From Escherichia phage AV104, in the sequence record OR352935.1: a stretch of DNA of 43,102 nucleotides, one strand, 5' to 3'. Numbering within the stretch: position 1 is the stretch's first letter; the number at the start of each line of letters is the position of its first letter. This document shows positions 1-43,102 of this stretch, piece after piece. The position numbers and the translations under genes were made by a program. Under the pieces are notes generated by a model that saw nothing but the letters and a program-made list of their open reading frames with translations, did not search any database and had not been told where the DNA came from.

Positions 1-1236
1 ATGGATATACCACTGACGGAGCCTCAACAGGACTTTGTATTCAGTACAAAAACACATCCGGCTATTGTCGCAGGACTGGGGGCGGGTAAGTCCCGCGCGG
101 CAACGATGCGCCTGTTGTATCTTATGTTGCGCGAGCGCGGGATAAACACCCTGTACACCATGCCTACGTATGACCTGTTGAAGCTGCGCGCCATCCCTGG
201 TGTGGTCGATGACCTGAATATGATGGGGCTTAAGTATGACCTCAACAAATCGGAATACAGTATCCACGTTAAGGGGTACGGTACTATGTTTTTCAGATCA
301 TACGACAACCCGAACCGTCTAATCGCTTTTGAAGTAGCTCATTCTGTCGCGGATGAACTTGATGTTCTTACTAAAGAACAGGCATCTCTGGTGTGGCGTA
401 AGATTTCGGAGCGTACCCGGCAACCATGTAGGGGTGGGAACAGTATTGCCGCCGTGACTACACCTGACCAGGGATTCTCTGGATTTGTGTATGACTATTG
501 GGTTACTAACGCCGATAGTTCTACGGAACTGATTAAGGCGTCTACGTTGTCTAACCCCTATTTACCTGATGGCTACGTCGAACAGATACGCAGGAACTAC
601 GACGCGGCTTTGGCCGATATGTATATCAACGGTGAATTTGTCAGTTTGACGGCCAATAAGGTGTATCACTATTTCAAACGAAGCACACATGACTCCACCC
701 GCACCTTGCAGAACGGAGACGCTCTGCACATAGGGTTGGACTTTAATATCGGTGGCTGTTGCGCCACCGTGAGCGTTATCGAAGACGGCAACCCGACGGT
801 TGTTGATGAGTTTGTCAGCCATAATACCGACGACTTCGTCAATAATGTCAGGATACGGTATCCGGGCCATACGGTTACGGTTTACCCTGACGCCTCTGGT
901 CGCTCAGGCCACACTAACGCATCGTTATCTGACATAGGTATCATCGAAAAGGCCGGCTTGCGTGTTAACGCTCCAAGTAAGAACCCATTCGTTAAAGACA
1001 GGATAAACGCGGTTAACGCTCTTTTGTCACATAGCCGTTTGAGGGTTAACACTTCAAAATGCCCTAAATTAACGCAGTCACTGGAGACGCAGGGGTATAA
1101 CGATAATGGCGAACCGGAGAAGTTTAAAACTCACCCAGCTATCGACGACTGGAACGACAGTTTAGGTTATTGTATGCATAGGTTGTTCCCTGTTGTCCGC
1201 CCTGTTATCAATACACCAGTTCGTTTCGCACTTTAA
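1..1236 (+). CDS. terminase large subunit
   Basis: 411 aa; N-terminal Walker A GLGAGKS, DELDV Walker B-like, C-terminal Asp-rich nuclease-like region (HIGLDFN); immediately follows the putative terS across the window junction and precedes portal. Confidence 0.85.
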   Translation: MDIPLTEPQQDFVFSTKTHPAIVAGLGAGKSRAATMRLLYLMLRERGINTLYTMPTYDLLKLRAIPGVVDDLNMMGLKYDLNKSEYSIHVKGYGTMFFRSYDNPNRLIAFEVAHSVADELDVLTKEQASLVWRKISERTRQPCRGGNSIAAVTTPDQGFSGFVYDYWVTNADSSTELIKASTLSNPYLPDGYVEQIRRNYDAALADMYINGEFVSLTANKVYHYFKRSTHDSTRTLQNGDALHIGLDFNIGGCCATVSVIEDGNPTVVDEFVSHNTDDFVNNVRIRYPGHTVTVYPDASGRSGHTNASLSDIGIIEKAGLRVNAPSKNPFVKDRINAVNALLSHSRLRVNTSKCPKLTQSLETQGYNDNGEPEKFKTHPAIDDWNDSLGYCMHRLFPVVRPVINTPVRFAL

Positions 1237-1248
1237 GAGGATTATTCA

Positions 1249-2730
1249 ATGTTAACTATGAACGGTCAGAATCAGGGTGTTAAGACAAAACACCGGGAAT
1301 GGCTGCATCACTTCGATAAATGGCAGAAGGTACGCCACGCGCTGGAGGGTGACCTTATCCGTTACTTGCGTAACGTCGGGAAGAACGAGCCTGAACCGAC
1401 CTACGCAGCACAGCGCCAGGAAGAATACGAGAACGGCGCTATCTGTTACAACTTCACTAAACGCACCCTGGCGGGGATGGTCGGCAGTGTCATGCGCAAA
1501 GACCCTGAACAGATTATCCCGCCGGAACTTGAGTACCTGTTACGTAATGCCGACGGTTCCGGTGTCGGGCTGTGGCAGCACGCGCAGGATACGCTTATGG
1601 AAATTGACTCAGTAGGTCGTGGTGGGCTGCTGGTGGATGCGCCGGAGACAGCCGCAGCAACGGCAGCCGAACAGAACGCTGGGTTATTAAACCCGGTCAT
1701 TGCATTCTATACTGCAGAGAATATCATCAACTGGCGACTCACTCGCGTGGGTTCTGTTAATCGCGTTACGATGGTAGTGTTGCGCGAGGTATGGGAATAC
1801 TCGGAACATGGGGCCGAGTTTGAAACAAAGTTTGGTGAGCAATACCGAGTGCTAGACTTGATTGATGGACGCTACCGCCAGCGCATTTACCGCTTCGACG
1901 CCGAAGGCGGCGCTCAGGGCGACGTAAAAGTAATATTCCCGGAACTCGGCGGACAGTTGCGCGGAAAAATCCCGTTCACGTTCATTGGAGCAAGCAACAA
2001 CGATGCCACCATCGACGACGCGCCTTTACTGCCGTTGGCCGAGCTTAATATCGGACATTTCCGCAACAGTGCAGACAATGAGGAATCCAGCTTCGTTGTC
2101 GGCCAGCCCACTCTGTTCATTGCTCCGGGTGAGAACATGAGCATGGAACAGTGGGCAGAAGCAAACCCACACGGTGTGCGCATGGGGTCGCGTTCAGGCC
2201 ATAACATCGGCTACGGCGGCAACGCGTTTCTGGTCCAGGCGGGGGAGAATAACCTGGCTAAACAGAACATGCTGGACAAAGAGAATCAGGCAATCCAGAT
2301 TGGTGCGCAGCTTATCACCCCGACGCAGCAAATCACCGCTGAATCCGCCCGCCTGCAACGCGGCGCCGACACGTCCGTAATGGCTACTATCGCGCGTAAC
2401 GTAAGCATGGCATATACCGAAGCGTTGCGCTGGGTAGCCGCTATGCTGGGCCTGCGTGAAGGCACGGAGATTGAGTTTAAGCTAAACATGGAATTCTTCC
2501 TGCAACCAATGACCGCTCAGGACCGCGCGCAGTGGATGGCGGATATTAACGCCGGACTGTTACCTGCTACCGCTTACTATGCCGCGCTGCGCAAGGCGGG
2601 CGTAACGGACTGGACCGACGAGGATATTCAGAACGCTATCGAGGATGCGCCGCTGCCGTTAGGCGCGGTTACCCGGGTGCAGGGGGAGATTCCGCAGTCT
2701 GCGCAACAACAGGACACCACTCAGCAGTAA
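1249..2730 (+). CDS. portal protein
   Basis: 493 aa ORF directly after terL with RBS; size and position typical of portal; no motif-level proof. Confidence 0.7.
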   Translation: MLTMNGQNQGVKTKHREWLHHFDKWQKVRHALEGDLIRYLRNVGKNEPEPTYAAQRQEEYENGAICYNFTKRTLAGMVGSVMRKDPEQIIPPELEYLLRNADGSGVGLWQHAQDTLMEIDSVGRGGLLVDAPETAAATAAEQNAGLLNPVIAFYTAENIINWRLTRVGSVNRVTMVVLREVWEYSEHGAEFETKFGEQYRVLDLIDGRYRQRIYRFDAEGGAQGDVKVIFPELGGQLRGKIPFTFIGASNNDATIDDAPLLPLAELNIGHFRNSADNEESSFVVGQPTLFIAPGENMSMEQWAEANPHGVRMGSRSGHNIGYGGNAFLVQAGENNLAKQNMLDKENQAIQIGAQLITPTQQITAESARLQRGADTSVMATIARNVSMAYTEALRWVAAMLGLREGTEIEFKLNMEFFLQPMTAQDRAQWMADINAGLLPATAYYAALRKAGVTDWTDEDIQNAIEDAPLPLGAVTRVQGEIPQSAQQQDTTQQ

Positions 2731-2766
2731 GTTCACATATAGCCCCGAAAGGGGCTTTCTTATAGT

Positions 2767-3843
2767 ATGCTATTAACTTTAACGCCACAGGGTTTATCTA
2801 TGAGCTTACTGACATCACTAATCAGCCACCAGATTTGGCTGCAACGCAACGCATCTGGCGAAGTGAAAGACCTCGCACCGTTCATTCAGGAGATGCGGGA
2901 TGAAATCAAACGGCAGGTGCTGTTGTTCGGCGACGACGGGAGAAGCACCGCGCGTCTCAATAAACTGTTACGCGACTTAGAAGAAGCACTGACAGGGCTA
3001 GCCGGAGACTGGCAAACAAAGCTGACCGAAGACCTTAAGGAACTGGCAGCGTATGAGGCTGAGTGGAATGTGAAAACACTCACGGCTAACGTCAACGCTG
3101 AATTTGTTACGCCTACCGCCGAACAGGTGTGGGCCGCTGCCGAGTTTCAGCCCTTATCATTAAGTGACAAGCCCGTTGATTTCGCCAAGCTGATGGATGG
3201 CTGGGGTGAAACGGAAGTCGCGCGCCTGGTAACCGGCGTTAAGATGGGCTTTGTCCAAGGCCAGACGACACGGCAGATTGTTAAGAATGTTGTTGGCGCT
3301 GGTGGGCTGGCGGACATCTCCGAGCGTAACGCAGCTACGGTAATCCGCACCGCGCTGTCGCACGTGTCCAACGAAGCACGTAACGAGACGTACCGTCAGA
3401 ACGACGACATCATCGAGAAGTACGAGTGGGTGTCAACGCTGGACAGCCGTACCAGTACGATTTGCAGAGCCAGAGACGGGATGACGTGGGAAATTGGTAA
3501 AGGGCCGATGCCCCCAGCCCATCCGAACTGCCGGTCGTGCACGGCTCCGGTAATCAGTTCCGAGTTCGACTTCCTGGATAAGGGCGCAAAACGAGCGGCT
3601 AAAGGAGCGGACGGCGGTACTCAGGTAAGCACGGACACCACCTATTACGAGTTCCTGGAACAGCAACCGGCATGGTTTCAGGATGAAGCACTCGGCCCGG
3701 TTCGCGGTAAGATTTTCCGCAACAGCGGTATATCGCCGGAAGAGTTTCGCGTAATATCTGTAGATGGTTTCGGGAATCCGCTCACGCTTAAGCAGATGGC
3801 GGAACTCGATAAACGTGTTGCTGATTATCTGAAAGGGGATTAA
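2767..3843 (+). CDS. head morphogenesis protein (Mu F-like / SPP1 gp7-like)
   Basis: 358 aa; conserved HPNCRSC motif (PAHPNCRSCTAPV) typical of the Mu F family; position after portal; start could be the in-frame ATG at 2800. Confidence 0.7.
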   Translation: MLLTLTPQGLSMSLLTSLISHQIWLQRNASGEVKDLAPFIQEMRDEIKRQVLLFGDDGRSTARLNKLLRDLEEALTGLAGDWQTKLTEDLKELAAYEAEWNVKTLTANVNAEFVTPTAEQVWAAAEFQPLSLSDKPVDFAKLMDGWGETEVARLVTGVKMGFVQGQTTRQIVKNVVGAGGLADISERNAATVIRTALSHVSNEARNETYRQNDDIIEKYEWVSTLDSRTSTICRARDGMTWEIGKGPMPPAHPNCRSCTAPVISSEFDFLDKGAKRAAKGADGGTQVSTDTTYYEFLEQQPAWFQDEALGPVRGKIFRNSGISPEEFRVISVDGFGNPLTLKQMAELDKRVADYLKGD

Positions 3844-4304
3844 TGATGGGCTTTTTCAAAGTAACTGATGTACCTTCACGTCGCGTAGTCCAGTACGCCC
3901 GCGTGTCTGGCTCTGGCGAGAACGTGACCTACGTTGAGGATGAAAGTGTACTGGGTGAACCCGTAGACGAGATGCCATATGCGGATAAAACCGGTATCGC
4001 GCTGACGGCGGCAGGTATGCTCTATGAGATTCCGTATCTGGCAGATGCTGGCGACGTGTATTTCTCGGTACAACCGCGGGACACGGAACTGGCTGACGGC
4101 AGCGCAGCTATCACTGTCGAAGTTAAAGCGGGTAAAGCGCCATATACGCTGACCTGGTACAAAGACGGGAAGGAAGTGGTAAACGCCCCGGAAGAGGCTT
4201 TGTCCCTGACGGTTAACGCGACCGGCGAATACTTCGTTAAAGTTACTGATGCCGATGGTGTAGAGGCGGTGAGTAAAGCGGCGAAGGTTACTAAGCCAGA
4301 ATGA
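3843..4304 (+). CDS. hypothetical protein with C-terminal Ig-like domain (possible decoration protein)
   Basis: 153 aa; ATGA-type overlap with upstream stop; C-terminal TLTWYKDGKEV...GEYFVKVTDADG resembles Ig-like (I-set) fold signature. Confidence 0.45.
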   Translation: MMGFFKVTDVPSRRVVQYARVSGSGENVTYVEDESVLGEPVDEMPYADKTGIALTAAGMLYEIPYLADAGDVYFSVQPRDTELADGSAAITVEVKAGKAPYTLTWYKDGKEVVNAPEEALSLTVNATGEYFVKVTDADGVEAVSKAAKVTKPE

Positions 4305-4308
4305 TAAG

Positions 4309-4336
4309 AGGCCCCATAATGGGGCCTTAGATTTTT
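4309..4336. terminator. bidirectional hairpin terminator between convergent genes
   Basis: AGGCCCC-ATAAT-GGGGCCT stem-loop followed by TAGATTTTT. Confidence 0.55.
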
Positions 4337-4641
4337 CCTATTAGATTTTTAATTCTGTCGCGTTCTATTCTTTTCCCTTCTTCTACTCCCTCATTGAAGT
4401 ATCTTTCTACATCATCCTTATTGACCTTACGAACTGCTGCGCCCTCTTTATATAGCTCTTGATTGTCGCGCAATACCTTAATCTTAGCGATTATTTCATT
4501 AAAAGGTGCGTCAGCACGTATTTTGAGCATAGACCTTACCTGTTCTACGAACCATGCAAAATTAGGCTTTTTTGATAATTTCTCTCTTAAAACAGCGTTC
4601 TCTTGTTCCGCTTTTGTGGCGCGAGCACGATAATCAATCAT
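4327..4641 (-). CDS. hypothetical protein (reverse-strand accessory gene)
   Basis: 104 aa, Lys/Glu-rich; its own promoter motif lies at 4681-4710; opposite orientation to flanking structural genes. Confidence 0.5.
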   Translation of the reverse strand: MIDYRARATKAEQENAVLREKLSKKPNFAWFVEQVRSMLKIRADAPFNEIIAKIKVLRDNQELYKEGAAVRKVNKDDVERYFNEGVEEGKRIERDRIKNLIGKI

Positions 4642-4680
4642 TTTAGCAAACCTCTATCTTCATTAAACAGCACCAATAAC

Positions 4681-4710
4681 TGAATAGTACCCTATTATAT
4701 CGGGGCATGT
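4681..4710 (-). promoter_or_regulatory. promoter/operator motif (TGAATAGTACCCTATTATA) for gene 4327-4641
   Basis: minus-strand reading gives TATAATAGGGTACTATTCA, the same motif found in front of the early genes. Confidence 0.4.
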
Positions 4711-4778
4711 AAACTATTTATTTACGTATTCCAGTTATTCCCCTCAATTGTAAATGTTGGAATAAACTATTCGAATAG

Positions 4779-4807
4779 TTGACTTTTCACTGAAAATATG
4801 CTAAGCT
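4779..4807 (+). promoter_or_regulatory. sigma70-like promoter (TTGACT-17 bp-TAAGCT with extended TG), copy 1
   Basis: TTGACT at 4779-4784, 17 bp spacer, TGcTAAGCT; near-identical to 35881-35909; preceded by perfect palindrome ACTATTCGAATAGT (4766-4779). Confidence 0.5.
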
Positions 4808-4814
4808 CCACCTG

Positions 4815-4925
4815 AGCTTGTGAAGTATGAACAAGCGACCGCGGCGCGGGCAGGTAACGGAGCGGGACGTAAGTCCTGAGTGTAGTTACGCTGACGCGTT
4901 CGGAAGGGCCATACTCTATTGCTTG
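4815..4925 (+). ncRNA. candidate structured RNA element, copy 1 (paralogue of 35917-36026)
   Basis: about 110 nt conserved between two loci with shared blocks (GCGACCGCGG, GAGTGTAGTT, TTCGGAAGGGCC) and differing but complementary hairpin arms; no ORF longer than 9 codons; downstream terminator at 4988-5016. Confidence 0.3.
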
Positions 4926-4987
4926 TGTAAAAAGTAACTGGTTTACTGAGATTACGCCGTTTCTATGTTTAAATGATAAGGCCTAGC

Positions 4988-5016
4988 GCCCCGCTTTATG
5001 GCGGGGCTTTACTTAT
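4988..5016 (+). terminator. rho-independent terminator
   Basis: GCCCCGC-TTTATG-GCGGGGC stem followed by TTTACTT, just upstream of the spanin RBS. Confidence 0.5.
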
Positions 5017-5031
5017 CGAGAAAGGAGAAAC

Positions 5032-5418
5032 ATGAATCTTAAAGCAACTGTCGTAGCAGGAGCATGTTTCATCATCCTGTTATACACGCACGGCTACTAT
5101 CAATACCGCAGCGGCTGGAACGGAGGCAGGGCTAATCTAGTTTCGCAGCAACAGCAGAAAGCACAGGCTGAGTTAGCGAAGAAAACACAACGGCAGCAGC
5201 AGGACGAATCAAAGGCCGCCGCCGCTGACAACGAAGGCAAGACGAAATCAGAGGTGATTACCCGTGAAGTCGTTAAGTACATTAAAACGCCTGGCCGCAG
5301 CGTGTGCACTTTCGACGATGCTCGCGTCCTGCTCAAGTCCCGCGCCGTCGCAAACGCCAATTCCATCCCCGGATACGACGATGATGCAGCCGCCATGCAA
5401 ACTGGCCGCGCCAAGTAG
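5032..5418 (+). CDS. i-spanin (Rz-like)
   Basis: 128 aa; N-terminal transmembrane segment (VVAGACFIILLY) then Gln/Ala/Lys-rich coiled-coil region; overlapping out-of-frame lipoprotein ORF. Confidence 0.6.
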   Translation: MNLKATVVAGACFIILLYTHGYYQYRSGWNGGRANLVSQQQQKAQAELAKKTQRQQQDESKAAAADNEGKTKSEVITREVVKYIKTPGRSVCTFDDARVLLKSRAVANANSIPGYDDDAAAMQTGRAK

Positions 5419-5527
5419 CGATGCCGATGAGGATTTAGCCATTGACGTTCAGAACACAGAATGTGTACGGCAACTGCGTCTGAAAGTGTTCATGTTGCAG
5501 GATTACGTGAGGAATATTCTGGAATAG
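5264..5527 (+). CDS. o-spanin (Rz1-like outer-membrane lipoprotein), overlapped arrangement
   Basis: GTG start with GAGGTGA SD; signal peptide ending in lipobox LASC; Pro-rich mature region; starts inside the i-spanin gene in another frame and extends beyond it. Confidence 0.6.
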   Translation: MKSLSTLKRLAAACALSTMLASCSSPAPSQTPIPSPDTTMMQPPCKLAAPSSDADEDLAIDVQNTECVRQLRLKVFMLQDYVRNILE

Positions 5528-5609
5528 TTGCCTTGCATGTTGGAATAATTTATTCTTGACATGTAAATCCGGGTGGCCCGGATTCCAACGTCCAGGGGAC
5601 ATACCGACT

Positions 5610-6311
5610 ATGAATCATTTTTTACGTTATCCGTTCCAGGAAGAAGCTGGGGCAGAAGATAAAGCGGGTGGCGGTGACGCACCGAAAATGTTCACCGCTG
5701 AAGAAGTTCAGGCGCTGATTGAGAAAGAGGTTGCCGGGCTTAAGGCCAATCAGGAAGCATTGCTCGCGGAGAAGAAAGAAGCCGCTCGCAAAGCAAAAGA
5801 GGCCGAAGAAGAACGGCAGCGCGCGCACCAGGAGGCGTTAAAAGCCGCCGGTAAGATGGACGAGTTCGAAAAAACGATTCGTAGCCAGTATGACCCGGTG
5901 TTAGCCGAGAAAGATGGTCGCATCTCCAAAATGGCAGAGCGCATCCTCGGCAGCGAACGTAAAGCGGTGTTAGGCTCTTTCGCGGGCGACTTTATTACCC
6001 CGGAAGCAGTAGACATTCTTGCTCCGTTCGTTAAGACTGAGTTCGAAGGCGATGACGTGGTTACTAAGTTTGTTGGTGCGGATGGCAACGTAATCACGAC
6101 TGACCCGGAACAGTTCCGCAAATACCTGCGTGAACACAAAGCATTTTCGCATTTGATTAAAGCAAATGCAGCTTCCGGCGGCGGGGCTTCCGGTAGCAAA
6201 GGCGGCGGGGCCGCACCAGCGTTTAAAGACATGAGTGAAGCGGAGCGTTTAGCTCTGTATAAATCGAACCCTGCCGAATTTGAACGGCAACTTAAAGCCC
6301 TGAGGAAATAA
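5610..6311 (+). CDS. scaffolding protein
   Basis: Glu/Ala/Lys-rich coiled-coil protein immediately upstream of the major capsid gene; ATG at 5610 preferred over the track start 5556, which lies inside a hairpin. Confidence 0.6.
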   Translation: MNHFLRYPFQEEAGAEDKAGGGDAPKMFTAEEVQALIEKEVAGLKANQEALLAEKKEAARKAKEAEEERQRAHQEALKAAGKMDEFEKTIRSQYDPVLAEKDGRISKMAERILGSERKAVLGSFAGDFITPEAVDILAPFVKTEFEGDDVVTKFVGADGNVITTDPEQFRKYLREHKAFSHLIKANAASGGGASGSKGGGAAPAFKDMSEAERLALYKSNPAEFERQLKALRK

Positions 6312-6313
6312 TA

Positions 6314-7363
6314 ATGGCAATTACCACTATCGGCGATATCGTAACTGGCAACATCCCGGTCCTGGCGTCTTATATGACCGAGGACCCGGTAGAAAAAACC
6401 GCGTTCTTTCAGTCAGGTATTTTGACCCCGACTCCGTACGCTGCCGAGATTGCTCGCGGCCCGTCCAACGTCGCTAACATTCCTTTCTGGAAAGCGATTG
6501 ATACCTCTATCGAGCCTAACTACTCGAACGACGTATACCAGGACATCGCCACCCCGCGTAACGTGCAGACCGGTGAGATGATGGCCCGCGTTGCATACCT
6601 GAACGAAGGTTTCGGTCAGGCGGACCTGACTGTCGAACTGACCAGCCAGAACCCGCTGCAATCTGTGGCTTCTCGCCTGGATAACTTCTGGCAGCGCCAG
6701 GCACAACGCCGTCTTATTGCTACCGCGCTCGGTCTGTACAATGACAACGTAGCCGCTACCGACGCATACCACGAGCAGAACGACATGGTAATCGACGTGT
6801 CCTCTACTCTGGGCTTCGACGCGGGCGCGTTCATCGACGCTACCCAGACTATGGGTGATGCGCTGATGGGTAACGGCGGTGAAGTGCTGGGTGCTATCGC
6901 GATGCACAGCTTCGTATATGCGCAGGCCCGTAAGCAGCAGCTTATTGACTTCATCAAAGACGCTGACAACGACACCATGTTTGCCACCTACCAGGGCTAC
7001 CGCGTGATTGTTGACGACAGCATGACTGTAGTTGGTACTGGCCCGACCCGTAAGTTCATCTCCATCATCTTCGGCAACGGCGCTATCGGTTACGGTGAAG
7101 GCAATCCGGTCAAACCACTGCACTACGAGTATGAAGCGTCTCGTGGTAACGGCGGCGGCGTAGAAACCCTGTGGACCCGTAAGACCTGGTTGATGCACCC
7201 GCTGGGTTACAGCTTCACCAGCGCGGTAATCACTGGCAACGGCACCGAGACTATCGCCCGCTCTGCTTCATGGCAGGACCTGGCGAACGCCTCCAACTGG
7301 AACCGTGTGGTTGACCGTAAGCATGTACCGATTGCCTTCCTGGTAACTGGTGTCGGGGCTTAA
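6314..7363 (+). CDS. major capsid protein
   Basis: 349 aa ORF directly after scaffold, followed by a strong terminator; position and size. Confidence 0.75.
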   Translation: MAITTIGDIVTGNIPVLASYMTEDPVEKTAFFQSGILTPTPYAAEIARGPSNVANIPFWKAIDTSIEPNYSNDVYQDIATPRNVQTGEMMARVAYLNEGFGQADLTVELTSQNPLQSVASRLDNFWQRQAQRRLIATALGLYNDNVAATDAYHEQNDMVIDVSSTLGFDAGAFIDATQTMGDALMGNGGEVLGAIAMHSFVYAQARKQQLIDFIKDADNDTMFATYQGYRVIVDDSMTVVGTGPTRKFISIIFGNGAIGYGEGNPVKPLHYEYEASRGNGGGVETLWTRKTWLMHPLGYSFTSAVITGNGTETIARSASWQDLANASNWNRVVDRKHVPIAFLVTGVGA

Positions 7364-7378
7364 GGTTAAGCTATAATC

Positions 7379-7405
7379 GAGAGGGACTTCGGTCCCTCTT
7401 TTCAT
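7379..7405 (+). terminator. rho-independent terminator after capsid gene
   Basis: GAGAGGGAC-TTCG-GTCCCTC stem followed by TTTTCATTT. Confidence 0.65.
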
Positions 7406-7424
7406 TTACTAAGAGGATTCCTCA

Positions 7425-7766
7425 ATGGCAGACGTATTGAAACGACGCATCACCGGCGTCTCCGCTGACGCCCCGGGCGCTAAGATTGACATGGCGACTA
7501 TTTCTCCTGCGTCTTTCTCTTCCGCGCTGGCGGCTACTACCGCAGTGACCACAGGTGAAACTATGACGCTGACCGTAACCGTAGCTGGCGGTCTGGAGCC
7601 GTATTCTTACCAGTGGTATAAGAATAACAACGCTATCGCCGGGGCTAACGCGGCTACCTACGCTAAAGCGTCAACCACTACCGCTGATTCTGGTACGTAT
7701 AAAGTGGTTGTTCACGATGTGTATGGTAATATTATCTCCAGCAGCACTGTAGCAACTGTGTCTTAA
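7425..7766 (+). CDS. Ig-like domain protein (possible capsid decoration)
   Basis: 113 aa; YSYQWYKNN...GTYKVVVHD is Ig-like; follows the capsid gene. Confidence 0.5.
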   Translation: MADVLKRRITGVSADAPGAKIDMATISPASFSSALAATTAVTTGETMTLTVTVAGGLEPYSYQWYKNNNAIAGANAATYAKASTTTADSGTYKVVVHDVYGNIISSSTVATVS

Positions 7767-7802
7767 TACAACGGCCCTTCGGGGCCGTAATAAGGAAAGG
7801 TC

Positions 7803-7982
7803 ATGGCAGATAATTATGTAATCCGCGAAAAGTACACCCACGTTGATGTTGTTGACGGTCAGGTGATGCCCGTTCGCGGTGTTGTAGAACCGGATGAGCT
7901 TGTGGCAACGCAACCAGATAACGAAGAAGCGCACAACAACGGCGGTGGTACTAAACGTCGTCGCCGTAAGTCAGAGGAATAA
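7803..7982 (+). CDS. small basic hypothetical protein (59 aa, below ORF-track cutoff)
   Basis: ATG at 7803 with AAGGAAAGG RBS; C-terminal GGGTKRRRRKSEE; fills an otherwise empty gap. Confidence 0.35.
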   Translation: MADNYVIREKYTHVDVVDGQVMPVRGVVEPDELVATQPDNEEAHNNGGGTKRRRRKSEE

Positions 7983-7985
7983 TTT

Positions 7986-8498
7986 ATGCCTCTAATCGTG
8001 GAAACGGGTGAAATCGTCCCTAATGCTGACAGTTACGTTAGTCTGGCTGACGCCCGCGCGTTAGCGGCTAATTATGGCCTGGAGTTGCCCGCGGATGATA
8101 CCGCCGCAGAGGTGGCCTTGCGTAATGGTGCAACGTATGTTGGGTTAGCAGAACCCCAGATGTGCGGTCGTCGTGTATCTGCCGAACAGTCACTGGCATA
8201 TCCTCGCACTGGTGTAACGTTGAATGGTTTCCCAGTAGCTAACAATGTCATTCCGAAACAGGTAATTCTTGCGCAGGTAATCTCTGCCGTTACGTATGGT
8301 GAGGGTACTGAGGTGCGGGCCAACTCCGATGGGCGTTCCGTGCAGACTGAGCGCGTAGAAGGCGCGGTGACAGTGACATACTTCAACAACGGCAGCAGTG
8401 GCGCTACAACCGCGATTACCGCTGCGGATGACGCCTTACGCCCGTTACTGTGCGGCGGTCTTAACAATGGCTTCTCGTTTAATGTGCGCCGGGGGTAA
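7986..8498 (+). CDS. head-tail connector / adaptor protein (putative)
   Basis: 170 aa; position between head and tail genes; assignment by synteny only. Confidence 0.4.
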   Translation: MPLIVETGEIVPNADSYVSLADARALAANYGLELPADDTAAEVALRNGATYVGLAEPQMCGRRVSAEQSLAYPRTGVTLNGFPVANNVIPKQVILAQVISAVTYGEGTEVRANSDGRSVQTERVEGAVTVTYFNNGSSGATTAITAADDALRPLLCGGLNNGFSFNVRRG

Positions 8499-8500
8499 AA

Positions 8501-9115
8501 ATGGCGAAGACTAAAACAGAGATGTTTACTCTTATCGGTGCAAATCTCCCCGATAATACCACTGGACTTATTACCCCCGCAGCGTTGCGCGAGGTAATGA
8601 CACAGATGGCTGACTCGCCTATCTATGCCACTCCGGGGGTTAAAGAGGTTGAAGTTCTCCGTGCCGCGTCGACAGTAGCACAAGCACCATCCGCAGTGGA
8701 CACAGCATTGCAAATAACTTTCGGTGCTGCCCAGGGAAGCGCGTCTAACCCGGTAATGATTAATGCTGCAGGGCTGGTTACATTCAACGCCGCGGGTAAC
8801 TACGCCGTTCGCATCAAGTTACAGGCGGGGCGTACGGGTGCTAGTGGGACATCAATCCTTTTATCACGCATTCTTCTTAACGGCGCTCAGTACGGCTCAC
8901 CCGCGGCCACGAAACTGGTAAGCGCGGATATTACAATCCCGATTGAATCCCGCGTCGTTATTAACCCCACCGCAGGCCAGACGTTTGCCGTTCAGATTAT
9001 GCGGGATAGCGCCGGAAGCAACTACGGTGGCGTATACCCGCAAGCGGCTACTGTAACCGCATGGGGTACAGCACCATCCGCATTACTGGTTATCTCGAGA
9101 CTGGAGGCAGCGTAA
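8501..9115 (+). CDS. hypothetical structural protein
   Basis: 204 aa, Ala/Thr/Gly-rich; within the neck gene block. Confidence 0.4.
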   Translation: MAKTKTEMFTLIGANLPDNTTGLITPAALREVMTQMADSPIYATPGVKEVEVLRAASTVAQAPSAVDTALQITFGAAQGSASNPVMINAAGLVTFNAAGNYAVRIKLQAGRTGASGTSILLSRILLNGAQYGSPAATKLVSADITIPIESRVVINPTAGQTFAVQIMRDSAGSNYGGVYPQAATVTAWGTAPSALLVISRLEAA

Positions 9116-9474
9116 TGAGCACCGCTTTCAGTAAACGTATGCAAGGCGTTGGTACACGCCTTCTAACCAAATTCGGTAGCACGGTATCTCTGATTCGCGC
9201 TGGCTCGAAAGTGTGGGATGAAGTTCTCGGTGAGTACGTCTGGTCTGCGGATGAAGTGTTGCCGTTGAAAGCGGTTCCGGTTCCGGTAAACGCGGGGCTG
9301 GTTAACGGTACGACGATTCGGGCCGGCGACATGATTGTTAAAGCGGATTGTAGTGTCGTACCGAAGATGGAAGACAAGGTACAATTCAGCGGCGAGCAAT
9401 GGTCTGTCGTAGCTATCGAGAAGAAGATGGTTAACGATGATGTCGTGGCCTACTTTATCCAGGTGAGAAAATGA
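9115..9474 (+). CDS. head-tail joining / head closure protein (putative)
   Basis: ATG at 9115 overlaps the upstream stop (TAATG) with GGAGG RBS; synteny. Confidence 0.4.
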   Translation: MSTAFSKRMQGVGTRLLTKFGSTVSLIRAGSKVWDEVLGEYVWSADEVLPLKAVPVPVNAGLVNGTTIRAGDMIVKADCSVVPKMEDKVQFSGEQWSVVAIEKKMVNDDVVAYFIQVRK

Positions 9475-9866
9475 GTTTCGCGCTCGATGTCTCTAAGTTC
9501 GTGGAAAAGGCGAAGAAGAACCCCGAGAAGGTGATGCGTCAGGTGTCTATCAAGTTGTTTTCCGCTATTATAAAGGCGAGTCCGGTAGATACTGGCCGCT
9601 TTCGTATGAACTGGATGGCGTCTGGCGGTACTCCTGCTTCCGGGGTTACAGATGCTACCGATAAATCAGGGAACACCGCAACCGGAAACGCTACAAGTTT
9701 CGTACTGAAAGCCGCCGACTGGCGCGAGTTCACGCTGACAAATAATCTACCGTATGCGCAACGGCTGGAGTATGGTTGGTCGCAGCAAGCGCCACAAGGA
9801 TTTGTCCGGGTGAATGTGTCTCGCTTTCAGCAACTCATTAACGAAGAAGCCAATAAGGTGAAATGA
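9471..9866 (+). CDS. neck / tail completion protein (putative)
   Basis: 131 aa, ATGA coupling to the upstream gene; synteny. Confidence 0.4.
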   Translation: MSFALDVSKFVEKAKKNPEKVMRQVSIKLFSAIIKASPVDTGRFRMNWMASGGTPASGVTDATDKSGNTATGNATSFVLKAADWREFTLTNNLPYAQRLEYGWSQQAPQGFVRVNVSRFQQLINEEANKVK

Positions 9867-10279
9867 TGGGCTACTTTGAGGACTTAACCAAAGCGTTTGA
9901 CGTGCCGCTGGTAGCCTTTGGAACCACAAACGGCATCAAGGTTGCGCTTGAAAATATCGACGCGCCGACGTCAACAGATACGCCGTATCTGGCAAGTTAC
10001 ATGTTACTTGCGGACACCGAGCAGGCGGATTTGTTCTTCACGGAACAACGCTCTGGTATTTATCAGGTTGACATTAACTACGCATCGGTGAAAGGTAGCG
10101 CGCCAATCAATAAAATGGCAGACTTACTTAACACGGCGTTTAAAGCAGGTAAGTCATTTTCACGTAACGACATCTGCGCCGAGGTTCAATCGGTTAGCCT
10201 GGGGCCGCTGATTGTAGAAAACGGATGGGCCAAACGGCCATTGTCAATTAACTTTATCGCATTCACCAAGAGGCTGTGA
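9863..10279 (+). CDS. tail terminator protein (putative)
   Basis: 138 aa, ATGA coupling; directly upstream of the putative major tail protein. Confidence 0.4.
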   Translation: MMGYFEDLTKAFDVPLVAFGTTNGIKVALENIDAPTSTDTPYLASYMLLADTEQADLFFTEQRSGIYQVDINYASVKGSAPINKMADLLNTAFKAGKSFSRNDICAEVQSVSLGPLIVENGWAKRPLSINFIAFTKRL

Positions 10280-10281
10280 AT

Positions 10282-11448
10282 ATGGCTACAACTCCTTTTA
10301 AGGGCGCGAATACCGCGCAATTCTATGTGGCGGAAGTGACCCCGGGCGTAACACCAAGTAACCCGGTCTGGTCGCCGTTGCGAAACACCGGCGGCGTTCC
10401 TGCAGTAACCCGCGACGCGCTGACCTCCAACGAACTGGACGGCAGCCGTGAAACCACATCCATCCGCACCGGTAACAAGCAGGTTAGTGGTGAGTACGCA
10501 ATCGAACTTAGCTCCCGTAGCCAGGATGATTTCCTTGCGGGTGCTATGACTTCTACGTGGCAGGATGGGGTAGAGATTACGGGCGCCGAAATTACGGTCG
10601 CCCCAGCAGGTAAAACATTCACCCGCGCTGCCGGTAGCTTCATTACTGACGGTGTAGAAGTTGGCGACCTGATTGCGTTCACCGACTTAACCGGCGACAA
10701 CGCAAAACCGTTTATTGTGACCGCGGTCGATGCGCTCGTAGTAACTGGCGCAGGTATTCAGCACACGCTGACGGCAGAGACTGTAACCACCGACGCTAAA
10801 ACTGGCGACAAGCTGGAAACCGGTAACGCGTGTAAGACGTTCTCCATCCTGACGTGGTTCAAAGGACAGTGCGGGAACCCTGACGCGTACATGTTGACCA
10901 AAGGCGTGGAAATCTCCGGTTTCACCATTGAACAGGCCGTAAACGCGATGGTGACAGGCAGCTTCCCGTTCATCGGTCTAAGTCAGGAAATTCTTTCCGG
11001 CCCGCCGACAGGTTCCGACTTCTCTCAGGTCACATTCACTGACGAGCCGTTCTCGTCTGTAGATGTGTCGGTGTTCGATGGGTCCACGCCGTTGCGTTGC
11101 GATACTCTGACCATCACCAACGACAACGGTGCTTCCGCGCAGTTCGAACTCGGCAACAGTAGCGTTGCGTTCGTGGAACGTGGTCGCGCGGCGAATACCT
11201 TCTCCATCTCCGGCAAGCTGTACGACATGGCGATGATTCAGAAGTTTATCAACGAGCAGCAGGTAGAGATTAACTCTATTCTGGCGGGGGTAAACGGGGT
11301 TATGTCTTTCAGCCTGAAACGCGCAGAGCTTACGGCGGTTACGCCAGAAATATCAGGCCCAGAATCAATTACGCAAAGCATAGAAGGACAGTCCACAGGC
11401 AATCAATATCAATCTTCTATTGTTATCCAGCGCATCACCTACGCATAA
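10282..11448 (+). CDS. major tail protein (putative)
   Basis: about 388 aa Thr/Gly/Val-rich protein after the neck genes, followed by a strong terminator; ATG at 10282 with AAGAGG RBS. Confidence 0.55.
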   Translation: MATTPFKGANTAQFYVAEVTPGVTPSNPVWSPLRNTGGVPAVTRDALTSNELDGSRETTSIRTGNKQVSGEYAIELSSRSQDDFLAGAMTSTWQDGVEITGAEITVAPAGKTFTRAAGSFITDGVEVGDLIAFTDLTGDNAKPFIVTAVDALVVTGAGIQHTLTAETVTTDAKTGDKLETGNACKTFSILTWFKGQCGNPDAYMLTKGVEISGFTIEQAVNAMVTGSFPFIGLSQEILSGPPTGSDFSQVTFTDEPFSSVDVSVFDGSTPLRCDTLTITNDNGASAQFELGNSSVAFVERGRAANTFSISGKLYDMAMIQKFINEQQVEINSILAGVNGVMSFSLKRAELTAVTPEISGPESITQSIEGQSTGNQYQSSIVIQRITYA

Positions 11449-11452
11449 AACT

Positions 11453-11478
11453 AAGGCCCCTTTCGGGGCCTTTTTCTT
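11453..11478. terminator. bidirectional rho-independent terminator
   Basis: AAGGCCCC-TTTC-GGGGCCTT flanked by A-tract upstream and T-tract downstream. Confidence 0.65.
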
Positions 11479-11708
11479 TACTCATCAATGTTACTCCTGT
11501 ATTCCCGTAACTTCTCCAGACTTTCAATTGCTTCCGCCAAGTCGGTTCCGGTGTCCTTGTGCCCGCGAAGGCCCATACACAATAATTTCTTCAATGCGTG
11601 CTGTAACGCCGGGTCGCGGATGTCGAAAGCGCGGAGCACATCATAAACGTCTACAGTCATAGTGCTGCCGTGGATGTTTGTCATTGTGCGGTTGTATTTT
11701 GAAGTCAT
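11478..11708 (-). CDS. hypothetical protein
   Basis: 76 aa ORF, last gene of the reverse-strand island. Confidence 0.45.
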   Translation of the reverse strand: MTSKYNRTMTNIHGSTMTVDVYDVLRAFDIRDPALQHALKKLLCMGLRGHKDTGTDLAEAIESLEKLREYRSNIDE

Positions 11709-11721
11709 AAATCACTTTCCC

Positions 11722-12192
11722 CTACTCATGGTTTTCATGGAAACCGTATTTACTCTCCGCGGCTTTACGCGCGGCAACCGCTAGACCAAAATCGTCGTAA
11801 AGCCCTAAATGTACTTGTTTGTAGTTAACTTTTATAAACGCGCGCCACTTACCCGCGGCTTTGTGGAAACTTACACCTGTAGCCCCGGATTTATTTATCT
11901 TTCGCATAGTTTTATTTTTACTGTTCCCTGTATTGTCGGTGGCGCGTAGATTTTCTATTCTATTGTCTAGCCTGTTATGGTTTATGTGGTCTATTTGAGT
12001 TTTCCTGTCTAAGTTGCATTTATTATAAAGACACCATGCTATGCGGTGGACATACACTGTTTTACCACCCATACCGCAGCACAGATAGCCTCTTACACCA
12101 ACCGTACCAACCTCAGCGCCAGTAGATATCCTGGTCACCTGCCCCGTCTCAGGGCAGTATTTAAATTGTTTTGAAACATCAATATATCTCAT
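11722..12192 (-). CDS. HNH homing endonuclease with AP2 DNA-binding domain
   Basis: 156 aa; HNH_3-type motif (VHRIAW ... IDHINHNRLDNRIENLR) followed by AP2-like GVSFHK..GKWRAFI...LGLYDD. Confidence 0.7.
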   Translation of the reverse strand: MRYIDVSKQFKYCPETGQVTRISTGAEVGTVGVRGYLCCGMGGKTVYVHRIAWCLYNKCNLDRKTQIDHINHNRLDNRIENLRATDNTGNSKNKTMRKINKSGATGVSFHKAAGKWRAFIKVNYKQVHLGLYDDFGLAVAARKAAESKYGFHENHE

Positions 12193-13319
12193 CTTAGCAT
12201 CTCCGGTGAGATTGAAAGCCTACCTACTTCCCCGAACTCTGAACTATAGGTTATGACGTTAGCGGACCTCTTAGACATCCACCCGCCGCGAGAAGCATAT
12301 GCATCTTTCGCCGCGAGAGTGCGATGCTGCTCCACTACCATATTCCTACTTTCTACAATCTTTTGGTGGTGGAGATGCCCGACATGCGCATAACTGTACT
12401 CGCTTTCGCCAAATGCTTTTCTGAACTTAGCGATCATAATGGGTTCTACCACCTCAAACCGGCATTTATGTCCGTGTGTAAAGAACAGCGTCGTTTTGCC
12501 GTGTTGCACCATCTTATAAACATCCGGCGACGTATCGACGAACACACGAGGCTCGTTGTCGTACAGCGTACTGAACATCTCAGCCAACCAAATCATTCCG
12601 CTTTCGTCGTGGTTCCCTTGCACGATAAGCAAGCGAACATTTTTGTGTTTAACCAGCGCCATATCAACAACACGGCGGACCATACGAATCATGTAGCGTA
12701 CCAGTTTCTGGTAGCGAGTGTCTGCGTCCAACACATGGCGAGACTCAGGGGTGACGGCATCCAGACTATCGAAGTGCGCAAAATCCCCCAGAAGGTTAAT
12801 AACTCCTGTTCCCGCATCTGGCGCTTTCTGAAACGCCGCGTCGAACCAACGAGAGAACAGATCTTCCGCAATCTTCATATCCCAGTCGTCGCCGCTCTCG
12901 TCGGCCCAGGCCAGCATACCGAGATGAAAATCAGATACCGTGTAAAGATTGAGTAGCTTGTCGTCACGTTTGGCGCGAACGGCTTTAACAGGAGCAACGG
13001 GGGTAATCTCCGACTTCATCCCTTCGATTACGGCTTTCATCAACTCTACCTGACGTTCGGCGTCGGTATCAGTCTTAACCCATTGCAACTTAGTGTTGCC
13101 GAACTCGTCCACTAGTGACGATGTTCCTTTAATCTTGTAGCCGTCAGGAACAAGGTGGCTGACGTCGCGCCCGTGGCCTACGCCTTTCTTAGCCAGCTTC
13201 GCTTTACGGATGCGAATAACGCGGTCTGAGATGCCATATTTACGGGCGATGTCGATATTCTTCATACCGGCGTTCAATTCTTCCTGCAACTGTTCGTCGG
13301 TTATTTTCTTCCGGGCCAT
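12189..13319 (-). CDS. calcineurin-like metallophosphoesterase with N-terminal HTH
   Basis: 376 aa; phosphoesterase motifs D-x-H (SDFHLG), GD..D (GDFAHFD), GNHD, THGH, GHLHH; N-terminal HTH-like segment (IDIARKYGISDRVIRIRK). Confidence 0.7.
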   Translation of the reverse strand: MARKKITDEQLQEELNAGMKNIDIARKYGISDRVIRIRKAKLAKKGVGHGRDVSHLVPDGYKIKGTSSLVDEFGNTKLQWVKTDTDAERQVELMKAVIEGMKSEITPVAPVKAVRAKRDDKLLNLYTVSDFHLGMLAWADESGDDWDMKIAEDLFSRWFDAAFQKAPDAGTGVINLLGDFAHFDSLDAVTPESRHVLDADTRYQKLVRYMIRMVRRVVDMALVKHKNVRLLIVQGNHDESGMIWLAEMFSTLYDNEPRVFVDTSPDVYKMVQHGKTTLFFTHGHKCRFEVVEPIMIAKFRKAFGESEYSYAHVGHLHHQKIVESRNMVVEQHRTLAAKDAYASRGGWMSKRSANVITYSSEFGEVGRLSISPEMLR

Positions 13320-13383
13320 GCTTATTCCTCGTGCTTAGGATTTGTCCTATTTAACCACAGTGGATTCCTTTAAATAAAGGCAA

Positions 13384-13710
13384 CTATTTACTTTCTGCGC
13401 CTATCGCCCACCCTGTCATTACCATTTGCAGACGGGTGGCTGTCAGTAGGCTATAGAAAGCATCTCCGTTTTTCTCTACCGAACGTATCACTGTGTAGGT
13501 TACGGCCTGCGGGGGTAGGCCCGATTTACCAACCTCCACGGCGGCCTCACACTCGCGAACTGTAGAGTCCTTGAACGCCTTTACAATAGTAGGGTCGGCT
13601 TTCTCGAGCACACCAGAAGTCATAAGAACAGATTCACTAAATACCTGTTCGCACGGAGACCCAAAAGTAGCAAAAGACATAAAACCCAGAGCTAGTACTA
13701 ATTTACGCAT
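13384..13710 (-). CDS. small secreted protein (signal peptide)
   Basis: 108 aa; N-terminal MRKLVLALGFMSFATFG hydrophobic signal sequence; first gene of the reverse-strand island. Confidence 0.5.
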   Translation of the reverse strand: MRKLVLALGFMSFATFGSPCEQVFSESVLMTSGVLEKADPTIVKAFKDSTVRECEAAVEVGKSGLPPQAVTYTVIRSVEKNGDAFYSLLTATRLQMVMTGWAIGAESK

Positions 13711-13735
13711 AATTATTTCCTCAGTAAGTTACATG

Positions 13736-13768
13736 TGAATAGTACCCTATTATATTGGGGTGTGCAAG
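13736..13768 (-). promoter_or_regulatory. promoter of reverse island (TTGCAC-17-TACTAT containing TATAATAGGG motif)
   Basis: minus-strand reads CTTGCACACCCCAATATAATAGGGTACTATTCA, almost identical to the promoters at 36190 and 37632. Confidence 0.45.
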
Positions 13769-13874
13769 TAGTGTGCTAGAATAAGTTTGCGCCTAGTGTC
13801 GCACACGAAAAGCGGGTGGTTCCCGCCTGGCGCATTAACCATAACCAGTAACCTCTTAACCAAAGGACTAAAGA

Positions 13875-14291
13875 ATGAAACTTTCTGATTTCTATTTTGC
13901 CGACCGTCACGCCGCCGGTACTAAAATGCCTATCCTTCTGCCGAGCGGAAAAGACTCTGGCGAATGGCTGCAGGTCATTGGCCCCGATTGCGATGCGGGC
14001 GTTCGAGCAGGACGCGCCTACACAACGGCAATTCGACGCCTTACGGAAGAACTCGCGCCATTAGATAAAGAGTGCGAGGCATTGAATAACTGGGCGCGAT
14101 ATAACGATGAGAAGGGCTGGCGTGTGATGGACCTGAACAAGCAGCTTGCCGTGGAAATCGTCACCGGTTGGTCATTCGATGAGCCGTTCAGCAAAGAGGC
14201 GCTGGCTAACCTGTTCGACCAGTACAGTGGGCTGGCGGAGGCTGTAGTTAAGCACCACACCGATAGCCGCGAGAAACTCTCGGAAAAGTAA
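13875..14291 (+). CDS. tail assembly chaperone (gpG-like)
   Basis: 138 aa ORF directly upstream of the tape measure gene; -1 frame stays open past its stop. Confidence 0.55.
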   Translation: MKLSDFYFADRHAAGTKMPILLPSGKDSGEWLQVIGPDCDAGVRAGRAYTTAIRRLTEELAPLDKECEALNNWARYNDEKGWRVMDLNKQLAVEIVTGWSFDEPFSKEALANLFDQYSGLAEAVVKHHTDSREKLSEK

Positions 14292-14653
14292 AAGCGCTGT
14301 ATGAATTTGCGCAATGGTGCTTTGTCGACCGCCACAAACGTAAGCAATTCGACGACATCGCGGCGGGCCACCAGGCGGCTTTGATTGCAATGGGCGTGAT
14401 TAAAGAACCGCAGATGAAAGAAGCGACGGGGCCGGAATGCCCCGTTTCTCTTATCGACGTGTTCGAGAAATACCGTGCCATTAAATTCCTACAGCGCGAA
14501 ACAGATGATACTATCGTTATAATCCCGCGCGATGCGCTCAAATGGCAAGATTTGGTAGCGTTTCGTGATGTCGCCGGTTACGGCATAAGTTTGTTCGAAG
14601 CCGAGGTTATCATGGGCTTAGACGGAATATTTGAGGGCAGAGAAGATGGCTGA
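14282..14653 (+). CDS. tail assembly chaperone frameshift extension (gpT-like segment)
   Basis: -1 frame open from 14267 to 14653, overlapping the G stop; putative slip site GAA-AAG-TAA at 14283-14291. Confidence 0.4.
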   Translation, partial: GKVKALYEFAQWCFVDRHKRKQFDDIAAGHQAALIAMGVIKEPQMKEATGPECPVSLIDVFEKYRAIKFLQRETDDTIVIIPRDALKWQDLVAFRDVAGYGISLFEAEVIMGLDGIFEGREDG

Positions 14654-16955
14654 TACGGCTTCCCTAATTGCCAGAGTAAAAACAGAAGGCGCTGATGTAG
14701 CCGCTAAACAGCTTGACGCTATGGCGGCATCCGCAGACCGTGCGGACACATCCGTAAACAAACTAACGCCGGATGTTAATAAAGTAAACTCCGCTACGTC
14801 TAAAGCGGCTTCTGACGGTTTCGCTAAATTCCGTAACGCCGCCGGGCAGGTAGGCTTCCAGGTGCAGGACATGGTCGTCCAGTTGCAGTCCGGCACGTCT
14901 GCATTCGTAGCAATCGGGCAACAAGGCTCTCAGCTTGCGGGTGCTTTCGGCCCTGGTGGCGCGGTGCTTGGGGCTGTAATTGCTCTCGCATCAGCAATTG
15001 GCGGTGTCCTGTATAAATCACTAACGGAGGCCGAAGGTAGCTCAAAAGACCTCGAGGCCGCGCAAAAGCAGTTAAAAGACACCTTCCAACAAACGGCATC
15101 CGGCTCTCTCGAACTGACAGACGGCCTTATCCAGCTTACCCAAATAAGCCGAGAAGCGGCGGAGACTCAACTTGCTTTGGCTAAGGCTAACGCGGACCTT
15201 ATCGCACAGCAAACAGCTAAAGCTGTTCGTGAGGACGCAGAATCATGGGAGACATGGAAGGCATCCACAGCATCAGCTATCAGCCAGTACGATGCATTGG
15301 TCTCTAAAGGTGCGGATGTAGGCGACACGTTAGAAAAACTCGGTGGCACTTACGAGGGTAACATCGTAGGCGTCAACATGCTGGCGCAGAATATCGCAGA
15401 GCTTAGCAGTAAGTTTGGGGTTAACCGTGACCAGGCGCTGGAGATGATAGCGGCGCAGAGTGCGTTTAACAAAGAGCCAACCGCCGAGAATGCCCGTCGC
15501 ATCGCCGATGTGTTTACCGACTGGCTCGGTAATACAAAACAGTTGAACCCGGAACTTATCCGCCTGACCGACAATGCCAACAAGAACGCCACGGCACTGG
15601 AGAACGCGGAGAAGTCCGCAAACGCGGCGGCGGAGGCCCAAAAGAATCTTGGTCGTAACGTCAACTCAACAACGCAGAGATTCCAGGAACAGAACGAAGC
15701 TATCGTCAAAAACCAGCAAATCGCTATCTTAAGTGACCGCGAGCGTATCCGTGCGCAAGCTGAACTGGATAAGCAGGCGTTCGCTAAACGTGAAGCTGTC
15801 ACCAAAGAACAGATCGCCGCGTATAATGCTGCGCGTGACACGGAAGCACAACAAGACATCGCTCGCATCGACGCTACCGAAAAAGCGAAGGCCGACCGCG
15901 AGGCCAAATCGAACGAGAAACGGCTGGCGGCACAAGCCAAACGCGAAGAAACGGCGGCTGAACGACAGAAAAAAGCGGCGGAAGATTTCCTGGCTACTGT
16001 CGACCGCACAACCGGAGATGAGATTTCGCGCATTACCGCTGCGGAAGAGCAGAAACTGGCAAAACTGGAAGAGTTTAACAGAGCTGGGACTATAAGCCAG
16101 CAGCAATACGAAAACGCCAGGACGCAGATTATGCTCTCGGCCGAACAGGCCCGCCAGGAAGAACTCGCCAAGCGAGAGAAAGAACGACAGGAGAAGAACC
16201 AGAAAGGCGAAGACTTCATGGCTCAGATTATGGGCCAAAACGCCGCTGAGCTTGAGCTTCTGGAGATTCAGGAGCAACAAAAACTGGACGTTGCTGACAG
16301 GTATCGCGAACAGAATCTGATTAACGAAGAACAGTACCAGGCCGCGGTTAATGCTATAAATGACCAGTACGCGTTAAAACGTGCTAACGCAACGGGTAAC
16401 GCTTTTGGCATGATGGCGGATAATATTAAATCGTCGCTTGGCGAAGCGTCTACTGCGTACAAAGCTTTCGCTATTGCGCAGGCCACTATTGCCACATACA
16501 CCTCCGCTATAGAGGCTTATAAATCTGCATCGGCTATCCCTATTGTTGGATGGGTGCTCGGGCCTGTAGCCGCCGCCGCCGCCGTAGCCGCGGGGCTCGC
16601 AAACATTGGCAAAATTCGTTCGGCCCGTGAGCAGGGCGGTAACTTAGCTGCAGGTCAGTTATCTACTATCGCGGAACGTAACAAGCCAGAAGTTATTATG
16701 CCTGCAGGGGCGTCACGCGTCCGTACCGCAGAACAGATGCGCCAGATTATGGGCGAGAACGGCAACAAGTCAGGCGGTGACAGCGTTACAATCGTCAACA
16801 ACACCACCGGACGTGTTGATTCCGCCGTTACAGAGCGTGACGACGAAGGGCGGTTACGTGTTATCATCAGCGAAACAGTATCGGCGGCGTTACAAGACAG
16901 CAACAGTGCAATCTCTAAGTCACGCCGTGCTACACGAAACCAGCCGGGGTATTAA
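14646..16955 (+). CDS. tail tape measure protein
   Basis: about 770 aa, Ala/Gln/Glu/Lys-rich coiled-coil with hydrophobic segments near the C-terminus; downstream of G/T chaperones; ATG at 14646 with GAGG RBS. Confidence 0.8.
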   Translation: MADTASLIARVKTEGADVAAKQLDAMAASADRADTSVNKLTPDVNKVNSATSKAASDGFAKFRNAAGQVGFQVQDMVVQLQSGTSAFVAIGQQGSQLAGAFGPGGAVLGAVIALASAIGGVLYKSLTEAEGSSKDLEAAQKQLKDTFQQTASGSLELTDGLIQLTQISREAAETQLALAKANADLIAQQTAKAVREDAESWETWKASTASAISQYDALVSKGADVGDTLEKLGGTYEGNIVGVNMLAQNIAELSSKFGVNRDQALEMIAAQSAFNKEPTAENARRIADVFTDWLGNTKQLNPELIRLTDNANKNATALENAEKSANAAAEAQKNLGRNVNSTTQRFQEQNEAIVKNQQIAILSDRERIRAQAELDKQAFAKREAVTKEQIAAYNAARDTEAQQDIARIDATEKAKADREAKSNEKRLAAQAKREETAAERQKKAAEDFLATVDRTTGDEISRITAAEEQKLAKLEEFNRAGTISQQQYENARTQIMLSAEQARQEELAKREKERQEKNQKGEDFMAQIMGQNAAELELLEIQEQQKLDVADRYREQNLINEEQYQAAVNAINDQYALKRANATGNAFGMMADNIKSSLGEASTAYKAFAIAQATIATYTSAIEAYKSASAIPIVGWVLGPVAAAAAVAAGLANIGKIRSAREQGGNLAAGQLSTIAERNKPEVIMPAGASRVRTAEQMRQIMGENGNKSGGDSVTIVNNTTGRVDSAVTERDDEGRLRVIISETVSAALQDSNSAISKSRRATRNQPGY

Positions 16956-16958
16956 CCA

Positions 16959-18344
16959 ATGAGTGATTTGAGATTCCCTATGTCCCTTCGACCTATAGTG
17001 TCGAAGGGGTACTCCCAAACGCGAGGAAGTAATATCTGGCGTACAGAAGTTCAGGGCGGTGTGCCTCGTCAGGGGCGTGATACATACTTTGAGCCGGTGC
17101 CGATTAGCGTTACCCTGGTTGTGTCGTCACTAGGCCGCCAGGCTTTCTATAGCTTTCTGAATAACATAGACGGCGGGGCGTCTTCGTTCATCATGCCTCA
17201 CGATACCGGTTTAGGTATCGAGGACCACCATGTACTCATCACATCGACGATTAGTGACAGCACCGACGACGGCAAGAACTGGGTAATCACGTTCACTGCT
17301 ACGGCAGAGAGAACAGCGATTCAGGAAGATACATGCTTTACGAAGAATCTGCCAGATTTGTTCGGTTGCTACGGCGATTATTTAGGTAGTTTTCTGAAAA
17401 TATACGCGAACTATCAGACGACGTTCCCACGCATCTGGAGCAATGAAGGGCCCGCCGGATACCCGCCGATTAACCTTCTGGCGTCGACTCTTGATAGCCG
17501 CATTGTGTACGACGGGCCACAGGTTTATTACATCAACCGAAACGGTAATCTTGTGCAGTCCGCCGTAAATGAATGGCCCCTTACGTTTATTGATGGGGTT
17601 GCTGTCGGACGTGTTCCCCCTGAAGCCGCATCTGAAAACATAATAATTGAATCTTCAGACATTACCGATGCATCGTGGACCAAGCAGAGGACAACATCCA
17701 GTTACGACGGGAGCTTGGCTTCATCTTTCGCTATTACCCCAAATGAGGACACAGGGGTACACACAGTTAGCCAGACCGTTTCCGCACAGATTTTAGAAGG
17801 TGAAAAATACACATTCAGTGTATTTTTTAAGGCGAATGGGTATGATTTCGCCAGACTCCGCGCGGCAAATCAGGACACTACGCACATCTCTTCCGCGATA
17901 GTAGACCTTACATCCGGGGCCATTGTAGCTGGCGAAGCATACTCCACAATAACATCTATAGGAGGCGGATGGTATCGGGCTACTGAAACAGTAACTGGTC
18001 CGTCGGGTGGGTTCAGTGGCTTAAATCTGGCGGTATGGGTTTACCAAACAGCGACCGTATCATCGTTTGCTGGCGATGGTGTAAGCGGCATCATCGTGTC
18101 CTCACCTCAAATAGAAAAAGGCGAGTTCTCCACATCGCCAATAGTAACCGATGCGTCACCGGTAGCAAGACCTATGGCATCGGCAAAAGTAATCATGAAC
18201 GGCGCAACAAGCATCGACATTACCTACTCTGACGGCTCCATGGTGAACGTTCCGGCGGTTGGAGATTACGCTACCATCCCCCAAGCGGATTCTGCGTGGG
18301 GTAGTAAATATATCACTCGTATTGATTTTAATGTGGACGGTTAA
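16959..18344 (+). CDS. minor tail protein (gpM-like N-terminus with C-terminal extension)
   Basis: 461 aa; position right after tape measure; much longer than a typical gpM. Confidence 0.45.
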   Translation: MSDLRFPMSLRPIVSKGYSQTRGSNIWRTEVQGGVPRQGRDTYFEPVPISVTLVVSSLGRQAFYSFLNNIDGGASSFIMPHDTGLGIEDHHVLITSTISDSTDDGKNWVITFTATAERTAIQEDTCFTKNLPDLFGCYGDYLGSFLKIYANYQTTFPRIWSNEGPAGYPPINLLASTLDSRIVYDGPQVYYINRNGNLVQSAVNEWPLTFIDGVAVGRVPPEAASENIIIESSDITDASWTKQRTTSSYDGSLASSFAITPNEDTGVHTVSQTVSAQILEGEKYTFSVFFKANGYDFARLRAANQDTTHISSAIVDLTSGAIVAGEAYSTITSIGGGWYRATETVTGPSGGFSGLNLAVWVYQTATVSSFAGDGVSGIIVSSPQIEKGEFSTSPIVTDASPVARPMASAKVIMNGATSIDITYSDGSMVNVPAVGDYATIPQADSAWGSKYITRIDFNVDG

Positions 18345-18347
18345 CTT

Positions 18348-18863
18348 ATGAGCCAGGAATCAGTAGAAGCAGCCTATCGCCGTAAGCTGGCCTCAAACCC
18401 AGACGGCGAGATGGATTACATCACATTGCAAATCAGCCACCCGTTGCTGTCGAAGACGTATTATCTTGTGCGCGGAACTTCCGACCTGACGGCGACGTTA
18501 GAGACAGGAGAAGTCGTAACGTTTGAGGCTACCCCTATGGAGGCTAAAGGGGCCGCCAACAATAACGACATGGACCAGCGGGCGTCGTTCGCATTACCTG
18601 ATATTGGCAACCAGTTAGACGATGAGATGGACAGGATACCGCCCGATAATACCGTGCTACCTAAATTCATATTCCGCCGTTTTGTTAGTACTGATTTGTC
18701 TTCTCCGGCTGATGGGCCAGTTGTATACGAGTTGCAGTCGATAAACCAGGAAAAGGGGATATTCACAGCTGACGTCGGCGTCCCTATGTTGAACCAAAGA
18801 GCCACCGGTGAACTAATGACCCCTTCGGTAATCCCATTGTTACGTGGTGTTTTGTCTACATGA
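18348..18863 (+). CDS. minor tail protein (gpL-like)
   Basis: 171 aa; synteny between M-like and K-like genes. Confidence 0.45.
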   Translation: MSQESVEAAYRRKLASNPDGEMDYITLQISHPLLSKTYYLVRGTSDLTATLETGEVVTFEATPMEAKGAANNNDMDQRASFALPDIGNQLDDEMDRIPPDNTVLPKFIFRRFVSTDLSSPADGPVVYELQSINQEKGIFTADVGVPMLNQRATGELMTPSVIPLLRGVLST

Positions 18864-19225
18864 ATATTAATTCTTATACTGGGTTACCGTACGATTTTCG
18901 CCGTCGTAATTGCTGGCACCACGTGCGTAACGTTCGTACCGACGCTGGCCTTTTTACGCCAGAGTTTAACGTCGCTTCACCAACACAGATTAACGACGCC
19001 TTCGAAGAAGGCCATAAAGACACTAAAGGCCTCGTACGCGTAGAAACTCCGCAAAACTTCGATGCCGTTCTGATGGCAACACGGCACAGAAACCGTGTAA
19101 TCTGGCACGCTGGAGTATACTATGACGGTATGGTAAGCCATTGCGAGCTGGCGAGTCGCCAGGTACGGTTAGACCGACTGGAAGACTTGCGCGAAACTTA
19201 TGCGGAGATAGAATTTTGGCGCTGA
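18860..19225 (+). CDS. tail assembly protein (gpK-like, NlpC/P60-type Cys-His)
   Basis: 121 aa; conserved Cys/His (RRNCWHHVRNV ... VIWHAGVYYDGMVSHCE); ATGA coupling. Confidence 0.45.
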   Translation: MNINSYTGLPYDFRRRNCWHHVRNVRTDAGLFTPEFNVASPTQINDAFEEGHKDTKGLVRVETPQNFDAVLMATRHRNRVIWHAGVYYDGMVSHCELASRQVRLDRLEDLRETYAEIEFWR

Positions 19226-21768
19226 TATTACATTACACCCGTAACGAAGACGGTACTTTTGACCGCAAACGGTATAACGTACCTCCGATGGAATACGTCG
19301 TTGCTAACATCCCAGACGGGGTACCTGTGCGTATTTACCGCGGCGAGATTGGTGATGATACAGACGTAACGGAAAACTTCGAAGCGCTGAAAGAAGATGA
19401 CGTTTTCCATATCATAGAGGGCGCTGGCGGCGGTGGTGGTTTTCTTGGTAAACTCCTGGACCCTTTGGGTGTGCTTAAATTTGTTACCAAGTTGATTTCT
19501 CCGTCGCAGAAAACGCCTAAAACGAGTTTAGCGAACCAGCAGGCGGAGTCTCCCAACAACAGCCTGACTGACCGAAACAATAAACCGCGGCCGTATGAAC
19601 GGTCGTATGATATTTGCGGCAGGGTCCAGACTATCCCTAATGACCTCATGACTACGTATAAGGTCTTCAATGACGCAGGTGTGGTAGTTGAATACGGCTA
19701 CTATGACGCCGGTCGCGGGTATCTTGATATTAAAGCCGAAGACATCACAGACGGCGATACTAAAGTACAGGAGATTACCGGAACTTCTGTAGCGGTATAC
19801 GCCCCTTTTACGTCCCCTAACAATACAAATACGCCTCAGCTTCTGGTAGGGGATCCTATTAATCAAAATCTATACATAACTATTGCCTCGAACGAGGTAG
19901 ATGGGGCCGTTCTTAAAGCGCAGAACGACATCAGGGTTAATCCCAGTGATACCGGTGAGATTTCATTGCAGGGGGCAACTGGTGTCGTCCGCGATAACAC
20001 TGGCGACTCTGCTTTCTCTGAGATTTTATCAGTTGGGGACATAGCTGTTTTTAACCTTATTCTGGTAAAAGACGTGGCTAACGTCAGTGGTAGCTATACT
20101 GTTACATACGTAGATGACTTTGAGGTAAGAGTAGCCGCCGGAGGGATGTTGTCAGAATGGCAAAAATTGCCATCGGGATTCACTCCTTTAACGCAAGGTA
20201 CCGAAGCATGGATTTCACCGTCGAACACTTACGATAAGTCGTTAACGGACTGGACTACTTTAAACCGCCTGGAAGTTGAACGCGTAGTAGCCAACATTGC
20301 GGCTGCTAATGGTATGTATAAAGACAACGGCAGTAAATTGCGCACGTCGGTAACTGTGGAGCTTCAGTATCAACTCCTTGATGAAACTGGCGTGCCGTAC
20401 GGTGATGTTTACTCAAAACAGGCCGTTATATCAGGTCGTTCTGCGGATTACACAGGTGTTACTATTTACGCCGACTTGCCCATGCGGTCGAAAGTTAGGG
20501 TACGTGCCCGCCGCGTCACTGACCTGGACCTCAGTTTTGAGGGAACCGTGGTAGACGAGGTTTCCTACATCAATCTTTATGGGCAGGTACGCGACACTAC
20601 ACCACATTACGGCAACCGTACTACCGTGCACTCCGCACGTAAGCAGACGCCGCGGGCAGCGGAGATTAAGCAACCACAGTTACGTATGGTCGCCACAGAG
20701 ATGGTGTACAAATACCTCGGCAACGGCACATTCGACACGGTTATGACGCCGAATACTCAGGCGATTCAGTCCTTAATCCGTCTCGCCCGCGACCCGGTAG
20801 TAGGTAATCTCAACCTAACAACATCCAATATGGACAAGTTGTTAGCTACTCAAACTGAGATAGAAAACTATTTCGGTAGCGCAGAGGCAGGCCAATTCTG
20901 CTACACTTTTGACGATTATAAAATGACCATGCAGGATATCATCAGCACAATAGCTGATGCTATTTTCTGCACTCCATATCGTAAAGGGCAGGACATATTG
21001 CTGGACTTCGAGCGCCCGCGGATTGGCCCGGAAATGGTGTTCACACATCGCAGCAAGACTACAGCTACGGAGAAGTGGACCCGAACGTTCAACGACGCTC
21101 AGGTATACGATAGTCTTAAGTTCTCCTACATCGACCCCGATACCAACGTCAAAGAGACAATCAGCATCCCAGCCGAAGGTGGTGTCAATACTGAAACGTA
21201 TGACTCCAAAGGTATACGTAATTATCGTCAGGCGTACTGGGCGGCGTACCGTCGGTACCAGAAGAACCTGTTGAAGAAAGTCACGGTGTCCTTTACGGCG
21301 ACAGAAGAAGGAGTTTTTGTGCTGCCGGGTCGCGCAATAAGCGTCGTTAAGGGTTCACGCGTAGCGCCTCAAGACGGCTATGTTGTTGCCGTTAATGGTC
21401 TTACTCTGACGTTATCACAACCGGTTACTTTTACCCCCGGAGACGACCACTCATTGATTCTTAAGAAGCGTGACGGTGGTGTTCAGAGCGTTGCAGTGGT
21501 TCCTGGAAGTCATGACCGTGAAGTGATTATGTTATCCGCGCCGCAGGAGGCAATTTACACAGGGAATAGCGCACTAAAAACTGAGTTTTCATTCGGCAAC
21601 GAAGCAAGGCATAATGCTCAGATGATTCTTGTTTCTACAGTTGACCCCGGAGATGACAGAACAGTTAAGATTACCGGGATTAACTATGAAGCAGATTTCT
21701 ATAAATACGACGGCGTCGCGCCTTTCGGCAGCGGTTTCTCCGGCGGATTCAGCAACGGTTTTAGTTAA
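19216..21768 (+). CDS. central tail fiber / host specificity protein (gpJ-like) with N-terminal gpI-like segment
   Basis: long ORF; N-terminal region with Gly run (GAGGGGGFLGKLLDP) resembles tail assembly protein I, continuous with about 750 aa J-like body; start uncertain (probable TTG near 19216). Confidence 0.55.
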   Translation: MALILHYTRNEDGTFDRKRYNVPPMEYVVANIPDGVPVRIYRGEIGDDTDVTENFEALKEDDVFHIIEGAGGGGGFLGKLLDPLGVLKFVTKLISPSQKTPKTSLANQQAESPNNSLTDRNNKPRPYERSYDICGRVQTIPNDLMTTYKVFNDAGVVVEYGYYDAGRGYLDIKAEDITDGDTKVQEITGTSVAVYAPFTSPNNTNTPQLLVGDPINQNLYITIASNEVDGAVLKAQNDIRVNPSDTGEISLQGATGVVRDNTGDSAFSEILSVGDIAVFNLILVKDVANVSGSYTVTYVDDFEVRVAAGGMLSEWQKLPSGFTPLTQGTEAWISPSNTYDKSLTDWTTLNRLEVERVVANIAAANGMYKDNGSKLRTSVTVELQYQLLDETGVPYGDVYSKQAVISGRSADYTGVTIYADLPMRSKVRVRARRVTDLDLSFEGTVVDEVSYINLYGQVRDTTPHYGNRTTVHSARKQTPRAAEIKQPQLRMVATEMVYKYLGNGTFDTVMTPNTQAIQSLIRLARDPVVGNLNLTTSNMDKLLATQTEIENYFGSAEAGQFCYTFDDYKMTMQDIISTIADAIFCTPYRKGQDILLDFERPRIGPEMVFTHRSKTTATEKWTRTFNDAQVYDSLKFSYIDPDTNVKETISIPAEGGVNTETYDSKGIRNYRQAYWAAYRRYQKNLLKKVTVSFTATEEGVFVLPGRAISVVKGSRVAPQDGYVVAVNGLTLTLSQPVTFTPGDDHSLILKKRDGGVQSVAVVPGSHDREVIMLSAPQEAIYTGNSALKTEFSFGNEARHNAQMILVSTVDPGDDRTVKITGINYEADFYKYDGVAPFGSGFSGGFSNGFS

Positions 21769-21780
21769 AGAGGACTCTAT

Positions 21781-23253
21781 ATGTCAAGCGGATGCGGTGA
21801 CGTTTTAAGCCTGGCGGATTTACAAACCGCCAAGAAACACCAGATTTTCGAAGCAGAGGTTATCACGGGCAAATCCGGCGGCGTTGCTGGCGGCGCTGAT
21901 ATTGATTACGCGACCAACCAGGTAACCGGGCAGACGCAGAAGACGCTCCCTGCCGTGTTGCGTGACGTGGGCTTTTCTCCGGTGTCGTGGGATTTCTCCA
22001 CAGGCGGCACGTTAACTGTTGACGACCGTGACAAAGTTGTCTATGACCCCGTAAGTAAAACGTGGTATTCGTACGCGGGTACGTTGCCTGTTGTGGTTCC
22101 TGCATCCTTTAACCCGGTTGGTAACGCTAACTGGAAGCCGCAGACTGACCCTGACTTACGTTCGGATTTAGAAACAATGTGGGCAGACGGCAGTTTCCCG
22201 GAAGCCGTTAGATATAAATACGGACTGCCAACTGTCGTTGACGGCGCGGTATACAGAACTGTTCAGGATAAGTTGGATGATTTTGTAAACGTTCGAGATT
22301 TCGGGGCTGTTGGTGATGGCTCTACCGACGACTCCGTAGCTTTCCAGAAGGCCATAAATACTGGACGTGCCGTAATGGTCCCTGCGGGGATTTACCGTAT
22401 ACAGAACGTAAGTGCCCCGAAGGTAGTGCTGTTTGCCGAAGTTCCTGGTTCAGTAGAAATACAGCCCGTGAACCCGGCTAGCACGGACCCTAGCGCGTGC
22501 CTTTACATCCGTGGTACATCCGAATCCGCCCTTTCGGGTCAAAACTATATCAGCGGAATTACATTCTCTTCCCCATTCGCAGCAGAAGGGGAAACCCCAT
22601 TCCTTTTGTTTTGTGAGTTCATTGAATACAGTACTTTCGAAAACCTTCTCTTCTACCGGGGGACATTCCGCCTATACAACCAACGGTATGTAAACTTTTA
22701 TAACTCGCGATTGTACAACGCTCTGCTGTACGTAGACCAGAACAAATCGGGGATTGATGCAGCGGTAGGGTTGCATATCGACAGGCTGTTCGCGGCATAT
22801 ACTAGCAAAGTAGAAATTAGAAACTGCACAGACACTCGCATCACCAATACCTATATTACTAACCCTGATTTAGCTTTATTGGTCGAGTTCGATACTGACT
22901 TCTTCAACTCCGGGGGTAGTAAGCCTTTTTGTGGTGTTTTAAAAACATCTAATATCATTGTTGAAGGGAGGTCTGTATTACGCTGCCTGGCTTTGAGTAC
23001 GATTACAGGATCCTGGTTTGGTGCTTTTTCTGGCACTGGTGTTAAGTTTGAAGATTGCTACGGATTAACATTCACAGGTAGTACCAGCCATTACTGTAAC
23101 GGTGGTTCTGCTATGGAACTAAACCGTGTCTATGATAGTTCTTTCGTCTCATCATCTTTCACCAATGCTTCTAATGATGGGGTAACAATGGATAACTGTA
23201 CTAACATTCAGTTTGTTGGCTGCAATGTCGGAACATTTGAACTTTACGAATAG
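21781..23253 (+). CDS. tailspike / tail fiber with pectate-lyase-like beta-helix
   Basis: 490 aa; VNVRDFGAVGDGSTDDSVAFQKAINTG matches the signature of right-handed beta-helix depolymerases. Confidence 0.7.
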   Translation: MSSGCGDVLSLADLQTAKKHQIFEAEVITGKSGGVAGGADIDYATNQVTGQTQKTLPAVLRDVGFSPVSWDFSTGGTLTVDDRDKVVYDPVSKTWYSYAGTLPVVVPASFNPVGNANWKPQTDPDLRSDLETMWADGSFPEAVRYKYGLPTVVDGAVYRTVQDKLDDFVNVRDFGAVGDGSTDDSVAFQKAINTGRAVMVPAGIYRIQNVSAPKVVLFAEVPGSVEIQPVNPASTDPSACLYIRGTSESALSGQNYISGITFSSPFAAEGETPFLLFCEFIEYSTFENLLFYRGTFRLYNQRYVNFYNSRLYNALLYVDQNKSGIDAAVGLHIDRLFAAYTSKVEIRNCTDTRITNTYITNPDLALLVEFDTDFFNSGGSKPFCGVLKTSNIIVEGRSVLRCLALSTITGSWFGAFSGTGVKFEDCYGLTFTGSTSHYCNGGSAMELNRVYDSSFVSSSFTNASNDGVTMDNCTNIQFVGCNVGTFELYE

Positions 23254-23263
23254 GACTAAGTAT

Positions 23264-23581
23264 ATGGCTACTATCATTCAAACCAACGGTATCAACATTG
23301 GCTCTAACTGCACGGGTGTTACTATCGTTTCCTGCAGTTTTAAAGGGAATAGTAACGGCGCTGTCGTAGGGTCGGGATGGAATAACGGGGACGGGGTAAA
23401 AGTAAGGACGCTGGCATGTATCGGTGTTGGAGATACGCCAGCGATTTCAAGGGGTACTACAGCGCAACGCCCTTCAGCACCTGTAAGTGGTCAGCAGTAT
23501 TACGATGCGTCCCTGGGGATTCCTATCTGGTGGAACTCAGTTAGTGGCACATGGAAAAACGCAGCAGGTGCTGACGTATAA
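23264..23581 (+). CDS. tail fiber C-terminal module (separate ORF or split continuation of tailspike)
   Basis: 105 aa in a different frame 11 nt after the tailspike stop; beta-helix-like repeats (NCTGVTIVSCSF) and a C-terminal GQQYYDASLGIPIWWN motif reminiscent of tail fiber C-termini. Confidence 0.45.
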   Translation: MATIIQTNGINIGSNCTGVTIVSCSFKGNSNGAVVGSGWNNGDGVKVRTLACIGVGDTPAISRGTTAQRPSAPVSGQQYYDASLGIPIWWNSVSGTWKNAAGADV

Positions 23582-23586
23582 AACTA

Positions 23587-23610
23587 AGGCCCCGAAAGGG
23601 GCCTTTTCTC
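23587..23610. terminator. bidirectional rho-independent terminator
   Basis: AAGGCCCC-GAAA-GGGGCCTT followed by TTCTC; ends both the structural operon and the reverse-strand replication operon. Confidence 0.65.
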
Positions 23611-23747
23611 TACTCGTCTGATAACTTCTCCAGAATAAACGCCAGTTGCGCATTGGCGGCGTCTCTCTGTTGCCGTAGTCTTAGGACTTCCTCTTCGAGT
23701 TCCTTGATACGTTTCTGTAAAGCTGGGATTGGGGCTACGATGTTCAT
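23610..23747 (-). CDS. small coiled-coil protein (45 aa, below cutoff)
   Basis: ATG overlaps upstream stop (ATGA); sequence MNIVAPIPALQKRIKELEEEVLRLRQQRDAANAQL. Confidence 0.3.
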   Translation of the reverse strand: MNIVAPIPALQKRIKELEEEVLRLRQQRDAANAQLAFILEKLSDE

Positions 23748-23929
23748 TTCTTACCATCACTTTTCTTGAAGCTACGTTTTATATCTGGCAGCGTGTAGCA
23801 TCTCGACTTCTCATATTTCCCGTCAGAGCTTACCAAAACAAAGCTGTTGCCGTCGTTTGATATGTACTCAATGGTGAAAGTATTGAACGAATGTACGCTG
23901 TATATTTCATCGCCAACATTAAGTTTCAT
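23744..23929 (-). CDS. hypothetical protein
   Basis: 61 aa ORF coupled to helicase gene. Confidence 0.45.
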   Translation of the reverse strand: MKLNVGDEIYSVHSFNTFTIEYISNDGNSFVLVSSDGKYEKSRCYTLPDIKRSFKKSDGKK

Positions 23930-25383
23930 TTCTTACCTCGTCTCTTCATGTAATTAAGCAACTCTTCCTGTACTGATTTCTTCTCGTCTGTACGCGCGGA
24001 AACAACCTCATCCAGCGTGTCTTTAGCGACGATGTGGTAGAGGAACACCGGGCGCTCGTGCCCCGCCTGCTTCTGTCGCACCGGGCCTATGCGCTCAACA
24101 ACCTGCAAATAGTGCTCAAGGTTCCAGCCTTGCGAAATAAACGCCAGATGATGGCCGCCGTCCTGTAAATTGAGGCCGTGTCCGGCTGACGCGGGATGAA
24201 CGCATAAAATCTCGATTTCACCACGGTTCCACGCTTCCATCTGCTTATTACCCTTAGCACCTTTGGCGAACGCCTGCGCCTGCGGAAAACGTTTCAGGAT
24301 GCGCTCCAGTTCATGCTTGAACTGATAGGCCACCAGTAACGGCGCACCCTGCAACTCTTCCACAATCGACTCAAGCGCGTCCAGTTTCGTGTCGTGCACT
24401 TTCTCCCAGTCTTTGGTTGCTTCCCCGTCTGGCCCCGATACATACACGGCACCGGATGCAATCTGGAGGCACTTCGATGTCTTCGCTGCCGCGTTAGCGG
24501 CCTCAACTTCCCCGCTCTCGAGTTCCGCAAATAACTTTTCCTCCATATCGATGTACGCCTGACGCGCCTTCTTCGGCAGGTCGATTTCAACCGGAACAAT
24601 AATCGGCGCTTCACACCCGAACCACTCAGCGGCGTCAATCGTGAGGCTTATGTCTTTCATCTTCTGGTGAATTTCATTATCCGCGCCCGGGCGTGCGTGG
24701 TACTCTCGCGCCATAGCCGATTTGCCTTTCTGTACCGAGTTAAACCAGCGGTCGGTGAACGCTGTGTATGAAGAACCGAGGCGCTCACCCGCATCTATAA
24801 ACCAGTTCTGCCCCCACAAGTCTTTGAGGCCGTTTGGTGAGGGTGTGCCTGTAAGGTTAATGAAACGCTTAACCTTTCCGAATGCCACCTTACTGAGCGC
24901 CTTTGCTCGCTTGCTTCCACCAGAACGGCTACGGAATGATTTCAGCTTCGTGCTTTCATCTGCGACGATAACGGTAAAAGGCCAGTCGTCTTTGCCGTAG
25001 TAGTCAATCAGCCACTCGATAACTTCGTAGTTCGTACACACTACGTTAGCATCGGACTCAAGCGCCGCGATGCGGCGCTTCTCCGAACCCGTTGCATCGA
25101 CGACACGCAGACACGGGAATCGCCATTTCTCTTGTTCTGCGGGCCATGTGCCGGACGCAACGCGCAGCGGGGCGAGGATTAACACGCGGTCGTCATCATT
25201 AAGCCGACCATTACGTAACAGTCGGTTTAACGCCCACAGTACGCTGCCGGTCTTCCCGGCGCCCATGCTTGCCCATATGTTACAGCGATTGTGCTGCAAC
25301 ATGAACGAGGTCATGAGCTTCTGGTACTCGCGCCTTTGAAACTTAGACATGATTGGCCTCATGAACTGCTTTTGCGAAACCAC
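23926..25383 (-). CDS. SF2 (SNF2/DEAD-like) ATP-dependent helicase
   Basis: 485 aa; Walker A SMGAGKTG, DExx box VIVADESTKL, C-terminal helicase motifs. Confidence 0.8.
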   Translation of the reverse strand: MVSQKQFMRPIMSKFQRREYQKLMTSFMLQHNRCNIWASMGAGKTGSVLWALNRLLRNGRLNDDDRVLILAPLRVASGTWPAEQEKWRFPCLRVVDATGSEKRRIAALESDANVVCTNYEVIEWLIDYYGKDDWPFTVIVADESTKLKSFRSRSGGSKRAKALSKVAFGKVKRFINLTGTPSPNGLKDLWGQNWFIDAGERLGSSYTAFTDRWFNSVQKGKSAMAREYHARPGADNEIHQKMKDISLTIDAAEWFGCEAPIIVPVEIDLPKKARQAYIDMEEKLFAELESGEVEAANAAAKTSKCLQIASGAVYVSGPDGEATKDWEKVHDTKLDALESIVEELQGAPLLVAYQFKHELERILKRFPQAQAFAKGAKGNKQMEAWNRGEIEILCVHPASAGHGLNLQDGGHHLAFISQGWNLEHYLQVVERIGPVRQKQAGHERPVFLYHIVAKDTLDEVVSARTDEKKSVQEELLNYMKRRGKK

Positions 25384-26026
25384 GCGGGGTAAGGCTGCGT
25401 ATTGTTTTTGTCCTCACCGATTTACCGCCTAATTTATTGTGTTGGTCGGAGTACCCATCAACCACGGCGACACATGATTTAACGGGCATCACAAAACCGT
25501 TACCCGCCCAAATACATGTCTTCTTAGGGTACGCGTCCCGCGGTTTTATGTATTCGGGGAACATTGGGTGCGTGTCGTCTTCGGGTAAATAGCCGCCGTA
25601 TTCGTACGGATTGAACGAATAGTCAGGCTTGCGCCATAAAGACGAAAGAACGCTAACCGGGTTCTCAATCATATAAGGTACGTTGTACTTTTTAGCCAGA
25701 CGCGCAGCCACTTTGCATGTAATCACGGCCTCTACCTGAAAAGTTGGATTCTTCTTCCGCTTCGTTTCGAAATGCGCTGCGCCGCTAACAGCTAAATCTG
25801 TGCACGGAGGGAACGCAAAAATAATATCCGGCGCAACCTCGAAGTCGAATTTATTGTCAATCCACGCGTTTATATAGTGGATGTTCTCGTGTTCAACTTT
25901 TGCGCCCAATCGCGCGTAGTCGCCGTGGTCGGCACCGTCGTAGTTGAAACAATAGCAAGTATGGCCCGCTTCCGCCCACGGTTGGGCCATGAGGCCCGAA
26001 CCGTCGAACAATGACCAGATAATCAT
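25343..26026 (-). CDS. compact C5-cytosine methyltransferase-like protein
   Basis: 227 aa; motif I LFDGSG, motif IV FPPCTD, ENP (motif VI-like), C-terminal RSLTPRGFAKA (motif IX/X-like); no room for a large target-recognition domain. Confidence 0.5.
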   Translation of the reverse strand: MIIWSLFDGSGLMAQPWAEAGHTCYCFNYDGADHGDYARLGAKVEHENIHYINAWIDNKFDFEVAPDIIFAFPPCTDLAVSGAAHFETKRKKNPTFQVEAVITCKVAARLAKKYNVPYMIENPVSVLSSLWRKPDYSFNPYEYGGYLPEDDTHPMFPEYIKPRDAYPKKTCIWAGNGFVMPVKSCVAVVDGYSDQHNKLGGKSVRTKTIRSLTPRGFAKAVHEANHV

Positions 26027-26214
26027 TTCGCCACCAGAACTAACTCTTTACGCCCGAACGCCGTAACGTTACCGGTTACGTCTTCGATAACCAGTTTACC
26101 GTTCGACTCTACGTACACCGTATCAACGGCAACAGGGCGACGGGTCTTAACATTGAAAATCATGTCGCCCGGTACGATGTCACGTGCTGGTTTGCGGTCG
26201 TATTCGTGTTTCAT
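26023..26214 (-). CDS. hypothetical protein
   Basis: 63 aa ORF in operon. Confidence 0.4.
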   Translation of the reverse strand: MKHEYDRKPARDIVPGDMIFNVKTRRPVAVDTVYVESNGKLVIEDVTGNVTAFGRKELVLVAK

Positions 26215-26253
26215 TTCTCAATTCCTTATAGTTAAGGCCCCGAAGGGCCTGTA

Positions 26254-26508
26254 TTAGTTAGATAATTCGGCTTGAACTTGCTTAATAAGTTCTCCAGCCG
26301 TTGTGAAGTCTACGGACAGCCGTTTAGCTACGTCTTCCGCAAGCACTTTGCGGCCAACCGACCCGAAACCCAGGATACGGTTTACTTCCGAAACCTTCAT
26401 ATACCATGAGTAATTAACTGATGCCCCTGTGTACTTACAGATTCGAACAGATGAATCGATTGAACCCATAATCATGGTGTTTACTGACAGTTGAAGTTCG
26501 ATAGCCAT
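26254..26508 (-). CDS. hypothetical protein
   Basis: 84 aa ORF in operon. Confidence 0.4.
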   Translation of the reverse strand: MAIELQLSVNTMIMGSIDSSVRICKYTGASVNYSWYMKVSEVNRILGFGSVGRKVLAEDVAKRLSVDFTTAGELIKQVQAELSN

Positions 26509-26509
26509 T

Positions 26510-26824
26510 TTATAATTCCTTATATTGTTGGGGTATGTGCTTACTATAATAGTCTGCTATTAGGGTGTCAATCTGTTTTATCGAACCAACGACAAAAACA
26601 TTCGCGCCACGTTTACGCATCCGCTCGTGCTCGCGTAACTGGTGTGGGTCTGGCTTCGTGCTTTCATCTTTCTTAACCTCAACGAACCAGATGATGCCGC
26701 CGGGGAGGATTACCAACAGGTCGGGCGCTCCGTTTCGGCCCTCATACACTATCTTACGAACGAGGCCCCCCAGGGCCTCGAATCGGTCTTTCGCGTATTT
26801 CTGTACGCGGCCCTCTTTAGTCAT
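26510..26824 (-). CDS. VRR-NUC domain nuclease
   Basis: PD-(D/E)XK-like motif (GAPDLLVILPGGIIWFVEVKK ... HQLREHE); ATG at 26824 coupled to upstream tiny ORF (track start 26839 is TTG). Confidence 0.7.
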   Translation of the reverse strand: MTKEGRVQKYAKDRFEALGGLVRKIVYEGRNGAPDLLVILPGGIIWFVEVKKDESTKPDPHQLREHERMRKRGANVFVVGSIKQIDTLIADYYSKHIPQQYKEL

Positions 26825-26973
26825 GGGCGTAGAACCCAAGTAAGGAAAGCCCCTCCTAGAACGGCAACACCGACAAACTTAAAGAACAGGCCATAACAGA
26901 ACATCGTGGCTATTCCCGCCCCGAGTAACAGTGCAAGCATGGTTACTATTGTCCAAAATACAAACATTGTCAT
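26821..26973 (-). CDS. tiny membrane protein (50 aa)
   Basis: hydrophobic MTMFVFWTIVTMLALLLGAGIATMFCYGLFFKFVGVAVLGGAFLTWVL; ATGA overlaps on both sides. Confidence 0.35.
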   Translation of the reverse strand: MTMFVFWTIVTMLALLLGAGIATMFCYGLFFKFVGVAVLGGAFLTWVLRP

Positions 26974-27059
26974 AATACGCACCCCTCACGTTTCGTGTGC
27001 TCAATCCCGCAGCGCGGACAGATTCGACAGTCTTCTTCATAGAACCAGTAGATTTTCAT
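26970..27059 (-). CDS. tiny Cys-rich peptide (29 aa)
   Basis: MKIYWFYEEDCRICPRCGIEHTKREGCVL with four Cys; ATGA overlaps on both sides. Confidence 0.3.
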   Translation of the reverse strand: MKIYWFYEEDCRICPRCGIEHTKREGCVL

Positions 27060-27187
27060 TCCAGCACCCACAGATAAATTGCGATGAACATACCTAATAC
27101 GGCTACAATCATGCCGTATTGGCCCTCGTGACAGTAGACACCGGCGGCAAATCCCGCCAGTACTGCGATAATCAGTTTACTTAGCAT
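27056..27187 (-). CDS. tiny membrane protein (43 aa)
   Basis: MLSKLIIAVLAGFAAGVYCHEGQYGMIVAVLGMFIAIYLWVLE; ATG lies four codons before the polymerase stop. Confidence 0.35.
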   Translation of the reverse strand: MLSKLIIAVLAGFAAGVYCHEGQYGMIVAVLGMFIAIYLWVLE

Positions 27188-29450
27188 AACGGTACACCTC
27201 TTCCCCAGCCCATGTTAACGGGAACCCTTCGGCCCACTCAGGTAATGAGCATAGCAGGTCACCCATCTCTTTAACCGTGTACTCTGGCGTGTCTGGCGTT
27301 TCGGCAACACATTCGTCATGTACGTGGAGTACAATTGGGTAGCCCGCCGCCTCGACCGTCAGGAGTCCGTTAACCAGTAAATCACGGCACAACGCCTGGA
27401 TGATGTTTTCACACAATTTTCCGCCGTGGGTGTACAAAGTTGTCCACTGGCGGGTGGTCTGATTTTCACCCTGATACTTAATGCGGACGTTAGTAGTAAC
27501 GCGCCCATCCTCGTCAGTCTCTTTAGTGACGCTTAAGCCTATGCCAGGGTAGGACATGATGCGCCCAGACGGCAGTTCCACGCACAACCACCAACCCGGA
27601 ACCGGATTACCGTGGTTGTCTTTTTCTTTGGTACGCCAGATGCGGATGGCTCTGTCGCCGTTAAGGCGTACTCGGGCCCCCGCCCAAAACTCTCGTCCCG
27701 GATTTCTGATGGCGGCTATCACCGAATCCTTAAGGTCATTCCAGAATTTCACTGTTTCCGGATGGGCTTCCCGCCACATGCGCTTAATGGCGTCACAGGT
27801 GCGCCAGACTTCTTTAGGCAGCACATAAGAGGCCCGTTCATCTTTTTTACCAGGCTTTGGCGGGCGTTTAGCCTCCTGAATTCTGGCCCATTCGTAGCCA
27901 CGGGCGGTAGCCGCCCAAATGTGGTCGGGGAACGTGCCCCGCATTGTCTCTGTCATTTTAAAGAGGTCCAGCCCGTAAGTTTTAGCCATAGTCATAAAAG
28001 CCCCTACGCCCCCCTCGTAGCCGAGGCCGAGTTCGCAACATTTCCCGACCTGACGTAGGTCCTTACGGGTGGCTTTTAGTTCTACGGGGTCCATGCCAAA
28101 CATCTTGCCCGCGGTGGCGCAATAAATATCAATCCCTGCGCGGAAGGTCTCAAGCGCGGATGTCTCCCCCGCGGTCCAGGCCAACCCGCGCCCTTCTACG
28201 TTTGAGTAGTCGGCAACGAGCAACTTATTACCCTTTTCAGGGATGATGCAACTGCGAACAGTCGAGGCTGTCAGCTTGGATACGTCGAAACGACGGTGCG
28301 CCCGACCCTTTAGCAGCAGATTGATGCCGAACGATAGGGGGTTGAGACGACGGTTCCAGTCTTCGTCGGACTCCCACGGCTGGCGTACAAGTTTCTTCTC
28401 CTCGTTAGTCGGGTCATCATGATAGTACCCGCGCGACAGGTTCTGCGGCTGGAACCCTTTACCCGCAAATCGTAAAGTGCGCTTTGCCCCACCGTACTGG
28501 ATGCAACCGCGGCGGCGGCCGTCTTTGGACCGTCCTAGCAGGAGCGGTTTGTATTTTGTCGACGCCGTGGAGGCCGCGCCGAGGCGCATCTCAATGATTG
28601 TGCGCGCATCGTCAGGTAAGTCGTCGTCCTCTAGCAAACCTTCGAGCGTTGCTTTCTGCGCATTATAGATATTGTAGGCCGGTGCCAGCTCCCGAAGGAT
28701 TGGCAGGAAGTCTTTACCCGTTAGCTTCCCGCCAAATTTAGCCCTGGCCTCGTTTTTTAGCTCTTGCTTGTGGCGTTCAACTGCTGCTACCGCCGCCTCA
28801 GCAAGAGCCGCATCAACAAAGAAGCCTCGGTCGTTGATTAACTGGTCAAGTTCAAGTACACGGTCCTCGAAATCGGAGTTACCCCAACGTGGCAGCTTAT
28901 GGAAGACTTCACGCATCGCTGTGATGTCGCTCACGGCGTACTTGATGAACAGCGCCCATTCGTCCGGGTGCGTTTCGGCGGTGTAGCGGCGGATTTTATA
29001 GTTCTTCGGGGTTGGTTTGGAGAAACGCTGAATCAGAGCCTTGCCACGTTTATCTTTCGCGTTGTCGGCGGATACGCCCAGCACTTCGCATAATGCGTCA
29101 AGTGAACCCGGCAGCGCGTGGCGAAACGCCCAAATCATAGTGTCAATGGTGTTGCTGACCGGAATATCGAAGCCCCAGCAGTTCTTCATGATGAGCCTAT
29201 CGAAAAGTCCACCGTTATGCCACACCATCTTAATGCGACTGTTTGGCTTCACCAGACGGCGTAACGCGCGGTGTAAATCTCCCGGCATGTCGCTGCCGTC
29301 AGTGCAGTCCCATACCTGAACAGGCTCGTCATCAAAAGCATAGGTGCAGATGAGCACTTCGGTAGTCGGGTGTTCGGCGTAAGCATAGGAGCCGACTTTC
29401 TTCAAATCGGCTTCGGAGAAGGTTTCAAAGTCCAGGTATAAGTAGCTCAT
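27177..29450 (-). CDS. family A DNA polymerase with 3'-5' exonuclease domain
   Basis: 757 aa; ExoI YLDFETFS; motif A DYSNVEGRGLAW; motif B RQVGKCCELGLGYEGG; motif C VLHVHDECV. Confidence 0.9.
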   Translation of the reverse strand: MSYLYLDFETFSEADLKKVGSYAYAEHPTTEVLICTYAFDDEPVQVWDCTDGSDMPGDLHRALRRLVKPNSRIKMVWHNGGLFDRLIMKNCWGFDIPVSNTIDTMIWAFRHALPGSLDALCEVLGVSADNAKDKRGKALIQRFSKPTPKNYKIRRYTAETHPDEWALFIKYAVSDITAMREVFHKLPRWGNSDFEDRVLELDQLINDRGFFVDAALAEAAVAAVERHKQELKNEARAKFGGKLTGKDFLPILRELAPAYNIYNAQKATLEGLLEDDDLPDDARTIIEMRLGAASTASTKYKPLLLGRSKDGRRRGCIQYGGAKRTLRFAGKGFQPQNLSRGYYHDDPTNEEKKLVRQPWESDEDWNRRLNPLSFGINLLLKGRAHRRFDVSKLTASTVRSCIIPEKGNKLLVADYSNVEGRGLAWTAGETSALETFRAGIDIYCATAGKMFGMDPVELKATRKDLRQVGKCCELGLGYEGGVGAFMTMAKTYGLDLFKMTETMRGTFPDHIWAATARGYEWARIQEAKRPPKPGKKDERASYVLPKEVWRTCDAIKRMWREAHPETVKFWNDLKDSVIAAIRNPGREFWAGARVRLNGDRAIRIWRTKEKDNHGNPVPGWWLCVELPSGRIMSYPGIGLSVTKETDEDGRVTTNVRIKYQGENQTTRQWTTLYTHGGKLCENIIQALCRDLLVNGLLTVEAAGYPIVLHVHDECVAETPDTPEYTVKEMGDLLCSLPEWAEGFPLTWAGEEVYRYAK

Positions 29451-29605
29451 TTCTTTTTCCTTAAATCCAGTGCCTTAGTTTCGCTGAGTCTTATTTTCAT
29501 ACAATCACGGCAAATCCACACATGCCTGTACCCGGCACGGTACTCGTCCGCGTACCACGGAAGTGGCTTCATATATCGGTATACGTGCTTACAGAAAAAC
29601 ATCAT
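29447..29605 (-). CDS. small Cys/His-rich protein (52 aa)
   Basis: MMFFCKHVYRYMKPLPWYADEYRAGYRHVWICRDCMKIRLSETKALDLRKKK; stop overlaps the polymerase ATG (ATGA). Confidence 0.35.
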   Translation of the reverse strand: MMFFCKHVYRYMKPLPWYADEYRAGYRHVWICRDCMKIRLSETKALDLRKKK

Positions 29606-29610
29606 TTTCG

Positions 29611-29642
29611 ACCCTTAGTAAAAAGGCCCAATAAAGGGCCTT
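29611..29642 (-). terminator. hairpin / terminator after DUF2815-like gene
   Basis: AAGGCCC-AATAA-AGGGCCTT with T-tract on the minus strand. Confidence 0.45.
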
Positions 29643-29661
29643 AATTAAACAGATTCAGATA

Positions 29662-30294
29662 TTAACCACGGCGACGACGTTCGCGGCGCGGTGCTTCATC
29701 TTCTTCGTCGTCTTCCAGGTCGTCGGTGCTCGCTACTACACTGGAGCCGCCGAAGCGTTTACCTTCGCCCATATACTTGATGCCGAGGATGGTAGCGCAC
29801 AGGTTTTTCCAATCTTTGTGCCACCATAATTCTACAGATACGTTTGCGATACATCCGCTATATACCTGCTCGCCTTCTATTTCTTTCCCGTCGATGTTGA
29901 AATCAGGCTCGGTTTGTTTTTCACCTTTAGCCGATGTCATAATCACCGGTTGGCGGTTGTTTGTAGCGCGGAAATACAGACCTTCTTCAAAATCCTCAAT
30001 CGGATTATCTCGCATTGCCAGGTCACGGACGCAGCATTTGTCTGCGTGGTGGTCTACACCGTAGTTGGCCTTCATCCATTTCTCGGCAGCAGCGGCCCCG
30101 ATTGCATCTGTTACAACTTCCAACGCGGTGTCGTAAAGCGCATCAATTTGAGGATGGTCAGGCTGCATAAGAACAGTAACCTGATACTTACCCTTAATCA
30201 GTTTACCGGTTTTCTTGTCCTCAGAGTCGGCGGCACGTTCAAATACGTTAACCCAGGCAGTGTTTACTTTACGCAGATTCAGTTTAATACCCAT
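29662..30294 (-). CDS. phage replication-associated protein (DUF2815-like, possible ssDNA-binding)
   Basis: 210 aa; acidic and Arg-rich C-terminal tail (DDLEDDEEDEAPRRERRRRG); sits between polymerase and Cas4-like nuclease; family assigned from memory only. Confidence 0.4.
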   Translation of the reverse strand: MGIKLNLRKVNTAWVNVFERAADSEDKKTGKLIKGKYQVTVLMQPDHPQIDALYDTALEVVTDAIGAAAAEKWMKANYGVDHHADKCCVRDLAMRDNPIEDFEEGLYFRATNNRQPVIMTSAKGEKQTEPDFNIDGKEIEGEQVYSGCIANVSVELWWHKDWKNLCATILGIKYMGEGKRFGGSSVVASTDDLEDDEEDEAPRRERRRRG

Positions 30295-30349
30295 CGTGAT
30301 TTCTCGCTTTTAAGTTTACTCCGGGAGCTGCCCGGCCAGTGATTAGAAC

Positions 30350-30368
30350 TATAATAGCTAACTATTCA
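30350..30368. promoter_or_regulatory. promoter/operator motif TATAATAGCTAACTATTCA
   Basis: same quasi-palindromic motif as at the early promoters; lies upstream of gene 29662-30294 (minus). Confidence 0.35.
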
Positions 30369-30595
30369 GAAGTCAAATAAAATTTTGCAATAGTGAGTAT
30401 GTTCTCGAAGTCACGCATGTTAGCAGGTTCAAATTCATCCTCTATAGGTTCGTATCGCATCATCGTACCGTTCAGGAACGTGAACGATTCCGAATGTAGA
30501 TAGCCGTTCCAGCGCCATACCATCACAAAATCTTTATCAGTCGGCATTTCATTTACTTGAATCATTCCAAATCCTCCTCTGTTACTTGATTCCAC
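30362..30595 (-). CDS. hypothetical protein
   Basis: 77 aa ORF. Confidence 0.4.
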   Translation of the reverse strand: MESSNRGGFGMIQVNEMPTDKDFVMVWRWNGYLHSESFTFLNGTMMRYEPIEDEFEPANMRDFENILTIAKFYLTSE

Positions 30596-31818
30596 TCAGG
30601 CCGTTTGTCGTCTGCCGTTGCTACGCATGGCGCGCCTGGCTTACGTGTAATGAAGTCTTTCAGTTCTTCTTCCGGTATTACTTTAACCGCTTCGGTTGGC
30701 GTCATGAGCACTTCTTTAGTCAGCTTGCCGCTGTAGAGTTCTGTTACTTTCTCCGCGTCTTTCCACGTACGATTGCCCATCTTACCTTCAACCAGTTTGT
30801 ACCCCGGCACTTTCTTACCGGAATGCAACGCGGCGGCCATCGCTTTCTCAACCTTGTCGATGTGCTGGCGCAATAGCGGCAACTTCTCATACTCAGCTAC
30901 GAGTTGCTCAGGGGTCAGTTCCAGTGCAAAGTCGTCTTCCAGTTCTTCCGCCAGTGCAGAGTTAACGGTTTTTGTACGCGCGGCGCACTGTTCAGAGAAC
31001 CGGCACCACTGACACCCATCTACCGACGGTCTGAAGTCCGACGCTTTCAGGTTCTTCTTTCCACGGAAATAGGCGTCAAGCGCTAACAATGCACGTTTCT
31101 GCGCGAACTTAGCGAACAGTTCCAGACCTTCAACCGAGATGTCCCACTCGGACGCACCGCCAGCATACGGCTGGAAGATAACAAGACGAACAACTGTGAT
31201 GTTATAACGTCTCCTGAGTCGGCGATAAACACCGAGAGCGTAAAGCATAAGCTGCTTGTTTTCTTTCGCTTCGACACGATGCCGTCCCGTTTTAAGGTCG
31301 CCAATAATGAGCATGTGCTCGTCAGTGTTTGCCAGTTCCTGAACGGCAACAAGGTCGGCGGTGCCGAACGTCTCAATGCCTTCGTAGCCCGGATGCAATA
31401 CCTCAGTAAGATTGACGCGCATTTCCAGCTTGGCGTAAGTCGCTACATCGATAATCGCTTTGCAGTAATCGGTGTACTTGCGCACCTGCTCAATCATATC
31501 CGTCGTAATCAGTACCGCACCTTTCATCGGGCTTATTAGCGCCTTAATCTGGCCTTTACCTTCATCCAGCACGTAAGCACCGACTTCACGCTCTAATGGC
31601 AACGCAGTACCGCGTATATAGGCGTTGAGATGTACCTCAGCTATGGTGTGACACGCGGTCCCTATAACGGCGGATTTACCCGAAGTGTTAGGAATATCTT
31701 TTTCACAGGCCAGTGACGCCGCGCATGACAGCCACTTTTTCGCCCCAGACGGCGACAGTAAGGCGTGCACATCGTTATTGCCACCGCGTTCCTTTAAAAT
31801 CATACCCTGCTCTCCCAC
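30562..31818 (-). CDS. Cas4-like / RecB-family PD-(D/E)XK exonuclease (DUF2800-like)
   Basis: 418 aa; nuclease core (GTADLVA ... IIGDLKTG) and C-terminal Cys cluster CQWCRFSEQC typical of Fe-S Cas4/AddB nucleases. Confidence 0.7.
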   Translation of the reverse strand: MGEQGMILKERGGNNDVHALLSPSGAKKWLSCAASLACEKDIPNTSGKSAVIGTACHTIAEVHLNAYIRGTALPLEREVGAYVLDEGKGQIKALISPMKGAVLITTDMIEQVRKYTDYCKAIIDVATYAKLEMRVNLTEVLHPGYEGIETFGTADLVAVQELANTDEHMLIIGDLKTGRHRVEAKENKQLMLYALGVYRRLRRRYNITVVRLVIFQPYAGGASEWDISVEGLELFAKFAQKRALLALDAYFRGKKNLKASDFRPSVDGCQWCRFSEQCAARTKTVNSALAEELEDDFALELTPEQLVAEYEKLPLLRQHIDKVEKAMAAALHSGKKVPGYKLVEGKMGNRTWKDAEKVTELYSGKLTKEVLMTPTEAVKVIPEEELKDFITRKPGAPCVATADDKRPEWNQVTEEDLE

Positions 31819-32072
31819 TGGTCAATTAAATGTCGTGTCTTATGTTCGCAGTGCATAGCCCACCCATACATCGACTCGAAGACATAAAAGTCAGGTTTGG
31901 CAAATGTCGTGTGCTTAATCTGCGACACGTGACGGCCTATATCTTTAGGCCGCGGTACTTTGCCTAAGTACGCCATCTCTTTCATCTGGTGCGCACCGGA
32001 CGGTGCACGCAACAGCCATAGCGCCTCTGTGTTATCCCGCCTGTCTACAGCGCGGTAGAGTTGGTAAATCAT
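31800..32072 (-). CDS. hypothetical protein
   Basis: 90 aa ORF. Confidence 0.4.
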   Translation of the reverse strand: MIYQLYRAVDRRDNTEALWLLRAPSGAHQMKEMAYLGKVPRPKDIGRHVSQIKHTTFAKPDFYVFESMYGWAMHCEHKTRHLIDQWESRV

Positions 32073-32115
32073 AATTCCGACCCTCAGTTAAAGCGGCCCG
32101 AAGGCCGCGATATAG

Positions 32116-32616
32116 TTATTCTTCTTCGAAATACTTGTTCTTGATTGCTGTCAGGCGTTCCAGGTATTCCGCCAGGTCTTCGTCTTTAATCGCAGCAATC
32201 TTCATTTTCTTACCGGTGAACTCTTCCAGCAGTTCATCAGAATCATCACACGCGGCATCGCTTGGGCCTTCGTTAATCGCATCGTCGATAGCCTGAATCT
32301 GGTCACGCAGAGACTGGTAGTCGACTTCTTGTTTCTCTTCTTCCGGTTCTGGCGTATGTTCCTCTACTTTAGCTTTACGAGGTTTGCGTTTCGGCTTCTC
32401 GTCTTCTGCCGGTTTAGTGTCAACGACGTCTTCACCTTCGACCGGGATTTCTTTTGTTTCTTCTTTGGCGCACTCGGCTACCGCTTCTTTGGTATACACT
32501 ACCTTCTCTACTTCCAGCGGCTCGGCAGCCTGAACAACTTGTTTCGCACTGTTCGCAGCAATCAGTTCATGTGCAACTACGAAACGTTCCAGTAATACTA
32601 AGAATTTCTCTAACAT
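32116..32616 (-). CDS. acidic hypothetical protein, first gene of leftward operon
   Basis: 166 aa, strongly Glu/Asp-rich with a central Lys/Pro basic patch; directly downstream of the divergent early promoter region. Confidence 0.5.
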   Translation of the reverse strand: MLEKFLVLLERFVVAHELIAANSAKQVVQAAEPLEVEKVVYTKEAVAECAKEETKEIPVEGEDVVDTKPAEDEKPKRKPRKAKVEEHTPEPEEEKQEVDYQSLRDQIQAIDDAINEGPSDAACDDSDELLEEFTGKKMKIAAIKDEDLAEYLERLTAIKNKYFEEE

Positions 32617-32648
32617 TATTTATTCTCCTCTCGTTTGGTATGGGTAAC

Positions 32649-32667
32649 TATAATAGCTAACTATTCA
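32649..32667. promoter_or_regulatory. promoter/operator motif TATAATAGCTAACTATTCA in divergent control region
   Basis: quasi-palindrome; on the minus strand followed by leader AAACGAGAGGAG and the ATG of gene 32616. Confidence 0.45.
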
Positions 32668-32694
32668 TTATGTCAATGGGCTTTTCTAAAATAA

Positions 32695-32716
32695 TTAATA
32701 TGGTACTATTCACATA
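32695..32716 (+). promoter_or_regulatory. promoter-like motif (TTAATATGGTACTATTCA) upstream of HTH gene
   Basis: degenerate copy of the early motif 25 nt upstream of the RBS of gene 32741. Confidence 0.35.
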
Positions 32717-32740
32717 TCAACTGACTAAGGAGTAACTGAC

Positions 32741-32956
32741 ATGCAACCATCTGAACTAGGCATCCGTGTAGAACAACGCCGCAAAGAACTAGGCATCTCT
32801 CAGCGCCGTCTGGCGGTTTTGGCTGGCGTTTCCCAGGGCGCGATTAACCAGCTAGCACTTGGAGTAACTCAGGACGTCCGCCCGGCGACGCTGTTTAAAC
32901 TGGCAGAAGTGCTGCAAGTAGACGCCAAGTGGCTGGCGTTTGGTGAAGGGGCTTAA
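32741..32956 (+). CDS. XRE-family HTH transcriptional regulator (Cro-like)
   Basis: 71 aa; LGISQRRLAVLAGVSQGAINQL helix-turn-helix signature. Confidence 0.8.
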   Translation: MQPSELGIRVEQRRKELGISQRRLAVLAGVSQGAINQLALGVTQDVRPATLFKLAEVLQVDAKWLAFGEGA

Positions 32957-32970
32957 CGCCCCTTTCTTTT
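32946..32970 (+). terminator. rho-independent terminator
   Basis: AAGGGGC-TTAAC-GCCCCTT followed by TCTTTTT. Confidence 0.55.
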
Positions 32971-32973
32971 TAC

Positions 32974-35259
32974 CTATTCCAAATCCTCCTCTGTCACTGT
33001 CAGCAGATCATTCGGTTCATATATTGTCTTAGGAATCTTGTTGTCCGTTATCCTGGTGTTCAGCCTGTAGCGGCCAGGGATTATCTGATTGTTTTCGTCG
33101 GTTCCCGGCACAAGATACCCAGCCTCAACCATTTTCTTAATCTTCCCGCGTTCTATGGCTTCTTTGGAGTTAAACGCCTTTGCGTTGGGGTCTGACTGTG
33201 CGAGCTTATTCGCTGCAGCTACCGTGATACCTTCGCTGCCGTTGTAGGTTCCTTCTGCCAGTTCAAACGCTGCCAGTATCGTGGCCTCTGAACTGTTGAC
33301 GGCGTTCTCTACGGTTTTACGTACGTTTTCTTTACCTTCCTTTGTCAGACCTTCTTCACGCTCTTTCTCCTCGTCAGTCTTAAACGGCTCGAAGCCCCAC
33401 GGCATCAGTACAAGTGCCTTATGTGGTTCCGGCAGGTCGAGGTTTACGATTGTGCCGTATTCCTCTGTGTTACCGAGGAACTCAACCGCGCGGTATTCTT
33501 TCGGCGGCGGGGCTTCACGGAACTGTACGGACTCCAGAACCATACCGACAGTTTTCTGTTGGGGGCCGTGCTTAAATTTAGAGTGGTATACGTTTATCTG
33601 ACGGTCGGTAGCACGTTCGATTGTCAGTTCCACGTCGACACCCGCATACAGCGCCCCACTGCCACGGGCTTTCTTTCCGCCTTTCGGCGTATGGTGGACA
33701 ACGCCCACCGCGGCTTTAGTTGCGTCGCGTACTTTTTTAAGGATAGCGATGACTTTACCCATACCGATTGCTGTTGATGAACTATTCTCATCGAACTTAT
33801 CAATCGTCAGTGCCAGCGTCTGGTTGAGGGTATCAAACGCAATCATGCCGATTGGTTCTTCTCCTGCGGTTTCACGCATCATACGGATTAGCGCCGTAAG
33901 TTTTTTATCCTCTCGCATGCCGAGTATTTCTGTCATATCGATGACGTGTACATAATCTTTACCTTCCACGCCGTATTTAGCCGCGAGCGCGTCGATACGT
34001 GTACGTGTGGCTGCGCCACCCTCACCGTCAACATAGAAATGGTGACAACGCTGGGTGTCCGCCCCCGCAAACCGGTACCCGGCGGCGCTGAGGTACATCA
34101 TCCCCAGCGTATAGAAAGATTTGTACGTGCCAGATTCCCCGACAATATCCCAGATGCAATCAGAAGGCATGTACCCTTCTACGACGAAATCAGCCTTTAC
34201 CGGTTCCAGTAACTCGTCCTCCTCTGAGCCATCATCGTCTTCCAGGTCGTCGAGGCTGCATGAGACAGATTCACGCGCGCCCCAGCCGATAGCCTCGGCC
34301 ACTTCACTGAACGGCAACCCGGTCGCATCACACGCGTATTTCCACACCTCTTTCGGTGACATGCCTTCGGTTGCCGTAATGTCGGTGTCGTGAATCATGG
34401 TTACGTTCGGCGCTTCGTAGCCCTCGCGCGGGAAGCACAGCAGGAAGTCATCCGGGCGCGGCGTCGGGTCACTGTAGTTCTCCGCGTGTTCTGGTGTGGC
34501 GGGCATCTTAAGGCCGCGCGGCGTCATGATGCCACCGTACTCAAACGCCAGTGCTTCAAACGCATCCGTAAACGCGGTGCGTAGTTCTTCCGGTATCTGG
34601 TAATCCGATGCACTGCTAACGTCAACGGCTGGTACACCTTCCAGTAACTCTTCCGGGTCAATCAGGTCGTTACGGCGCGACCAGATAACGGTAGAGCCAA
34701 CCGGCGGCAGGTACATCGGTTGCGACAGAGTGAACCCGCTGCGGTCAGCGCCCATACCTTTGAAGAAGTGCTCCAGCAATCCGTGACGAACGCGGATGAT
34801 GTCACCACCTTCAACCGGACGCCCCAGCGGCATGACGACGCGAAAGCGCGGGGACTCATCGGCATGTGATGCTGTGGTGTAGAGGCACATCGCCTGGCGG
34901 CTGCGTTTAACCAGTTGCACCGCTTCCTGATACTCTTCCGTCGTTGCGCTGTCGAAGTCCAGATACGCCAGTGACGATTTGCTTACAGACGCGTCACAGC
35001 GATAGAAGAAGCCTTTACGCGCTTGCTTAAAGTCACCGGTTTCCGGGTCTTTTACGGTGCTGTGCGTCGAGTCGCACGCGGCAGTGATATAGCCCGGTGC
35101 GGTCTTCGGATTAATTCCGTCTCGAACGGCATCGAGCGGCTGGAGTAGCTCTTTCAGGTCGCCCAGTGTCGCCGTGTGTGTTGTTCTGACGTTTATATCC
35201 TTTTTCTCCGCCCGCGCGTTGCGACGTGACCACGAGTAGGATAAAATTACATCGGACAT
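32974..35259 (-). CDS. DNA primase/helicase (RecA-like ATPase domain)
   Basis: 761 aa; Walker A-like GESGTYKS with downstream acidic motifs; large N-terminal domain; position in the replication operon. Confidence 0.6.
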   Translation of the reverse strand: MSDVILSYSWSRRNARAEKKDINVRTTHTATLGDLKELLQPLDAVRDGINPKTAPGYITAACDSTHSTVKDPETGDFKQARKGFFYRCDASVSKSSLAYLDFDSATTEEYQEAVQLVKRSRQAMCLYTTASHADESPRFRVVMPLGRPVEGGDIIRVRHGLLEHFFKGMGADRSGFTLSQPMYLPPVGSTVIWSRRNDLIDPEELLEGVPAVDVSSASDYQIPEELRTAFTDAFEALAFEYGGIMTPRGLKMPATPEHAENYSDPTPRPDDFLLCFPREGYEAPNVTMIHDTDITATEGMSPKEVWKYACDATGLPFSEVAEAIGWGARESVSCSLDDLEDDDGSEEDELLEPVKADFVVEGYMPSDCIWDIVGESGTYKSFYTLGMMYLSAAGYRFAGADTQRCHHFYVDGEGGAATRTRIDALAAKYGVEGKDYVHVIDMTEILGMREDKKLTALIRMMRETAGEEPIGMIAFDTLNQTLALTIDKFDENSSSTAIGMGKVIAILKKVRDATKAAVGVVHHTPKGGKKARGSGALYAGVDVELTIERATDRQINVYHSKFKHGPQQKTVGMVLESVQFREAPPPKEYRAVEFLGNTEEYGTIVNLDLPEPHKALVLMPWGFEPFKTDEEKEREEGLTKEGKENVRKTVENAVNSSEATILAAFELAEGTYNGSEGITVAAANKLAQSDPNAKAFNSKEAIERGKIKKMVEAGYLVPGTDENNQIIPGRYRLNTRITDNKIPKTIYEPNDLLTVTEEDLE

Positions 35260-35317
35260 GTTGTATTTCCTTCAGCAAGTAATTTGGCCTCGGCGTTCAC
35301 CGCGTCGGGGCTTTCTT

Positions 35318-35608
35318 TTATCTATTAGCCAGACATTCCATCAAATGCGCGTACTTACGATAATAATCTACGACAATCTCATCACCGAAATACTGATAAA
35401 CGTACGCTAAGTGGTCAGAGACATCGATGGAAGCCGACATTGTGCTGAGTCTTCGGAGACTAATCAACTGTAATTCTTCTGTAACGCAAAACGGTGAATA
35501 AGAGTCCAGCTTACAAGAAACGTTAAAGCACAACGCATATTCGCCTTGCACTAAATAAACCATATAAGCACTGTCATTTTCTTTATCGTGGAAAATTACA
35601 CCTTTCAT
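35318..35608 (-). CDS. hypothetical protein
   Basis: 96 aa ORF. Confidence 0.4.
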   Translation of the reverse strand: MKGVIFHDKENDSAYMVYLVQGEYALCFNVSCKLDSYSPFCVTEELQLISLRRLSTMSASIDVSDHLAYVYQYFGDEIVVDYYRKYAHLMECLANR

Positions 35609-35775
35609 TTCACGTTCTCCTTAATCCACGCCTCAACTTTATTACGGTCAAATGTACCAGGTAAACGGCGACCCATTACTTTAACGCTGCAATCAGGAAA
35701 CTTTCCACTCTTAATCCAGTTATTGATTGTCTGGCGGGTGACTCCGATTAATTCTGCAACTTCATTGATAGTCAT
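35605..35775 (-). CDS. AlpA/Xis-like HTH DNA-binding protein
   Basis: MTINEVAELIGVTRQTINNWIKSGKFP matches the AlpA-type HTH pattern; ATG at 35775 with AGGAG RBS (track start further upstream is less likely). Confidence 0.6.
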   Translation of the reverse strand: MTINEVAELIGVTRQTINNWIKSGKFPDCSVKVMGRRLPGTFDRNKVEAWIKENVK

Positions 35776-35815
35776 TTCGCGCTCTCCTGTGTAAGATGTA
35801 TCGAAGTATAAGGCG

Positions 35816-35855
35816 GTAACTTTGTAAAAGCAACCAAAACTGAACACAAAGTTAC
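35816..35855. repeat. 10-bp perfect inverted repeat GTAACTTTGT / ACAAAGTTAC separated by 20 bp
   Basis: read directly; lies between divergent promoters (AlpA-like operon leftward, RNA element rightward). Confidence 0.6.
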
Positions 35856-35880
35856 TAAGATACAAAAGATGCTACTGGTA

Positions 35881-35909
35881 TTGACTTTTACTTAAAAATA
35901 TGCTAAGCT
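35881..35909 (+). promoter_or_regulatory. sigma70-like promoter (TTGACT-17 bp-TAAGCT with extended TG), copy 2
   Basis: near-identical to 4779-4807. Confidence 0.5.
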
Positions 35910-35916
35910 TCACTGA

Positions 35917-36026
35917 GCTTGTGAGATATCGCAAGCGACCGCGGAGCGGCAGGGAACGCAACGCGTGCCATTAGGCACTTGAGTGTAGTTCCGCTGGCGC
36001 TTTCGGAAGGGCCAAAGTCTATTGTT
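35917..36026 (+). ncRNA. candidate structured RNA element, copy 2
   Basis: paralogue of 4815-4925 with compensatory hairpin (GUGCC-AUUA-GGCAC here versus GGGAC-GUAA-GUCCU in copy 1); followed by a large hairpin at 36091-36150. Confidence 0.3.
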
Positions 36027-36090
36027 AATCCCGCCTAAATACCCAAGTCACTGATAATTAAAAGTTTCTATAGTTGCCGTAAGCAAGGTG

Positions 36091-36150
36091 GAGAGTACTT
36101 CACTCCGCTGGGGTGGGCTAACGCCCACCCACTGCGTTGCGTACTCTTTT
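36091..36150 (+). terminator. complex hairpin / possible terminator
   Basis: GGGTGGGC-TAAC-GCCCACCC inner stem, outer GAGAGTAC/GTACTCTT pairing, then TTTT. Confidence 0.35.
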
Positions 36151-36189
36151 AAGAAACGAAAGAATCACAACGGCAACGTAACTTTTCTC

Positions 36190-36218
36190 TTGCACACCCC
36201 AACATAATAGGATACTAT
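36190..36218 (+). promoter_or_regulatory. early promoter (TTGCAC-17-TACTAT, spacer contains CATAATAGG)
   Basis: conserved with 37632-37660 and minus-strand 13736-13768; followed by conserved leader TTATCGAAACGAGA..GAGGAG. Confidence 0.45.
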
Positions 36219-36252
36219 TCACTTATCGAAACGAGACAGAGGAGTGAGGGTT

Positions 36253-36447
36253 ATGTTTAAACGTGGTCAGTTGGCTAAAACGAAGCGAGGCGAACAGTAC
36301 GTAATAGTGTTGCAGGACGAGAACGAGTATGACGAGGATAAGCTGGTTGACGTATGGGGTCTGGTAAGAAAGAAACCCGGGTTCGCCTTACGCGATAATC
36401 TGAAACTCATCGGCAACAATTTTAAATTCAAAGGGGATAACACGTGA
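36253..36447 (+). CDS. hypothetical early protein
   Basis: ORF with GGAG RBS; first gene after the early promoter. Confidence 0.45.
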   Translation: MFKRGQLAKTKRGEQYVIVLQDENEYDEDKLVDVWGLVRKKPGFALRDNLKLIGNNFKFKGDNT

Positions 36448-36701
36448 TGGAAGAACTAATTTGTATTGAATCCAGCCAGGATGTGCAGGATTGGTTTGTT
36501 AAAGGTAACAGATATTCGTCCGGAGTATATTCCGACGGCCGTCGATATGTTTTAGACGAAGACGGTGATGAATGGGATTTAAATGACGATGTAAGAGAAA
36601 CTTTAACCGTTAGCAGGGTCAATGCTGTTTCTGCCTCATTCACAACGGCATCGAATCATGATGCTCGTGCCGACGACTCTGAGGGAGGTTGCCGTGAATA
36701 A
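36444..36701 (+). CDS. acidic hypothetical early protein
   Basis: 85 aa, Asp/Glu-rich; ATGA coupling. Confidence 0.45.
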   Translation: MMEELICIESSQDVQDWFVKGNRYSSGVYSDGRRYVLDEDGDEWDLNDDVRETLTVSRVNAVSASFTTASNHDARADDSEGGCRE

Positions 36702-36749
36702 TTACCCGTTTATTTTAATAGTCAGCGCCGTTTATGTGGTGCATGCGTT

Positions 36750-36983
36750 ATGGGGGCTGGTATGAGAAAACACATAATAAAGGTAGACCATCTGGACGGA
36801 GTTAAATTGCCGACGAATAAAGTAGAAACGTGGTGTGGGGCCACTCCATCGTACGGTGAATGGCTGTTCCAGGATGCTCAACACGCCTTAATTGCTGTAG
36901 AAAACGGATTCAGGCAAGAGCCTTGCGCACAGTGTTTATCCGCTATCGCCCAGATCGCAACTCAGGCGTTAAGTGAGGACTAA
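36750..36983 (+). CDS. hypothetical protein
   Basis: 77 aa ORF. Confidence 0.4.
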   Translation: MGAGMRKHIIKVDHLDGVKLPTNKVETWCGATPSYGEWLFQDAQHALIAVENGFRQEPCAQCLSAIAQIATQALSED

Positions 36984-36986
36984 GTT

Positions 36987-37130
36987 ATGAGAGAAGCATT
37001 CGAACGGTGGGCCGTCGTCGAGGGTCTGCCGGTTAACAAGGGTTCGAAGAAAGAGTACCTGAACGTTAAGACGCGTCTCGCGTGGCGGGCGTGGAAAGCT
37101 GGTGTGTTGTTTATCGCGAATCGGAGGTGA
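36987..37130 (+). CDS. small hypothetical protein (47 aa)
   Basis: ATG at 36987; fills gap; Trp/Arg-rich. Confidence 0.3.
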   Translation: MREAFERWAVVEGLPVNKGSKKEYLNVKTRLAWRAWKAGVLFIANRR

Positions 37131-37133
37131 TTT

Positions 37134-37319
37134 ATGGGTGAGTGGATTAAGTGTAGTGAGCGGATGCCTGAGCCTTATGAATACGTTCTTGTAACTGATT
37201 GTTTTGTTGGCTGTGAGGTTATGCGTGTTAATTCAGATGGCTACTGGGGGCCTGCAAAGAGTTTATATCACGGTGATATAACGCACTGGATGCCGTTACC
37301 TGAGCCGCCGGAGGTGTGA
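37134..37319 (+). CDS. hypothetical protein
   Basis: 61 aa ORF with GGAGG RBS. Confidence 0.45.
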   Translation: MGEWIKCSERMPEPYEYVLVTDCFVGCEVMRVNSDGYWGPAKSLYHGDITHWMPLPEPPEV

Positions 37320-37352
37320 TGTTCAATAGTTTGGGATTTTACTGAGTGACTT

Positions 37353-37406
37353 ACGCTGCTACACAGCAGCGTACAACTTTAGATTAGTGTCGTCAAAAAG
37401 CGACAC
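37353..37406 (+). promoter_or_regulatory. pair of intergenic hairpins
   Basis: ACGCTGCT-ACAC-AGCAGCGT (37353-37372) and GTGTCG-TCAAAAAG-CGACAC (37387-37406). Confidence 0.35.
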
Positions 37407-37453
37407 TTCCACCAAACGAAACAATAGGAGCGACTATTGCAGGAGACGCAACA

Positions 37454-37624
37454 ATGAAACTGAATGACATCGTAACCTGGACTGGTAGAAACGGAGAAAA
37501 GCGATTCGGGCTTATTGTTGCGCCAGACGGCAACAAGTACCGTGTTATGCGATGGCGTCAGTGGGCACGACGCCCGAGGTACTACTGGATCCGTGGCGAA
37601 CGATTATCTTTAAAACACCAATAA
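37454..37624 (+). CDS. small basic hypothetical protein (56 aa)
   Basis: ATG with AGGAG RBS; Arg/Trp-rich. Confidence 0.4.
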   Translation: MKLNDIVTWTGRNGEKRFGLIVAPDGNKYRVMRWRQWARRPRYYWIRGERLSLKHQ

Positions 37625-37631
37625 AATTTAC

Positions 37632-37660
37632 TTGCACACACAGATATAATAGACTACTAT
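37632..37660 (+). promoter_or_regulatory. early promoter (TTGCAC-17-TACTAT, spacer contains TATAATAG)
   Basis: same architecture and leader (GTTATCGAAACGAGAGGAG) as 36190-36243. Confidence 0.45.
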
Positions 37661-37691
37661 TCAGTTATCGAAACGAGAGGAGAGAGAGAAG

Positions 37692-37829
37692 ATGGGCTGG
37701 TACGGTAGCTGGGCATTAGGTGAACTGGTAGACGCTTACGAAATAATGGGTAGCACTTCGGTATGCGACGGTGACACTAAATCGCTGCTAGTCGGGGTCG
37801 ATGAGAAAAGGGGTGAAGACGATGAATAA
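37692..37829 (+). CDS. small hypothetical protein (45 aa)
   Basis: ATG 8 nt after GAGAGAGA RBS-like leader. Confidence 0.3.
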   Translation: MGWYGSWALGELVDAYEIMGSTSVCDGDTKSLLVGVDEKRGEDDE

Positions 37830-37977
37830 TTTCGTGGTGCAAGCAATGTACGCTGAGGAAATGGCAAAAAGTATGTTAGAGCAAACATTACATTTCGCTA
37901 AGCTGCAAGGGTTCGACGTACAGACAGTAGGCGACGAAATAGTATTGACCGAGAAGTCGGAGAACGGCGATGAGTAA
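37822..37977 (+). CDS. small hypothetical protein (51 aa)
   Basis: overlapping start inside the previous stop region. Confidence 0.3.
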   Translation: MNNFVVQAMYAEEMAKSMLEQTLHFAKLQGFDVQTVGDEIVLTEKSENGDE

Positions 37978-38335
37978 CAATGACGCAGTAATCGAGTTCC
38001 TGTTTAACCAACTACAGCAGCAGCTAACGAACAACCCATACAAGCAACAGTGCGAAGACCTGGCGCATGAGGTGCAGTCACTTAAGAATCAGTTACGCGA
38101 TATGTCGGAGCTGGTGGATGCGCTACTGGGGACGATAACGTTAATGAACGGGAAATCTAGTTGCCGTAAAGAAGACGCGCAGGAATGCTACCATAACTGG
38201 CGATTCGTCGGGGGTAAGTCGCCCGCCGTATGTATTAATTGCGGTGTGACTAAAGCCGAGGAATGTAAGCACGATTGGTACTTTTACGATAAAGGCGCCT
38301 CGATGATGTGCAAGAAATGTGGGCTGAAGAAATGA
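37970..38335 (+). CDS. zinc-ribbon protein, paralogue A (coiled-coil N-terminus, two C-x-H-x-W...C-x2-C-G units)
   Basis: ECYHNWRFVGGKSPAVCINCGVTK and ECKHDWYFYDKGASMMCKKCGLKK. Confidence 0.5.
   Translation: MSNNDAVIEFLFNQLQQQLTNNPYKQQCEDLAHEVQSLKNQLRDMSELVDALLGTITLMNGKSSCRKEDAQECYHNWRFVGGKSPAVCINCGVTKAEECKHDWYFYDKGASMMCKKCGLKK
38160..38187 (+). repeat. direct DNA repeat shared by zinc-ribbon paralogues A and B (GTTGCCGTAAAGAAGACGC..A.GAATG)
   Basis: second copy at 38809-38836; both encode SGCRKEDAQEC. Confidence 0.6.
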
Positions 38336-38535
38336 CCAGCATCCTCTTTATCTGGGTACTGTCCGCAGGCCAGATGCAACTGGCGGCAGCAGAAACGTTT
38401 TATTCGATGGAGGCGTGCCAGTCAGCGGCACGCGCCGCAGAGAACGCGCACTTCCTGTTTCAGGGCGACAAGCCCAACGATTCAGAGGTACGCGCTATCT
38501 GCTCACCCAAGCGACTTGGTAAACAGGAGAAGTGA
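38332..38535 (+). CDS. small protein with N-terminal hydrophobic segment
   Basis: ATG overlaps upstream stop; MTSILFIWVLSAGQMQLAAA signal-like N-terminus. Confidence 0.35.
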   Translation: MTSILFIWVLSAGQMQLAAAETFYSMEACQSAARAAENAHFLFQGDKPNDSEVRAICSPKRLGKQEK

Positions 38536-38909
38536 TTATGGTACAGAGATATAACGCTTCATATAACGACTATTATGAAAACGATGCCGGTGAGTTTGTA
38601 AGTTATGAAGACTATGTGAAACTCGAAGCAGATTTTAAGGCGTACAAAGCCTCTGCTTACATGGTTGCAGAGCAGTATGCGGGGGTAATTAAGGAACTCG
38701 AAGCCGAGTTACAGAAATACAAAGACCAGTTCCCGGATTACGTCGAGTGCGCGAACTGTAGGTCAGTTACACATGTGGAAGGAGTTGAAGACGCTATGGG
38801 GCAATCCGGTTGCCGTAAAGAAGACGCCCAAGAATGTGAACACGTGTGGAATAGGTACATTGTACACCCTCACAGAAAGATATGTTTAGTATGCGGGGTG
38901 AAGGAATGA
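38532..38909 (+). CDS. zinc-ribbon protein, paralogue B
   Basis: CANCRSV...SGCRKEDAQECEHVWNRYIVHPHRKICLVCGVKE. Confidence 0.5.
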   Translation: MIMVQRYNASYNDYYENDAGEFVSYEDYVKLEADFKAYKASAYMVAEQYAGVIKELEAELQKYKDQFPDYVECANCRSVTHVEGVEDAMGQSGCRKEDAQECEHVWNRYIVHPHRKICLVCGVKE

Positions 38910-39199
38910 CACTTGCAACTGACATCCTGAAACGAAGCGGCATTGCGCCGCTGTCACCGAGAGCTAAAACACAGATATACAAGCGCCGAGGTAACGCGCT
39001 GTACCCCGAGATTCAGGCCAGACGCAAAGCTGTCCGCGCCTGTGGATTCCAGAACGGGAAGGCCGTGAATCTCGGTGAGTTTAAAACACAGGAACGCGCA
39101 GCTATCGCTAATCGGCTATTTAATTACTGGAAATCGCTGGGGTACGATGATATTCCGACGAAACCGCAGAGACGGCAATACATCTGGAGACACAAATAA
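38906..39199 (+). CDS. AP2-like DNA-binding protein (putative)
   Basis: NGKAVNLGEFKTQERAAIANRLFNYW resembles an AP2-type strand-helix core; ATGA coupling. Confidence 0.35.
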   Translation: MTLATDILKRSGIAPLSPRAKTQIYKRRGNALYPEIQARRKAVRACGFQNGKAVNLGEFKTQERAAIANRLFNYWKSLGYDDIPTKPQRRQYIWRHK

Positions 39200-39229
39200 A
39201 CCGTTATTAGGATAATTCCTACCCGTGGT

Positions 39230-39269
39230 ATCCTCCAGTTACTGCATACTTAATACGCACCTGGAGGAT
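39230..39269 (+). promoter_or_regulatory. hairpin sequestering the holin Shine-Dalgarno
   Basis: perfect 9-bp stem ATCCTCCAG / CTGGAGGAT with 22-nt loop; the 3' arm contains the GGAGGA SD located 6 nt before the TTG start at 39275. Confidence 0.45.
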
Positions 39270-39274
39270 TCATC

Positions 39275-39583
39275 TTGGATAAATTTACTGAAACAGTGAC
39301 GGGCTGGCTTCTCGCTGCCGCACTCGCCGGAGGGGTCATCGGACTACGACAACATAAGTCCGTTATTTCTGGCCCTATCGACGGCTTCTGCTTCATCGCT
39401 ACTGGTTTCGCCTGCGCCGTATTTGGCGCCCCTCTTGCAGCTCAATGGTTCGGTATCACGGGCGACCGTGAAATCGCTGGCCTGGGCTTTATCATCGCTA
39501 TTCTCTGGATGCCTATTTATTCCCGTCTCTCCGGTATTGTTGCCGGAGAATACATCTCACGTCGAGGAGGCCCGGATGAATGA
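39275..39583 (+). CDS. holin-like membrane protein
   Basis: 102 aa with about three hydrophobic helices; TTG start; directly upstream of a second membrane protein and the endolysin. Confidence 0.55.
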   Translation: MDKFTETVTGWLLAAALAGGVIGLRQHKSVISGPIDGFCFIATGFACAVFGAPLAAQWFGITGDREIAGLGFIIAILWMPIYSRLSGIVAGEYISRRGGPDE

Positions 39584-39848
39584 GTTATTCTGGTTCGCCG
39601 TAATGTTGGCGATGGGCGCTTCGTCCCTGTTCAACGTGTATAATGAATGTGTTGACGACGGGCTATTCGGTCGGGTGCTCTATATCCTGACTGCTATCGT
39701 CTGCGCTGCCGGATGCATCCACCTGTTACATGGCAGCATGTCGCCAACGCTGCCTGAGACATTAATCACATTAGTCGCGCTGCGCCAGATTCGTCAGGCG
39801 TGGCTGTCATACGGAGGGCATAAGCGTGTCTCGAAACATTTCAGATAA
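39576..39848 (+). CDS. second lysis-cassette membrane protein (holin/antiholin-like)
   Basis: 90 aa, two hydrophobic helices; ATG overlaps the holin stop (ATGAATGA). Confidence 0.45.
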   Translation: MNELFWFAVMLAMGASSLFNVYNECVDDGLFGRVLYILTAIVCAAGCIHLLHGSMSPTLPETLITLVALRQIRQAWLSYGGHKRVSKHFR

Positions 39849-40311
39849 TGGATTGCATTTTACCGCCGCGTTCGAGGGATTCCGTGGAACTGCGTATCGT
39901 GCTACGCCGAACGAGAAGTACCTTACCATAGGCTACGGCCACTACGGGCCGGACGTAACACCAGGTAAGACCATCACACCAGGACAGGGCTTGCTGTTAC
40001 TGAATCGCGATATGGCTAAGGCTGTAGCTGCGGTTGATGCAGCGGCACACCATTCATTAACACAGGCGCAGTTCGATGCAGTGTGTGACCTGGTGTATAA
40101 CGCGGGCGCCGGCGTGATTGCGTCTACTACGGGCACGGGTAAGGCTCTGCGTTACGGTGATATTCCGACGCTGCGGGCTAAGCTGGCGCTGTTCATCAAC
40201 CAGAACGGCAAACCGTTACTCGGCCTGCGTCGCCGTACCGCAGGCCGCCTGGCGCTGTTCGATGGTAAGCCGTGGCAAGAGGCTGAGGCTATCGGGAGGG
40301 CTGTTAAATGA
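39826..40311 (+). CDS. endolysin (phage lysozyme, GH24-like)
   Basis: 161 aa; N-terminal FEGFRGTAYRATPNEKYLTIGYGHY matches the lysozyme catalytic region pattern. Confidence 0.75.
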   Translation: MSRNISDNGLHFTAAFEGFRGTAYRATPNEKYLTIGYGHYGPDVTPGKTITPGQGLLLLNRDMAKAVAAVDAAAHHSLTQAQFDAVCDLVYNAGAGVIASTTGTGKALRYGDIPTLRAKLALFINQNGKPLLGLRRRTAGRLALFDGKPWQEAEAIGRAVK

Positions 40312-40438
40312 TGGACGAATATGAAGGCGTTTAGTAAACTTATCCCTACGCTGTTTGTGCTTGCATACTAAGCCCCGGTAAACCCGAAGCAGCAGCCCAA
40401 GCGGTGGAGACTGCGTAGGGTTCAGAGGCTTATGGCCG

Positions 40439-40470
40439 AAACCCGGACCGCGAATCCGGGTTTTATTTTA
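40439..40470 (+). terminator. rho-independent terminator
   Basis: ACCCGGA-CCGCGAA-TCCGGGT followed by TTTTATTTT. Confidence 0.6.
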
Positions 40471-40542
40471 CCAATTGACACCTAAGACTAATCCGACGAT
40501 ACTTAAATCACCTCCTGTTCCATCCCTCTGCTCTCCAGTTTT

Positions 40543-40576
40543 ATCCCGGCCCTGACCCAGCCGGGATTTTTTTTTA
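40543..40576 (+). terminator. rho-independent terminator
   Basis: ATCCCGGC-loop-GCCGGGAT followed by TTTTTTTTT. Confidence 0.65.
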
Positions 40577-40597
40577 TCTGTTTTCCACAATGACTAG

Positions 40598-40626
40598 TTG
40601 ACTATTACCATCGACCCTATTATATT
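40598..40626 (+). promoter_or_regulatory. sigma70-like promoter TTGACT-17-TATATT
   Basis: canonical spacing; spacer contains CCCTATTATA motif; followed by leader ...CGACAACGAGAACGGAG and ATG at 40660. Confidence 0.5.
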
Positions 40627-40659
40627 TACTCCATCGACAACGAGAACGGAGTATAGAAG

Positions 40660-40809
40660 ATGAAAATCACAGATATCGAAGCATTCAAAGACGCACAACT
40701 GATGGCACGTATCGCCGTTAGTAACCTTAGTAGCAGTATCCCCGCTGACGCGTTCTGGTTCGCAGCGATGCAGACCCTGAAAGCAGCTTATGCAGGAGAG
40801 AAGAAATGA
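40660..40809 (+). CDS. small hypothetical protein (49 aa)
   Basis: first ORF after promoter 40598; ends GEKK with GGAGAGAAGAAATGA junction. Confidence 0.35.
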   Translation: MKITDIEAFKDAQLMARIAVSNLSSSIPADAFWFAAMQTLKAAYAGEKK

Positions 40810-40961
40810 GCGAACAAGGTCAGGTAAGCCAACCGTTACGAGTAGGCCGTAAAGTCAGTCACACCCCGTTCCCTACACGCGAGGAACTGATGAAACGTAA
40901 CAGTTTCCCTGGGCCGGACAAGAACAAGTATCTCAATCGCATGTGGGGAGAGAAGAAATGA
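40806..40961 (+). CDS. small hypothetical protein (51 aa)
   Basis: ATGA coupling; also ends GEKK with the same junction sequence. Confidence 0.35.
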   Translation: MSEQGQVSQPLRVGRKVSHTPFPTREELMKRNSFPGPDKNKYLNRMWGEKK

Positions 40962-41194
40962 CTGACCGTGAATACGAAAAGATGATGGTAGAGGCTGTTA
41001 ACGGCGGCATAGACATCAGCCACGTGATGCACGTCCTGAATACTAAAATCGCTGTAGCGGAGCAAATGGTTGAGTCGCTTTATGAGACGCGCCGTGAACT
41101 GATTAACCGCTTCAACCTGAACAAACCTGCTCCTACTAACGACGATTTTGATGGCGATTACAGAAATGGTGATTTTTATGAGGGAGCAGAATAA
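40958..41194 (+). CDS. hypothetical protein
   Basis: ATG at 40958 coupled to the previous stop. Confidence 0.4.
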   Translation: MTDREYEKMMVEAVNGGIDISHVMHVLNTKIAVAEQMVESLYETRRELINRFNLNKPAPTNDDFDGDYRNGDFYEGAE

Positions 41195-41433
41195 TGCCTA
41201 AAATCACAATCGCATCACTCGAGCGTCGTATTCTGGTGCTTGAGTCAGAGAAACAGACGTTAGGCGGGCAACTGTCAATTAATGGTGAGTTTCAACTGGA
41301 GGCGTTTAAGTTGTTGCTTGATAAGTTGAAAGCGGACGAAAAGCCTTGCGAGCACGATTACTACCTACATGTGGTTGGTGGATTACATCGGGCCACGTGC
41401 ATCAAATGCGGTAAAGCGTATGGAGTCGCCTAA
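41194..41433 (+). CDS. zinc-ribbon protein, paralogue C
   Basis: coiled-coil N-terminus then CEHDYYLHVVGGLHRATCIKCGKAYG. Confidence 0.45.
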   Translation: MPKITIASLERRILVLESEKQTLGGQLSINGEFQLEAFKLLLDKLKADEKPCEHDYYLHVVGGLHRATCIKCGKAYGVA

Positions 41434-41602
41434 GCCGGTAGTTATTGAGGGCGTCCTGTGGAAACCTTACTCGGTTAACCACATCGACGCCGACGGGAAG
41501 AAGTTCAGCTTCTACATTTTTGCAATTAGCCGGGAGCACGCCGCTTGTGTGGTAGACGATATACGAGAAACGGCGTGGCTTGGTGATGAGATAGTGGGGT
41601 GA
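41420..41602 (+). CDS. hypothetical protein
   Basis: internal ATG of track ORF 41369-41602 with better spacing to the upstream gene. Confidence 0.35.
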   Translation: MESPKPVVIEGVLWKPYSVNHIDADGKKFSFYIFAISREHAACVVDDIRETAWLGDEIVG

Positions 41603-41674
41603 GAGTATGGGACTCGAGGTGGATATCAGTCTCTTAATCGGGTTGTTGGTTGGCTTTCTGTGGGGTAAATATTA

Positions 41675-41845
41675 ATGTTCAGTGACATTAACGCGGCAAT
41701 CGAAGAGGCAATCTGGCGCCGCTACAATGGCGAGCAACAGCGGCACTTCTGCCTGGTGCAACGGGGTAACATGATTGCCGTAGTACAGGACCGCGATAAC
41801 AAGTATACGAATGCGATGTGGACAACGAGGAATTTCTTAGGATGA
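41675..41845 (+). CDS. small hypothetical protein (56 aa)
   Basis: ATG at 41675; fills gap. Confidence 0.3.
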   Translation: MFSDINAAIEEAIWRRYNGEQQRHFCLVQRGNMIAVVQDRDNKYTNAMWTTRNFLG

Positions 41846-42078
41846 TTACCAGCATTCCGAATCTGATTAAAGAATTTGGCACGATGGCGGAGACATGCCG
41901 TCAAACAGGCATCAACGAAATGACGATTGCGAAGTACAGTAAAGACGTTAACTGTGAGCGCCATGTAATTTATAACAACCGGCTGATGACGCACGTTAAG
42001 ACAAGCCCGGTGTTATTCACGCGCCGTGGTATCACTAAAACAGAGCAACGTATTGCTAAAGAGGAGAGTGGGGAATGA
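41842..42078 (+). CDS. hypothetical protein
   Basis: ATGA coupling. Confidence 0.4.
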   Translation: MITSIPNLIKEFGTMAETCRQTGINEMTIAKYSKDVNCERHVIYNNRLMTHVKTSPVLFTRRGITKTEQRIAKEESGE

Positions 42079-42371
42079 GTGAGATGAAACCTTGCAGATG
42101 TTGTGGCATTAAACAAAGCCCGGTTGATGAAAAGAACGCTGAATACGAAACACTCGTCAGCTTAGTGCTTCAATGTGGTGATGAGAAGCAATTATTGACT
42201 CTTATCGACATTATGCGGTCCAAGATAACAACCTGTGTATCGTCGTCTGACCCTAACAAACTGCCGTACCCTGATAAAGAGTTGTGGCACGTACGAATCA
42301 TGGCTGATGCTGTTATGATTTTGCAGGATAAGTTATTAACCCGTAGTATGCGAAAGGAGGGCGGGGAATGA
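42075..42371 (+). CDS. Cys-rich hypothetical protein
   Basis: 98 aa; N-terminal CRCCGIK cluster. Confidence 0.45.
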   Translation: MSEMKPCRCCGIKQSPVDEKNAEYETLVSLVLQCGDEKQLLTLIDIMRSKITTCVSSSDPNKLPYPDKELWHVRIMADAVMILQDKLLTRSMRKEGGE

Positions 42372-42473
42372 GACTACTAATCATCCCCAACGCATGGGCT
42401 ATCGCCGTAGCTAACGACCATTACGGCGGCGATGGTAAAAGAGCACCACGACACGGCCTATATAACTGATACA

Positions 42474-42496
42474 AGCCCTCTACGGAGGGCTTTTCT
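42474..42496 (+). terminator. rho-independent terminator
   Basis: AGCCCTC-TACG-GAGGGCT followed by TTTCTG. Confidence 0.6.
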
Positions 42497-42590
42497 GTAC
42501 ATCCCGCCCAATCCCCTTATATAATCCCTTTAGACGCGTAGGGCGCGTCTGGTGCGCTCTGATGGTCAGACGCATATGCAAGGGGATTCT

Positions 42591-43102
42591 ATGAAGCTGA
42601 AACTCAAGCAGCCATCGCCAGAGGTGGTGCAAGCCGCGCATGAAGAGGCTGTTAGTGCCAACCGTCGCCGTAAACGGCCGCGCGGCAAACAGAGCCTTTA
42701 CCAGTCATCCCGTAATTCTGCGGCATTGTGGGACCCGGACTATTGTGACGAACTGATTCGTTTCTTTGACCGCAACTCGTGGGAACTTGTGCCCACGTCC
42801 AAGGGTGATGAACGTCCTCTTATTCAGGATAAGCCCCCGTCACTGGCTCGCTTCGCCTTACACATCGGCGTTACTATCCCGATTATTAAGCTGTGGCTGC
42901 GCGAGATTCCCGCATTTGCAGAAGCCTGGGAGACCGCCCAGGCACTGGAAGAGGCATACTTCACTGAGACGGGAGCGGCTGGCATCTCCGCTACGTTTGC
43001 CGCTGCGAAACTGGGGCTGAATAAGAAAGAAGAATCGACTGGCGAGGGTTCGGAACCTATCGAGATTCGTTTCGTTAAGGCCGTTAAACCAGGGGGAGAG
43101 TA
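42591..43102 (+). CDS. terminase small subunit (3' end truncated by window edge; stop completed by base 1 if circular)
   Basis: ORF open to the window end (not in ORF track because it has no in-window stop); gene immediately precedes terL across the junction; last two bases TA plus the A of terL ATG form TAA. Confidence 0.55.
   Translation, partial: MKLKLKQPSPEVVQAAHEEAVSANRRRKRPRGKQSLYQSSRNSAALWDPDYCDELIRFFDRNSWELVPTSKGDERPLIQDKPPSLARFALHIGVTIPIIKLWLREIPAFAEAWETAQALEEAYFTETGAAGISATFAAAKLGLNKKEESTGEGSEPIEIRFVKAVKPGGE

Follow-up and report, generated by a model that had tools for sequence, protein, structure and literature searches.

The window, by which we mean the whole 43,102-nucleotide stretch of Escherichia phage AV104 that was analysed (sequence record OR352935.1), is the genome of a Kagunavirus (Guernseyvirinae) coliphage. 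Three micro-ORFs, here called o1, o2 and o3, lie on its minus strand, as do their neighbours. The chain is anchored upstream by the gene of a family A DNA polymerase (27177-29450, minus strand; 757 aa; Pfam DNA_pol_A, E = 1.9e-12), annotated as DNA polymerase I in phage hz69. It is followed by o1 (27056-27187, minus strand), which encodes a hydrophobic peptide of 43 aa, MLSKLIIAVLAGFAAGVYCHEGQYGMIVAVLGMFIAIYLWVLE, predicted to form a two-helix hairpin with a conserved CHEGQY turn. Next comes o2 (26970-27059, minus strand), which starts at an ATGA and encodes a predicted soluble peptide of 29 aa, MKIYWFYEEDCRICPRCGIEHTKREGCVL, with an EED acidic patch and a zinc-knuckle-like motif, CPRCG...H...C. 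The last of the three, o3 (26821-26973, minus strand), encodes a very hydrophobic peptide of 50 aa; it is an accessory cassette with an ATGA at both ends. Its stop is ATGA-coupled to the gene of a VRR-NUC type nuclease (26510-26824, minus strand; 104 aa), which matches PDB 4QBN_A (E = 9.2e-51), 4QBO_A (5.5e-8) and 4QBL_A, named VRR-NUC (0.58), and reaches only 15.8 bits with Pfam VRR_NUC (PF08774), under the cut-off of 23.8. According to its depositors, 4QBN is reportedly a phage VRR-NUC. A preliminary description of this DNA had placed ORFs of 43, 29 and 50 aa between the polymerase and the nuclease, and all three were found as described.

We analysed the junctions of the chain in the window and in 46 related loci, which served as the comparison set for lengths, junctions and architectures. 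The preliminary description had an ATGA at every start; this holds for o1/o2, o2/o3 and o3/VRR-NUC and fails for polymerase/o1, where the o1 ATG lies 11 nt within the polymerase 3' end (ATGCTAAGTAA), giving an 11-nt overlap. The 4-nt overlap is kept at 40 of 40 o1/o2 junctions (38 ATGA, 2 GTGA) and at 23 of 23 o3/nuclease junctions (22 ATGA, 1 GTGA). Lengths are likewise fixed, with 43 aa in all 40 loci that have o1 and 50 aa in all 23 that have o3, so that the conservation of ORFs and coupling to which the preliminary description had looked extends across the 46 loci.

The Shine-Dalgarno (SD) sequence of o1, AAGAGGT (27196-27202, minus strand), lies within the polymerase 3' end and forms an anti-SD duplex of -7.1 kcal/mol, where the background is -2.35 +/- 2.4 kcal/mol; GGAG or GAGG is retained at its position in all relatives. 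A second one, GAGGGG (26982-26987, minus strand; -8.5 kcal/mol), is embedded in Arg-Glu-Gly codons of o2 and serves whichever gene comes next. The starts of o2 (-3.7 kcal/mol) and of the nuclease (-3.1 kcal/mol) are at background level: o2 has no SD of its own, and the nuclease has none in this genome. In the mechanism that we propose, o1 and o3 would be initiated from strong SDs embedded in the 3' codons of the gene before, while ribosomes finishing o1 and o3 would go straight on to initiate o2 and the nuclease. Lacking an SD and starting at an ATGA, the latter two genes probably depend on termination-reinitiation, SD strength being a proxy only. Within 26821-27187 we found no terminator and only one promoter-like match (9/12, at 26945-26973), weak and at chance level; the counts of both kinds of element, judged against shuffles, are at shuffle level. 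No Rfam family was matched anywhere in the window.

Coupling by termination-reinitiation at overlapping stop and start codons (ATGA or TGATG) is known from the E. coli trp genes and from many phage operons. The o1-o3 chain resembles such pairs in that its genes share a strand, overlap by 4 nt and have neither promoter nor terminator between them, and in the missing SDs of o2 and the nuclease; it differs from them in that translation of o1 and o3, given their good SDs, could start unaided.

We then considered the coding evidence. Calculated in their own frames, dN/dS is 0.21 for o1, 0.063 for o2 and 0.17 for o3; for comparison, the polymerase C-terminus has 0.088 and the VRR-NUC nuclease 0.126. 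In the other two frames across o1-o3 the value is 0.78-3.1. Variable sites fall mostly at third codon positions, and synonymous divergence over the three ORFs is 0.22-0.44. As judged from these substitution patterns, o1, o2 and o3 are under purifying selection. With three further small ORFs of the operon (orf52, orf61 and orf45, see below) included, the proposed frames have dN/dS values of 0.04-0.21 and the other two frames values of 0.8-3.8, which, together with the conserved 4-nt overlaps, bears out the view that these are genuine, systematically coupled micro-proteins. Database homologues agree in length: the o1 homologues form 84 protein clusters, almost all of 43 aa, and those of o3 form 100, nearly all of 50 aa, many of both coming from contigs of about 41-45 kb. 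Frameshifts fuse o1 to o2 in 5 of the roughly 85 o1 clusters, reflecting either occasional loss of o1 or assembly errors, and o2-o3 fusion variants also occur. We consider it very probable that o1, o2 and o3 are genuine conserved small-protein genes within the replication/recombination operon, translated as a ribosome relay.

The ORFs are already known as deposited hypothetical proteins, grouped in phrog_10404, phrog_38225 and phrog_14925. In phage hz69, which is 99.3% identical, all three are annotated (UTQ77376-UTQ77378) and the proteins are 100% identical. Phage Snoke has them as CPT_Snoke_039-041, annotated with ribosome-binding sites; there o3 is called from an internal ATG and hence has 39 aa. 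Matching phage records in GenBank number 585. Of 32 annotated ones among the matches listed, 21 have three or more hypothetical CDS beneath the match. The full set is missing from older records alone (K1G, K1ind1-3), and LSPA1 omits only the 29-aa o2. To say that such ORFs are usually missed by annotation was thus an overstatement, given hz69, Snoke, these 21 records and the three PHROG families. Nor is ATGA coupling peculiar to this spot: genes of this genome normally overlap in their start and stop codons. In hz69, 19 of the 67 same-strand junctions are 4-nt overlaps and 37 overlap in some way, and 19 of the 76 genes have 60 aa or fewer. Among the papers searched we found none that discusses o1-o3, nothing above threshold for them in Pfam, NCBIfam or PADLOC, and no relatives beyond this phage group, a full HMMER scan for o2 included. 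As regards biochemical role, the products are hypothetical proteins only, as they are in hz69 and in the PHROG entries.

The product of o1 matches phrog_10404 over 43 of 43 profile positions (E = 9.1e-31). Its GRAVY is 1.53, with a Kyte-Doolittle 19-residue window peak of 2.3, and AlphaFold2 places helices at residues 2-20 and 22-42 with a break at the conserved CHEGQY turn (pLDDT 94; 68 to 94 over the five models). In an AGFAAG segment the first Gly is invariant, while a few sequences have Ser or Val in place of the second. The product is thus predicted to be a two-helix membrane hairpin. A search for homologues returned only close relatives of the same length; weak matches to EMC6 and MARVEL merely reflect hydrophobic hairpins and were rejected as evidence of kinship. 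o1 is absent from 6 of the 46 loci, its loss consisting of a 128-nt deletion between 8-nt TGATTATC repeats that joins the first 7 codons of o1 in frame to o2.

The product of o3 matches phrog_14925 over 49 of 50 profile positions (E = 5.8e-33) and is more hydrophobic still (GRAVY 1.69; 19-residue window peak 2.2). It has an invariant GAG and a near-invariant GG, and AlphaFold2 gives a single helix from residue 2 to 48 (pLDDT 90), so that one long hydrophobic helix with small-residue packing motifs is predicted. Here, too, the homologues found were only close relatives of the same length. By hydropathy and AlphaFold2 alike, both o1 and o3 contain a hydrophobic helix of at least 18 residues; models of such peptides in isolation have little bearing on membrane topology. 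The preliminary description had called both single-pass, which agrees with the long helix of o3 and disagrees with the two helices of o1.

The middle ORF was said to have four Cys, and these stand at positions 11, 14, 17 and 27 of o2. The gene is found in all 46 loci, where C14, P15, G18 and C27 are each conserved in 46, C17 and H21 in 45 and C11 in 40; the Cys/His columns C11, C17, H21 and C27 are each replaced in at least one sequence. The gene is thereby shown to belong to the core of this phage group, under a constraint as strong as that on the polymerase. Its product, which matches phrog_38225 over 28 of 36 profile positions (E = 2.5e-22), would be a soluble peptide, acidic and then basic, with four conserved Cys/His ligands that include a CPxCG-type knuckle. 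The near-invariant C14-P-R-C17-G...H21...C27 suggests a CCHC zinc knuckle, as far as a motif in a 29-aa peptide can indicate. The retroviral zinc knuckle has the spacing C-x2-C-x4-H-x4-C. The o2 motif, C-x2-C-x3-H-x5-C with CPRCG, spans 14 residues like the retroviral one and resembles both CCHC and CPxCG zinc-ribbon knuckles, but its spacing is unlike the retroviral one and no Pfam zinc-finger model reaches threshold, the best being zf_C2H2_ZNF598 with 12.1 bits against a cut-off of 27. NCBIfam gave no match for o2, and the full HMMER scan, run with a 33-aa GTG-extended form, found nothing beyond two close relatives and a spurious repeat protein. That o2 acts with the replication or recombination proteins, or on nucleic acid, is a possibility to which we give appreciable weight, short of an even chance.

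The architecture of the interval varies among the 46 loci: o1-o2-o3 in 21, o1-o2 in 19, o2-o3 in 2 and o2 alone in 4, so that o3 is present in 23 and missing from 23. The series shows o1 and o3 to be accessory cassettes that the phages can dispense with. The slot behind o2 is occupied by o3, by a 64-aa ORF, by hydrophobic peptides of 23-25 aa, by a 165-aa HNH_3 endonuclease gene (Pfam, 3.7e-11) or by nothing. Whether the occupant is o3, the 64-aa ORF, one of the 23-25-aa peptides or the HNH gene, the junction GAGGGGTG(C/T)(G/A)TATTATGA precedes it, and the slot starts nearly always at this common SD and ATGA junction, with the pattern ...GAGGGGTG.(.)TATTATGA. In loci without o3, GAGGGG stands directly before the nuclease ATG. 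These comparisons show that the slot accepts alternative small genes at one fixed SD and ATGA junction, and that a cassette, once inserted, takes the SD and start from the core gene that follows, which it leaves ATGA-coupled. A 231-aa ORF in one locus (L029) looks like a further HNH endonuclease by eye but has no Pfam match at E <= 0.01, and was not counted as one.

The same rule is shown to hold at two other places in the operon, before the polymerase and before orf45. A Cys/His-rich ORF of 51-52 aa, orf52 (29447-29605, minus strand; dN/dS 0.065), is inserted at the polymerase start, to which it is coupled by the ATGA overlap that had been described for it. In place of its first ATG, 8 of 8 relatives have ATA, and the true start is therefore probably the second ATG, giving 51 aa. 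It is missing from hz69, where AAGGGTC..ATG leads directly into the polymerase; orf52 thus occupies the SD and start position which there serve the polymerase directly. In phage Jersey, orf52 has a stop at E21. Between the helicase gene and orf45 lies a 61-aa cassette, orf61 (23744-23929, minus strand; dN/dS 0.062), flanked by a 13-nt direct repeat, GGTAAGAAATGAA, at 23925-23937 and 23743-23755. This cassette is also missing from hz69, where helicase and orf45 are joined via one copy of the repeat, and both hz69 absences fall exactly at start/stop junctions. The last gene of the operon, orf45 (23610-23747, minus strand; dN/dS 0.042; phrog_5915, 9.6e-27), encodes a coiled-coil-like product of 45 aa with a variable N-terminus and a conserved C-terminal 33 aa; the chain of helicase, 61-aa ORF and 45-aa ORF that had been noted earlier is indeed there, with two ATGA overlaps. 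The 52-, 61- and 45-aa ORFs are conserved genes too. After orf45, an intrinsic-terminator-like hairpin (23586-23605, minus strand) with an 8-bp stem of which 6 pairs are GC, then a T-rich tail, closes the operon.

Small accessory genes that are present or absent in otherwise syntenic relatives recall the phage morons and the mosaic recombination at gene boundaries reportedly described by Hendrix and colleagues: o1 is absent from 6 and o3 from 23 of 46 loci, orf52 and orf61 are absent in hz69, and the break points lie at gene boundaries. Classical morons bring their own promoter and terminator. The cassettes of this operon, in contrast, have neither; they are spliced into a translation relay and use the SD and start of the downstream gene.

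Several other readings of the interval were weighed. The ORFs might be coupling spacers or uORF-like relays that carry ribosomes from polymerase to nuclease and whose peptides have no function. The missing SDs of o2 and the nuclease at their ATGA overlaps would fit this, as would a slot that tolerates very different inserts or none; purifying selection over the whole length (dN/dS 0.06-0.21) and conservation of CPRCG..H..C, CHEGQY and GAG..GG are not expected of a pure spacer, however, and a spacer is unnecessary, since the nuclease takes the GAGGGG SD directly wherever o3 is missing. We regard this reading as very improbable. It is also very unlikely that o1 and o3 encode membrane proteins of lysis or holin type: they are small, very hydrophobic and helix-forming, as holins would be, but they lie inside the replication operon between polymerase and resolvase, have no charged C-terminal tail and are lacking in many fully lytic relatives. 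In hz69, moreover, the endolysin gene (38225-38710) belongs to a separate cluster about 29 kb from the micro-ORFs (8494-8860).

We also asked whether o2 is no separate gene and is instead the C-terminal end of a polymerase read-through or a product of o1 frameshifting. The idea arises because o2 is in the polymerase frame, and in the window, as in 36 of 40 loci, no stop codon interrupts this frame between the polymerase TAA and the stop of o2; databases also contain natural o1-o2 fusions 72-73 aa in length. Such openness is, however, expected in 58.5% of cases from the hydrophobic codon composition of o1 alone, and stops break the frame in the other 4 of 40 loci. Across o1 the polymerase frame has a dN/dS of 1.1-2.0 and hence is not selected as coding; where o1 is missing, o2 lies in the +1 frame relative to the polymerase; and the fusion break points vary among variants, which means that there is no common slip site. 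We rejected both forms of this reading, on composition, broken frames, absent selection and the frame of o2 without o1, and consider it highly improbable. Least credible is a non-coding interval with chance frames, whose conservation would be that of a regulatory RNA, a promoter, an origin or another RNA or DNA element. The ORFs are very short, and the weak 9/12 promoter-like match would suit it; against it stand codon periodicity, dN/dS far below 1 in the proposed frames only, the lack of Rfam matches with promoter and terminator counts at shuffle level, and indels between genomes that keep to ORF boundaries or to the reading frame. When the 367-nt region was shuffled by mononucleotides 5000 times, an ATG-ORF tiling of this kind arose in only 4 cases. 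This reading is effectively refuted already. A 53-aa ORF in an alternative frame (26879-27040) was discarded as well: it is 21-28 aa long or missing in many relatives, and dN/dS in that frame is at least 1.

Having retained o1-o3 as small-protein genes, we considered what their products may do. Small membrane proteins of at most 50 aa that modulate larger membrane proteins (PMC11364881; bioRxiv 10.1101/511675) resemble those of o1 and o3 in size, hydrophobicity and conserved small-residue motifs, and differ in that o1 and o3 have no sequence relation to any characterised member. The products of o1 and o3 may target host proteins at the inner membrane or help to exclude other phages, a possibility to which we give slightly less weight than to the role suggested for o2. 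More speculative, and on balance rather unlikely in its entirety, is a general scheme in which the SD and ATGA junctions after o2, before the polymerase and before orf45 would be fixed docking points at which Guernseyvirinae phages exchange promoter-less micro-gene cassettes, the swapped membrane peptides (o1, o3 and those of 23-25 aa) would be determinants of host range, exclusion or counter-defence, and the universal o2 would assist the polymerase/resolvase machinery as a zinc-knuckle cofactor.

The discovery value is small, the ORFs having been deposited and grouped in PHROG and overlapping start and stop codons being routine here. Yet o2, the best conserved gene of the interval, has been dropped by gene callers (LSPA1, K1G, K1ind1-3) and exemplifies a core phage gene below common length cut-offs. 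Since the nuclease, and partly the polymerase, have ceded their ribosome-binding site to a micro-gene, deleting such 'hypothetical' ORFs could silence the core gene downstream, a risk relevant to the engineering of therapeutic Kagunavirus or Jerseyvirus phages. The natural series of o1-o2-o3, o1-o2, o2-o3 and o2 alone provides a ready set of variants for probing the roles of the peptides.

The 352-nt gap between the stop of the family A DNA polymerase gene and the start of the VRR-NUC nuclease gene is tiled by three minus-strand micro-ORFs, o1 (27056-27187, 43 aa), o2 (26970-27059, 29 aa) and o3 (26821-26973, 50 aa). The preliminary description had every ORF of this chain start at an ATGA; this is the case at the o1/o2, o2/o3 and o3/nuclease junctions, but polymerase and o1 are joined by an 11-nt overlap (ATGCTAAGTAA). 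Similar tiling arose by chance in 4 of 5000 random shuffles of the 367-nt region. The four cysteines claimed for o2 are present, a Cys/His-rich ORF (orf52) is indeed coupled to the polymerase start by an ATGA overlap, and the helicase/orf61 and orf61/orf45 junctions, which involve the micro-ORFs reported after the helicase, are both ATGA. The original observation is thus real, with small errors.

The chain and its neighbours are minus-strand genes of a replication/recombination operon ordered SSB-like protein, orf52, polymerase, o1-o2-o3, nuclease, two small ORFs, cytosine methyltransferase, SNF2 helicase, orf61, orf45 and terminator. The nuclease is closely related to 4QBN, a solved structure (E 9e-51), and scores below threshold against Pfam VRR_NUC. 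The 1.2 kb around o1-o3 is 100% identical to LM08P2 (Kagunavirus) and 99.3% to Escherichia phage hz69, and matches phage records of the Kagunavirus/Jerseyvirus group (Guernseyvirinae), 249 by megablast and 585 by blastn.

We compared 46 loci: the window, 42 from IMG/VR and three from GenBank. dN/dS in the proposed frame was 0.21 for o1, 0.063 for o2 and 0.17 for o3, against 1.08-1.97, 1.25-3.12 and 0.78-1.71 in the other two frames. The polymerase C-terminus (0.088 against 1.63-2.40), nuclease (0.126 against 1.46-2.75), orf52 (0.065 against 2.58-3.52), orf61 (0.062 against 2.15-2.24) and orf45 (0.042 against 2.10-3.83) behaved alike, and third codon positions hold most variable sites. Length is 43 aa in all 40 loci carrying o1 and 50 aa in all 23 carrying o3; ATGA joins o1 to o2 in 38 loci (GTGA in two) and o3 to the nuclease in 22 (GTGA in one). 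In protein searches, o1 drew 84 clusters and o3 drew 100, almost constant in length and many from 41-45 kb contigs. Related genomes do not show the frameshifts or stops that would speak against the ORFs, the sole clear disruption being in phage Jersey, whose orf52 has a stop at E21; frameshifts have joined o1 to o2 or o2 to o3 in a few database proteins, each represented by one to three sequences and with break points that differ. dN/dS, constant lengths and kept junctions agree in marking o1, o2 and o3 as coding genes for real proteins. A 53-aa alternative-frame ORF overlapping the chain (26879-27040) is not conserved in relatives.

Could o2 instead be part of a polymerase read-through or frameshift product? 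It shares the polymerase reading frame, which has no stop codon between the one ending polymerase and the one ending o2; however, o1 codon composition predicts such openness 58.5% of the time, the frame is closed in 4 of 40 loci, its dN/dS over o1 is 1.1-2.0, and in loci lacking o1 o2 is out of the polymerase frame. This reading is therefore not supported. Amino-acid conservation contradicts a pure spacer role for o1-o3, and location and dispensability contradict a role in lysis.

As separate genes, the three ORFs differ in their initiation signals. Anti-Shine-Dalgarno duplex energy, computed on the 20 nt preceding each start, is -7.1 kcal/mol for o1 and -8.5 for o3, as compared with -3.7 for o2, -3.1 for the nuclease and -2.35 +/- 2.4 for random 20-mers. 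The Shine-Dalgarno sequence (SD) of o3, GAGGGG, is made by Arg-Glu-Gly codons of o2. Within the chain, scans found no terminator and no promoter above chance level, and an Rfam search no family. We infer a ribosome relay, in which ribosomes would load at the o1 and o3 SDs, and those ending at the ATGA overlaps would initiate o2 and the nuclease. Elsewhere in the operon, a hairpin (AAGGCCCTTTATTGGGCCTTTTT; 29612-29645, minus strand) directly after the SSB-like gene, ahead of orf52 and polymerase, resembles an intrinsic terminator or attenuator; it is kept in hz69 and absent from the terminator scan output. The region's top sigma-70-like match (TTGACA-17-TATAGT, 11/12; 26543-26571, minus strand) lies within the nuclease gene 3' end, upstream of an 84-aa ORF.

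Only o2 occurs in 46/46 loci; o1 and o3 are optional. All three are present in 21 loci (in four of these a further 64-aa ORF separates o2 from o3), o1-o2 in 19, o2-o3 in two and o2 alone in four. Behind o2 in the o1-o2 loci, the slot before the nuclease is empty (13 loci) or holds the 64-aa ORF (two), a 23-25-aa hydrophobic peptide (two), a 165-aa HNH_3 endonuclease (one; Pfam 3.7e-11) or its decayed remnant (one). Every alternative cassette starts at one common junction, GAGGGGTG(C/T)(G/A)TATTATGA, and in the empty slot GAGGGG directly serves the nuclease ATG; o3 hence has the appearance of a gene inserted precisely at the nuclease ATG(A), where it would have captured the nuclease SD and made the nuclease ATGA-coupled. 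This insertion rule also holds for orf52, which occupies the SD and start that serve polymerase directly in hz69, and for orf61, which lies between copies of a 13-nt direct repeat (GGTAAGAAATGAA) present once in hz69. A 128-nt deletion between 8-nt repeats (TGATTATC) accounts for loci without o1; it joins the first seven o1 codons in frame to o2 (MLSKLII-YYFREEDC...), which would still be translated from the o1 start. In a syntenic Dhillonvirus genome, an unrelated 63-aa ORF in the polymerase-resolvase slot is ATGA-coupled like the o1-o3 chain.

The homing-type HNH_3 gene (L027:1008-1505) sits between o2 and nuclease with the same ATGA start; its remnant (L044:1361-1492) is truncated to 43 aa. 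The conserved 63-64-aa ORF (MSNKPFSKKLAALVDMPEWEF...CAGCTHKGVYY...), an alternative or additional cassette in L005, L006, L018, L024, L034 and L040, has one weak match, A2L zinc-ribbon-like (E 0.012). A 231-aa Cys-rich ORF between polymerase and o1 (L029:453-1148) gave nothing in Pfam at E 0.01 or better; its end (...WPEGECRDAK*) and o1-start overlap resemble how the polymerase gene ends (...WAEGFPL..YRYAK*), as though insertion had duplicated the polymerase tail.

o2 is soluble (GRAVY -0.43). Invariant in 46/46 loci are I3, Y4, E8-E9-D10, R12-I13-C14-P15-R16, G18, T22-K23-R24-E25-G26 and C27, with C17 and H21 in 45 and C11 in 40, which fits a putative zinc knuckle of CCHC type that includes a CPxCG turn. 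It matched no curated family, and a full HMMER scan found nothing outside this phage group. Because o2 is core, constrained like polymerase and always between polymerase and resolvase, our best guess is that it acts with replication/recombination proteins or on nucleic acid. Both hydrophobic peptides had been described as single-pass. For o3, AF2 predicts one helix (2-48, pLDDT 90; G18-A19-G20 and G40 invariant, G41 nearly so); o1 is probably a membrane hairpin, modelled as helices 2-20 and 22-42 flanking a conserved CHEGQY turn (best model at pLDDT 94, the five models spanning 68-94). Our best guess for o1 and o3 is an accessory role in the inner membrane, where these peptides may target host proteins or help to exclude other phages. 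A search of one literature collection found no paper on o1-o3.

Such ORFs were said to be usually missed by annotation, which does not hold here: hz69 annotates all three, the Snoke record even with ribosome-binding sites, each has its own PHROG family (function unknown), and at least three hypothetical CDS lie under the match in 21 of the 32 annotated records listed. Among these, only the 2010 K1G/K1ind records miss all three; the LSPA1 annotation omits only the 29-aa o2. o1-o3 are already known, as catalogued ORFs without characterisation. Nor is the coupling special, as 19 of 67 same-strand junctions in hz69 are 4-nt overlaps (37 overlap at all) and 19 of its 76 genes encode 60 aa or fewer; an ATGA-coupled chain is the normal style of the genome. 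The additions made here, the cassette-at-ATGA pattern and the universal presence of o2, are modest.

Relative to hz69 and LM08P2, the window is a mosaic over 23300-30500. For the orf52 region, the phage collection offers nothing at 99% or above (SZH-1 comes closest, 95.3%), and the orf61/orf45 region is nearest to LM02P1 (98.8%). Identity of the polymerase C-terminal 120 aa (27177-27536) to relatives is bimodal, 99-100% in five loci including Jerseyvirus LSPA1 and 71-78% elsewhere, a pattern that identity in o1-o3 and the nuclease does not follow; this suggests recombination, with break points close to where the polymerase gene ends. The helicase ORF call begins at a GTG (25383; region 25343-25383) lacking an SD (+1.1 kcal/mol), and hz69 annotates a 474-aa version overlapping the methyltransferase by 8 nt; the true start is thus probably a downstream ATG. 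Homologues of orf45 in L062, L063 and L064 keep the C-terminal coiled-coil part (RIKELEEEVLRLRQQRDAANAQL) behind different and longer N-termini (59-67 aa).

Follow-up and report, generated by a model that had tools for sequence, protein, structure and literature searches.

Introduction

A 10-bp sequence and its exact inverted copy lie between two divergently transcribed units of Escherichia phage AV104, and the question raised by this locus is whether the symmetry marks a conserved regulatory site or is a dispensable by-product of sequence change. The window analyzed here, 43,102 nt long (sequence record OR352935.1), is the complete genome of a lytic siphophage of Kagunavirus (Guernseyvirinae) with structural, lysis, and replication genes present. 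An earlier note on this DNA, made from the letters alone, described a long perfect palindrome between the leftward operon of an AlpA-like HTH gene and the rightward promoter of an RNA cassette, and read it either as the binding site of a dimeric regulator spanning two helical turns or as an RNA stem. A literature search found no description of this region, its promoters, or its RNAs. RNA-seq of another Kagunavirus, K1B4, revealed only four early genes, one of them the homologue of the HTH gene; the primase-helicase (AAA domain) was assigned to the middle genes (PMC12645636).

Results

Genomic neighborhood of the repeat

The HTH_17 gene (Table 1) is the first of a leftward operon and is followed on the minus strand by a 96-aa ORF and a 761-aa replicative primase-helicase. 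To the right of the repeat, 478 nt without an ORF precede a series of small rightward ORFs. The best Pfam match of the HTH protein was HTH_17 (PF12728; 40.6 bits, E = 3e-10) and the Phage_AlpA model was not among its Pfam matches at E ≤ 0.01. Weak matches to the MerR_1 and MerR models and a marginal one to the nearest solved structure, 4j2n (E = 0.08), were also recorded. The PHROG match was phrog_66, "excisionase and transcriptional regulator", a label also given to the HTH_17 protein by several depositors.

Over the repeat region, the window was 94% identical to vB_EcoS-phiEc4, and its non-coding stretch was 99.8% identical to that of Kagunavirus LM08P1. Across 35800-35862, which includes the palindrome, LM08P1 and LM08P2 do not differ from the window. 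A satellite or island origin (AlpA plus primase, P4-like or PICI-like) was considered and rejected, as the window is a complete Kagunavirus genome without a match in E. coli chromosomes; a search of 5,426 E. coli genomes with the repeat region gave no match, even with the threshold relaxed to E ≤ 1. A single PLSDB entry, CP088689.1 (44,086 bp, filed as a non-mobilizable E. coli plasmid from blood), matched the intergenic query at 87% over 95% of its length. Its length is that of a Kagunavirus genome, and the deposited plasmid probably represents a phage, possibly one present in the bacterial culture.

Table 1. Positions of the repeat, its neighbors, and related elements (window coordinates unless a locus is named).
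Feature	Position	Strand	Remarks
HTH_17 (excisionase-like) gene	35605..35775	-	56 aa; first gene of the leftward operon
P_L -10 hexamer TATACT	35805..35810	-	predicted; start near 35798, 23-nt leader to the HTH ATG
Left arm GTAACTTTGT	35816..35825		within the 17-bp P_L spacer, at about -18 to -27 relative to the predicted start of P_L
Gap between arms	35826..35845		20 bp; holds the P_L -35 hexamer; read directly off the sequence
P_L -35 hexamer TTGCTT	35828..35833	-	predicted; 17-nt spacing kept across classes
Hypervariable hexamer	35840..35845		at least 7 variants: CTGAAC, CACCAC, CAACAC, CCGAAC, CGCCAC, CACCGC, CACTAC
Right arm ACAAAGTTAC	35846..35855		at about -48 to -57 relative to the predicted start of P_L, and -61 to -70 relative to that of P_R
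Conserved block CAAAGTTACTAAGATACAAAAGATGCTACTGGTA	35847..35880		upstream of the P_R -35; nearly invariant and at a fixed distance to P_R in classes A, B, and D
P_R	35881..35909	+	predicted; TTGACT (35881-86), 17 nt, TGc-TAAGCT extended -10 (35904-09)
Structured RNA from P_R	35916..36024	+	does not include the palindrome; no Rfam match
TTGCAC..ATAATAGGnTACTATTCA sites	4681-4698(-), 13736-13753(-), 26546-26563, 30351-30368, 32650-32667, 32695-32712, 36204-36221, 37646-37663, also 2759-2776		
Class D dyad	locus L113 (GZMU_E2010), about 822-858; also L041, L055, L061		
Jersey-type palindrome	locus L114 (vB_SenS-Ent2), 805-819; also L143, L157, L178, L187, L213		

An interrupted inverted repeat at chance frequency genome-wide

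The two 10-bp inverted copies, 20 nt apart, were found exactly as previously described: GTAACTTTGT (35816-35825) and ACAAAGTTAC (35846-35855) are reverse complements at 10/10 positions. The term "long perfect palindrome" holds for the arms and fails for the whole, which is an interrupted inverted repeat (40 bp overall) and not a continuous palindrome. Its location between the leftward HTH operon and the rightward RNA promoter was also given correctly; more precisely, the repeat overlaps the leftward promoter. The centers of the arms are 30 bp apart, which corresponds to approximately 2.9 (about three) helical turns and does not agree with a dimeric regulator bound across two turns. The gap carries two A4 tracts (35826-29 and 35836-39) spaced by 10 bp, and the right arm forms the distal end of the conserved block upstream of P_R.

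In the whole 43.1-kb window, two perfect inverted repeats with 10-nt arms and spacers of 0–40 nt were counted versus 1.94 ± 1.7 expected under a Markov-1 model; hence, repeats of such size occur at the chance level genome-wide. For the 478-nt non-coding region 35776-36253, a frame picked after the fact, about 2% of random sequences hold such a repeat (p about 0.02). When the half-site GTAACTTTGT was searched for with at most one mismatch, both arms proved to be its sole occurrences in the genome (2.9 expected). The single-stranded repeat folded with -10.9 kcal/mol on the plus strand (z = -2.7 versus shuffles) and -12.6 kcal/mol on the minus strand (z = -3.2).

The repeat overlaps a predicted leftward promoter

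Syntenic loci were gathered via the HTH protein, a conserved anchor just upstream of the P_R -35, and annotated phage records, and the promoter-region comparison set comprised 25 distinct haplotypes. Most matches from the metagenome scan for further loci were due to chance, and few haplotypes were gained from it. The relatives are referred to below by class, the window belonging to class A.

A strict consensus promoter scanner reported no promoters in the region, so the assignments of P_L and P_R rest on the comparison between relatives. The P_L candidate (TTGCTT-N17-TATACT) ties on raw score with a few other leftward candidates, and it alone keeps its hexamers and the 17-nt spacing in relatives with unrelated spacers. 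The hexamers are TTGCTT/TATACT in classes A and B, TTGCTT with TATCTT or TATATT in class D, TTGATT/TATACT in class C, a Klebsiella phage, and the Jersey-type Salmonella phages, and TTGTGT/TATAGT in K1G; the spacing of 17 nt is common to six promoter classes despite the unrelated spacers. P_R scored highest of all promoter candidates in the region; transcription from it is predicted to begin near 35916, and an identical promoter precedes the second copy of the RNA element at 4779 (4779-4921). P_L is predicted to drive the HTH_17 gene and P_R the structured RNA. The inverted repeat overlaps the predicted core promoter P_L in such a way that the left arm falls within the spacer and the -35 hexamer lies between the arms.

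Among class A haplotypes, the 17-bp spacer with the left arm has one variable column in 17 versus about 9 of 30 in the adjacent leader. The hexamer 35840-35845, located inside the gap, is hypervariable, whereas the leftward -35 region on one side of it and the right-arm block on the other are invariant, the surroundings being 90–100% identical. This juxtaposition of a hypervariable hexamer with conserved flanks suggests that two separately constrained elements abut there.

The left arm is confined to one class of relatives

The complete dyad was detected only in class A, i.e., in nine of the 25 haplotypes with the window included. The left arm is intact in all nine (9/9) and is missing from classes B, B', C, D, K1G, and the Jersey-type. 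The isolated phages that share the right-hand module gave a corresponding picture: 11 of 38 cover both arms, and in the remaining 27 the left arm is not fully covered, 26 of them aligning only from position 35823 (inside the left arm) and phage Ivi from 35813. In classes A, B, and D, CAAAGTTAC is invariant in 24/25 haplotypes. Two class A haplotypes have defects in the right arm, both uncompensated. In one of them, the right arm reads GCAAAGTTAC, the change of its first base from A to G removing the innermost pair, and in the other the arm is disrupted by an ACAAAG-CAC indel.

The most informative relatives were the 13 class B haplotypes, in which the HTH protein is 89% identical, the P_L hexamers, P_R, and the RNA are the same, and the right arm is invariant. 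Their HTH protein has a 4-aa N-terminal extension, MQHY, which is not a separate small ORF before the promoter. The class B spacer, GGATAGCGG(G/T)AATGTAA (in the sequence form GGATAGCGGGAATGTAA), has no left arm, and no replacement inverted repeat of at least 7 bp was found in classes B, B', or C. With the same HTH gene, hexamers, P_R, and RNA retained and the left arm absent, class B speaks at the sequence level against both functional readings of the earlier note, as do the 27 of 38 phages without a full left arm. The HTH protein of class A differs from those of B, C, K1G, and Jersey-type phages by the residues I3, I21, and S30; because these are derived residues, class A can be regarded as a derived lineage.

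RNA stem, terminator, and origin readings

It is very unlikely that the repeat forms a hairpin near the 5' end of a leftward RNA starting to the right of P_L, serving as a 5' stabilizer or a regulatory stem. The minus-strand folding energy given above would suit such a role, and weak leftward promoter candidates, for example CTCACA-N17-CATATT and TTTTAA-N17-TAGCAT, were noticed upstream of the repeat; however, the repeat lies upstream of the inferred starts of both conserved promoters, and transcripts containing it would have to come from such weak candidates. In class C and the Jersey-type phages, the homologous motif is itself transcribed, near the 5' end of the rightward RNA, where a GTAACTT copy further downstream could pair with it. 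The AV104 stem itself is missing in class B, is not followed by a U-tract, and with its 20-nt loop makes a marginal hairpin without Rfam family matches. Furthermore, no base pair changed on both sides when 20 haplotypes of classes A and B were compared, and covariation between the arms scored 0.086, not above the shuffles (500/500). The position upstream of both predicted starts and the lack of compensatory changes speak against the RNA-stem reading.

The Rfam search gave no hit at the gathering score over the window and only noise at E ≤ 10 for 35780-36260. An intrinsic terminator was rejected as well, the terminator scan having found none; the stem is A/T-rich, the loop has 20 nt, and there is no T-run on either strand.

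A structural DNA element of a replication origin (a hairpin, a cruciform, or a loading site) was considered with regard to the adjoining primase-helicase operon, the global minimum of the cumulative GC-skew at ~35-36 kb, and the A/T-rich character of the region (GC 0.455 for 35001-37000), and we judge it highly improbable. The skew minimum falls where gene orientation changes from leftward to rightward and is confounded by this change, hence it cannot by itself indicate an origin. Neither iterons nor repeat arrays were detected, and relatives with the same replication genes have not kept the dyad. A loop of 20 nt disfavors cruciform extrusion.

A proposed recent perfecting of a quasi-palindrome

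The best explanation of these data, to which we give about an even chance, is that the repeat arose by recent, lineage-specific perfecting of a quasi-palindrome straddling the junction of two promoter modules. Close relatives have the same genes but only one of the arms, so the symmetry probably arose lately as a by-product that the phage can do without, and is not a conserved regulatory site. In the gapped alignment, class A AGTATA-AG---GCGGTAACTTTGTAAAAGC stands against AGTATA-GGATAGCGGTAA---TGTAAAAGC of Ivi, and the relatives carry the quasi-palindrome GTAA-TGT or GGAA-TGT opposite ACAAAGTTAC. A net insertion of CTT in class A, together with a G to T change, would have completed the complementarity of the arms, and the loss of 3 nt beside the -10 hexamer would have restored the 17-bp P_L spacer. 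Such a course is what one would expect of templated (strand-switch) correction of the quasi-palindrome followed by selection on promoter spacing. The dyad would then have no required function and would provide, at most, a second site for whatever factor binds the right-arm motif; an extra site in the spacer would get in the way of RNA polymerase at the -35 and spacer of P_L.

Mutations that correct quasi-palindromes by template switching have been described for E. coli and for phage T4. The AV104 case resembles it in that the repeat is imperfect in relatives and a multi-base change (+CTT, G to T) perfects the arms, but the left modules differ elsewhere too, a compensating 3-nt loss is needed for the 17-bp spacer, and the mechanism is one that we infer. 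The account of a single-step CTT insertion is a simplification; the left modules of classes A and B differ at many leader positions as well. Selection for symmetry would yield the same pattern as templated correction.

The arms belong to separately assorting modules

The window and Ivi have an identical right part, including the variable hexamer CTGAAC, and different left modules. Conversely, in the B' phages (e.g., Bas71) the left module is that of class B, but the rightward promoter and RNA are of another type and do not contain the motif. These two combinations demonstrate that the arms sit in two separately assorting modules, with the dyad spanning the junction. The left module consists of P_L with the HTH gene and the right one of P_R with the RNA, the recombination junction being placed at ~35823-35835.

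In the slot 35836-36190, which separates P_L from the first rightward ORF, and its equivalents in loci L009, L022, L042, L114, and L240, at least four unrelated promoter-plus-RNA cassettes were observed. The alternative cassettes, those of classes A/B/D, B', C/Jersey, and K1G, have shared flanks, so the slot is a hotspot of modular exchange. An inversion linking the 5' RNA segment of class C to the right-arm block of classes A/B (15/16 match in the opposite orientation) was considered as well; it is plausible and not provable, since the core AGTWACT is itself palindromic.

Class D, composed of GZMU_E2010 and two metagenomic relatives, has a 47-aa CxxC zinc-ribbon-like protein and a 149-aa protein in place of the HTH_17 gene and the 96-aa ORF. 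The right-arm motif was retained in 3/3 class D haplotypes, 10 bp nearer the leftward -35. As the complete genome of GZMU_E2010 has no HTH_17 homologue and keeps the motif, the latter is independent of HTH_17. What the relatives have kept is the right-arm motif CAAAGTTACTAAGATA and the pairs of promoter hexamers with their constant spacing; the dyad as such is not maintained.

Related dyads and a possible split operator

Other dyads were found at the same leftward promoter. In class D, TTGAAGTACC-N9-GGTACTTCAA flanks the -10 hexamer, with arms of 14 bp in GZMU_E2010; the hexamer is in the loop, which varies yet stays -10-like. K1G has CAATAG-N11-CTATTG, i.e., 6-bp arms around its -35. The Jersey-type Salmonella phages carry a compact palindrome of the same half-sites, GTAACTT-C-AAGTTAC, ~8-22 nt downstream of the rightward promoter TTGACA-N17-TAAGTT, and a third GTAACTT copy ~110 nt beyond, which could pair with the palindrome in the RNA. 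In the window, the copies at 35816 (+), 35855 (-), and 36178 (+) follow the same order and orientation. The class A and class D dyads are each single-copy in their own genomes. By a rough estimate, two independent perfect dyads of at least 10 bp within ~60 bp of one promoter in five module classes would arise by chance in about a few cases in ten thousand. Such recurrence of dyads at P_L argues for selection and against the by-product reading, to which the low variability of the class A spacer and the low chance probability within the non-coding region are likewise unfavorable.

The repeat might accordingly be read as a split operator, bound at both arms by a dimeric or tetrameric regulator of phage or host origin on the same face of a bent, A-tract-rich gap, which we consider possible but doubtful. 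Binding of this kind would clamp the leftward -35, shut P_L off, and maybe affect P_R 60-70 bp away, a consequence that we put forward just as tentatively. The geometry is suggestive in part: the -35 hexamer is bracketed by the arms, one of which lies in the spacer, and the A4 tracts of the gap are phased 10 bp apart, but a center spacing of 30 bp with perfect 10-bp arms is atypical for small HTH dimers and would need a tetramer or bending. The local chance probability of about 0.02 for the non-coding region and the independent dyads of class D and K1G at the same promoter, together with the compact Jersey-type arrangement of the half-site, are in favor of an operator, whereas the half-site is not reused at any other promoter of the genome. 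The HTH gene behind P_L is an early gene and must later be shut off (PMC12645636), and the HTH substitutions specific to class A co-occur with its specific left arm. Nevertheless, class B manages the same regulators and promoters without the left arm, and the two class A haplotypes mentioned above tolerate uncompensated arm defects.

Candidates for the regulator are HTH_17, the XRE-like HTH_3 protein, further early phage proteins, and factors of the host. HTH_17 is a 56-aa excisionase-like fold without a dimerization domain, its excisionase-like relatives (lambda Xis, P2 Cox, and 186 Apl) bind direct repeats, and the class D genome deprived of HTH_17 retains the right-arm motif. The XRE-like protein has a more conventional candidate site, AATAG-N4-CTATT, with at least nine sites, two of them upstream of its own gene. 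We know of no convincing fit of the arms to the consensus sequences of IHF, Fis, CRP, OmpR, CpxR, TyrR, GntR, or RcsB.

The cores GTWACTT and AGTWACT showed modest enrichment in non-coding DNA. A genome-wide operator built on them was rejected, as the sites outside the two RNA-cassette regions look unrelated, one of them being an RBS context. The IMG/VR scan for the compact Jersey palindrome pattern returned mostly unrelated loci, with Guernseyvirinae accounting for 5/120.

A structured RNA and other repeated elements next to the repeat

The element downstream of P_R behaved differently from the arms. Within it, 96% of cells were paired versus 27–48% with slid partners, four pairs had compensatory changes, and the covariation score was 0.236 versus 0.124 for the shuffled alignments (0/500). 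The element is a genuine structured RNA.

Two copies, 80% identical, of the strong sigma-70 promoter (TTGACT-N17-TGcTAAGCT) with the ~115-nt RNA are present in the window, at 35881-36024 and 4779-4921. Each copy is followed by a terminator-like hairpin (~36085-36152 for copy 1 and ~4987-5012 for copy 2) and then by ORFs. The RNA copy near the structural genes was found across Guernseyvirinae, including Salmonella phages, and the early-region copy is specific to classes A, B, and D. This two-copy RNA may act as a leader or as a put-like antiterminator, or it may be a small RNA that is abundant early in infection.

Another repeated element, the promoter-like TTGCAC..ATAATAGGnTACTATTCA with the internal dyad AATAG-N4-CTATT, lies directly upstream of gene starts at most of its sites (Table 1). 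Two AATAG-N4-CTATT copies directly precede the XRE-like HTH_3 gene (about 32733-32948). The element is the reverse complement of the "phage promoter" consensus obtained with PHIRE for Kagunavirus fBC-Eco01 (PMC9825357), although no RNA polymerase is encoded by these phages. It is probably a middle/late promoter with an operator, and AATAG-N4-CTATT is a better candidate for a repeated regulator site than the repeat at 35816-35855. A perfect 14-bp palindrome, ACTATTCGAATAGT, was also noticed at 4766-4779, where it abuts the -35 hexamer of the promoter of the second RNA copy and shares the first base of that hexamer. Both arms consist of the CTATT/AATAG motif, arranged the opposite way from the AATAG-N4-CTATT dyad.

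Discussion

The AV104 repeat resembles the OR and OL regions of lambda and P22 in being an inverted repeat over a core promoter in a divergent early region with small HTH genes nearby. Classical operators of this kind measure 14–20 bp, are present as multiple copies, and are retained alongside their repressor, whereas here single-copy 10-bp arms are separated by 20 bp, and relatives in which the regulators are retained lack one of the arms. The adjacent 56-aa HTH_17 excisionase-like protein brings to mind the sites of lambda Xis, P2 Cox, 186 Apl, and AlpA. These proteins bind direct-repeat arrays as monomers or filaments, in contrast to the two inverted copies seen here, the right one of which persists in a phage without HTH_17. 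MerR-type promoters come close in that the HTH protein weakly matches MerR_1/MerR and the spacer between -35 and -10 contains one of the two arms. However, MerR-type dyads are placed inside a spacer of 19–20 bp; the P_L spacer has the optimal 17 bp, the second arm is upstream of the -35, and the 56-aa HTH protein has neither a coiled-coil nor an effector domain. Inverted repeats associated with promoters are commonplace, and no evidence points to a conserved function of the present one.

A broader hypothesis, rather unlikely in our view, is that GTAACTT/AAGTTAC (core AGTWACT) might be the recognition element of some regulator, of phage or host origin, which coordinates the divergent early promoters and the exchangeable RNA cassettes across Guernseyvirinae. 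If true, the same half-sites would have been rearranged in each lineage, as a compact palindrome downstream of the promoter in the Jersey-type phages, as a single upstream copy in classes B and D, and as a split pair on the leftward -35 in AV104, and they would form a natural series of operator rewiring around one factor. Classes A and B, which differ essentially by the left arm, are a natural pair for testing the effect of the dyad.

The more interesting biology adjoins the palindrome, namely the two-copy covarying RNA and the dyad-bearing promoter-like element at no fewer than nine gene starts. Altogether, the analysis offers the first sequence-based map of the early control region in Kagunavirus, phages that are widely isolated for therapy, with two divergent sigma-70 promoters predicted on the basis of comparison across relatives and the junction at which the left and right modules meet.

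Follow-up and report, generated by a model that had tools for sequence, protein, structure and literature searches.

What function is served by a structured RNA that a phage encodes between a host-type promoter and a terminator-like hairpin, immediately ahead of its first early promoter, and encodes once more at the head of its late structural operon? The question is raised by Escherichia phage AV104, whose sequence was analyzed here as a single window of 43,102 nt that corresponds to the complete genome of a Kagunavirus-type siphophage (Guernseyvirinae). The Guernseyvirinae (Kagunavirus, Jerseyvirus) rank among the most frequently isolated of the phages of E. coli and Salmonella that have been put forward for therapy, and to our knowledge they have no polymerase of their own. 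Within positions 35881–36250 of the window, the order of elements is an extended −10 sigma-70 promoter, the structured RNA, a large hairpin with a terminal TTTT, and the first early promoter. By BLAST, this region is 92–94% identical to the Escherichia phages phiEc4 and phiEc3 as well as to several 'Kagunavirus' records.

Genomic setting and promoters of the two copies

The gene layout was taken from PHROG annotations and is listed, together with the elements of both loci, in Table 1. A preliminary description of the sequence had placed a divergent control region in this part of the genome, and the annotation agrees with it, the replication genes reading leftward and the early genes rightward from 36253, where the first early gene starts with an ATG and encodes a product matching phrog_12538. 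The early promoter expected at 36190 was likewise recovered (TTGCAC-17-TACTAT); it is a member of a repeated promoter family that recurs at 37632 (+ strand) and 13767 (− strand), and is followed by a conserved 5′ UTR, CACTTATCGAAACGAGA, and then by the ribosome-binding site. The perfect inverted repeat upstream of copy 2 is a candidate operator, and was also present in the cassette types A, B, and C described below.

The promoter of copy 2 was not flagged by a simple consensus scanner because its −10 hexamer alone fits the consensus at 3 of 6 positions, and it is the comparison among relatives, not the consensus alone, that supports this predicted promoter. In 63 homologous sequences the spacer is always 17 nt long and the TG of the extended −10 is invariant, the next base being C, A, G, or T, while the spacer occurs in 21 different sequences between conserved hexamers, which are TTGACT/TAAGCT in Kagunavirus and TAGACT/TACGCT in Jerseyvirus. 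The predicted transcript start falls at ~35916/35917, as had been proposed (35917). The 5′-terminal hairpin of the RNA (P1) starts 4–6 nt past the end of the −10 hexamer and within ~5 nt of the predicted transcript start in every variant, which places the RNA at the extreme 5′ end of its transcript. For copy 1, no other + strand promoter was detected between the bidirectional terminator at 4308–4328 and the start codon of the spanin gene; since the copy-1 promoter is the only detectable one on this strand in that interval, the copy-1 RNA must be the 5′ leader of the late mRNA.

Table 1. Coordinates of the genes, promoters, RNA elements, and hairpins discussed in the text, numbered from the first nucleotide of the window
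Feature	Position	Strand	Basis or remark
Terminase, portal, and head morphogenesis genes	1–4304	+	PHROG annotation
Copy-1 promoter: TTGACT, 17-nt spacer, TGcTAAGCT	4779–4807	+	
Copy 1, leader RNA (5′ leader of the late structural operon)	4811–4924	+	Covariance-model match, 140 bits
Terminator-like hairpin GCCCCGC-TTTATG-GCGGGGC, then TTTACTTA	4988–5007	+	25 nt before the spanin start codon (5032)
Late structural operon: Rz-like spanin, scaffold, major head protein ... tail proteins	from 5032	+	PHROG annotation
Replication genes (helicase-primase, polymerase, others), leftward	~23.6–35.8 kb	−	PHROG annotation
Perfect 10-bp inverted repeat GTAACTTTGT-N20-ACAAAGTTAC	35816–35855		Lies between the copy-2 promoter and the start of the HTH gene, which reads leftward
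Copy-2 promoter: −35 TTGACT (35881–86), 17-nt spacer, extended −10 TGcTAAGCT (35901–09)	35881–35909	+	
Copy 2, structured leader RNA, ~110 nt	35912–36027	+	Covariance-model match, 94.8 bits
Copy 2, P1	35917–23 with 35930–36	+	
Copy 2, P2a	35939–48 with 35998–36006	+	
Copy 2, P2b	35950–57 with 35988–96	+	
Copy 2, purine-rich internal loop	35958–65 and 35979–87	+	
Copy 2, P2c cap	35966–70 with 35974–78	+	
Copy 2, conserved tail AAGGGCC...TCTATTG	36007–27	+	
Linker with the short motifs AAGTCACTGAT, GTTTCTAT, TTGCCGTAAG	36028–36089	+	Read from sequences
Hairpin module H1, long, interrupted; top GGGTGGGC-TAAC-GCCCACCC, end GTACTCTTTT	36090–36150	+	
Conserved block GAATCACAACGGCAACG	36162–36178	+	Precedes the early promoter in all cassette types
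First early promoter TTGCAC-17-TACTAT	36190–36218	+	Then 5′ UTR and RBS to 36252
Small early genes, rightward	from 36253	+	PHROG annotation
Holins (39275), endolysin (39826), further small genes, then terminase gene wrapping to position 1			PHROG annotation

Fold and conservation of the RNA

The earlier claim that the region carries the second copy of an RNA cassette proved correct. By BLAST, positions 35881–36024 align with 4779–4921 at 80% identity over 147 nt (E 5e-28), and a covariance model trained solely on copy-1-like sequences, with copy 2 left out, gave exactly two matches in the 43-kb window, namely copy 1 and copy 2 (E 1e-23 for the latter). The GC-rich segment 35917–36030 folds at −49.6 kcal/mol (z = −4.0). 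Two hairpin domains, P1 and P2a–c, span ~90 nt and are followed by a conserved tail of 20 nt. The loop of P1 is variable, P2b contains a bulged G, the purine-rich internal loop is asymmetric (AACGGAGC on the 5′ strand and GAGUGUAG on the 3′ strand), and both the stem and the loop of the P2c cap hairpin are free to vary. The conserved unpaired nucleotides are found in the internal loop and in the single-stranded tail, which reads UUCGGAAGGGCC...CU(A/C)UAUUG in its RNA form.

Relatives were collected from IMG/VR contigs, 47 loci via the neighbouring spanin gene and 37 via the neighbouring HTH gene, and the sample included diverged forms, i.e., the Jerseyvirus form at 55–57% sequence identity and the Kagunavirus early-slot forms A, B, and C. 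RNAalifold run on a plain MAFFT alignment recovered the basal helices with compensatory changes, one basal pair being, for instance, U-A (n = 11), C-G (n = 9), or A-U (n = 3). In a model-guided alignment of 32 sequences (30 distinct), which was fitted to the model and hence leans towards it, 97.2% of the base-pair cells held standard pairs vs. 31–48% when the partners were shifted by 1–3 columns, 16 of the 27 pairs had changed on both sides, and none of 500 shuffles reached the observed covariation. The conclusion on the structure is robust because the unfitted alignment agrees with it and because of the shifted controls. The comparative analysis supports four helices, and the structured RNA is genuine. 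P2a contains two invariant G-U pairs, at which the opposite strand would have A-C, so that the + strand transcript is the functional molecule.

This strand specificity bears on a role of the locus at the DNA level, as an operator array, a replication origin, or a recombination linker between mosaic modules, with the RNA fold being incidental. Palindromes adjoin both promoters, as such a role would allow, and in some relatives the leader forms an island of conservation (96–99% identity vs. 70–88% in the flanking coding sequences) of the kind that can mark recombination joints. In other close relatives (L002 and L026), however, the RNA is the most diverged segment and yet retains its structure, and the compensatory changes in four helices, being strand-specific, show selection on a single-stranded + strand molecule; we therefore find a purely DNA-level role scarcely credible.

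Protein coding was also rejected, as no ORF of at least 50 aa runs across copy 1 or copy 2 and close variants differ by single-nucleotide indels that shift any frame; the phage Jersey record nevertheless has a 'hypothetical protein' (gp08) annotated over the element. A mini-ORF from the conserved TTG, 11 nt past a Shine-Dalgarno-like GGAAGG, was dropped, its length being 1–18 codons and the TTG being lost in one relative (L051). ARAGORN predicted neither a tRNA nor a tmRNA. Further sequence motifs were considered and set aside on account of their distribution, since an RfaH ops-like TAGCGT is confined to Jerseyvirus, a P1-loop sequence resembling a −10 (sigma-dependent pausing) is confined to copy 1 of Kagunavirus, and a boxA-like tail (CTCTATT vs. 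GCTCTTTA) is not kept across variants.

Distribution of the RNA, its two slots, and the hairpins behind it

BLAST located the element in 180 phage records, most of them with a single copy; these are without exception Guernseyvirinae, namely Escherichia, Salmonella, Raoultella, or Shigella phages. Scanning 2.9 million viral contigs for the invariant skeleton, followed by filtering with the covariance model, left solely Guernseyvirinae-sized genomes, and the skeleton scan and model applied to 100,044 prokaryotic species (one genome each) gave two true matches, both on short mis-binned phage contigs. Mimicry of a host RNA was rejected, with nothing similar in 5,426 E. coli genomes. Searching the whole window against Rfam 15 gave no matches at the gathering thresholds and merely sub-threshold chance matches, outside the element, at relaxed ones. 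The RNA is not described in the full-text literature searched, in which the single Kagunavirus transcriptome paper stays at the gene level. The element is a new RNA family limited to the Guernseyvirinae.

The late-operon copy was present in all 45 contigs, of Kagunavirus and Jerseyvirus type, whose sequence upstream of the spanin gene was open to inspection, and it is the only copy in phage Jersey; it is the ancestral copy and apparently a universal one. The early slot, flanked by the HTH gene and the first early promoter, is polymorphic. Among 32 Kagunavirus contigs it holds the element in 17 (type A in 9, B in 6, C in 2) and unrelated leaders in 14 (type D in 2, E in 12), the remaining contig being truncated and unclassified. 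Copy 2 is thus one occupant of a polymorphic slot and no constant part of the early control region; it is found in about half of the Kagunavirus contigs, and since the other half and phage Jersey do without the element at this slot, it is dispensable there. The early slot of phage Jersey is occupied by a type-E-like conserved leader RNA, so that type E probably occupied the slot first and was later replaced by copy 2.

Every cassette has the same order of promoter, structured leader, hairpin module, conserved block GAATCACAACGGCAACG, and early promoter. The linker between RNA and hairpin is 50–65 nt long and poorly conserved; its short motifs AAGTCACTGAT, GTTTCTAT, and TTGCCGTAAG are common to all cassette types and to copy 1. 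In genomes with two copies these are 78–88% identical to each other and never identical (15/15). Leader variants are also exchanged between the two slots, the late-operon copy of L002 resembling the early-slot type C. Together with the replacement of type E at the early slot, such exchange implies that the leaders are functionally interchangeable.

The complex TTTT-ending hairpin previously noted behind copy 2 was confirmed as H1 (36090–36150), whose fold of −32.5 kcal/mol (z = −4.6) was matched in stability by none of 200 shuffles. With T at merely 4 of the 8 bases after the hairpin, H1 is terminator-like with a short U tract. The late operon has terminator-like sites right after the leader (4988–5007), after the major head gene (7379–7400, a good one), and at its end (11453–11472), and a relaxed scan of the + strand downstream of copy 2 listed H1, 40438–64, 40543–67 (with a T8 tract), 42473–92, ~2741–56, and 4308–28. 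In Jerseyvirus the hairpin behind the leader has almost no U tract (TTAGCGTA). Considering these short or poor U tracts, the post-leader hairpins may be stable hairpins and not terminators.

The hairpin modules assort independently of the leader RNAs, as H1 occurs behind types A, C, and E, H2 behind D and E, and H3 behind B. This bears on the suggestion made in the preliminary description that the locus acts as a read-through or antitermination switch or produces a small RNA. That description did not decide among its alternatives. The anatomy it gave and a control of elongation fit the evidence, but a switch in which the RNA is coupled with this particular hairpin is unlikely, given that H1 stands behind several leaders and H2 behind two.

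Independent assortment also weighs on a riboswitch or attenuator, in which the RNA would sense a metabolite, an ion, temperature, or a protein and so decide whether the hairpin forms and transcription terminates. The succession of promoter, structured RNA, U-ended hairpin, and gene is the classical arrangement for such a device, and the conserved unpaired nucleotides in the internal loop and the tail would be in keeping with it. Nevertheless, we regard this as very improbable: instead of a sensor overlapping its terminator platform, we found a variable linker of 50–65 nt between the two, one hairpin module behind unrelated leaders and one RNA type with different hairpins, and because leaders and hairpins are mixed freely, no conserved alternative pairing is possible. 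In addition, the Jerseyvirus hairpin is almost devoid of a U tract, and there is no Rfam riboswitch match.

Possible action on the transcribing polymerase

A leader that is made first, is conserved in structure, is indifferent to the hairpin behind it, can be exchanged, and heads long rightward operons points to a cis-acting element that alters the polymerase. The reading we prefer, with a probability of about 0.4, is therefore that of a 5′ leader RNA acting in cis and rendering RNA polymerase resistant to terminators (processive antitermination); about half of this figure goes to an autonomous RNA and half to an RNA needing a further factor. The strong host-type promoter (sigma-70, extended −10) would drive synthesis of the leader, which would fold as it is made into a 5′ hairpin and a long three-part stem with the conserved purine-rich internal loop, and would act, alone or with an additional factor, on the very polymerase transcribing it. 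The modified polymerase would then read through the following hairpin and through later terminators, in the manner of HK022 put but with an unrelated RNA; the promoter, the fold of the RNA, its functional strand, the positions of the copies, and the distribution of the family are shown by the sequence comparisons, and every effect on the polymerase in this scheme is one that we infer. Copy 1 would serve the late operon (spanin, scaffold, capsid, tail), and copy 2, located upstream of a leaderless early promoter, would give rise to a second class of rightward transcripts that pass the terminators at ~40.4–40.6 kb, 42.5 kb, and 2.7 kb and reach the lysis and packaging genes. The independent assortment of leaders and hairpins would be expected if the mechanism were independent of the terminator sequence. 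Against antitermination, a constitutive antiterminator placed before the late genes gives no temporal control by itself, and since every rightward unit beyond copy 2 comes with a promoter-like site of its own, read-through past copy 2 is not strictly needed.

The put elements of phage HK022 suppress intrinsic and Rho-dependent terminators independently of any factor, an effect that is blocked by mutations in the zinc-binding domain of beta', and they are the closest known system by arrangement. The two copies, putL and putR, are similar but non-identical, each closely follows a promoter and precedes terminators, and no phage protein is needed (PMC9378689). The Guernseyvirinae RNA resembles them in being present as two similar, non-identical copies in each of the two-copy genomes, in lying where a long operon begins, just past a host-type promoter and with terminators downstream, in the lack of a recognisable dedicated antiterminator protein in the phage, and, more loosely, in being built from two stem-loop domains with bulges and internal loops, which here span ~90 nt plus the tail. 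Membership in the put family fails on homology, however, as the covariance model had no matches in HK022 20000–33500 (PL-putL, PR-cro-putR) even at E ≤ 10. The RNA is also longer (~90–110 nt vs. ~70 nt for put), it is carried by virulent Guernseyvirinae and not by lambdoid phages, the operon that its ancestral copy heads is the late structural one and not an early one, and most Guernseyvirinae relatives have a single copy.

Other antitermination systems are more distant. The nut sites of lambda (boxA + boxB, acting with N and Nus) are likewise two RNA sites near the starts of two operons and part of the transcript they control, but here no boxB-like conserved hairpin loop exists, the P1 and cap loops varying freely, and the tail CTCTATT matches boxA (GCTCTTTA) weakly, in Jerseyvirus even worse. 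An N-like protein was not found either: among 20 small proteins searched against Pfam, none belonged to a Q, N, antiterminator, or RNA-binding family, and an arginine-rich early protein of 56 aa (37454–37624) was rejected as an obligate N-like partner, as it is too sparsely distributed (~23 Escherichia-phage records vs. > 100 carrying the element). Copy 1 resembles the PR′-6S leader-tR′ region of lambda, which is controlled by Q, in its constitutive-looking promoter, ~200-nt untranslated leader, terminator-like hairpin, and the lysis/structural genes that follow; Q, however, works via DNA and a sigma-dependent pause, whereas selection is here clearly on RNA structure, and no Q homologue was found. 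EAR (eps-associated RNA) and the leaders of rRNA operons are also leaders that act in cis and help transcription past the distal terminators of long operons, but they are distinct RNAs from other hosts, and there is no Rfam match to EAR.

Copy 2 could instead be a stand-alone small-RNA gene acting in trans early in infection, its product being either an RNA of ~235 nt ending at H1 or one of ~105 nt after cleavage at the AU-rich tail, directed at host or phage mRNAs or serving as a decoy against host defence. Although rather unlikely in our estimate, this reading is a serious rival. Copy 2 does have its own strong promoter and a stable TTTT-ending hairpin, and the independent early promoter directly after it keeps an early small RNA in play for this copy. 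The slot is moreover polymorphic, with at least five alternative cassettes, akin to accessory or anti-defence loci, and the tail motif CU(A/C)UAUU following a GC-rich domain resembles an RNase E-type site. On the other hand, the ancestral and universal copy is an mRNA leader with an operon behind it that has no separate promoter, which makes a cis-acting leader more likely than a gene for a small RNA only; a downstream promoter follows copy 2, but none was detected for copy 1. The U tracts behind the hairpins (4 T in 8 bases after H1) are short and atypical of efficient small-RNA terminators, nothing in E. coli genomes points to host-RNA mimicry, and the conserved parts are structural (compensating stems and the internal loop), with no long single-stranded seed.

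A leader that acts in RNA processing or stability and leaves the polymerase unaffected, the 5′ hairpin and compact fold protecting the transcript and a cleavage in the linker leaving the hairpin as the protective 5′ end of the mRNA or as the 3′ end of the leader, appears distinctly improbable to us. It would account for P1 lying only a few nucleotides from the predicted 5′ end in all variants and for the stable hairpin, with or without a U tract, ~25 nt upstream of the ribosome-binding site behind copy 1, and large irregular hairpins such as H1 are reminiscent of RNase III sites in early regions of the T7 type. Simple protection, however, would require neither a three-part stem of 70 nt nor a conserved asymmetric internal loop or an invariant tail, and a second copy placed before a promoter with its own conserved 5′ UTR would be left unexplained.

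Antitermination by the leader may be carried one step further, to a new RNA-only class of processive antiterminators, unrelated to put, that would reprogram the enterobacterial RNA polymerase without a phage protein. The active part would be a portable module of stem, purine-rich internal loop, and cap, a similar module apparently having been grafted into the otherwise unrelated type-E leader, and the Guernseyvirinae would control all their long rightward operons via interchangeable leaders. In this extended form we judge the proposal unlikely.

A leader RNA that is strongly conserved, covaries, and heads the late operon, with a duplicate in the early region of some of these phages, is an obvious candidate for controlling the timing of gene expression in the Guernseyvirinae; in databases it currently carries either no annotation or that of a spurious 'hypothetical protein'. 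If it proved to be a true polymerase-modifying RNA, it would join put as just the second example from phages, and would provide a compact, portable read-through element for engineering in E. coli. Should it turn out to be a small RNA or a processing signal, it would still represent a new RNA family worth depositing.

Early promoters and other DNA elements

Early promoters of almost the same sequence (TTGCAC-17-TACTAT) recur in the genome as a family. An inverted repeat, AATAG-N4-CTATT, lies inside the promoters of this family and, judged by sequence, looks like a candidate operator for early shut-off. Both plus-strand early promoters, at 36190 and 37632, are followed by a conserved 5' UTR, CACTTATCGAAACGAGA, which is missing after the minus-strand promoter at 13767. 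In the fBC-Eco01 genome paper the same promoter motif was named 'phage RNA polymerase promoter', a label against which it must be noted that these phages have no polymerase gene of their own. The rightward region is divided into separate units by terminator-promoter pairs, which are listed in the table together with the other features.

At the head of the late structural operon, an inverted repeat and a palindrome precede the promoter of copy 1 of the leader element. Because this inverted repeat is conserved, being kept in Jerseyvirus as TTATTCC...GGAATAC, and is accompanied by the palindrome upstream of the -35 hexamer, the sequence suggests that the late-operon promoter is itself under the control of a DNA-binding protein.

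Positions of promoters, hairpins and leader features (window coordinates unless a relative is named)
Feature	Position	Detail
Early promoter family	36190-36236 (+); 37632-37678 (+); 13721-13767 (-); about 4676-4712 (-); about 32696-32718	
TTATTCC-N17-GGAATAA and palindrome CTATTCGAATAG	4735-4779	immediately 5' of copy-1 -35 hexamer
First terminator-promoter region	40438-40626	hairpins 40438-64 and 40543-67 (latter with T8 tract); promoters following them TTGACA-17-GATACT (40475), TTGACT-17-TATATT (40598)
Second terminator-promoter region	42473-42525	hairpin 42473-92, then promoter TGTACA-18-TATAAT (42496)
Shine-Dalgarno-like GGAAGG, conserved tail	36011-36060 (copy 2); 4908-4925 (copy 1)	also in relatives
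Element P2b-P2c	4850-4893 (copy 1); 35949-35996 (copy 2)	
Type-B cassettes with (CTCA)n	L051, L055, L056, L059, L063, L064, L221	
Type-E leader	L067-L078; L327 (phage Jersey) 38840-39060	L067-L078 on reverse strand, upstream of HTH gene
Jersey gp08	L327 7265-7456	

Conserved tail, type-B cassettes and annotation

The Shine-Dalgarno-like motif in the conserved tail of the element, replaced by GGGAGG in some type-B variants, is followed 11 nt downstream by a conserved TTG. The mini-ORF opened by this TTG spans 1-18 codons across variants, and in types B and C it reads TTG-TAA, a start codon with an immediate stop. A leader peptide was considered and is improbable, because the mini-ORF showed no sequence conservation among the variants compared and the TTG is absent from the type-B cassette L051.

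Type-B cassettes are ordered as leader, (CTCA)n, GGTGCC-TTCG-GCACC hairpin and early promoter, with n ranging from about 3 to 7 units, and the repeat may be a length-variable, slippage-prone tract. The non-coding leader region has been called a hypothetical protein in phage Jersey (gp08), as has the region under the element match in several GenBank Kagunavirus records; these are probably spurious ORF calls on the RNA. Two bacterial assemblies contain Guernseyvirinae phage fragments: L221 (Kagunavirus type B) is a contig of 6.2 kb in a MAG labelled 'Bacillota bacterium', and L225 (Jerseyvirus) is a 738-bp scaffold of Taishania pollutisoli. The likely cause is contamination or mis-binning, and these bacteria are probably not the hosts of the phages.

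Type-E leader and its apical domain

In phage Jersey and about 40% of the Kagunavirus contigs the early slot is occupied by another conserved leader, type E, which has a length of about 175 nt, not counting its tail, and is preceded by the promoter TTGACA-17-TAAGGT/TAAGTT. It contains long-range complementary segments (CTTAG/CTAAG, GTTAC/GTAAC), and its 3' end, GGGC(A/G)AGCT(C/A)TATTC, resembles the tail of the element; in both leaders the tail variant, CTCTATT or CTATATT, follows the genus. The apical domain of type E is swappable, and in some variants (L069, L070, L076, L077) it reads GAAACGCAGC[cap hairpin]GAAGTGTTAAGC, compared with GTAACGGAGC[cap]GAGTGTAGTTAC in P2b-P2c of the element. 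Both are predicted to adopt the same fold of stem, asymmetric purine-rich loop and cap, which may constitute a portable functional module.

Follow-up and report, generated by a model that had tools for sequence, protein, structure and literature searches.

Where the rightward small early genes of Escherichia phage AV104 start (36.2 kb), a promoter-like sequence contains a short inverted repeat that recurs at distant places in the genome. This raises the question of whether the repeat is a promoter signature, a recombination patch or an operator, and, in the last case, which protein would bind it. The window analyzed here, i.e., the whole 43.1-kb stretch of DNA, represents essentially the entire genome of a lytic E. 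coli siphophage of the genus Kagunavirus (Guernseyvirinae) and has a G+C content of 50.7%. Around the motif region, Henuyfy11N, EF2-1 and BUCT789 are 97–98% identical to the window, and the gene order is that of the annotated relatives fBC-Eco01, EF2-1 and Jerseyvirus SE2. Structural and lysis genes are located on the plus strand and replication and recombination genes on the minus strand (23.6–35.8 kb); in addition, the structural region holds two reverse-strand accessory cassettes (4327–4641 and 11722–13710). Searches of the window for tRNAs and Rfam families found none.

Copies of the Dyad and Their Promoter Contexts

The core motif is a 14-base inverted repeat, AATAG-N4-CTATT, which far outnumbers every other 5-mer dyad in the genome. 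The window contains 7 exact copies (0.05 expected) and 12 copies at ≤1 mismatch (1.0 expected), and no AATAG/CTATT pair at spacings other than 4. With its flanks, the consensus reads (T/G)AATAG-N4-CTATT(A/C). An extended 19-mer, TATAATAG-N3-ACTATTCA, which the preliminary description had reported in at least eight copies, gives 10 matches at ≤3 mismatches (0.28 expected): it is exact at 4681(−), 13736(−), 30350, 32649 and 37645, whereas a single base differs at 36203 and three bases differ at both 32694 and 40591. The earlier observation is thus real, but the list omitted a copy at 26545–26563 and the one-mismatch dyad at 4774–4787. Three copies (26545, 30350 and 32649) belong to genes on the minus strand and thus have the opposite orientation to the gene that they serve.

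Ten dyad copies, at 4683, 4774, 13738, 26548, 30353, 32652, 32697, 36206, 37648 and 40593, are associated with promoters and look functional, whereas the one-mismatch matches at 2761 and 20859 are probably chance occurrences, whose number equals the chance expectation. The intergenic location claimed for the motif holds: 8 of the 10 promoter-associated dyads are wholly non-coding in a genome that is only 8% non-coding, one overlaps a stop codon and one falls within the final 50 nt of the resolvase gene. Each of them precedes a start codon by 24–58 nt or belongs to the promoter of a non-coding RNA cassette. The promoters and their associated elements are as follows (coordinates, strand, feature).

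36190–36195, plus: −35 hexamer TTGCAC of P36206 (class A), in the TTGCAC-17-TACTAT pattern
36206–36219: dyad AATAG-GATA-CTATT of P36206, overlapping the −10 hexamer TACTAT (36213–36218); half-sites invariant in 36 orthologues
36224–36252, plus: conserved 5′ leader TATCGAAACGAGA...GAGGAG (RBS), before the ATG at 36253
37632–37661, plus: P37648, class A, TTGCAC-17-TACTAT, dyad 37648–37661, followed by the same leader as P36206
13738–13767, minus: class A promoter of the accessory operon 13710←11722, dyad 13738–13751
4683–4713, minus: class A, TTTACA-18-TACTAT, dyad 4683–4696, for gene 4641←4327
32697–32710, plus: one-mismatch dyad AATAT-GGTA-CTATT in the XRE gene's own promoter, overlapping the extended −10
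26543–26571, minus: class B, TTGACA-17-TATAGT, dyad 26548–26561, in the 3′ end of the resolvase gene, for 26508←
30348–30376, minus: class B, TTGACT-17-TATAGT, dyad 30353–30366, for the ssDNA-binding protein and DNA polymerase genes
32647–32676, minus: class B, TTGACA-18-TATAGT, dyad 32652–32665, for the operon 32616←, divergent from the XRE gene
4774–4807, plus: class C, TTGACT-17-TAAGCT, one-mismatch dyad AATAG-TTGA-CTTTT over the −35; RNA cassette promoter
40593–40626, plus: class C, TTGACT-17-TATATT, one-mismatch dyad ACTAG-TTGA-CTATT over the −35

Relative to the −35/−10 hexamers, the dyad adopts three registers, and it can face either way with respect to the gene. In class A (36206, 37648, 13738, 4683 and 32697), it overlaps the −10 and is centered at about −12.5; this class reads TTGCAC-N7-TATAATAG-N3-ACTATTCA, with TACTAT as the −10 at 17–18 bp from the −35 and two −10-like hexamers 10 bp apart. 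The XRE gene promoter at 32697 has an extended −10 (TGgTACTAT) in place of a −35. In class B (26548, 30353 and 32652), the dyad covers the spacer and the −10 with its center at about −18.5, and the sequence reads TTGACA-N2/3-TGAATAG-N4-CTATTATAGT, in which the asymmetric flanks are inverted compared with class A. In class C (40593 and 4774), the center is at about −33.5 and itself forms the −35 TTGACT (A[A/C]TAG-TTGA-CT[A/T]TT).

We infer promoter activity from the sigma-70 consensus, i.e., from −35-like and −10-like hexamers 16–18 bp apart upstream of genes, which are consensus predictions. Class B promoters match 10–11 of 12 hexamer consensus positions and are the three best sigma-70-like sites within 23.5–43.1 kb, and the class C promoter at 40598 matches 10 of 12. 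The class A sequence TTGCAC-17-TACTAT retains TTG, TA and the final T but matches only 7 of 12 positions, and therefore its promoter activity is assumed. This shared architecture occurs exactly three times, at 36190, 37632 and 13739–13767(−), just as had been described (0.21 expected).

Several promoters have further features. The dyad at 13738–13751 also lies inside a rightward GTTACA-17-TATATT site (13728–13756) facing the tail genes. P40598 is located just after a strong terminator and heads an operon that continues into the terminase and head genes. The perfect palindrome ACTATTCGAATAGT at 4766–4779, reported to abut the RNA-cassette promoter, indeed adjoins TTGACT at 4779, and arises from an extra CTATT upstream of the dyad at 4774. 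A leader, ATCGAAACGAGA, had been regarded as common to several copies; it is exact at 36225 and 37667, but elsewhere only partial, at 40629 and 32632(−). Similarly, the copies had been taken as an early co-regulated set, and early genes do carry the dyad, but this is too narrow, as promoters of replication genes and two promoters heading late operons carry it too.

In two relatives (L001, 3919–3932; L002, 14178–14191), an extra reverse-strand gene with its own class A dyad promoter is present between the portal and head-morphogenesis genes. The corresponding site of the window (2731–2766) is without this insert and has just a one-mismatch dyad-like sequence (2761–2774) overlapping the next start codon. 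Downstream of P30353, the leader includes a conserved hairpin, CCGGGCAGCTCCCGG (30310–30345, minus strand), which is not followed by a T-run and is also found in Jerseyvirus SE2 and St162.

The window also carries two paralogous non-coding cassettes, 4779–5010 and 35880–36135, both on the plus strand, which are 79% identical, most closely over the first ~190 nt, and have an identical TTGACT-17-TAAGCT promoter. The first lies a short distance before the head operon, with a terminator-like hairpin at its end (4988–5007); the second lies a short distance before P36206 and is followed by a G+C-rich hairpin (36111–36130) which is not listed by the terminator scan. Related sequence is present in Cornellvirus SP-031 (L004, ~25490–25700), and no Rfam family was found for either cassette. 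These cassettes could be cis-acting (put-like) elements or regulatory RNAs.

Conservation of the Dyad Within and Between Genera

For seven promoters, 30–38 unique orthologues each were obtained from fBC-Eco01, EF2-1 and SE2 and from 36 Kagunavirus loci in IMG/VR. Minor alleles have a mean fraction of 0.007 in the half-sites, compared with 0.083 in the N4 center and 0.067 in the flanks (half-sites vs. center, p = 1e-6; half-sites vs. flanks, p = 2e-5; Mann–Whitney), values that are partly confounded with conservation of the overlapped −10 hexamers. Thus, the half-sites are near-invariant and the center is free across the 36 Kagunavirus loci. At P26548, for example, the orthologues have nine different centers and unchanged AATAG and CTATT.

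At P37648, 24 of 30 unique sequences are TAGAATAG, in which the TATAAT hexamer in the left half of the dyad is lost (reading TAGAAT) and the dyad is kept and becomes more symmetric. This excludes TATAAT as the −10; in addition, no −35 or TG is located at a proper distance from it. Imperfect dyads are conserved as such: the AATAT mismatch of the XRE promoter is kept in 38 of 38 orthologues and the ACTAG half-site of P40593 in 30 of 31. This suggests that perfect and conserved-imperfect dyads differ in affinity in a graded manner.

The dyad is also found in other genera. Jerseyvirus SE2 has TAATAG-N4-CTATTA at orthologous promoters. In Cornellvirus SP-031 and St162, AATAG-N4-CTATT is absent and a variant, A(A/T)TA(C/G)-N4-CTAAT, is enriched at orthologous promoters; one of these Cornellvirus-like dyads straddles the −35 just after a terminator. 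This variant was found by reading the orthologous intergenic regions, having been missed by a repeat search of Cornellvirus. A common form, AWTAS-N4-STAWT, occurs 7 times in the Kagunavirus, 6 in SE2, 5 in SP-031 and 6 in St162, compared with 0.5–0.7 expected; only spacing 4 is enriched, other spacings showing no enrichment in any of these four genomes of three genera. A lambdoid control genome shows no enrichment of AWTAS-N4-STAWT.

These patterns of conservation and register better match an operator bound by a dimeric protein than a promoter signature. An element recognized by a polymerase or a sigma factor would be confined to a single register and a single orientation, whereas an operator superimposed on promoters is not so restricted. 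Near-invariant half-sites, a strict 5-4-5 geometry and varied registers likewise support the earlier proposal of a promoter-embedded candidate operator that would tie the early genes to the reverse-strand cassettes.

An explanation requiring no trans-acting factor has to be considered at this point. The repeat might be a strong sigma-70 promoter of a phage-specific flavor which has been copied with its leader, the palindrome resulting from overlapping A/T-rich −10-like hexamers. Consistent with this, every copy overlaps a promoter, the −10 sequences TACTAT, TATAGT and TATATT are built from dyad bases, the identical leader at two copies suggests cassette duplication, and PHIRE detected the motif as a promoter repeat. 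However, the half-site located in the sigma-70 spacer, which sigma-70 does not read, is as constrained as the −10 half-site, while adjacent spacer bases vary. Moreover, the 5-4-5 symmetry is held in all registers and orientations, even astride the −35, and in none of the four genomes is a spacing other than 4 enriched. We therefore regard this explanation as unlikely.

Two Small HTH Proteins as Candidate Binders

The window encodes two small HTH proteins, both of which had been proposed to bind the motif.

32741–32956, plus: 71-aa XRE/HTH_3 protein, 434-Cro-like, candidate repressor
35605–35775, minus: 56-aa HTH_17 (AlpA/excisionase-like) protein, rival candidate binder

The XRE gene is monocistronic: a promoter of its own, which carries a dyad, precedes it, and a terminator lies at 32945–32965. 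Its product has a Pfam HTH_3 domain (residues 11–65, E = 1.2e-12) and belongs to PHROG transcriptional repressor families. The best PDB sequence match is a full-length one to 434 Cro (1zug/2cro/3cro; E = 4.9e-7, residues 6–68), which also has 71 aa, and P22 C2 is another significant match. A single-sequence AF2 model consists of five helices (pLDDT 84), and a Foldseek search with this model gives 2cro as the top hit (TM 0.72–0.78), followed by 434 repressor, SinR and P22 C2. The XRE protein is present in Kagunavirus, Jerseyvirus and Cornellvirus (51% and ~40% identity), and is the only HTH protein common to all three genera. Among the matches listed, its closest relative outside the Guernseyvirinae is the annotated Cro of a lambdoid Klebsiella phage, whose cI–cro spacer contains ACAA-N6-TTGT 14-mers. 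Of the two candidates, the XRE protein is favored, as it is 434-Cro-like, is present in three genera and has the dyad in its own promoter.

434 Cro binds 14-bp dyads with the consensus ACAAG-N4-CTTGT, in which the outer 4–5 bp are contacted and the center is not. This is the geometry seen in AATAG-N4-CTATT. The likeness thus includes protein length, best match by both sequence and predicted fold, and an operator of 14 bp with conserved outer bases, a free center and overlap with promoter hexamers. In 434, a Gln residue reads base 1, and this Gln is conserved in the XRE proteins. P22 C2/Cro operators have a TTAAG-N4-CTTAA core, with the same 5-4-5 geometry and a non-contacted center, and P22 C2 is likewise an HTH_3 protein, although its operators are clustered in a temperate immunity region and have another half-site sequence. 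As in systems of the 434-Cro/P22 type, an HTH_3 protein with Cro homology and a Cro-like fold is found here together with symmetric operators that overlap promoters, including the regulator's own predicted promoter.

The differences from 434 are also clear. Here a CI partner, an integrase and a bistable switch of three operators are all lacking; single operators are spread over about ten promoters of a lytic genome instead of being clustered at OR/OL; and the half-site sequence differs. The gene divergent from the XRE gene (32116–32616, minus strand) is the first of the leftward operon, where a CI gene would sit, and encodes a very acidic, Glu/Lys-rich protein of 166 aa (phrog_3127), which is conserved in the three genera. 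A CI-like role of this protein was considered and rejected, as it is acidic, has no Pfam, HTH or peptidase domain and belongs to a PHROG of unknown function. A CI/Cro bistable switch of the lambdoid type was rejected on similar grounds: no CI-type gene is present, the single operators are ~45 bp apart and no integrase is annotated in relatives. In the dispersal of its sites, the system resembles that of the P1 C1 repressor, in which one repressor acts on operators scattered over the genome. P1 C1 is, however, an unrelated, larger protein which binds asymmetric 17-bp sites and maintains lysogeny.

The recognition helices do not covary cleanly with the operators. These helices are SQGAINQ in Kagunavirus, SQSLITH in Jerseyvirus and TQSAISH in Cornellvirus; Kagunavirus and Jerseyvirus share the half-site but differ in the helix, and the Jerseyvirus helix resembles that of Cornellvirus although the dyads differ.

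This leads to the alternative that the dyad is an operator bound not by the XRE protein but by the 56-aa HTH_17 protein, which is AlpA/excisionase/Cox-like. The distribution of HTH_17 is suggestive in this respect: all 442 records of homologues are Kagunavirus or Jerseyvirus-type, with none outside, and these are the two genera having the exact AATAG-N4-CTATT, while Cornellvirus-like phages, with their different dyad sequence, lack the protein. HTH_17 is also better conserved between Kagunavirus and Jerseyvirus than the XRE protein (79% vs. 51% identity), and the promoter of the HTH_17/primase operon (~35800–35835, minus strand; TTGCTT-17-TATACT) has no AATAG dyad, as might be the case for an upstream regulator. 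However, HTH_17 cannot explain the dyads of Cornellvirus-like phages, which lack the protein and yet retain the 5-4-5 dyad family at orthologous promoters. The only PDB relative of HTH_17 is a monomeric excisionase-type protein (4j2n, E = 0.08), the 56 aa include no dimerization domain, and excisionase-type proteins usually bind direct repeats rather than 14-bp dyads. Binding of the dyad by HTH_17 is, in our view, quite unlikely.

Two other modes of action of HTH proteins at promoters were rejected. Loading of antiterminators of the Q/AlpA type involves a binding element between the −35 and −10 and, after +1, a −10-like pause element (PMC9371919), and the dyad resembles this in that a protein-binding element would lie between the −35 and −10 and class A promoters have paired −10-like hexamers. 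P. aeruginosa AlpA, however, is much larger: its N-terminal segment forms a ring in the RNA exit channel, and the contact residues of its C-terminal HTH are numbered 128–142 (PMC9371919), whereas the 56-aa HTH_17 protein is an HTH alone and is not comparable to it; furthermore, the dyad is symmetric and at some promoters is located over the −35. A MerR-type spacer operator was excluded because the spacers are 17–18 bp, not 19–20 bp, and HTH_17 lacks a C-terminal domain, whereas MerR-type activators dimerize through a coiled coil.

At 35816–35855, a perfect 10-bp inverted repeat, GTAACTTTGT-N20-ACAAAGTTAC, flanks the −35 of the HTH_17/primase promoter. As a candidate second operator it was rejected, since the second arm is not conserved among Kagunaviruses; its significance is doubtful because this arm is missing in many of them, which have an extra gene there.

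A Putative Cro-Type Regulon in a Lytic Phage

Taken together, the motif appears to be a genuine operator-in-promoter element, most likely that of a 434-Cro-type repressor regulon in a lytic phage. Specifically, we consider it moderately probable that the 14-bp dyad in about ten host sigma-70 promoters is an operator which is most likely bound by a dimer of the 71-aa XRE protein and mediates repression. We infer this binding, the direction of regulation and its timing from sequence comparisons and predicted structure. Searches of the literature found no studies of binding, transcription starts or expression in the Guernseyvirinae, and none linking the XRE protein to the repeat. Such a mechanism, in which a Cro-type dimer occludes sigma-70 promoters, would be a textbook one, and the system would be of an ordinary kind.

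The proposed course of events is as follows. On infection, the host sigma-70 polymerase would fire all the dyad promoters, including that of the XRE gene. As the XRE protein accumulates, its dimer would occupy the dyads, with one recognition helix per AATAG half-site, and block the polymerase from the −10 or −35; since the dyad overlaps the −10, the spacer and −10, or the −35, a bound protein should exclude RNA polymerase. Early and middle promoters with perfect dyads would be shut off, i.e., those of the early rightward operons (36253→ and 37692→), the leftward replication and recombination operons (32616←, 30294← and 26508←) and the reverse-strand accessory cassettes (4641← and 13710←). The one-mismatch dyad at the XRE promoter would be acted on more weakly, resulting in autoregulation, and repression would be weaker or delayed at the class C promoters, which serve the late operon at 40598 and the RNA cassette at 4779 ahead of the head operon.

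A more far-reaching role of the XRE–dyad regulon can be envisaged, in which it acts as an immunity-like global silencer and the genome is kept in a quiescent carrier state that replicates episomally. The dyad is present on most recognizable promoters and absent from that of the HTH_17/primase-helicase operon, so that the XRE protein could hold the genome quiescent. For Jerseyvirus SGP-C, turbid plaques, superinfection immunity and episomal "lysogens" have been claimed, and the phage has been called temperate on the strength of its XRE "repressor" gene, the argument resting in part on the XRE and HTH_17 genes (PMC8790156). A carrier state would explain these observations. Still, we think it very unlikely that the regulon works in this way.

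Sites of the dyad also coincide with genome mosaicism. Mosaic junctions (30370–30420 and 36150–36260; loci L007–L043) are located at promoter-operator-leader cassettes: the sequence upstream of P30353 is highly variable, and P36206 has alternative sequences before it as well as beyond its leader. The cassettes may thus also act as recombination linkers. It is a different and stronger claim that the cassettes are mainly homology patches for recombinational shuffling of modules, or that the dyad is read by a host regulator. The junctions among the 36 Kagunavirus loci at P30353 and on both sides of P36206 are in line with the former, as are the reverse-strand accessory genes, which are variably present between genomes and each carry a dyad copy. 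Recombination linkers, however, need no two-fold symmetric core with a free center, and the dyad is altered in Cornellvirus-like phages that share the Salmonella host; no regulator of E. coli or Salmonella is known to us that recognizes AATAG-N4-CTATT. Either version of this claim is thus highly improbable.

In fBC-Eco01, a PHIRE repeat with the consensus tgAATAGTa-ccTATTat-T has been read as the promoter of a phage-encoded RNA polymerase (PMC9825357); this repeat is the dyad repeat at orthologous positions, 6 of the 7 PHIRE features carrying the dyad. The available part of the report on vB_EcoS-Golestan similarly gives seven PHIRE "phage-specific promoters", though not their sequences (PMC7203180). 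In their available portions, the two papers assign the repeat to transcription by a phage RNA polymerase, which the genomes do not encode, and describe neither dyad symmetry, variable register nor a link to the XRE protein. This assignment has a negligible probability and was rejected on gene content and mixed orientation, as the annotations of fBC-Eco01, EF2-1 and SE2 include no RNA polymerase gene, all large ORFs of the window are otherwise assigned, the copies at 26548, 30353 and 32652 run opposite to their gene, and canonical −35/−10 hexamers flank it.

A repressor regulon of the Cro type would have consequences for the understanding of the whole subfamily. Hundreds of Guernseyvirinae phages have been sequenced and are under development against E. 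coli and Salmonella, and the XRE gene, which is called "repressor" or "Cro" in GenBank records, regularly raises doubt as to whether these phages are truly lytic. The operator regulon would give this gene a concrete, testable role in the lytic programme, and corrects the published assignment of the repeat to a non-existent phage RNA polymerase. The roughly ten promoters, some of whose operators are perfect and others conserved-imperfect, are a resource for studies of temporal control, for repressible phages and synthetic circuits, and for annotation. If the silencer role were true, a therapeutic subfamily regarded as "strictly lytic" would have a cryptic, Cro-only dormancy switch.

Follow-up and report, generated by a model that had tools for sequence, protein, structure and literature searches.

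Ogr of phage P2 and Delta of phage P4 are small zinc-binding phage proteins that activate late genes, and Delta consists of two Ogr-like units linked covalently in tandem. Their cysteines are spaced C-x2-C-x22-C-x4-C, and they are conserved regulators without a coiled-coil handle. The DksA/TraR proteins, some of which are encoded on phages and plasmids, are small proteins composed of a coiled coil and a C-terminal zinc finger. This is a single C4 finger (CxxC-x17-CxxC) that is packed on the base of the coiled coil. Small cysteine-rich ORFs in the accessory regions of phages usually stay 'hypothetical'; here, three of them (genes A, B and C) were resolved into a defined and widespread mini-domain. 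Proteins A, B and C gave no match to the Pfam family Ogr_Delta at E ≤ 1 and none to zf-dskA_traR, and no description of this zinc-ribbon family was found in literature searches.

The window analysed is the whole stretch of 43,102 nucleotides recorded for Escherichia phage AV104 (OR352935.1), to which all coordinates refer. It was matched by 330 phage records, the best being Kagunavirus, and it is the genome of a Guernseyvirinae (Kagunavirus-type) coliphage. The gene order around A, B and C runs from the helicase-primase through small genes to the holin/endolysin and terminase genes. Within this small-gene block, the three genes have the replication module on one side and the lysis and terminase genes on the other, with which they share the strand. 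Repeated sigma-70-like promoters were predicted from the sequence upstream of them, and a promoter-like repeat lies at 37631–37678; a scan for sigma-70 promoters and terminators gave counts no higher than the shuffled expectation. An Rfam search of the whole window returned zero families. The available part of a published Kagunavirus K1B4 time course (PMC12645636) assigns coarse early, middle and late classes only; per-gene values for the A, B and C ORFs were not found in that part.

Gene A (37970..38335, + strand) encodes 121 amino acids arranged as a helical handle, a linker and two zinc-ribbon units with Cys-His-Cys-Cys ligands (CHCC units). It matched PHROG 6094 (E = 1.9e-29) and had 767 homologues. 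A GGAG motif is found 8 nt before the ATG, which overlaps the stop codon of the preceding ORF. The handle (37970..38152, +; residues 1–61) is predicted to form a long helix or coiled coil. The first copy of a direct 38-nt repeat (38150..38187, +) encodes the linker (K)SSCRKEDAQE-C preceding unit 1 (CYHNWRFVGGKSPAVCINCG, type U0; 38186..38245, +), and unit 2 (CKHDWYFYDKGASMMCKKCG, type U2) lies at 38264..38323 (+). Gene B (38538..38909, +; 123 amino acids) has a helical handle of mosaic make-up that contains a CxxC...H segment, followed by a linker and one unit. The preliminary description had listed the same three ORFs, all of which were recovered, with B beginning at the GTG at 38532 (125 amino acids). 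The start was moved to the ATG at 38538 because of an AGGAG at 38525–38529 and of homologues starting with MVQRY; protein P0379 of phage AV104 (123 amino acids) is 100% identical to B. PHROG matches of B were 29624 (E = 3.8e-24) and 6094 (E = 1.5e-10). The second repeat copy (38799..38836, +) encodes its linker (G)QSGCRKEDAQE-C, which together with the unit (CEHVWNRYIVHPHRKICLVCG, type U17; 38835..38897, +) makes up a cassette of approximately 126 nt. Gene C (41194..41433, +) encodes 79 amino acids with a conserved helical handle (residues 1–47) and one unit (CEHDYYLHVVGGLHRATCIKCG; 41347..41412, +) of a type confined to the C handle, and has no RKEDxQEC linker. It matched PHROG 9023 (E = 7.8e-41) and, with residues 1–47, PHROG 10200 (E = 1.5e-20), and 284 homologues were found. 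A fourth handle, D (40958..41194, +; in the ORF 40943–41194), carries an acidic/aromatic tail and no unit in the window. With ribosome-binding and translational-coupling signals readable in the DNA, significant PHROG matches and purifying selection (below), A, B and C are real, expressed-looking small accessory genes.

A search of the six-frame translation of the window with the expression C.H.[WYF].{6,16}C..C yielded four matches (38186–38242, 38264–38320, 38835–38894 and 41347–41409) and none elsewhere; 100 shuffled sequences gave 0.07 matches on average and never more than 1. All four copies of the motif C-x-H-x-[WY]-x10-12-C-x2-C-G lie in ORFs A, B and C, two of them in A, as had been described. 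The core up to C-x2-C-G is present in all four units, whereas the trailing G-x-K that had been included in the shared motif is found in A unit 2 and B only. The ligands C, H, C and C were invariant over 35–36 divergent unit types with differing loop lengths, and all eight ligand positions of A were invariant or nearly so in a 37-sequence alignment. Loss of the Cys/His spacing in homologues had been named as a finding that would speak against the motif; since the ligands are conserved there, this comparison does not refute it.

AlphaFold2 models of moderate confidence (mean pLDDT 73 and 69.5) picture A as a helical part followed by a disordered linker and a pair of beta-hairpins. The handle is modelled as helices at residues 3–20 and 23–62 (pLDDT 83–91) and the linker (residues 61–71, pLDDT <50) as disordered. 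The predicted hairpins 77–88 (unit 1) and 103–114 (unit 2) are built from strands 77–80/83–88 and 103–107/111–114 at a moderate pLDDT of 60–82, and a model of the array on its own agrees. The helical or coiled-coil N-terminus attributed earlier to all three proteins is supported by the model for A, and is suggested for B and C by their sequences alone. Against Pfam, the A handle gave coiled-coil matches only, all below threshold. The ligand pattern and the predicted fold suggest that the unit is a beta-hairpin zinc ribbon of approximately 20–25 residues, C-x-H-x-[WYF]-loop-C-x2-C-G, and each unit would bind one Zn through its Cys-His-Cys-Cys set.

Searches of A, B, C and their neighbours against Pfam, NCBIfam and PADLOC returned nothing at threshold, and no PADLOC defence family was matched by A, B or C at E ≤ 1. 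Scanned unit by unit, Pfam gave sub-threshold matches, mainly to the zinc-ribbon or small zinc families A2L, TFIIB, YjdM and Nudix-N, and also to TFIIS and RPAB4-type ribbons. A PDB profile search with the zinc array had zero matches. By sequence or fold, no curated zinc-ribbon family and no solved structure was matched significantly, the Pfam hits being below the gathering score. Foldseek with the array model against the PDB reached a best E-value of 2.1 (BIR, NudC and TFIIB knuckles), which is not meaningful, and with the full A model against BFVD it retrieved uncharacterised Guernseyvirinae proteins only. The Lar restriction-alleviation family (PF14354) matched the core of B (...ELQKYKDQFPDYVECANCGSVTH...) with E = 0.004 and 17.9 bits, below the cut-off of 28.6 bits, and relatives scored 14 bits. 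Because this match is sub-threshold and lies in the CxxC...H segment of the handle, outside the CHCC unit, a functional inference from it is unjustified. In phage Henuyfy11N, the labels 'cell division protein' and 'lactocepin' were likewise found to lack support.

The CHCC unit was also observed in many unrelated small proteins, which carry it one to six times in tandem, and in secreted proteins of giant size. Pfam searches of these giant proteins and of the alternative modules described below found only coiled-coil noise and one fn3 domain. In IMG/VR, the context of distant unit-bearing proteins was uninformative: a single membrane protein bearing its unit at the C-terminus was found (on a 68-kb contig), and P0286 had no match.

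Among 120 homologues of A, about 25 unit types were arranged in 38 architectures, and 34 unit clusters were obtained once the B, C and D handles were added. Most arrays consist of one or two units. All A-type proteins retrieved except one (142 of 143) had at least one unit, as had 37 of 116 B-type proteins (79 without) and 63 of 113 C-type proteins (50 without). In sister alleles, a small beta-domain or an acidic/aromatic tail peptide takes the place of the unit, and C has alternative C-terminal tails. In phages Henuyfy11N and BUCT789, A unit 1 is replaced by an unrelated unit. Across this swap, the aligned DNA differs at a single one of 229 columns as far as the linker's end; approximately 75 nt of unrelated sequence follow, and identity returns at EEC.HDW. 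Gene B shows a 126-nt linker-plus-unit indel, the cassette being absent from Henuyfy11N, and the gene is missing from BUCT789. A homologue of D (L010, 11450–11695) ends in ...INRFNLNKCEHEFDYNPKDMCGQCIKCGVQRHA, a CHCC unit in place of D's acidic/aromatic tail. A two-unit cassette (U3 plus U5/U19) was found in gene A of L013 and L015 and in gene B of the 43.7-kb contig L029. In a further relative (L028), an A handle and a B unit are joined at the linker, with 100% identity to the window from the B linker onwards and without the approximately 650 bp that separate the two linker repeats; since L028 is a single short-read contig, an assembly error joining the two repeat copies could also account for this chimera.

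In the phage population the units act like cassettes: they are exchanged, gained and lost on at least four handles, form arrays of one to four and have moved between genes A and B. The exchanges have their breakpoints at the linker and at the C-x-H that opens the following unit. The preliminary description had suggested ongoing recombination at the repeat, and this part of it is borne out by the swap, the indel, the shared two-unit cassette and the A–B chimera, in which the linker is involved.

The same description had read A, B and C as a true paralogous family that arose by recent duplication within the genome, with the DNA repeat as its remnant and the copies under diversifying selection. 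Such an origin would agree with the BLASTP similarity of A and B (E = 4e-12), with the matching of all three proteins by PHROG 6094 and with the repeat itself (38150–38187 versus 38799–38836), which is the top repeat family in the region, with 87% identity and an 18-nt exact core. However, the similarity is limited to linker and unit. The A–C (E = 2e-5) and B–C (E = 2e-4) BLASTP matches span the unit only, and an hhalign comparison of the A and B handle profiles gave a probability of 0.7% (E = 0.084). The two handles have no detectable homology; what A and B have in common is the RKEDxQEC linker, found in these two only, and the CHCC unit. C has the unit alone in common with them, and to the B and C families the unit is optional, being often missing from orthologues. 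As to the repeat, it is real at the DNA level, but the peptide SGCRKEDAQEC, earlier ascribed to both copies, is that of B, while A encodes SSCRKEDAQEC. Its codons were identical in six of nine cases, compared with 4.3 expected from an identical 9-residue peptide, which is at chance level (P = 0.21). Synonymous sites of the linker were close to saturation (pS 0.69, 18–19 orthologues), so the A and B copies are old, and their difference inside the window is the typical difference between orthologues. On the codon test and the linker pS, a recent duplication or gene conversion was rejected. The linker is nevertheless conserved as a peptide despite the saturated synonymous sites (pN/pS 0.16), and the A/B repeat is the footprint of this peptide-conserved shared linker rather than of a recent duplication. 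A role of the linker as a DNA-level recombination signal was also rejected: it has more synonymous variation than the N-terminal motif of A, and without excess DNA conservation it is not a dedicated signal. Estimated from small samples and short segments, pN/pS was 0.03–0.10 where the handles are conserved, 0.56 over the first 17 codons of A, and 0.12–0.34 within unit types, where purifying selection includes the loops and not just the ligands. These values, far under 1, speak against diversifying selection by point mutation. The diversity of the units is combinatorial and not driven by point substitution. The paralogous-family reading is largely refuted, and we consider it very improbable.

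We propose that A, B and C are accessory proteins in which oligomerising handles carry shuffled zinc-ribbon cassettes as binding heads, and as a joint reading of the data this is reasonably probable. Each protein consists of an N-terminal helical, probably oligomerising, handle and at least one CHCC unit. The units are shuffled among handles, likely by homologous or microhomology recombination at short conserved coding stretches, with co-infecting or resident relatives as partners. As interchangeable heads on an oligomeric handle, the ribbons may bind a variable host, possibly phage, macromolecule in takeover or counter-defence; we put this role forward tentatively, because of the modularity, dispensability and genome position of the genes. 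The host-factor inhibitor or transcription modulator of the preliminary description was a guess. Two other functions were weighed against binding heads. The proteins could be nucleic-acid-binding regulators, whose tandem ribbons read DNA or RNA, much as Ogr and Delta switch on late genes or C2H2 arrays recognise DNA; A, B and C would then adjust transcription or translation of phage or host, swaps altering their specificity. Zinc ribbons commonly bind nucleic acid or RNA polymerase (RNAP), the sub-threshold matches of single units include the TFIIB, TFIIS, A2L and RPAB4-type ribbons, and the genes are located just 5' of the lysis/late genes and 3' of the sigma-70-like promoters. Yet conserved promoter or RNAP targets would imply conservation, and a family with 38 architectures and often unit-less B and C proteins does not show it; the ligand spacing differs from that of Ogr/Delta and DksA/TraR, to which no match was found, and giant extracellular proteins have the unit as well. 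With a median of +3, next to acidic handles, the net charge of the arrays would suit nucleic acid, but it ranges from −6 to +9, and being only mildly basic it does not discriminate between protein and nucleic-acid targets. We regard such regulators as unlikely. If instead the units were neutral or stabilising C-terminal caps, or a quasi-selfish cassette spread by recombination, any activity would reside in the handles and the heads would bind nothing specific. The free interchange of C-termini with unrelated tails, the many B and C proteins without a unit, the repeated, generic use of the mini-domain in giant secreted proteins and the absence of positive-selection signals in pN/pS are all in keeping with this idea. 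It is made improbable by the purifying selection on unit loops beyond the ligands, by the retention of a unit in nearly all A-type proteins and by the conserved linker peptide.

The proposed binding heads could, in their most far-reaching form, amount to combinatorial recognition, in which a pool of at least 25–34 heads is recombined among at least four Guernseyvirinae scaffold genes and tracks variable host targets such as defence proteins and proteins relevant to takeover. We see little likelihood in this extension; if true, it would be a domain-level analogue, for intracellular effectors, of the mosaicism of receptor-binding proteins. Whatever the heads bind, the locus is a clean case of sub-gene, domain-level mosaicism. 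The mini-domain is clearly delimited, has a conserved linker and was seen to be exchanged between unrelated scaffolds, and no Pfam or NCBIfam model covers it above threshold. It can serve as a defined unit of annotation in hundreds of Guernseyvirinae proteins and in many further ones, and near-isogenic phages that have naturally swapped or lost a head lend themselves directly to functional tests. If the heads are target-specific binders, the locus would be useful as a supply of small, modular binders and would mark phage–host arms races; if they are not, A, B and C belong to an ordinary small zinc-protein family.

Among described proteins, the members of PHROGs 6094, 29624, 9023 and 10200 (annotated as unknown function) are, by significant profile matches, the same proteins as A, B and C, as are uncharacterised proteins of K1ind1, SE-W109, STP03 and vB_SenS-Ent1 by profile or fold match. 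The A family occurs in 262 GenBank phage records, and among the records listed every label was 'hypothetical protein'. The unit, the linker and the cassette behaviour are not described in the annotations of these PHROGs and proteins. Compared with Ogr and Delta, the ligands here are C-x-H...C-x2-C, and the family is hypervariable and partly dispensable. Compared with DksA/TraR, ligands and spacing differ, and one to four independent CHCC hairpins are predicted to follow a disordered linker. Eukaryotic C2H2 arrays are likewise beads-on-a-string zinc modules with conserved junction peptides that undergo gain, loss and shuffling; the likeness is an analogy only, as their beta-beta-alpha fold and their ligands are different and they have no homology to the A/B/C unit. 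In form, the unit resembles the zinc-ribbon fold group (TFIIB, TFIIS, A2L and the N-terminal ribbons of Nudix/NudC and YjdM (PhnA)), in which about 20–30 residues provide four ligands from two short knuckles on beta-hairpins (predicted in the case of A), the second knuckle being C-x2-C-G. The first knuckle is C-x2-C in that group and C-x-H followed by an aromatic residue in the A/B/C unit, and the ribbon that is a fixed domain there is a swappable tandem cassette in A, B and C.

The proteins encoded by genes A (37970–38335), B (38538–38909) and C (41194–41433) belong to an architecture of a helical N-terminal part (the handle), a linker and Cys-His-Cys-Cys (CHCC) units, in which the units are optional. 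All three open reading frames of the preliminary description were present in the window, although the start it gave for B, 38532, is almost certainly to be replaced by the ATG at 38538, since AGGAG lies 8 nt upstream of this ATG, homologues begin with MVQRY and the product matches P0379, a 123-aa protein of phage AV104, at 100% identity. The start ATGs of A and C overlap the stop codon of the ORF before, the stop of B overlaps the ATG of the next gene, and GGAG-type ribosome-binding sites precede A and B. Strong matches placed A in PHROG 6094, B in 29624 and 6094, and C in 9023 and 10200, function being unassigned in all four. The protein database contained 767 relatives of A, 312 of B and 284 of C. 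The genes are under purifying selection, as pN/pS was 0.03–0.10 in conserved handle segments and 0.12–0.34 in the units; it was 0.56 in the first 17 codons of A. The A family was found by tblastn in 262 phage records, nearly all of which belong to phages of Salmonella and Escherichia and a few to those of Raoultella, Klebsiella, Proteus and Pseudomonas, and its product was hypothetical in every record among the matches listed. The GenBank names of Henuyfy11N CDS 4653–4928 and 5069–5428, 'lactocepin' and, for the A homologue, 'cell division protein', had no support in Pfam, NCBIfam or PHROGs and look like annotation artefacts.

The 43.1-kb window comprises all, or nearly all, of the genome of a Kagunavirus-type siphophage (Guernseyvirinae). 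When a 1.9-kb stretch around A and B was used as probe, 330 GenBank phage records matched, led by Escherichia phages Henuyfy11N, EF2-1 and BUCT789 and by several records labelled 'Kagunavirus'. The genes sit among small rightward genes, in a block that begins past a divergent promoter region beside leftward genes, the helicase-primase gene among them, and extends through the holin/endolysin genes (39275–40311) to the terminase. All three are downstream of both copies of a promoter-like direct repeat (36189–36236 and 37631–37678; 48 nt, 85% identity), the second of which is approximately 300 nt upstream of A. The repeat contains a sigma-70-like TTGCAC-17-TACTAT and, after the TACTAT box, a conserved leader, TCA(C/G)TTATCGAAACGAGA; its 20-mer core has exactly two genome copies (0.02 expected). 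Positions matching the two copies are annotated in fBC-Eco01 as PHIRE 'phage promoters' 6 and 7. The accessible part of the sole Kagunavirus time-course paper found (PMC12645636) held no usable per-gene data on expression timing. A structured leader (35915–36160) lies between a TTGACT-17-TAAGCT promoter-like site (~35882–35910) and the first rightward gene. Its RNA had a folding energy of −90.3 kcal/mol (z = −3.4 compared with shuffles), with a GC hairpin at ~36112–36134 and a short U run (CUCUUUU) a few bases on, resembling a terminator or attenuator; Rfam gave no match for it.

The motif C-x-H-x-[WYF]-x6-16-C-x2-C had exactly four matches in the six-frame translation of the window, two in A, one in B and one in C, and none elsewhere, compared with a mean of 0.07 in 100 shuffled windows. 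The shared Cys/His motif reported earlier was thereby recovered; its core is in all four units, but the 'G-x-K' tail in only two of them. BLASTP E-values were 4e-12 for A–B, 2e-5 for A–C and 2e-4 for B–C, with the alignments involving C confined to the unit. In an alignment of 37 A homologues, the eight Cys/His positions of both A units were invariant or nearly so and the loops were variable. Units were also excised with short flanks and aligned: 35–36 mutually divergent types of the A and C families, with B and D units added (19–71% identical to the first one). Invariance was limited to four columns, C, H, C and C, with near-invariance at the Gly following C-x2-C; an aromatic residue was usual at His +2, and loop length differed between types. 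AlphaFold2 predicted from the A alignment a long helix (residues 3–62, pLDDT 83–91), a disordered linker (61–71, pLDDT below 50) and two beta-hairpins (77–88 and 103–114), which recurred when the array was modelled alone. Pfam scans of single units gave sub-threshold matches only, mostly to zinc-ribbon families (A2L, TFIIB, YjdM, Nudix N-terminal ribbon, DUF7117, DUF5817); a PDB sequence search with the array gave no match, and Foldseek with its model no significant match. Based on ligand conservation, predicted hairpins and the sub-threshold zinc-ribbon matches, the most fitting description of the unit is a minimal CHCC zinc ribbon with an unusual first knuckle (C-x-H-x-aromatic), which would bind zinc.

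B also holds C-x2-C-x4-H in its core (38742–38774; ECANCRSVTHV, residues ~71–81 of the 125-aa ORF). With the linker Cys, which follows ~13 residues later, this motif could make up a second metal site. Of these potential ligands, the short alleles of B that stop at HVEGVE have just three, and the core had a weak, sub-threshold match to Pfam Lar_restr_allev (17.9 bits). A further ORF (42075–42371; 98 aa, MSEMKPCRCCGIKQ...), called 'zinc finger protein' in the Henuyfy11N and BUCT789 annotation, has a C-x-C-C motif and no CHCC unit, is unrelated to the A/B/C family, and gave nothing in Pfam or PHROG.

The three genes had been proposed to be paralogues. Comparison of their sequences argues that they are not: profile–profile comparison gave 0.7% probability for the A and B handles, and BLASTP found no similarity of C to A or B beyond the unit. 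The unit was present in 37 of the 116 retrieved B-type proteins, the common form, as in Henuyfy11N, ending ...CANCGSVTHVEGVE; BUCT789 has no gene B. Among C-type proteins 63/113 had a unit, and those lacking it had acidic/aromatic tails (e.g., ...EEEQKLLLSPEFDYGVDDESA or ...DEEDWVHYLQDLWQY). Handle D (40958–41194), a small helical protein (MTDREYEKMM...INRFNLNK), carries an acidic/aromatic tail, PAPTNDDFDGDYRNGDFYEGAE, in the window and a C-terminal CHCC unit in an IMG/VR locus (L010, 11450–11695). Such tails thus alternate with the zinc unit on handle D and in the C family. The handles are mosaic too, B having several alternative internal helical segments and A optional inserts. A module of ~60 residues, roughly W..W.GG.CPVP...V.....G.......W.W......I.AYRV, is inserted in or appended to A-type and B-type proteins (P0042, P0242, P0327, P0386, P0439); it is another cassette common to both scaffolds and had no Pfam match. 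In some A-family proteins (e.g., P0012, P0043, P0058; L011 5253–5822) the linker is immediately preceded by a recurrent insert, ...LPKGKSYVVGEHGPEQSG..., which in some alleles is extended by ...VNCRCTQTPVPP... The VGE.GPE motif of this insert may resemble one in tape-measure proteins.

Among 120 A homologues there were 25 unit types in 38 architectures, with 1–4 units per protein; pooling all handles gave 34 unit clusters. Between the window and Henuyfy11N, gene A has one difference in the first 229 alignment columns, which reach exactly to the linker end; the next ~75 nt (unit 1) are unalignable, and near-identity returns at the E-E-C-x-H-D-W codons of unit 2 and continues onward. Unit 1 is swapped between the two. 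Gene B differs twice up to ...CACATGTGGAAG, after which the window has an extra ~126 nt (linker and unit) ahead of the next gene. The exchange breakpoints lie at the linker and at C-x-H boundaries. Unit types U17, U3 and U19 were common to A-type and B-type proteins. A two-unit cassette, U3-EWDD...-U5/U19, is in gene A in two loci (L013 and L015) and in gene B in a 43.7-kb contig (L029) in which A is intact. In another contig (L028, 3001–3369), an A handle is fused at ...EQSG|CRKEDAQEC to the unit of B. Its A N-terminus is 97% identical to the window, and downstream of the junction it is 100% identical over 440 nt (window 38800–39239), then 99.9% over 979 nt; ~650 bp are missing, which in the window cover the A units, a PHROG 3766 gene between A and B, and the B handle. 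This single short-read contig (Logan ERR12410852) could reflect a real deletion, of the sort that recombination between linker repeats like those of A and B in the window would produce, or a mis-join at the repeat during k-mer assembly; its gene A is a different allele from that of the window, with an extra insert module. The cassette-in-B arrangement of L029 is independent of it.

The DNA repeat shared by A and B is real and is the strongest of the region (38150–38187 and 38799–38836; 38 nt, 87% identity, 18-nt exact core), both copies encoding CRKEDAQEC. The recent duplication read from it did not hold. The linker copies had 6/9 codons identical compared with 4.3 expected from genome codon usage (P = 0.21), and in the linker, 33% of codon pairs for the same residue differed among 18–19 distinct A genes (pS 0.69, pN/pS 0.16), compared with 11% in the A N-terminal motif CEDLAH..LRD (pS 0.23). 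The A–B difference in the window (3/9 codons) is typical of that between orthologues. The codon test and linker pS rule out both recent duplication and a DNA signal kept uniform by homogenisation, and together with the orthologue-like difference they point to the footprint of an old linker conserved at the protein level. The length of the repeat is nevertheless sufficient for recombination. That C has no RKEDxQEC linker and has unit types private to its handle fits a linker that mediates A/B exchange. A stretch of A (38051–38101; 51 nt, residues 28–44, CEDLAHEVQSLKNQLRD) showed little synonymous variation across 14–19 otherwise mosaic A genes (pS 0.23 compared with 0.69 in the linker), with many codons invariant, a constancy at DNA level that contrasts with the hypervariable gene around it.

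The unit profile had 140 matches at E ≤ 1e-3 among 1.84 billion representative proteins. Apart from Guernseyvirinae proteins, these included many unrelated small proteins with 1–6 tandem units (e.g., P0266, P0286, P0299, P0317, P0363, P0375), and giant proteins (P0245, P0270, P0281; 2.6–4.2 kaa) and P0258, all four with 3–5 tandem CEHEW...C.KCG units, nearly identical to one another, towards the N-terminus. The N-termini of P0245, P0258 and P0281 are signal-peptide-like; judged from these sequences, use of the unit extends beyond phages and probably beyond the cytoplasm. The remaining matches were partial, to C2H2-type repeats, and not relevant. Since it occurs in many unrelated small proteins and in giant, apparently secreted ones, the unit is a general-purpose mini-domain whose presence alone is no sign of a function.

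We propose that the handles oligomerise and that units are exchanged among related phages by homologous or microhomology recombination. Most speculatively, the heads may be interchangeable binding modules of dispensable accessory proteins, for host takeover or counter-defence. A fixed catalytic or regulatory role fits less well than such 'interaction heads', because zinc ribbons alternate with acidic/aromatic tails and a small beta-domain at one position. That the units instead bind nucleic acid and modulate transcription or translation seems unlikely to us, yet the reading stays in consideration since the net charge of unit arrays (median +3, range −6 to +9) fails to separate protein from nucleic-acid targets. 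PADLOC returned nothing for A, B or C.

The cassette system is real and previously undescribed, and the domain from which it is built is of an ordinary kind. In ligand pattern and predicted hairpins the units agree with the zinc-ribbon fold group, at a likeness below curated sequence or structure thresholds, and A, B and C did not belong to the Ogr/Delta, DksA/TraR or Lar families. Small phage zinc proteins are the closest functional analogy, and arrays of zinc modules with conserved junctions are the closest analogy for the evolutionary mode of the units.

Follow-up and report, generated by a model that had tools for sequence, protein, structure and literature searches.

The window analysed here, that is, the whole stretch of 43,102 nucleotides from Escherichia phage AV104 (OR352935.1), carries a holin / holin / endolysin cassette whose first gene is preceded by a hairpin that includes its Shine-Dalgarno (SD) sequence. 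The features of the locus are the following:

39230..39238, + strand: 5' arm of the hairpin, ATCCTCCAG, anti-SD-like (from sequence, folding and covariation)
39239..39260, + strand: loop of the hairpin, 22 nt, including the predicted transcription start site (TSS) at about A39241, 7 nt past the -10-like hexamer (from -10 geometry)
39261..39269, + strand: 3' arm of the hairpin, CTGGAGGAT, bearing the SD GGAGGA at 39263-39268 (from sequence and folding)
39275..39583, + strand: first lysis gene, TTG start, 102 aa, holin family (phrog_2359 'holin', E = 2.9e-29)
39576..39848, + strand: second holin-like gene, encoding 90 aa with two hydrophobic segments and preceded by its own SD GGAGG at 39565-39569 (phrog_2508 'holin', E = 6.7e-33)
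39826..40311, + strand: endolysin (phage lysozyme), GTG start (PF00959, 93.6 bits; phrog_7, phrog_33703)
40438..40470, + strand: intrinsic terminator closing the lysis operon, GAAACCCGGA..TCCGGGTTTTATTTT (terminator scan; the relative Snoke has an annotated terminator at the corresponding site)

The gene starting at 39275 had been described in an earlier note as the first lysis gene, and the family matches agree with that description, since they place it at the head of the cassette. Its product has three hydrophobic segments by hydropathy (residues 7-25, 35-56 and 65-85) and ends in RRGGPDE; the Snoke counterpart is annotated as 'holin/antiholin class I', and the PF00959 endolysin lies 250 nt downstream. 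A small protein with three predicted transmembrane domains, a charged C-terminus and an endolysin as neighbour points to a class I-like holin cassette. The ATG of the second holin-like gene overlaps the stop codon of the first (ATGAATGA), an arrangement that suggests translational coupling between the two.

The window represents the genome, or nearly the whole genome, of a Kagunavirus (Guernseyvirinae). It shares 95% identity with Kagunavirus PDP21P8 over 38800-40400, and 100% with Kagunavirus LM08P1 over 39150-39650. Some 3.5 kb of small, co-oriented genes precede the cassette, and no terminator was predicted on the + strand between 35700 and 39300. In Snoke, 14 small genes in the same orientation are found before the cassette. 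Start codons of Snoke include TTG in 6 of 81 genes and GTG in 4 of 81; its holin starts with TTG, and its endolysin and o-spanin start with GTG. Non-ATG starts of this phage are concentrated in lysis genes (3/5, versus 7/76 among the other genes).

Additional observations concern the flanks of the cassette. In many Kagunaviruses, Snoke among them (L041, 704-1141), a gene for an HslV-like peptidase is inserted directly upstream of the conserved block, with its TAA stop inside GGATAATTCC; this gene is absent from the window. Past the endolysin, two terminator-promoter pairs are arranged in tandem (40438-40630): the terminator at 40438-40470 is followed by TTGACA-17-GATACT at 40475, and a second terminator at 40545-40578 is followed by TTGACT-17-TATATT at 40598. 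Sub-threshold Rfam matches to small RNAs (40519-40574) coincide with the second terminator hairpin. Farther upstream, in 35860-36250, a promoter-like TTGACT at about 35881 is followed by around 330 nt without an obvious gene. Within this gap lie a GC-rich hairpin, GGGGTGGGCTAACGCCCACCC (36111-36132), and a single copy of the repeat TGAATAGTAnCCTATTATAT described below; a long leader and a small RNA are both possible interpretations of the region.

The inverted repeat reported in the earlier note is found at 39230-39238 and 39261-39269, with nine perfect pairs around the 22-nt loop. The statement that the only SD of the holin gene lies in the 3' arm is also correct: GGAGGA is separated by a 6-nt spacer from the TTG at 39275-39277, and no second purine-rich SD was found upstream of this codon. 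The TTG is the first possible start, as the stretch from an in-frame TAA (39251-39253) to 39275 is free of ATG, GTG and TTG codons. The N-terminus of the holin, MDKF, aligns with MDKL in the ATG-initiated homologues of Dhillonvirus; therefore, the TTG start is genuine. It is retained in 40 of 40 Kagunavirus loci from IMG/VR, and also in L109, a locus whose holin is 68% identical.

Folding of the RNA from 39225 to 39280 yields a minimum free energy (MFE) of -16.8 kcal/mol (z = -2.6), equalled by 3 of 200 shuffled sequences, and the hairpin still forms within a context of 181 nt. A 9-bp inverted repeat is not, by itself, beyond chance: perfect repeats of this length with a loop of up to 40 nt have 13 seeds across the window, compared with 7.0 ± 3.3 in Markov-1 random sequence. 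The significance of this particular repeat comes instead from its position, its conservation and its covariation.

A scan of 38800-40700 against Rfam 15 (E <= 1) gave no match at the hairpin (39200-39280). A small hairpin located upstream, TAGGA..TCCTA (39208-39221), is broken by a G to A change in many relatives and was rejected as an RNA structure. On reasoning, an RNA thermometer is unlikely because a perfect, GC-rich stem of 9 bp at -16.8 kcal/mol is not expected to melt around 37 °C, and an RNase III site is unlikely because the stem is too short.

Conservation and covariation of the stem

Across the 40 Kagunavirus loci the stem is invariant, with the exception of an A to G change at 39237 in one of them (L039) that turns an A-U pair into G-U. 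In two diverged Kagunavirus loci (L025 and L029/LSPA1), changes in the loop lengthen the stem. In L109 (P0017; 68% identical) the stem is kept with the help of two G-U pairs, and the loop is unrelated and shorter.

Outside the genus, an SD-burying hairpin is found in Dhillonvirus (45-50% protein identity) and in a divergent Dhillonvirus-like contig (L091), in Jerseyvirus and three Jerseyvirus-like lineages (L104, L106 and L108), and in Guernseyvirinae of Serratia, Klebsiella and Enterobacter. Altogether, the MFE hairpin sequesters the SD in 31 of 31 unique upstream sequences, which represent nine lineages. The arms differ from one lineage to another and are nonetheless complementary: ATCCTCCAG/CTGGAGGAT, AGTCCCAGTGAG/CTTACTGGGACT, AATCTCCGAAGGT/ACTTTCGGAGATT, CTCCGTATGG/CCTATACGGAG, GCCTCGG/CTGAGGC, CCCCCGAAT/ATTCGGGGG and CCCCTG/CAGGGG. 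The search for homologues of the holin protein itself returned close relatives only, down to 68% identity.

Alignment of raw upstream sequences with MAFFT mis-registered the 3' arms, and N-padded input re-anchored the Dhillonvirus sequences on TGnTA. For this reason, pairs were counted in a colinear subset, and a script of our own was used for the complete set of lineages. In the colinear alignment (18 distinct sequences), the nine pairs of the window are paired in 94.4% of cells, compared with 81% after shuffling (0/500), and both sides have changed in 4 of the 9 pairs. The covariation score in these 18 sequences is 0.412, versus 0.166 in shuffled alignments and no more than 0.165 with slid partners. 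The custom layout, which includes 28 sequences from nine lineages, gave 88% paired cells versus 65% (0/1000) and double changes in 11 of 13 pairs; these figures must be read with the caution that a layout anchored on stems favours pairing counts, and that the lineages are few and related.

The existence of a hairpin that hides the SD of the first lysis gene is thus real, and the hairpin has been kept during evolution. The pattern of substitutions argues that the helix is maintained by selection.

A side observation was made in Salmonella Jerseyvirus VT223 (L093). Positions 1968-2189 of this locus contain a regulatory block of the Kagunavirus type followed by the first ~20 codons of a Kagunavirus holin, 95% identical to the window. 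The holin fragment is fused to unrelated sequence, forming a remnant ORF of 49 aa immediately 5' of the native hairpin and holin of VT223. The remnant resembles a recombination scar, and suggests that the block and the 5' end of the gene move together.

Promoter-like and terminator-like elements at the hairpin

The 5' arm of the hairpin overlaps a short conserved element. The features in this part of the locus are:

39226..39234, + strand: TGgTATCCT, extended -10-like element (TG at 39226-39227, hexamer TATCCT at 39229-39234), overlapping the 5' arm; detected by conservation, with putative promoter activity
39204..39209, + strand: TTATTA, weak candidate -35 hexamer by its position relative to the -10-like hexamer; the spacer is 19 nt here and 18 nt in L109
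39210..39221, + strand: GGATAATTCCTA, conserved motif in the presumed promoter spacer, nearly invariant in the 40 Kagunavirus loci

Within Kagunavirus, the TG, the TA and the final T of the element are conserved, and the N position is either G or C. The Dhillonvirus version of the element is TGaTATAGT, that of Jerseyvirus is TG(t/c)TAATCT, and L104-L108 carry TGaTAATCT or TGcTAACCT. In other words, the 5' border of the stem retains TG-n-TA-nnn-T, and the N position, the flanks and everything farther upstream vary. Three clades lack the TG and show a near-consensus TATACT with TTGCAG at 18 nt, and the counterpart of TTATTA in the Serratia, Klebsiella and Enterobacter relatives is found in the arrangement TTGCAG-18-TATACT. 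Promoters usually trade good hexamers against an extended -10 in this way. Motifs related to GGATAATTCCTA, namely GGATAAATCC and GATTAATCCTAA, are present upstream of the holin in Jerseyvirus and in the Serratia/Klebsiella/Enterobacter phages.

When one representative set was examined for architecture, either TGnTAnnnT or TTGCAG-18-TATACT was found to overlap or abut the 5' arm in 14 of 14 representatives. In all 14, the anti-SD part of the arm falls between the -10 and the predicted TSS, with a predicted leader of 24-34 nt. As judged from these comparisons, the element is conserved in the manner of an extended -10 sigma-70 promoter. Because it overlaps the 5' arm, the stem is probably absent from the cassette's own mRNA, and probably acts on read-through transcripts.

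Several observations qualify the assignment. TATCCT matches the -10 consensus at 4 of 6 positions, the -35 is poor and the spacer has 19 nt; a consensus promoter scanner made no call at TGgTATCCT. Conservation of the CCT in the hexamer is partly explained also by pairing with the SD. The only call of the scanner nearby is GAGACA-18-GATAAT (39187-39216), whose transcripts would carry the entire hairpin. GATAAT (39211-39216) was rejected as the -10 of interest: the accompanying -35 lacks conservation, being replaced in the relatives with the HslV-like insert, and the hexamer is lost in L109. The one RNA-seq study of a Kagunavirus, K1B4 (PMC12645636), is too coarse to bear on this point; it lists neither TSSs nor per-gene values for the holin. 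Among the Kagunavirus genome papers accessible to us, promoters and terminators are in-silico predictions only, and the hairpin element is not mentioned.

A 20-nt near-palindrome, TGAATAGTAnCCTATTATAT, occurs in seven copies in the window, compared with 0.02 expected (4681-4700, 13736-13755, 30349-30368, 32648-32667, 32693-32712, 36202-36221 and 37644-37663). It matches the 'phage promoter' consensus obtained with PHIRE in Kagunavirus fBC-Eco01 (PMC9825357), and is probably a regulator-binding or promoter element. The PHIRE 20-mer was discarded as the promoter of the holin since a full copy is absent there; the block TTATTAGGATAATTCCTA upstream of the holin resembles half of the motif (11 of 18 positions).

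In some relatives the homologous hairpin has an additional trait. The terminator scan calls it in Dhillonvirus HK578 (12 bp, 6-nt loop, T5), in Jerseyvirus (13 bp, with a T-run) and in Klebsiella S11a (10 bp), and in these terminator-like hairpins the U-tract is the spacer between SD and start codon. The hairpin of the window was not called by the scan because its loop has 22 nt and its tail is TTCATCTT. For the same reason, that is, the long loop and the interrupted U-tract, efficient termination is unlikely in the window. In L104-L108 the U-tract is absent, and SD occlusion and the -10-like element are retained. From this comparison, the universal feature is predicted SD occlusion together with a -10-like element, and termination appears to be lineage-specific.

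Alternative readings of the hairpin

The reading that we favour, with a probability of roughly 0.55, is that the hairpin is a transcript-selective lock on the ribosome-binding site (RBS) of the holin gene, analogous to that of T4 gene e. Its most likely role is to silence the holin gene on early read-through RNA. The mechanism might operate as follows. Transcripts from upstream promoters would run on into the holin gene, as the ~3.5 kb of co-oriented genes contain no predicted terminator. In such long RNAs, 39230-39238 would pair with 39261-39269, the 30S subunit would be excluded and no premature holin would be made. A sigma-70-type promoter, whose extended -10 (39226-39234) and discriminator would encode the 5' arm of the hairpin, might in turn initiate transcription within the loop, at about A39241. 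The resulting mRNA would lack the 5' arm, leaving GGAGGA free for translation, and the weak TTG would then hold holin output low. In the Dhillonvirus, Jerseyvirus and Klebsiella phages, where the stem is longer, the loop short and a U-tract present, upstream transcripts would probably also be terminated. We infer both the size of the translational block and the effect on lysis timing.

The calculated costs of opening the RBS are in line with this reading. In the window, opening the region from SD to start takes 12.7 kcal/mol in a long transcript, compared with 6.4 in a transcript from 39241, and the short RNA is no more structured than its shuffles (z = +0.86). A gap of similar size between long and short RNA is found in 8 of 10 lineages; the hairpin of L109 is weak in the long context (3.4 kcal/mol). 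Three distant homologues without this architecture, Erwinia RF1 (whose upstream genes are divergent), Pantoea MED16 and Pectobacterium Wc4-1, show ordinary RBS opening energies of 2.5-5.1 kcal/mol. A separate observation concerns the second holin-like gene: in Snoke (41759) its RBS is also unusually structured (13.6 kcal/mol, rank 2 of 80), and in the window (39540-39583) the fold at this site is unremarkable (z = -1.5).

The earlier note had proposed a simpler view, namely that stem and TTG both throttle holin translation. Read as a constant throttle, this means that all holin mRNA would bear the full hairpin, and that stem and TTG together would fix a low initiation rate that tunes the lysis clock. 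Part of that proposal stands. The SD is locked in a stable stem (-16.8 kcal/mol) that is conserved and co-varies; in Snoke the holin RBS, with an opening energy of 12.8 kcal/mol, ranks third among 80 genes (median 5.4, sd 3.0); and a transcript from the scanner's GATAAT would contain the hairpin. Furthermore, initiation at the holin is weakened in every related lineage by one feature or another (TTG, GTG, a weak GGGA SD or an 11-nt spacer), which fits selection for low output. The part that does not stand is the constancy of the throttle. It leaves unexplained why TG-n-TA...T is conserved over the 5' arm across lineages with differing stems, why the anti-SD is always located past the -10 and before the predicted TSS, and why full terminators are found directly before the start codon in three lineages (Dhillonvirus, Jerseyvirus and Klebsiella phages). 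The promoter that it could draw upon is not maintained either, given the loss of GATAAT in L109 and the replacement of its -35 in relatives with the HslV-like insert, and for a gene that needs to be expressed, 12-18 kcal/mol is a very strong block. A constant throttle is therefore an unlikely explanation.

Much less probable is that the hairpin is a terminator or attenuator that stops transcription until a phage factor permits late read-through, in the manner of lambda Q at tR'. The hairpins of HK578, Jerseyvirus and Klebsiella S11a would suit this proposal, as they are called by the terminator scan. The hairpin of the window, however, is not, with its 22-nt loop and its TTCATCTT tail, and L104-L108 dispense with the U-tract and still preserve SD occlusion and the -10-like element. 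In addition, neither a Q-like gene nor a qut-like arrangement was identified, and the SD would still be closed on the read-through RNA.

A structure of the lambda S sdi type, in which the stem sets the ratio of two in-frame starts and holin and antiholin are made from one gene, is very improbable. In lambda S, the S105:S107 ratio is set by a stem-loop encompassing the RBS (PMC3369941). The window does have a stem-loop that includes the RBS, and an in-frame GTG exists at codon 8 (39296). Nevertheless, a second start within one to three codons is absent (the N-terminus reads M-D-K-F-T-E-T-V), and the GTG lacks an SD, is not conserved and would, if used, delete the conserved N-terminus. No matching second start is found in the Dhillonvirus and Jerseyvirus homologues, and a separate gene for a second holin or antiholin lies downstream.

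Finally, a functionless inverted repeat that arose by chance is hardly credible: about seven perfect 9-bp repeats with a loop of up to 40 nt are indeed expected in the window, but this one sits exactly on the only SD and its pairing is kept by G-U pairs and compensatory changes in nine lineages.

Significance and comparison with known systems

Synthesis of holin sets the time of lysis, and hence burst size and fitness. Phages of the genera Kagunavirus, Jerseyvirus and Dhillonvirus are widely isolated for therapy and biocontrol; to our knowledge, lysis control in these phages is unstudied. If the transcript-selective lock is correct, an element of ~50 nt would allow a lysis cassette placed behind early-type genes to avoid premature expression without a dedicated late regulator, and the principle of T4 gene e would extend to siphoviruses that depend on the host polymerase. 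The element would be compact enough for reuse as a synthetic insulator. It also gives annotators grounds for accepting TTG and GTG as the start codons of these holins.

A broader proposal, to which we would give slightly less than an even chance, is that a dual-purpose element of ~50 nt guards the lysis cassette across Guernseyvirinae and Dhillonvirus. Its anti-SD arm would lie within the -10 and discriminator of a sigma-70 promoter, its 3' arm would contain the SD, and a U-tract would add a terminator in some lineages. Such an element would stop and/or silence upstream transcripts, and would launch an open, weakly translated holin mRNA. No description exists for these phages of a promoter, a terminator and an RBS lock that overlap in this way; the principle itself is well established in T4 and has a looser precedent in lambda S.

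The closest parallel is found in T4. As summarized in PMC3014915, the T4 genes e, soc, 49 and I-TevI have early read-through transcripts that fold into an inhibitory helix; the late promoters, which lie in the region of its 5' strand, give rise to translatable transcripts. Gene e (McPheeters et al. 1986, cited therein) shares with our locus the presence of a lysis gene downstream of earlier units and an SD in a helix, predicted in our case, on read-through RNA; in T4 the helix prevents premature lysis, and the same purpose is proposed here. There are differences, however. The T4 late promoters (TATAAATA) depend on gp55, whereas the element found here resembles an extended -10 for the sigma-70 of the host; use of the promoters has been proven in T4 and is inferred from conservation in our case; and the regulated T4 gene encodes an endolysin instead of a holin. 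Also unlike T4 gene e, the hairpin of sister lineages resembles an intrinsic terminator.

In this latter respect, the hairpins of the Dhillonvirus, Jerseyvirus and Klebsiella relatives are akin to intrinsic terminators that double as RBS occluders, in that they combine a stem containing GC with a short loop and a U-tract. The hairpin of the window departs from that class by its 22-nt loop and interrupted U-tract.

The likeness to the lambda S sdi (Blasi and Young 1996, as cited in PMC3369941) is looser. In both cases a stem-loop directly upstream of the holin gene includes the RBS, and in lambda it affects lysis timing. The lambda structure partitions ribosomes between Met1 and Met3, thereby producing antiholin and holin, and such a dual start is absent here. 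The antiholin candidate of the window is instead a separate gene, and the stem is stronger than that of lambda and covers the whole SD.
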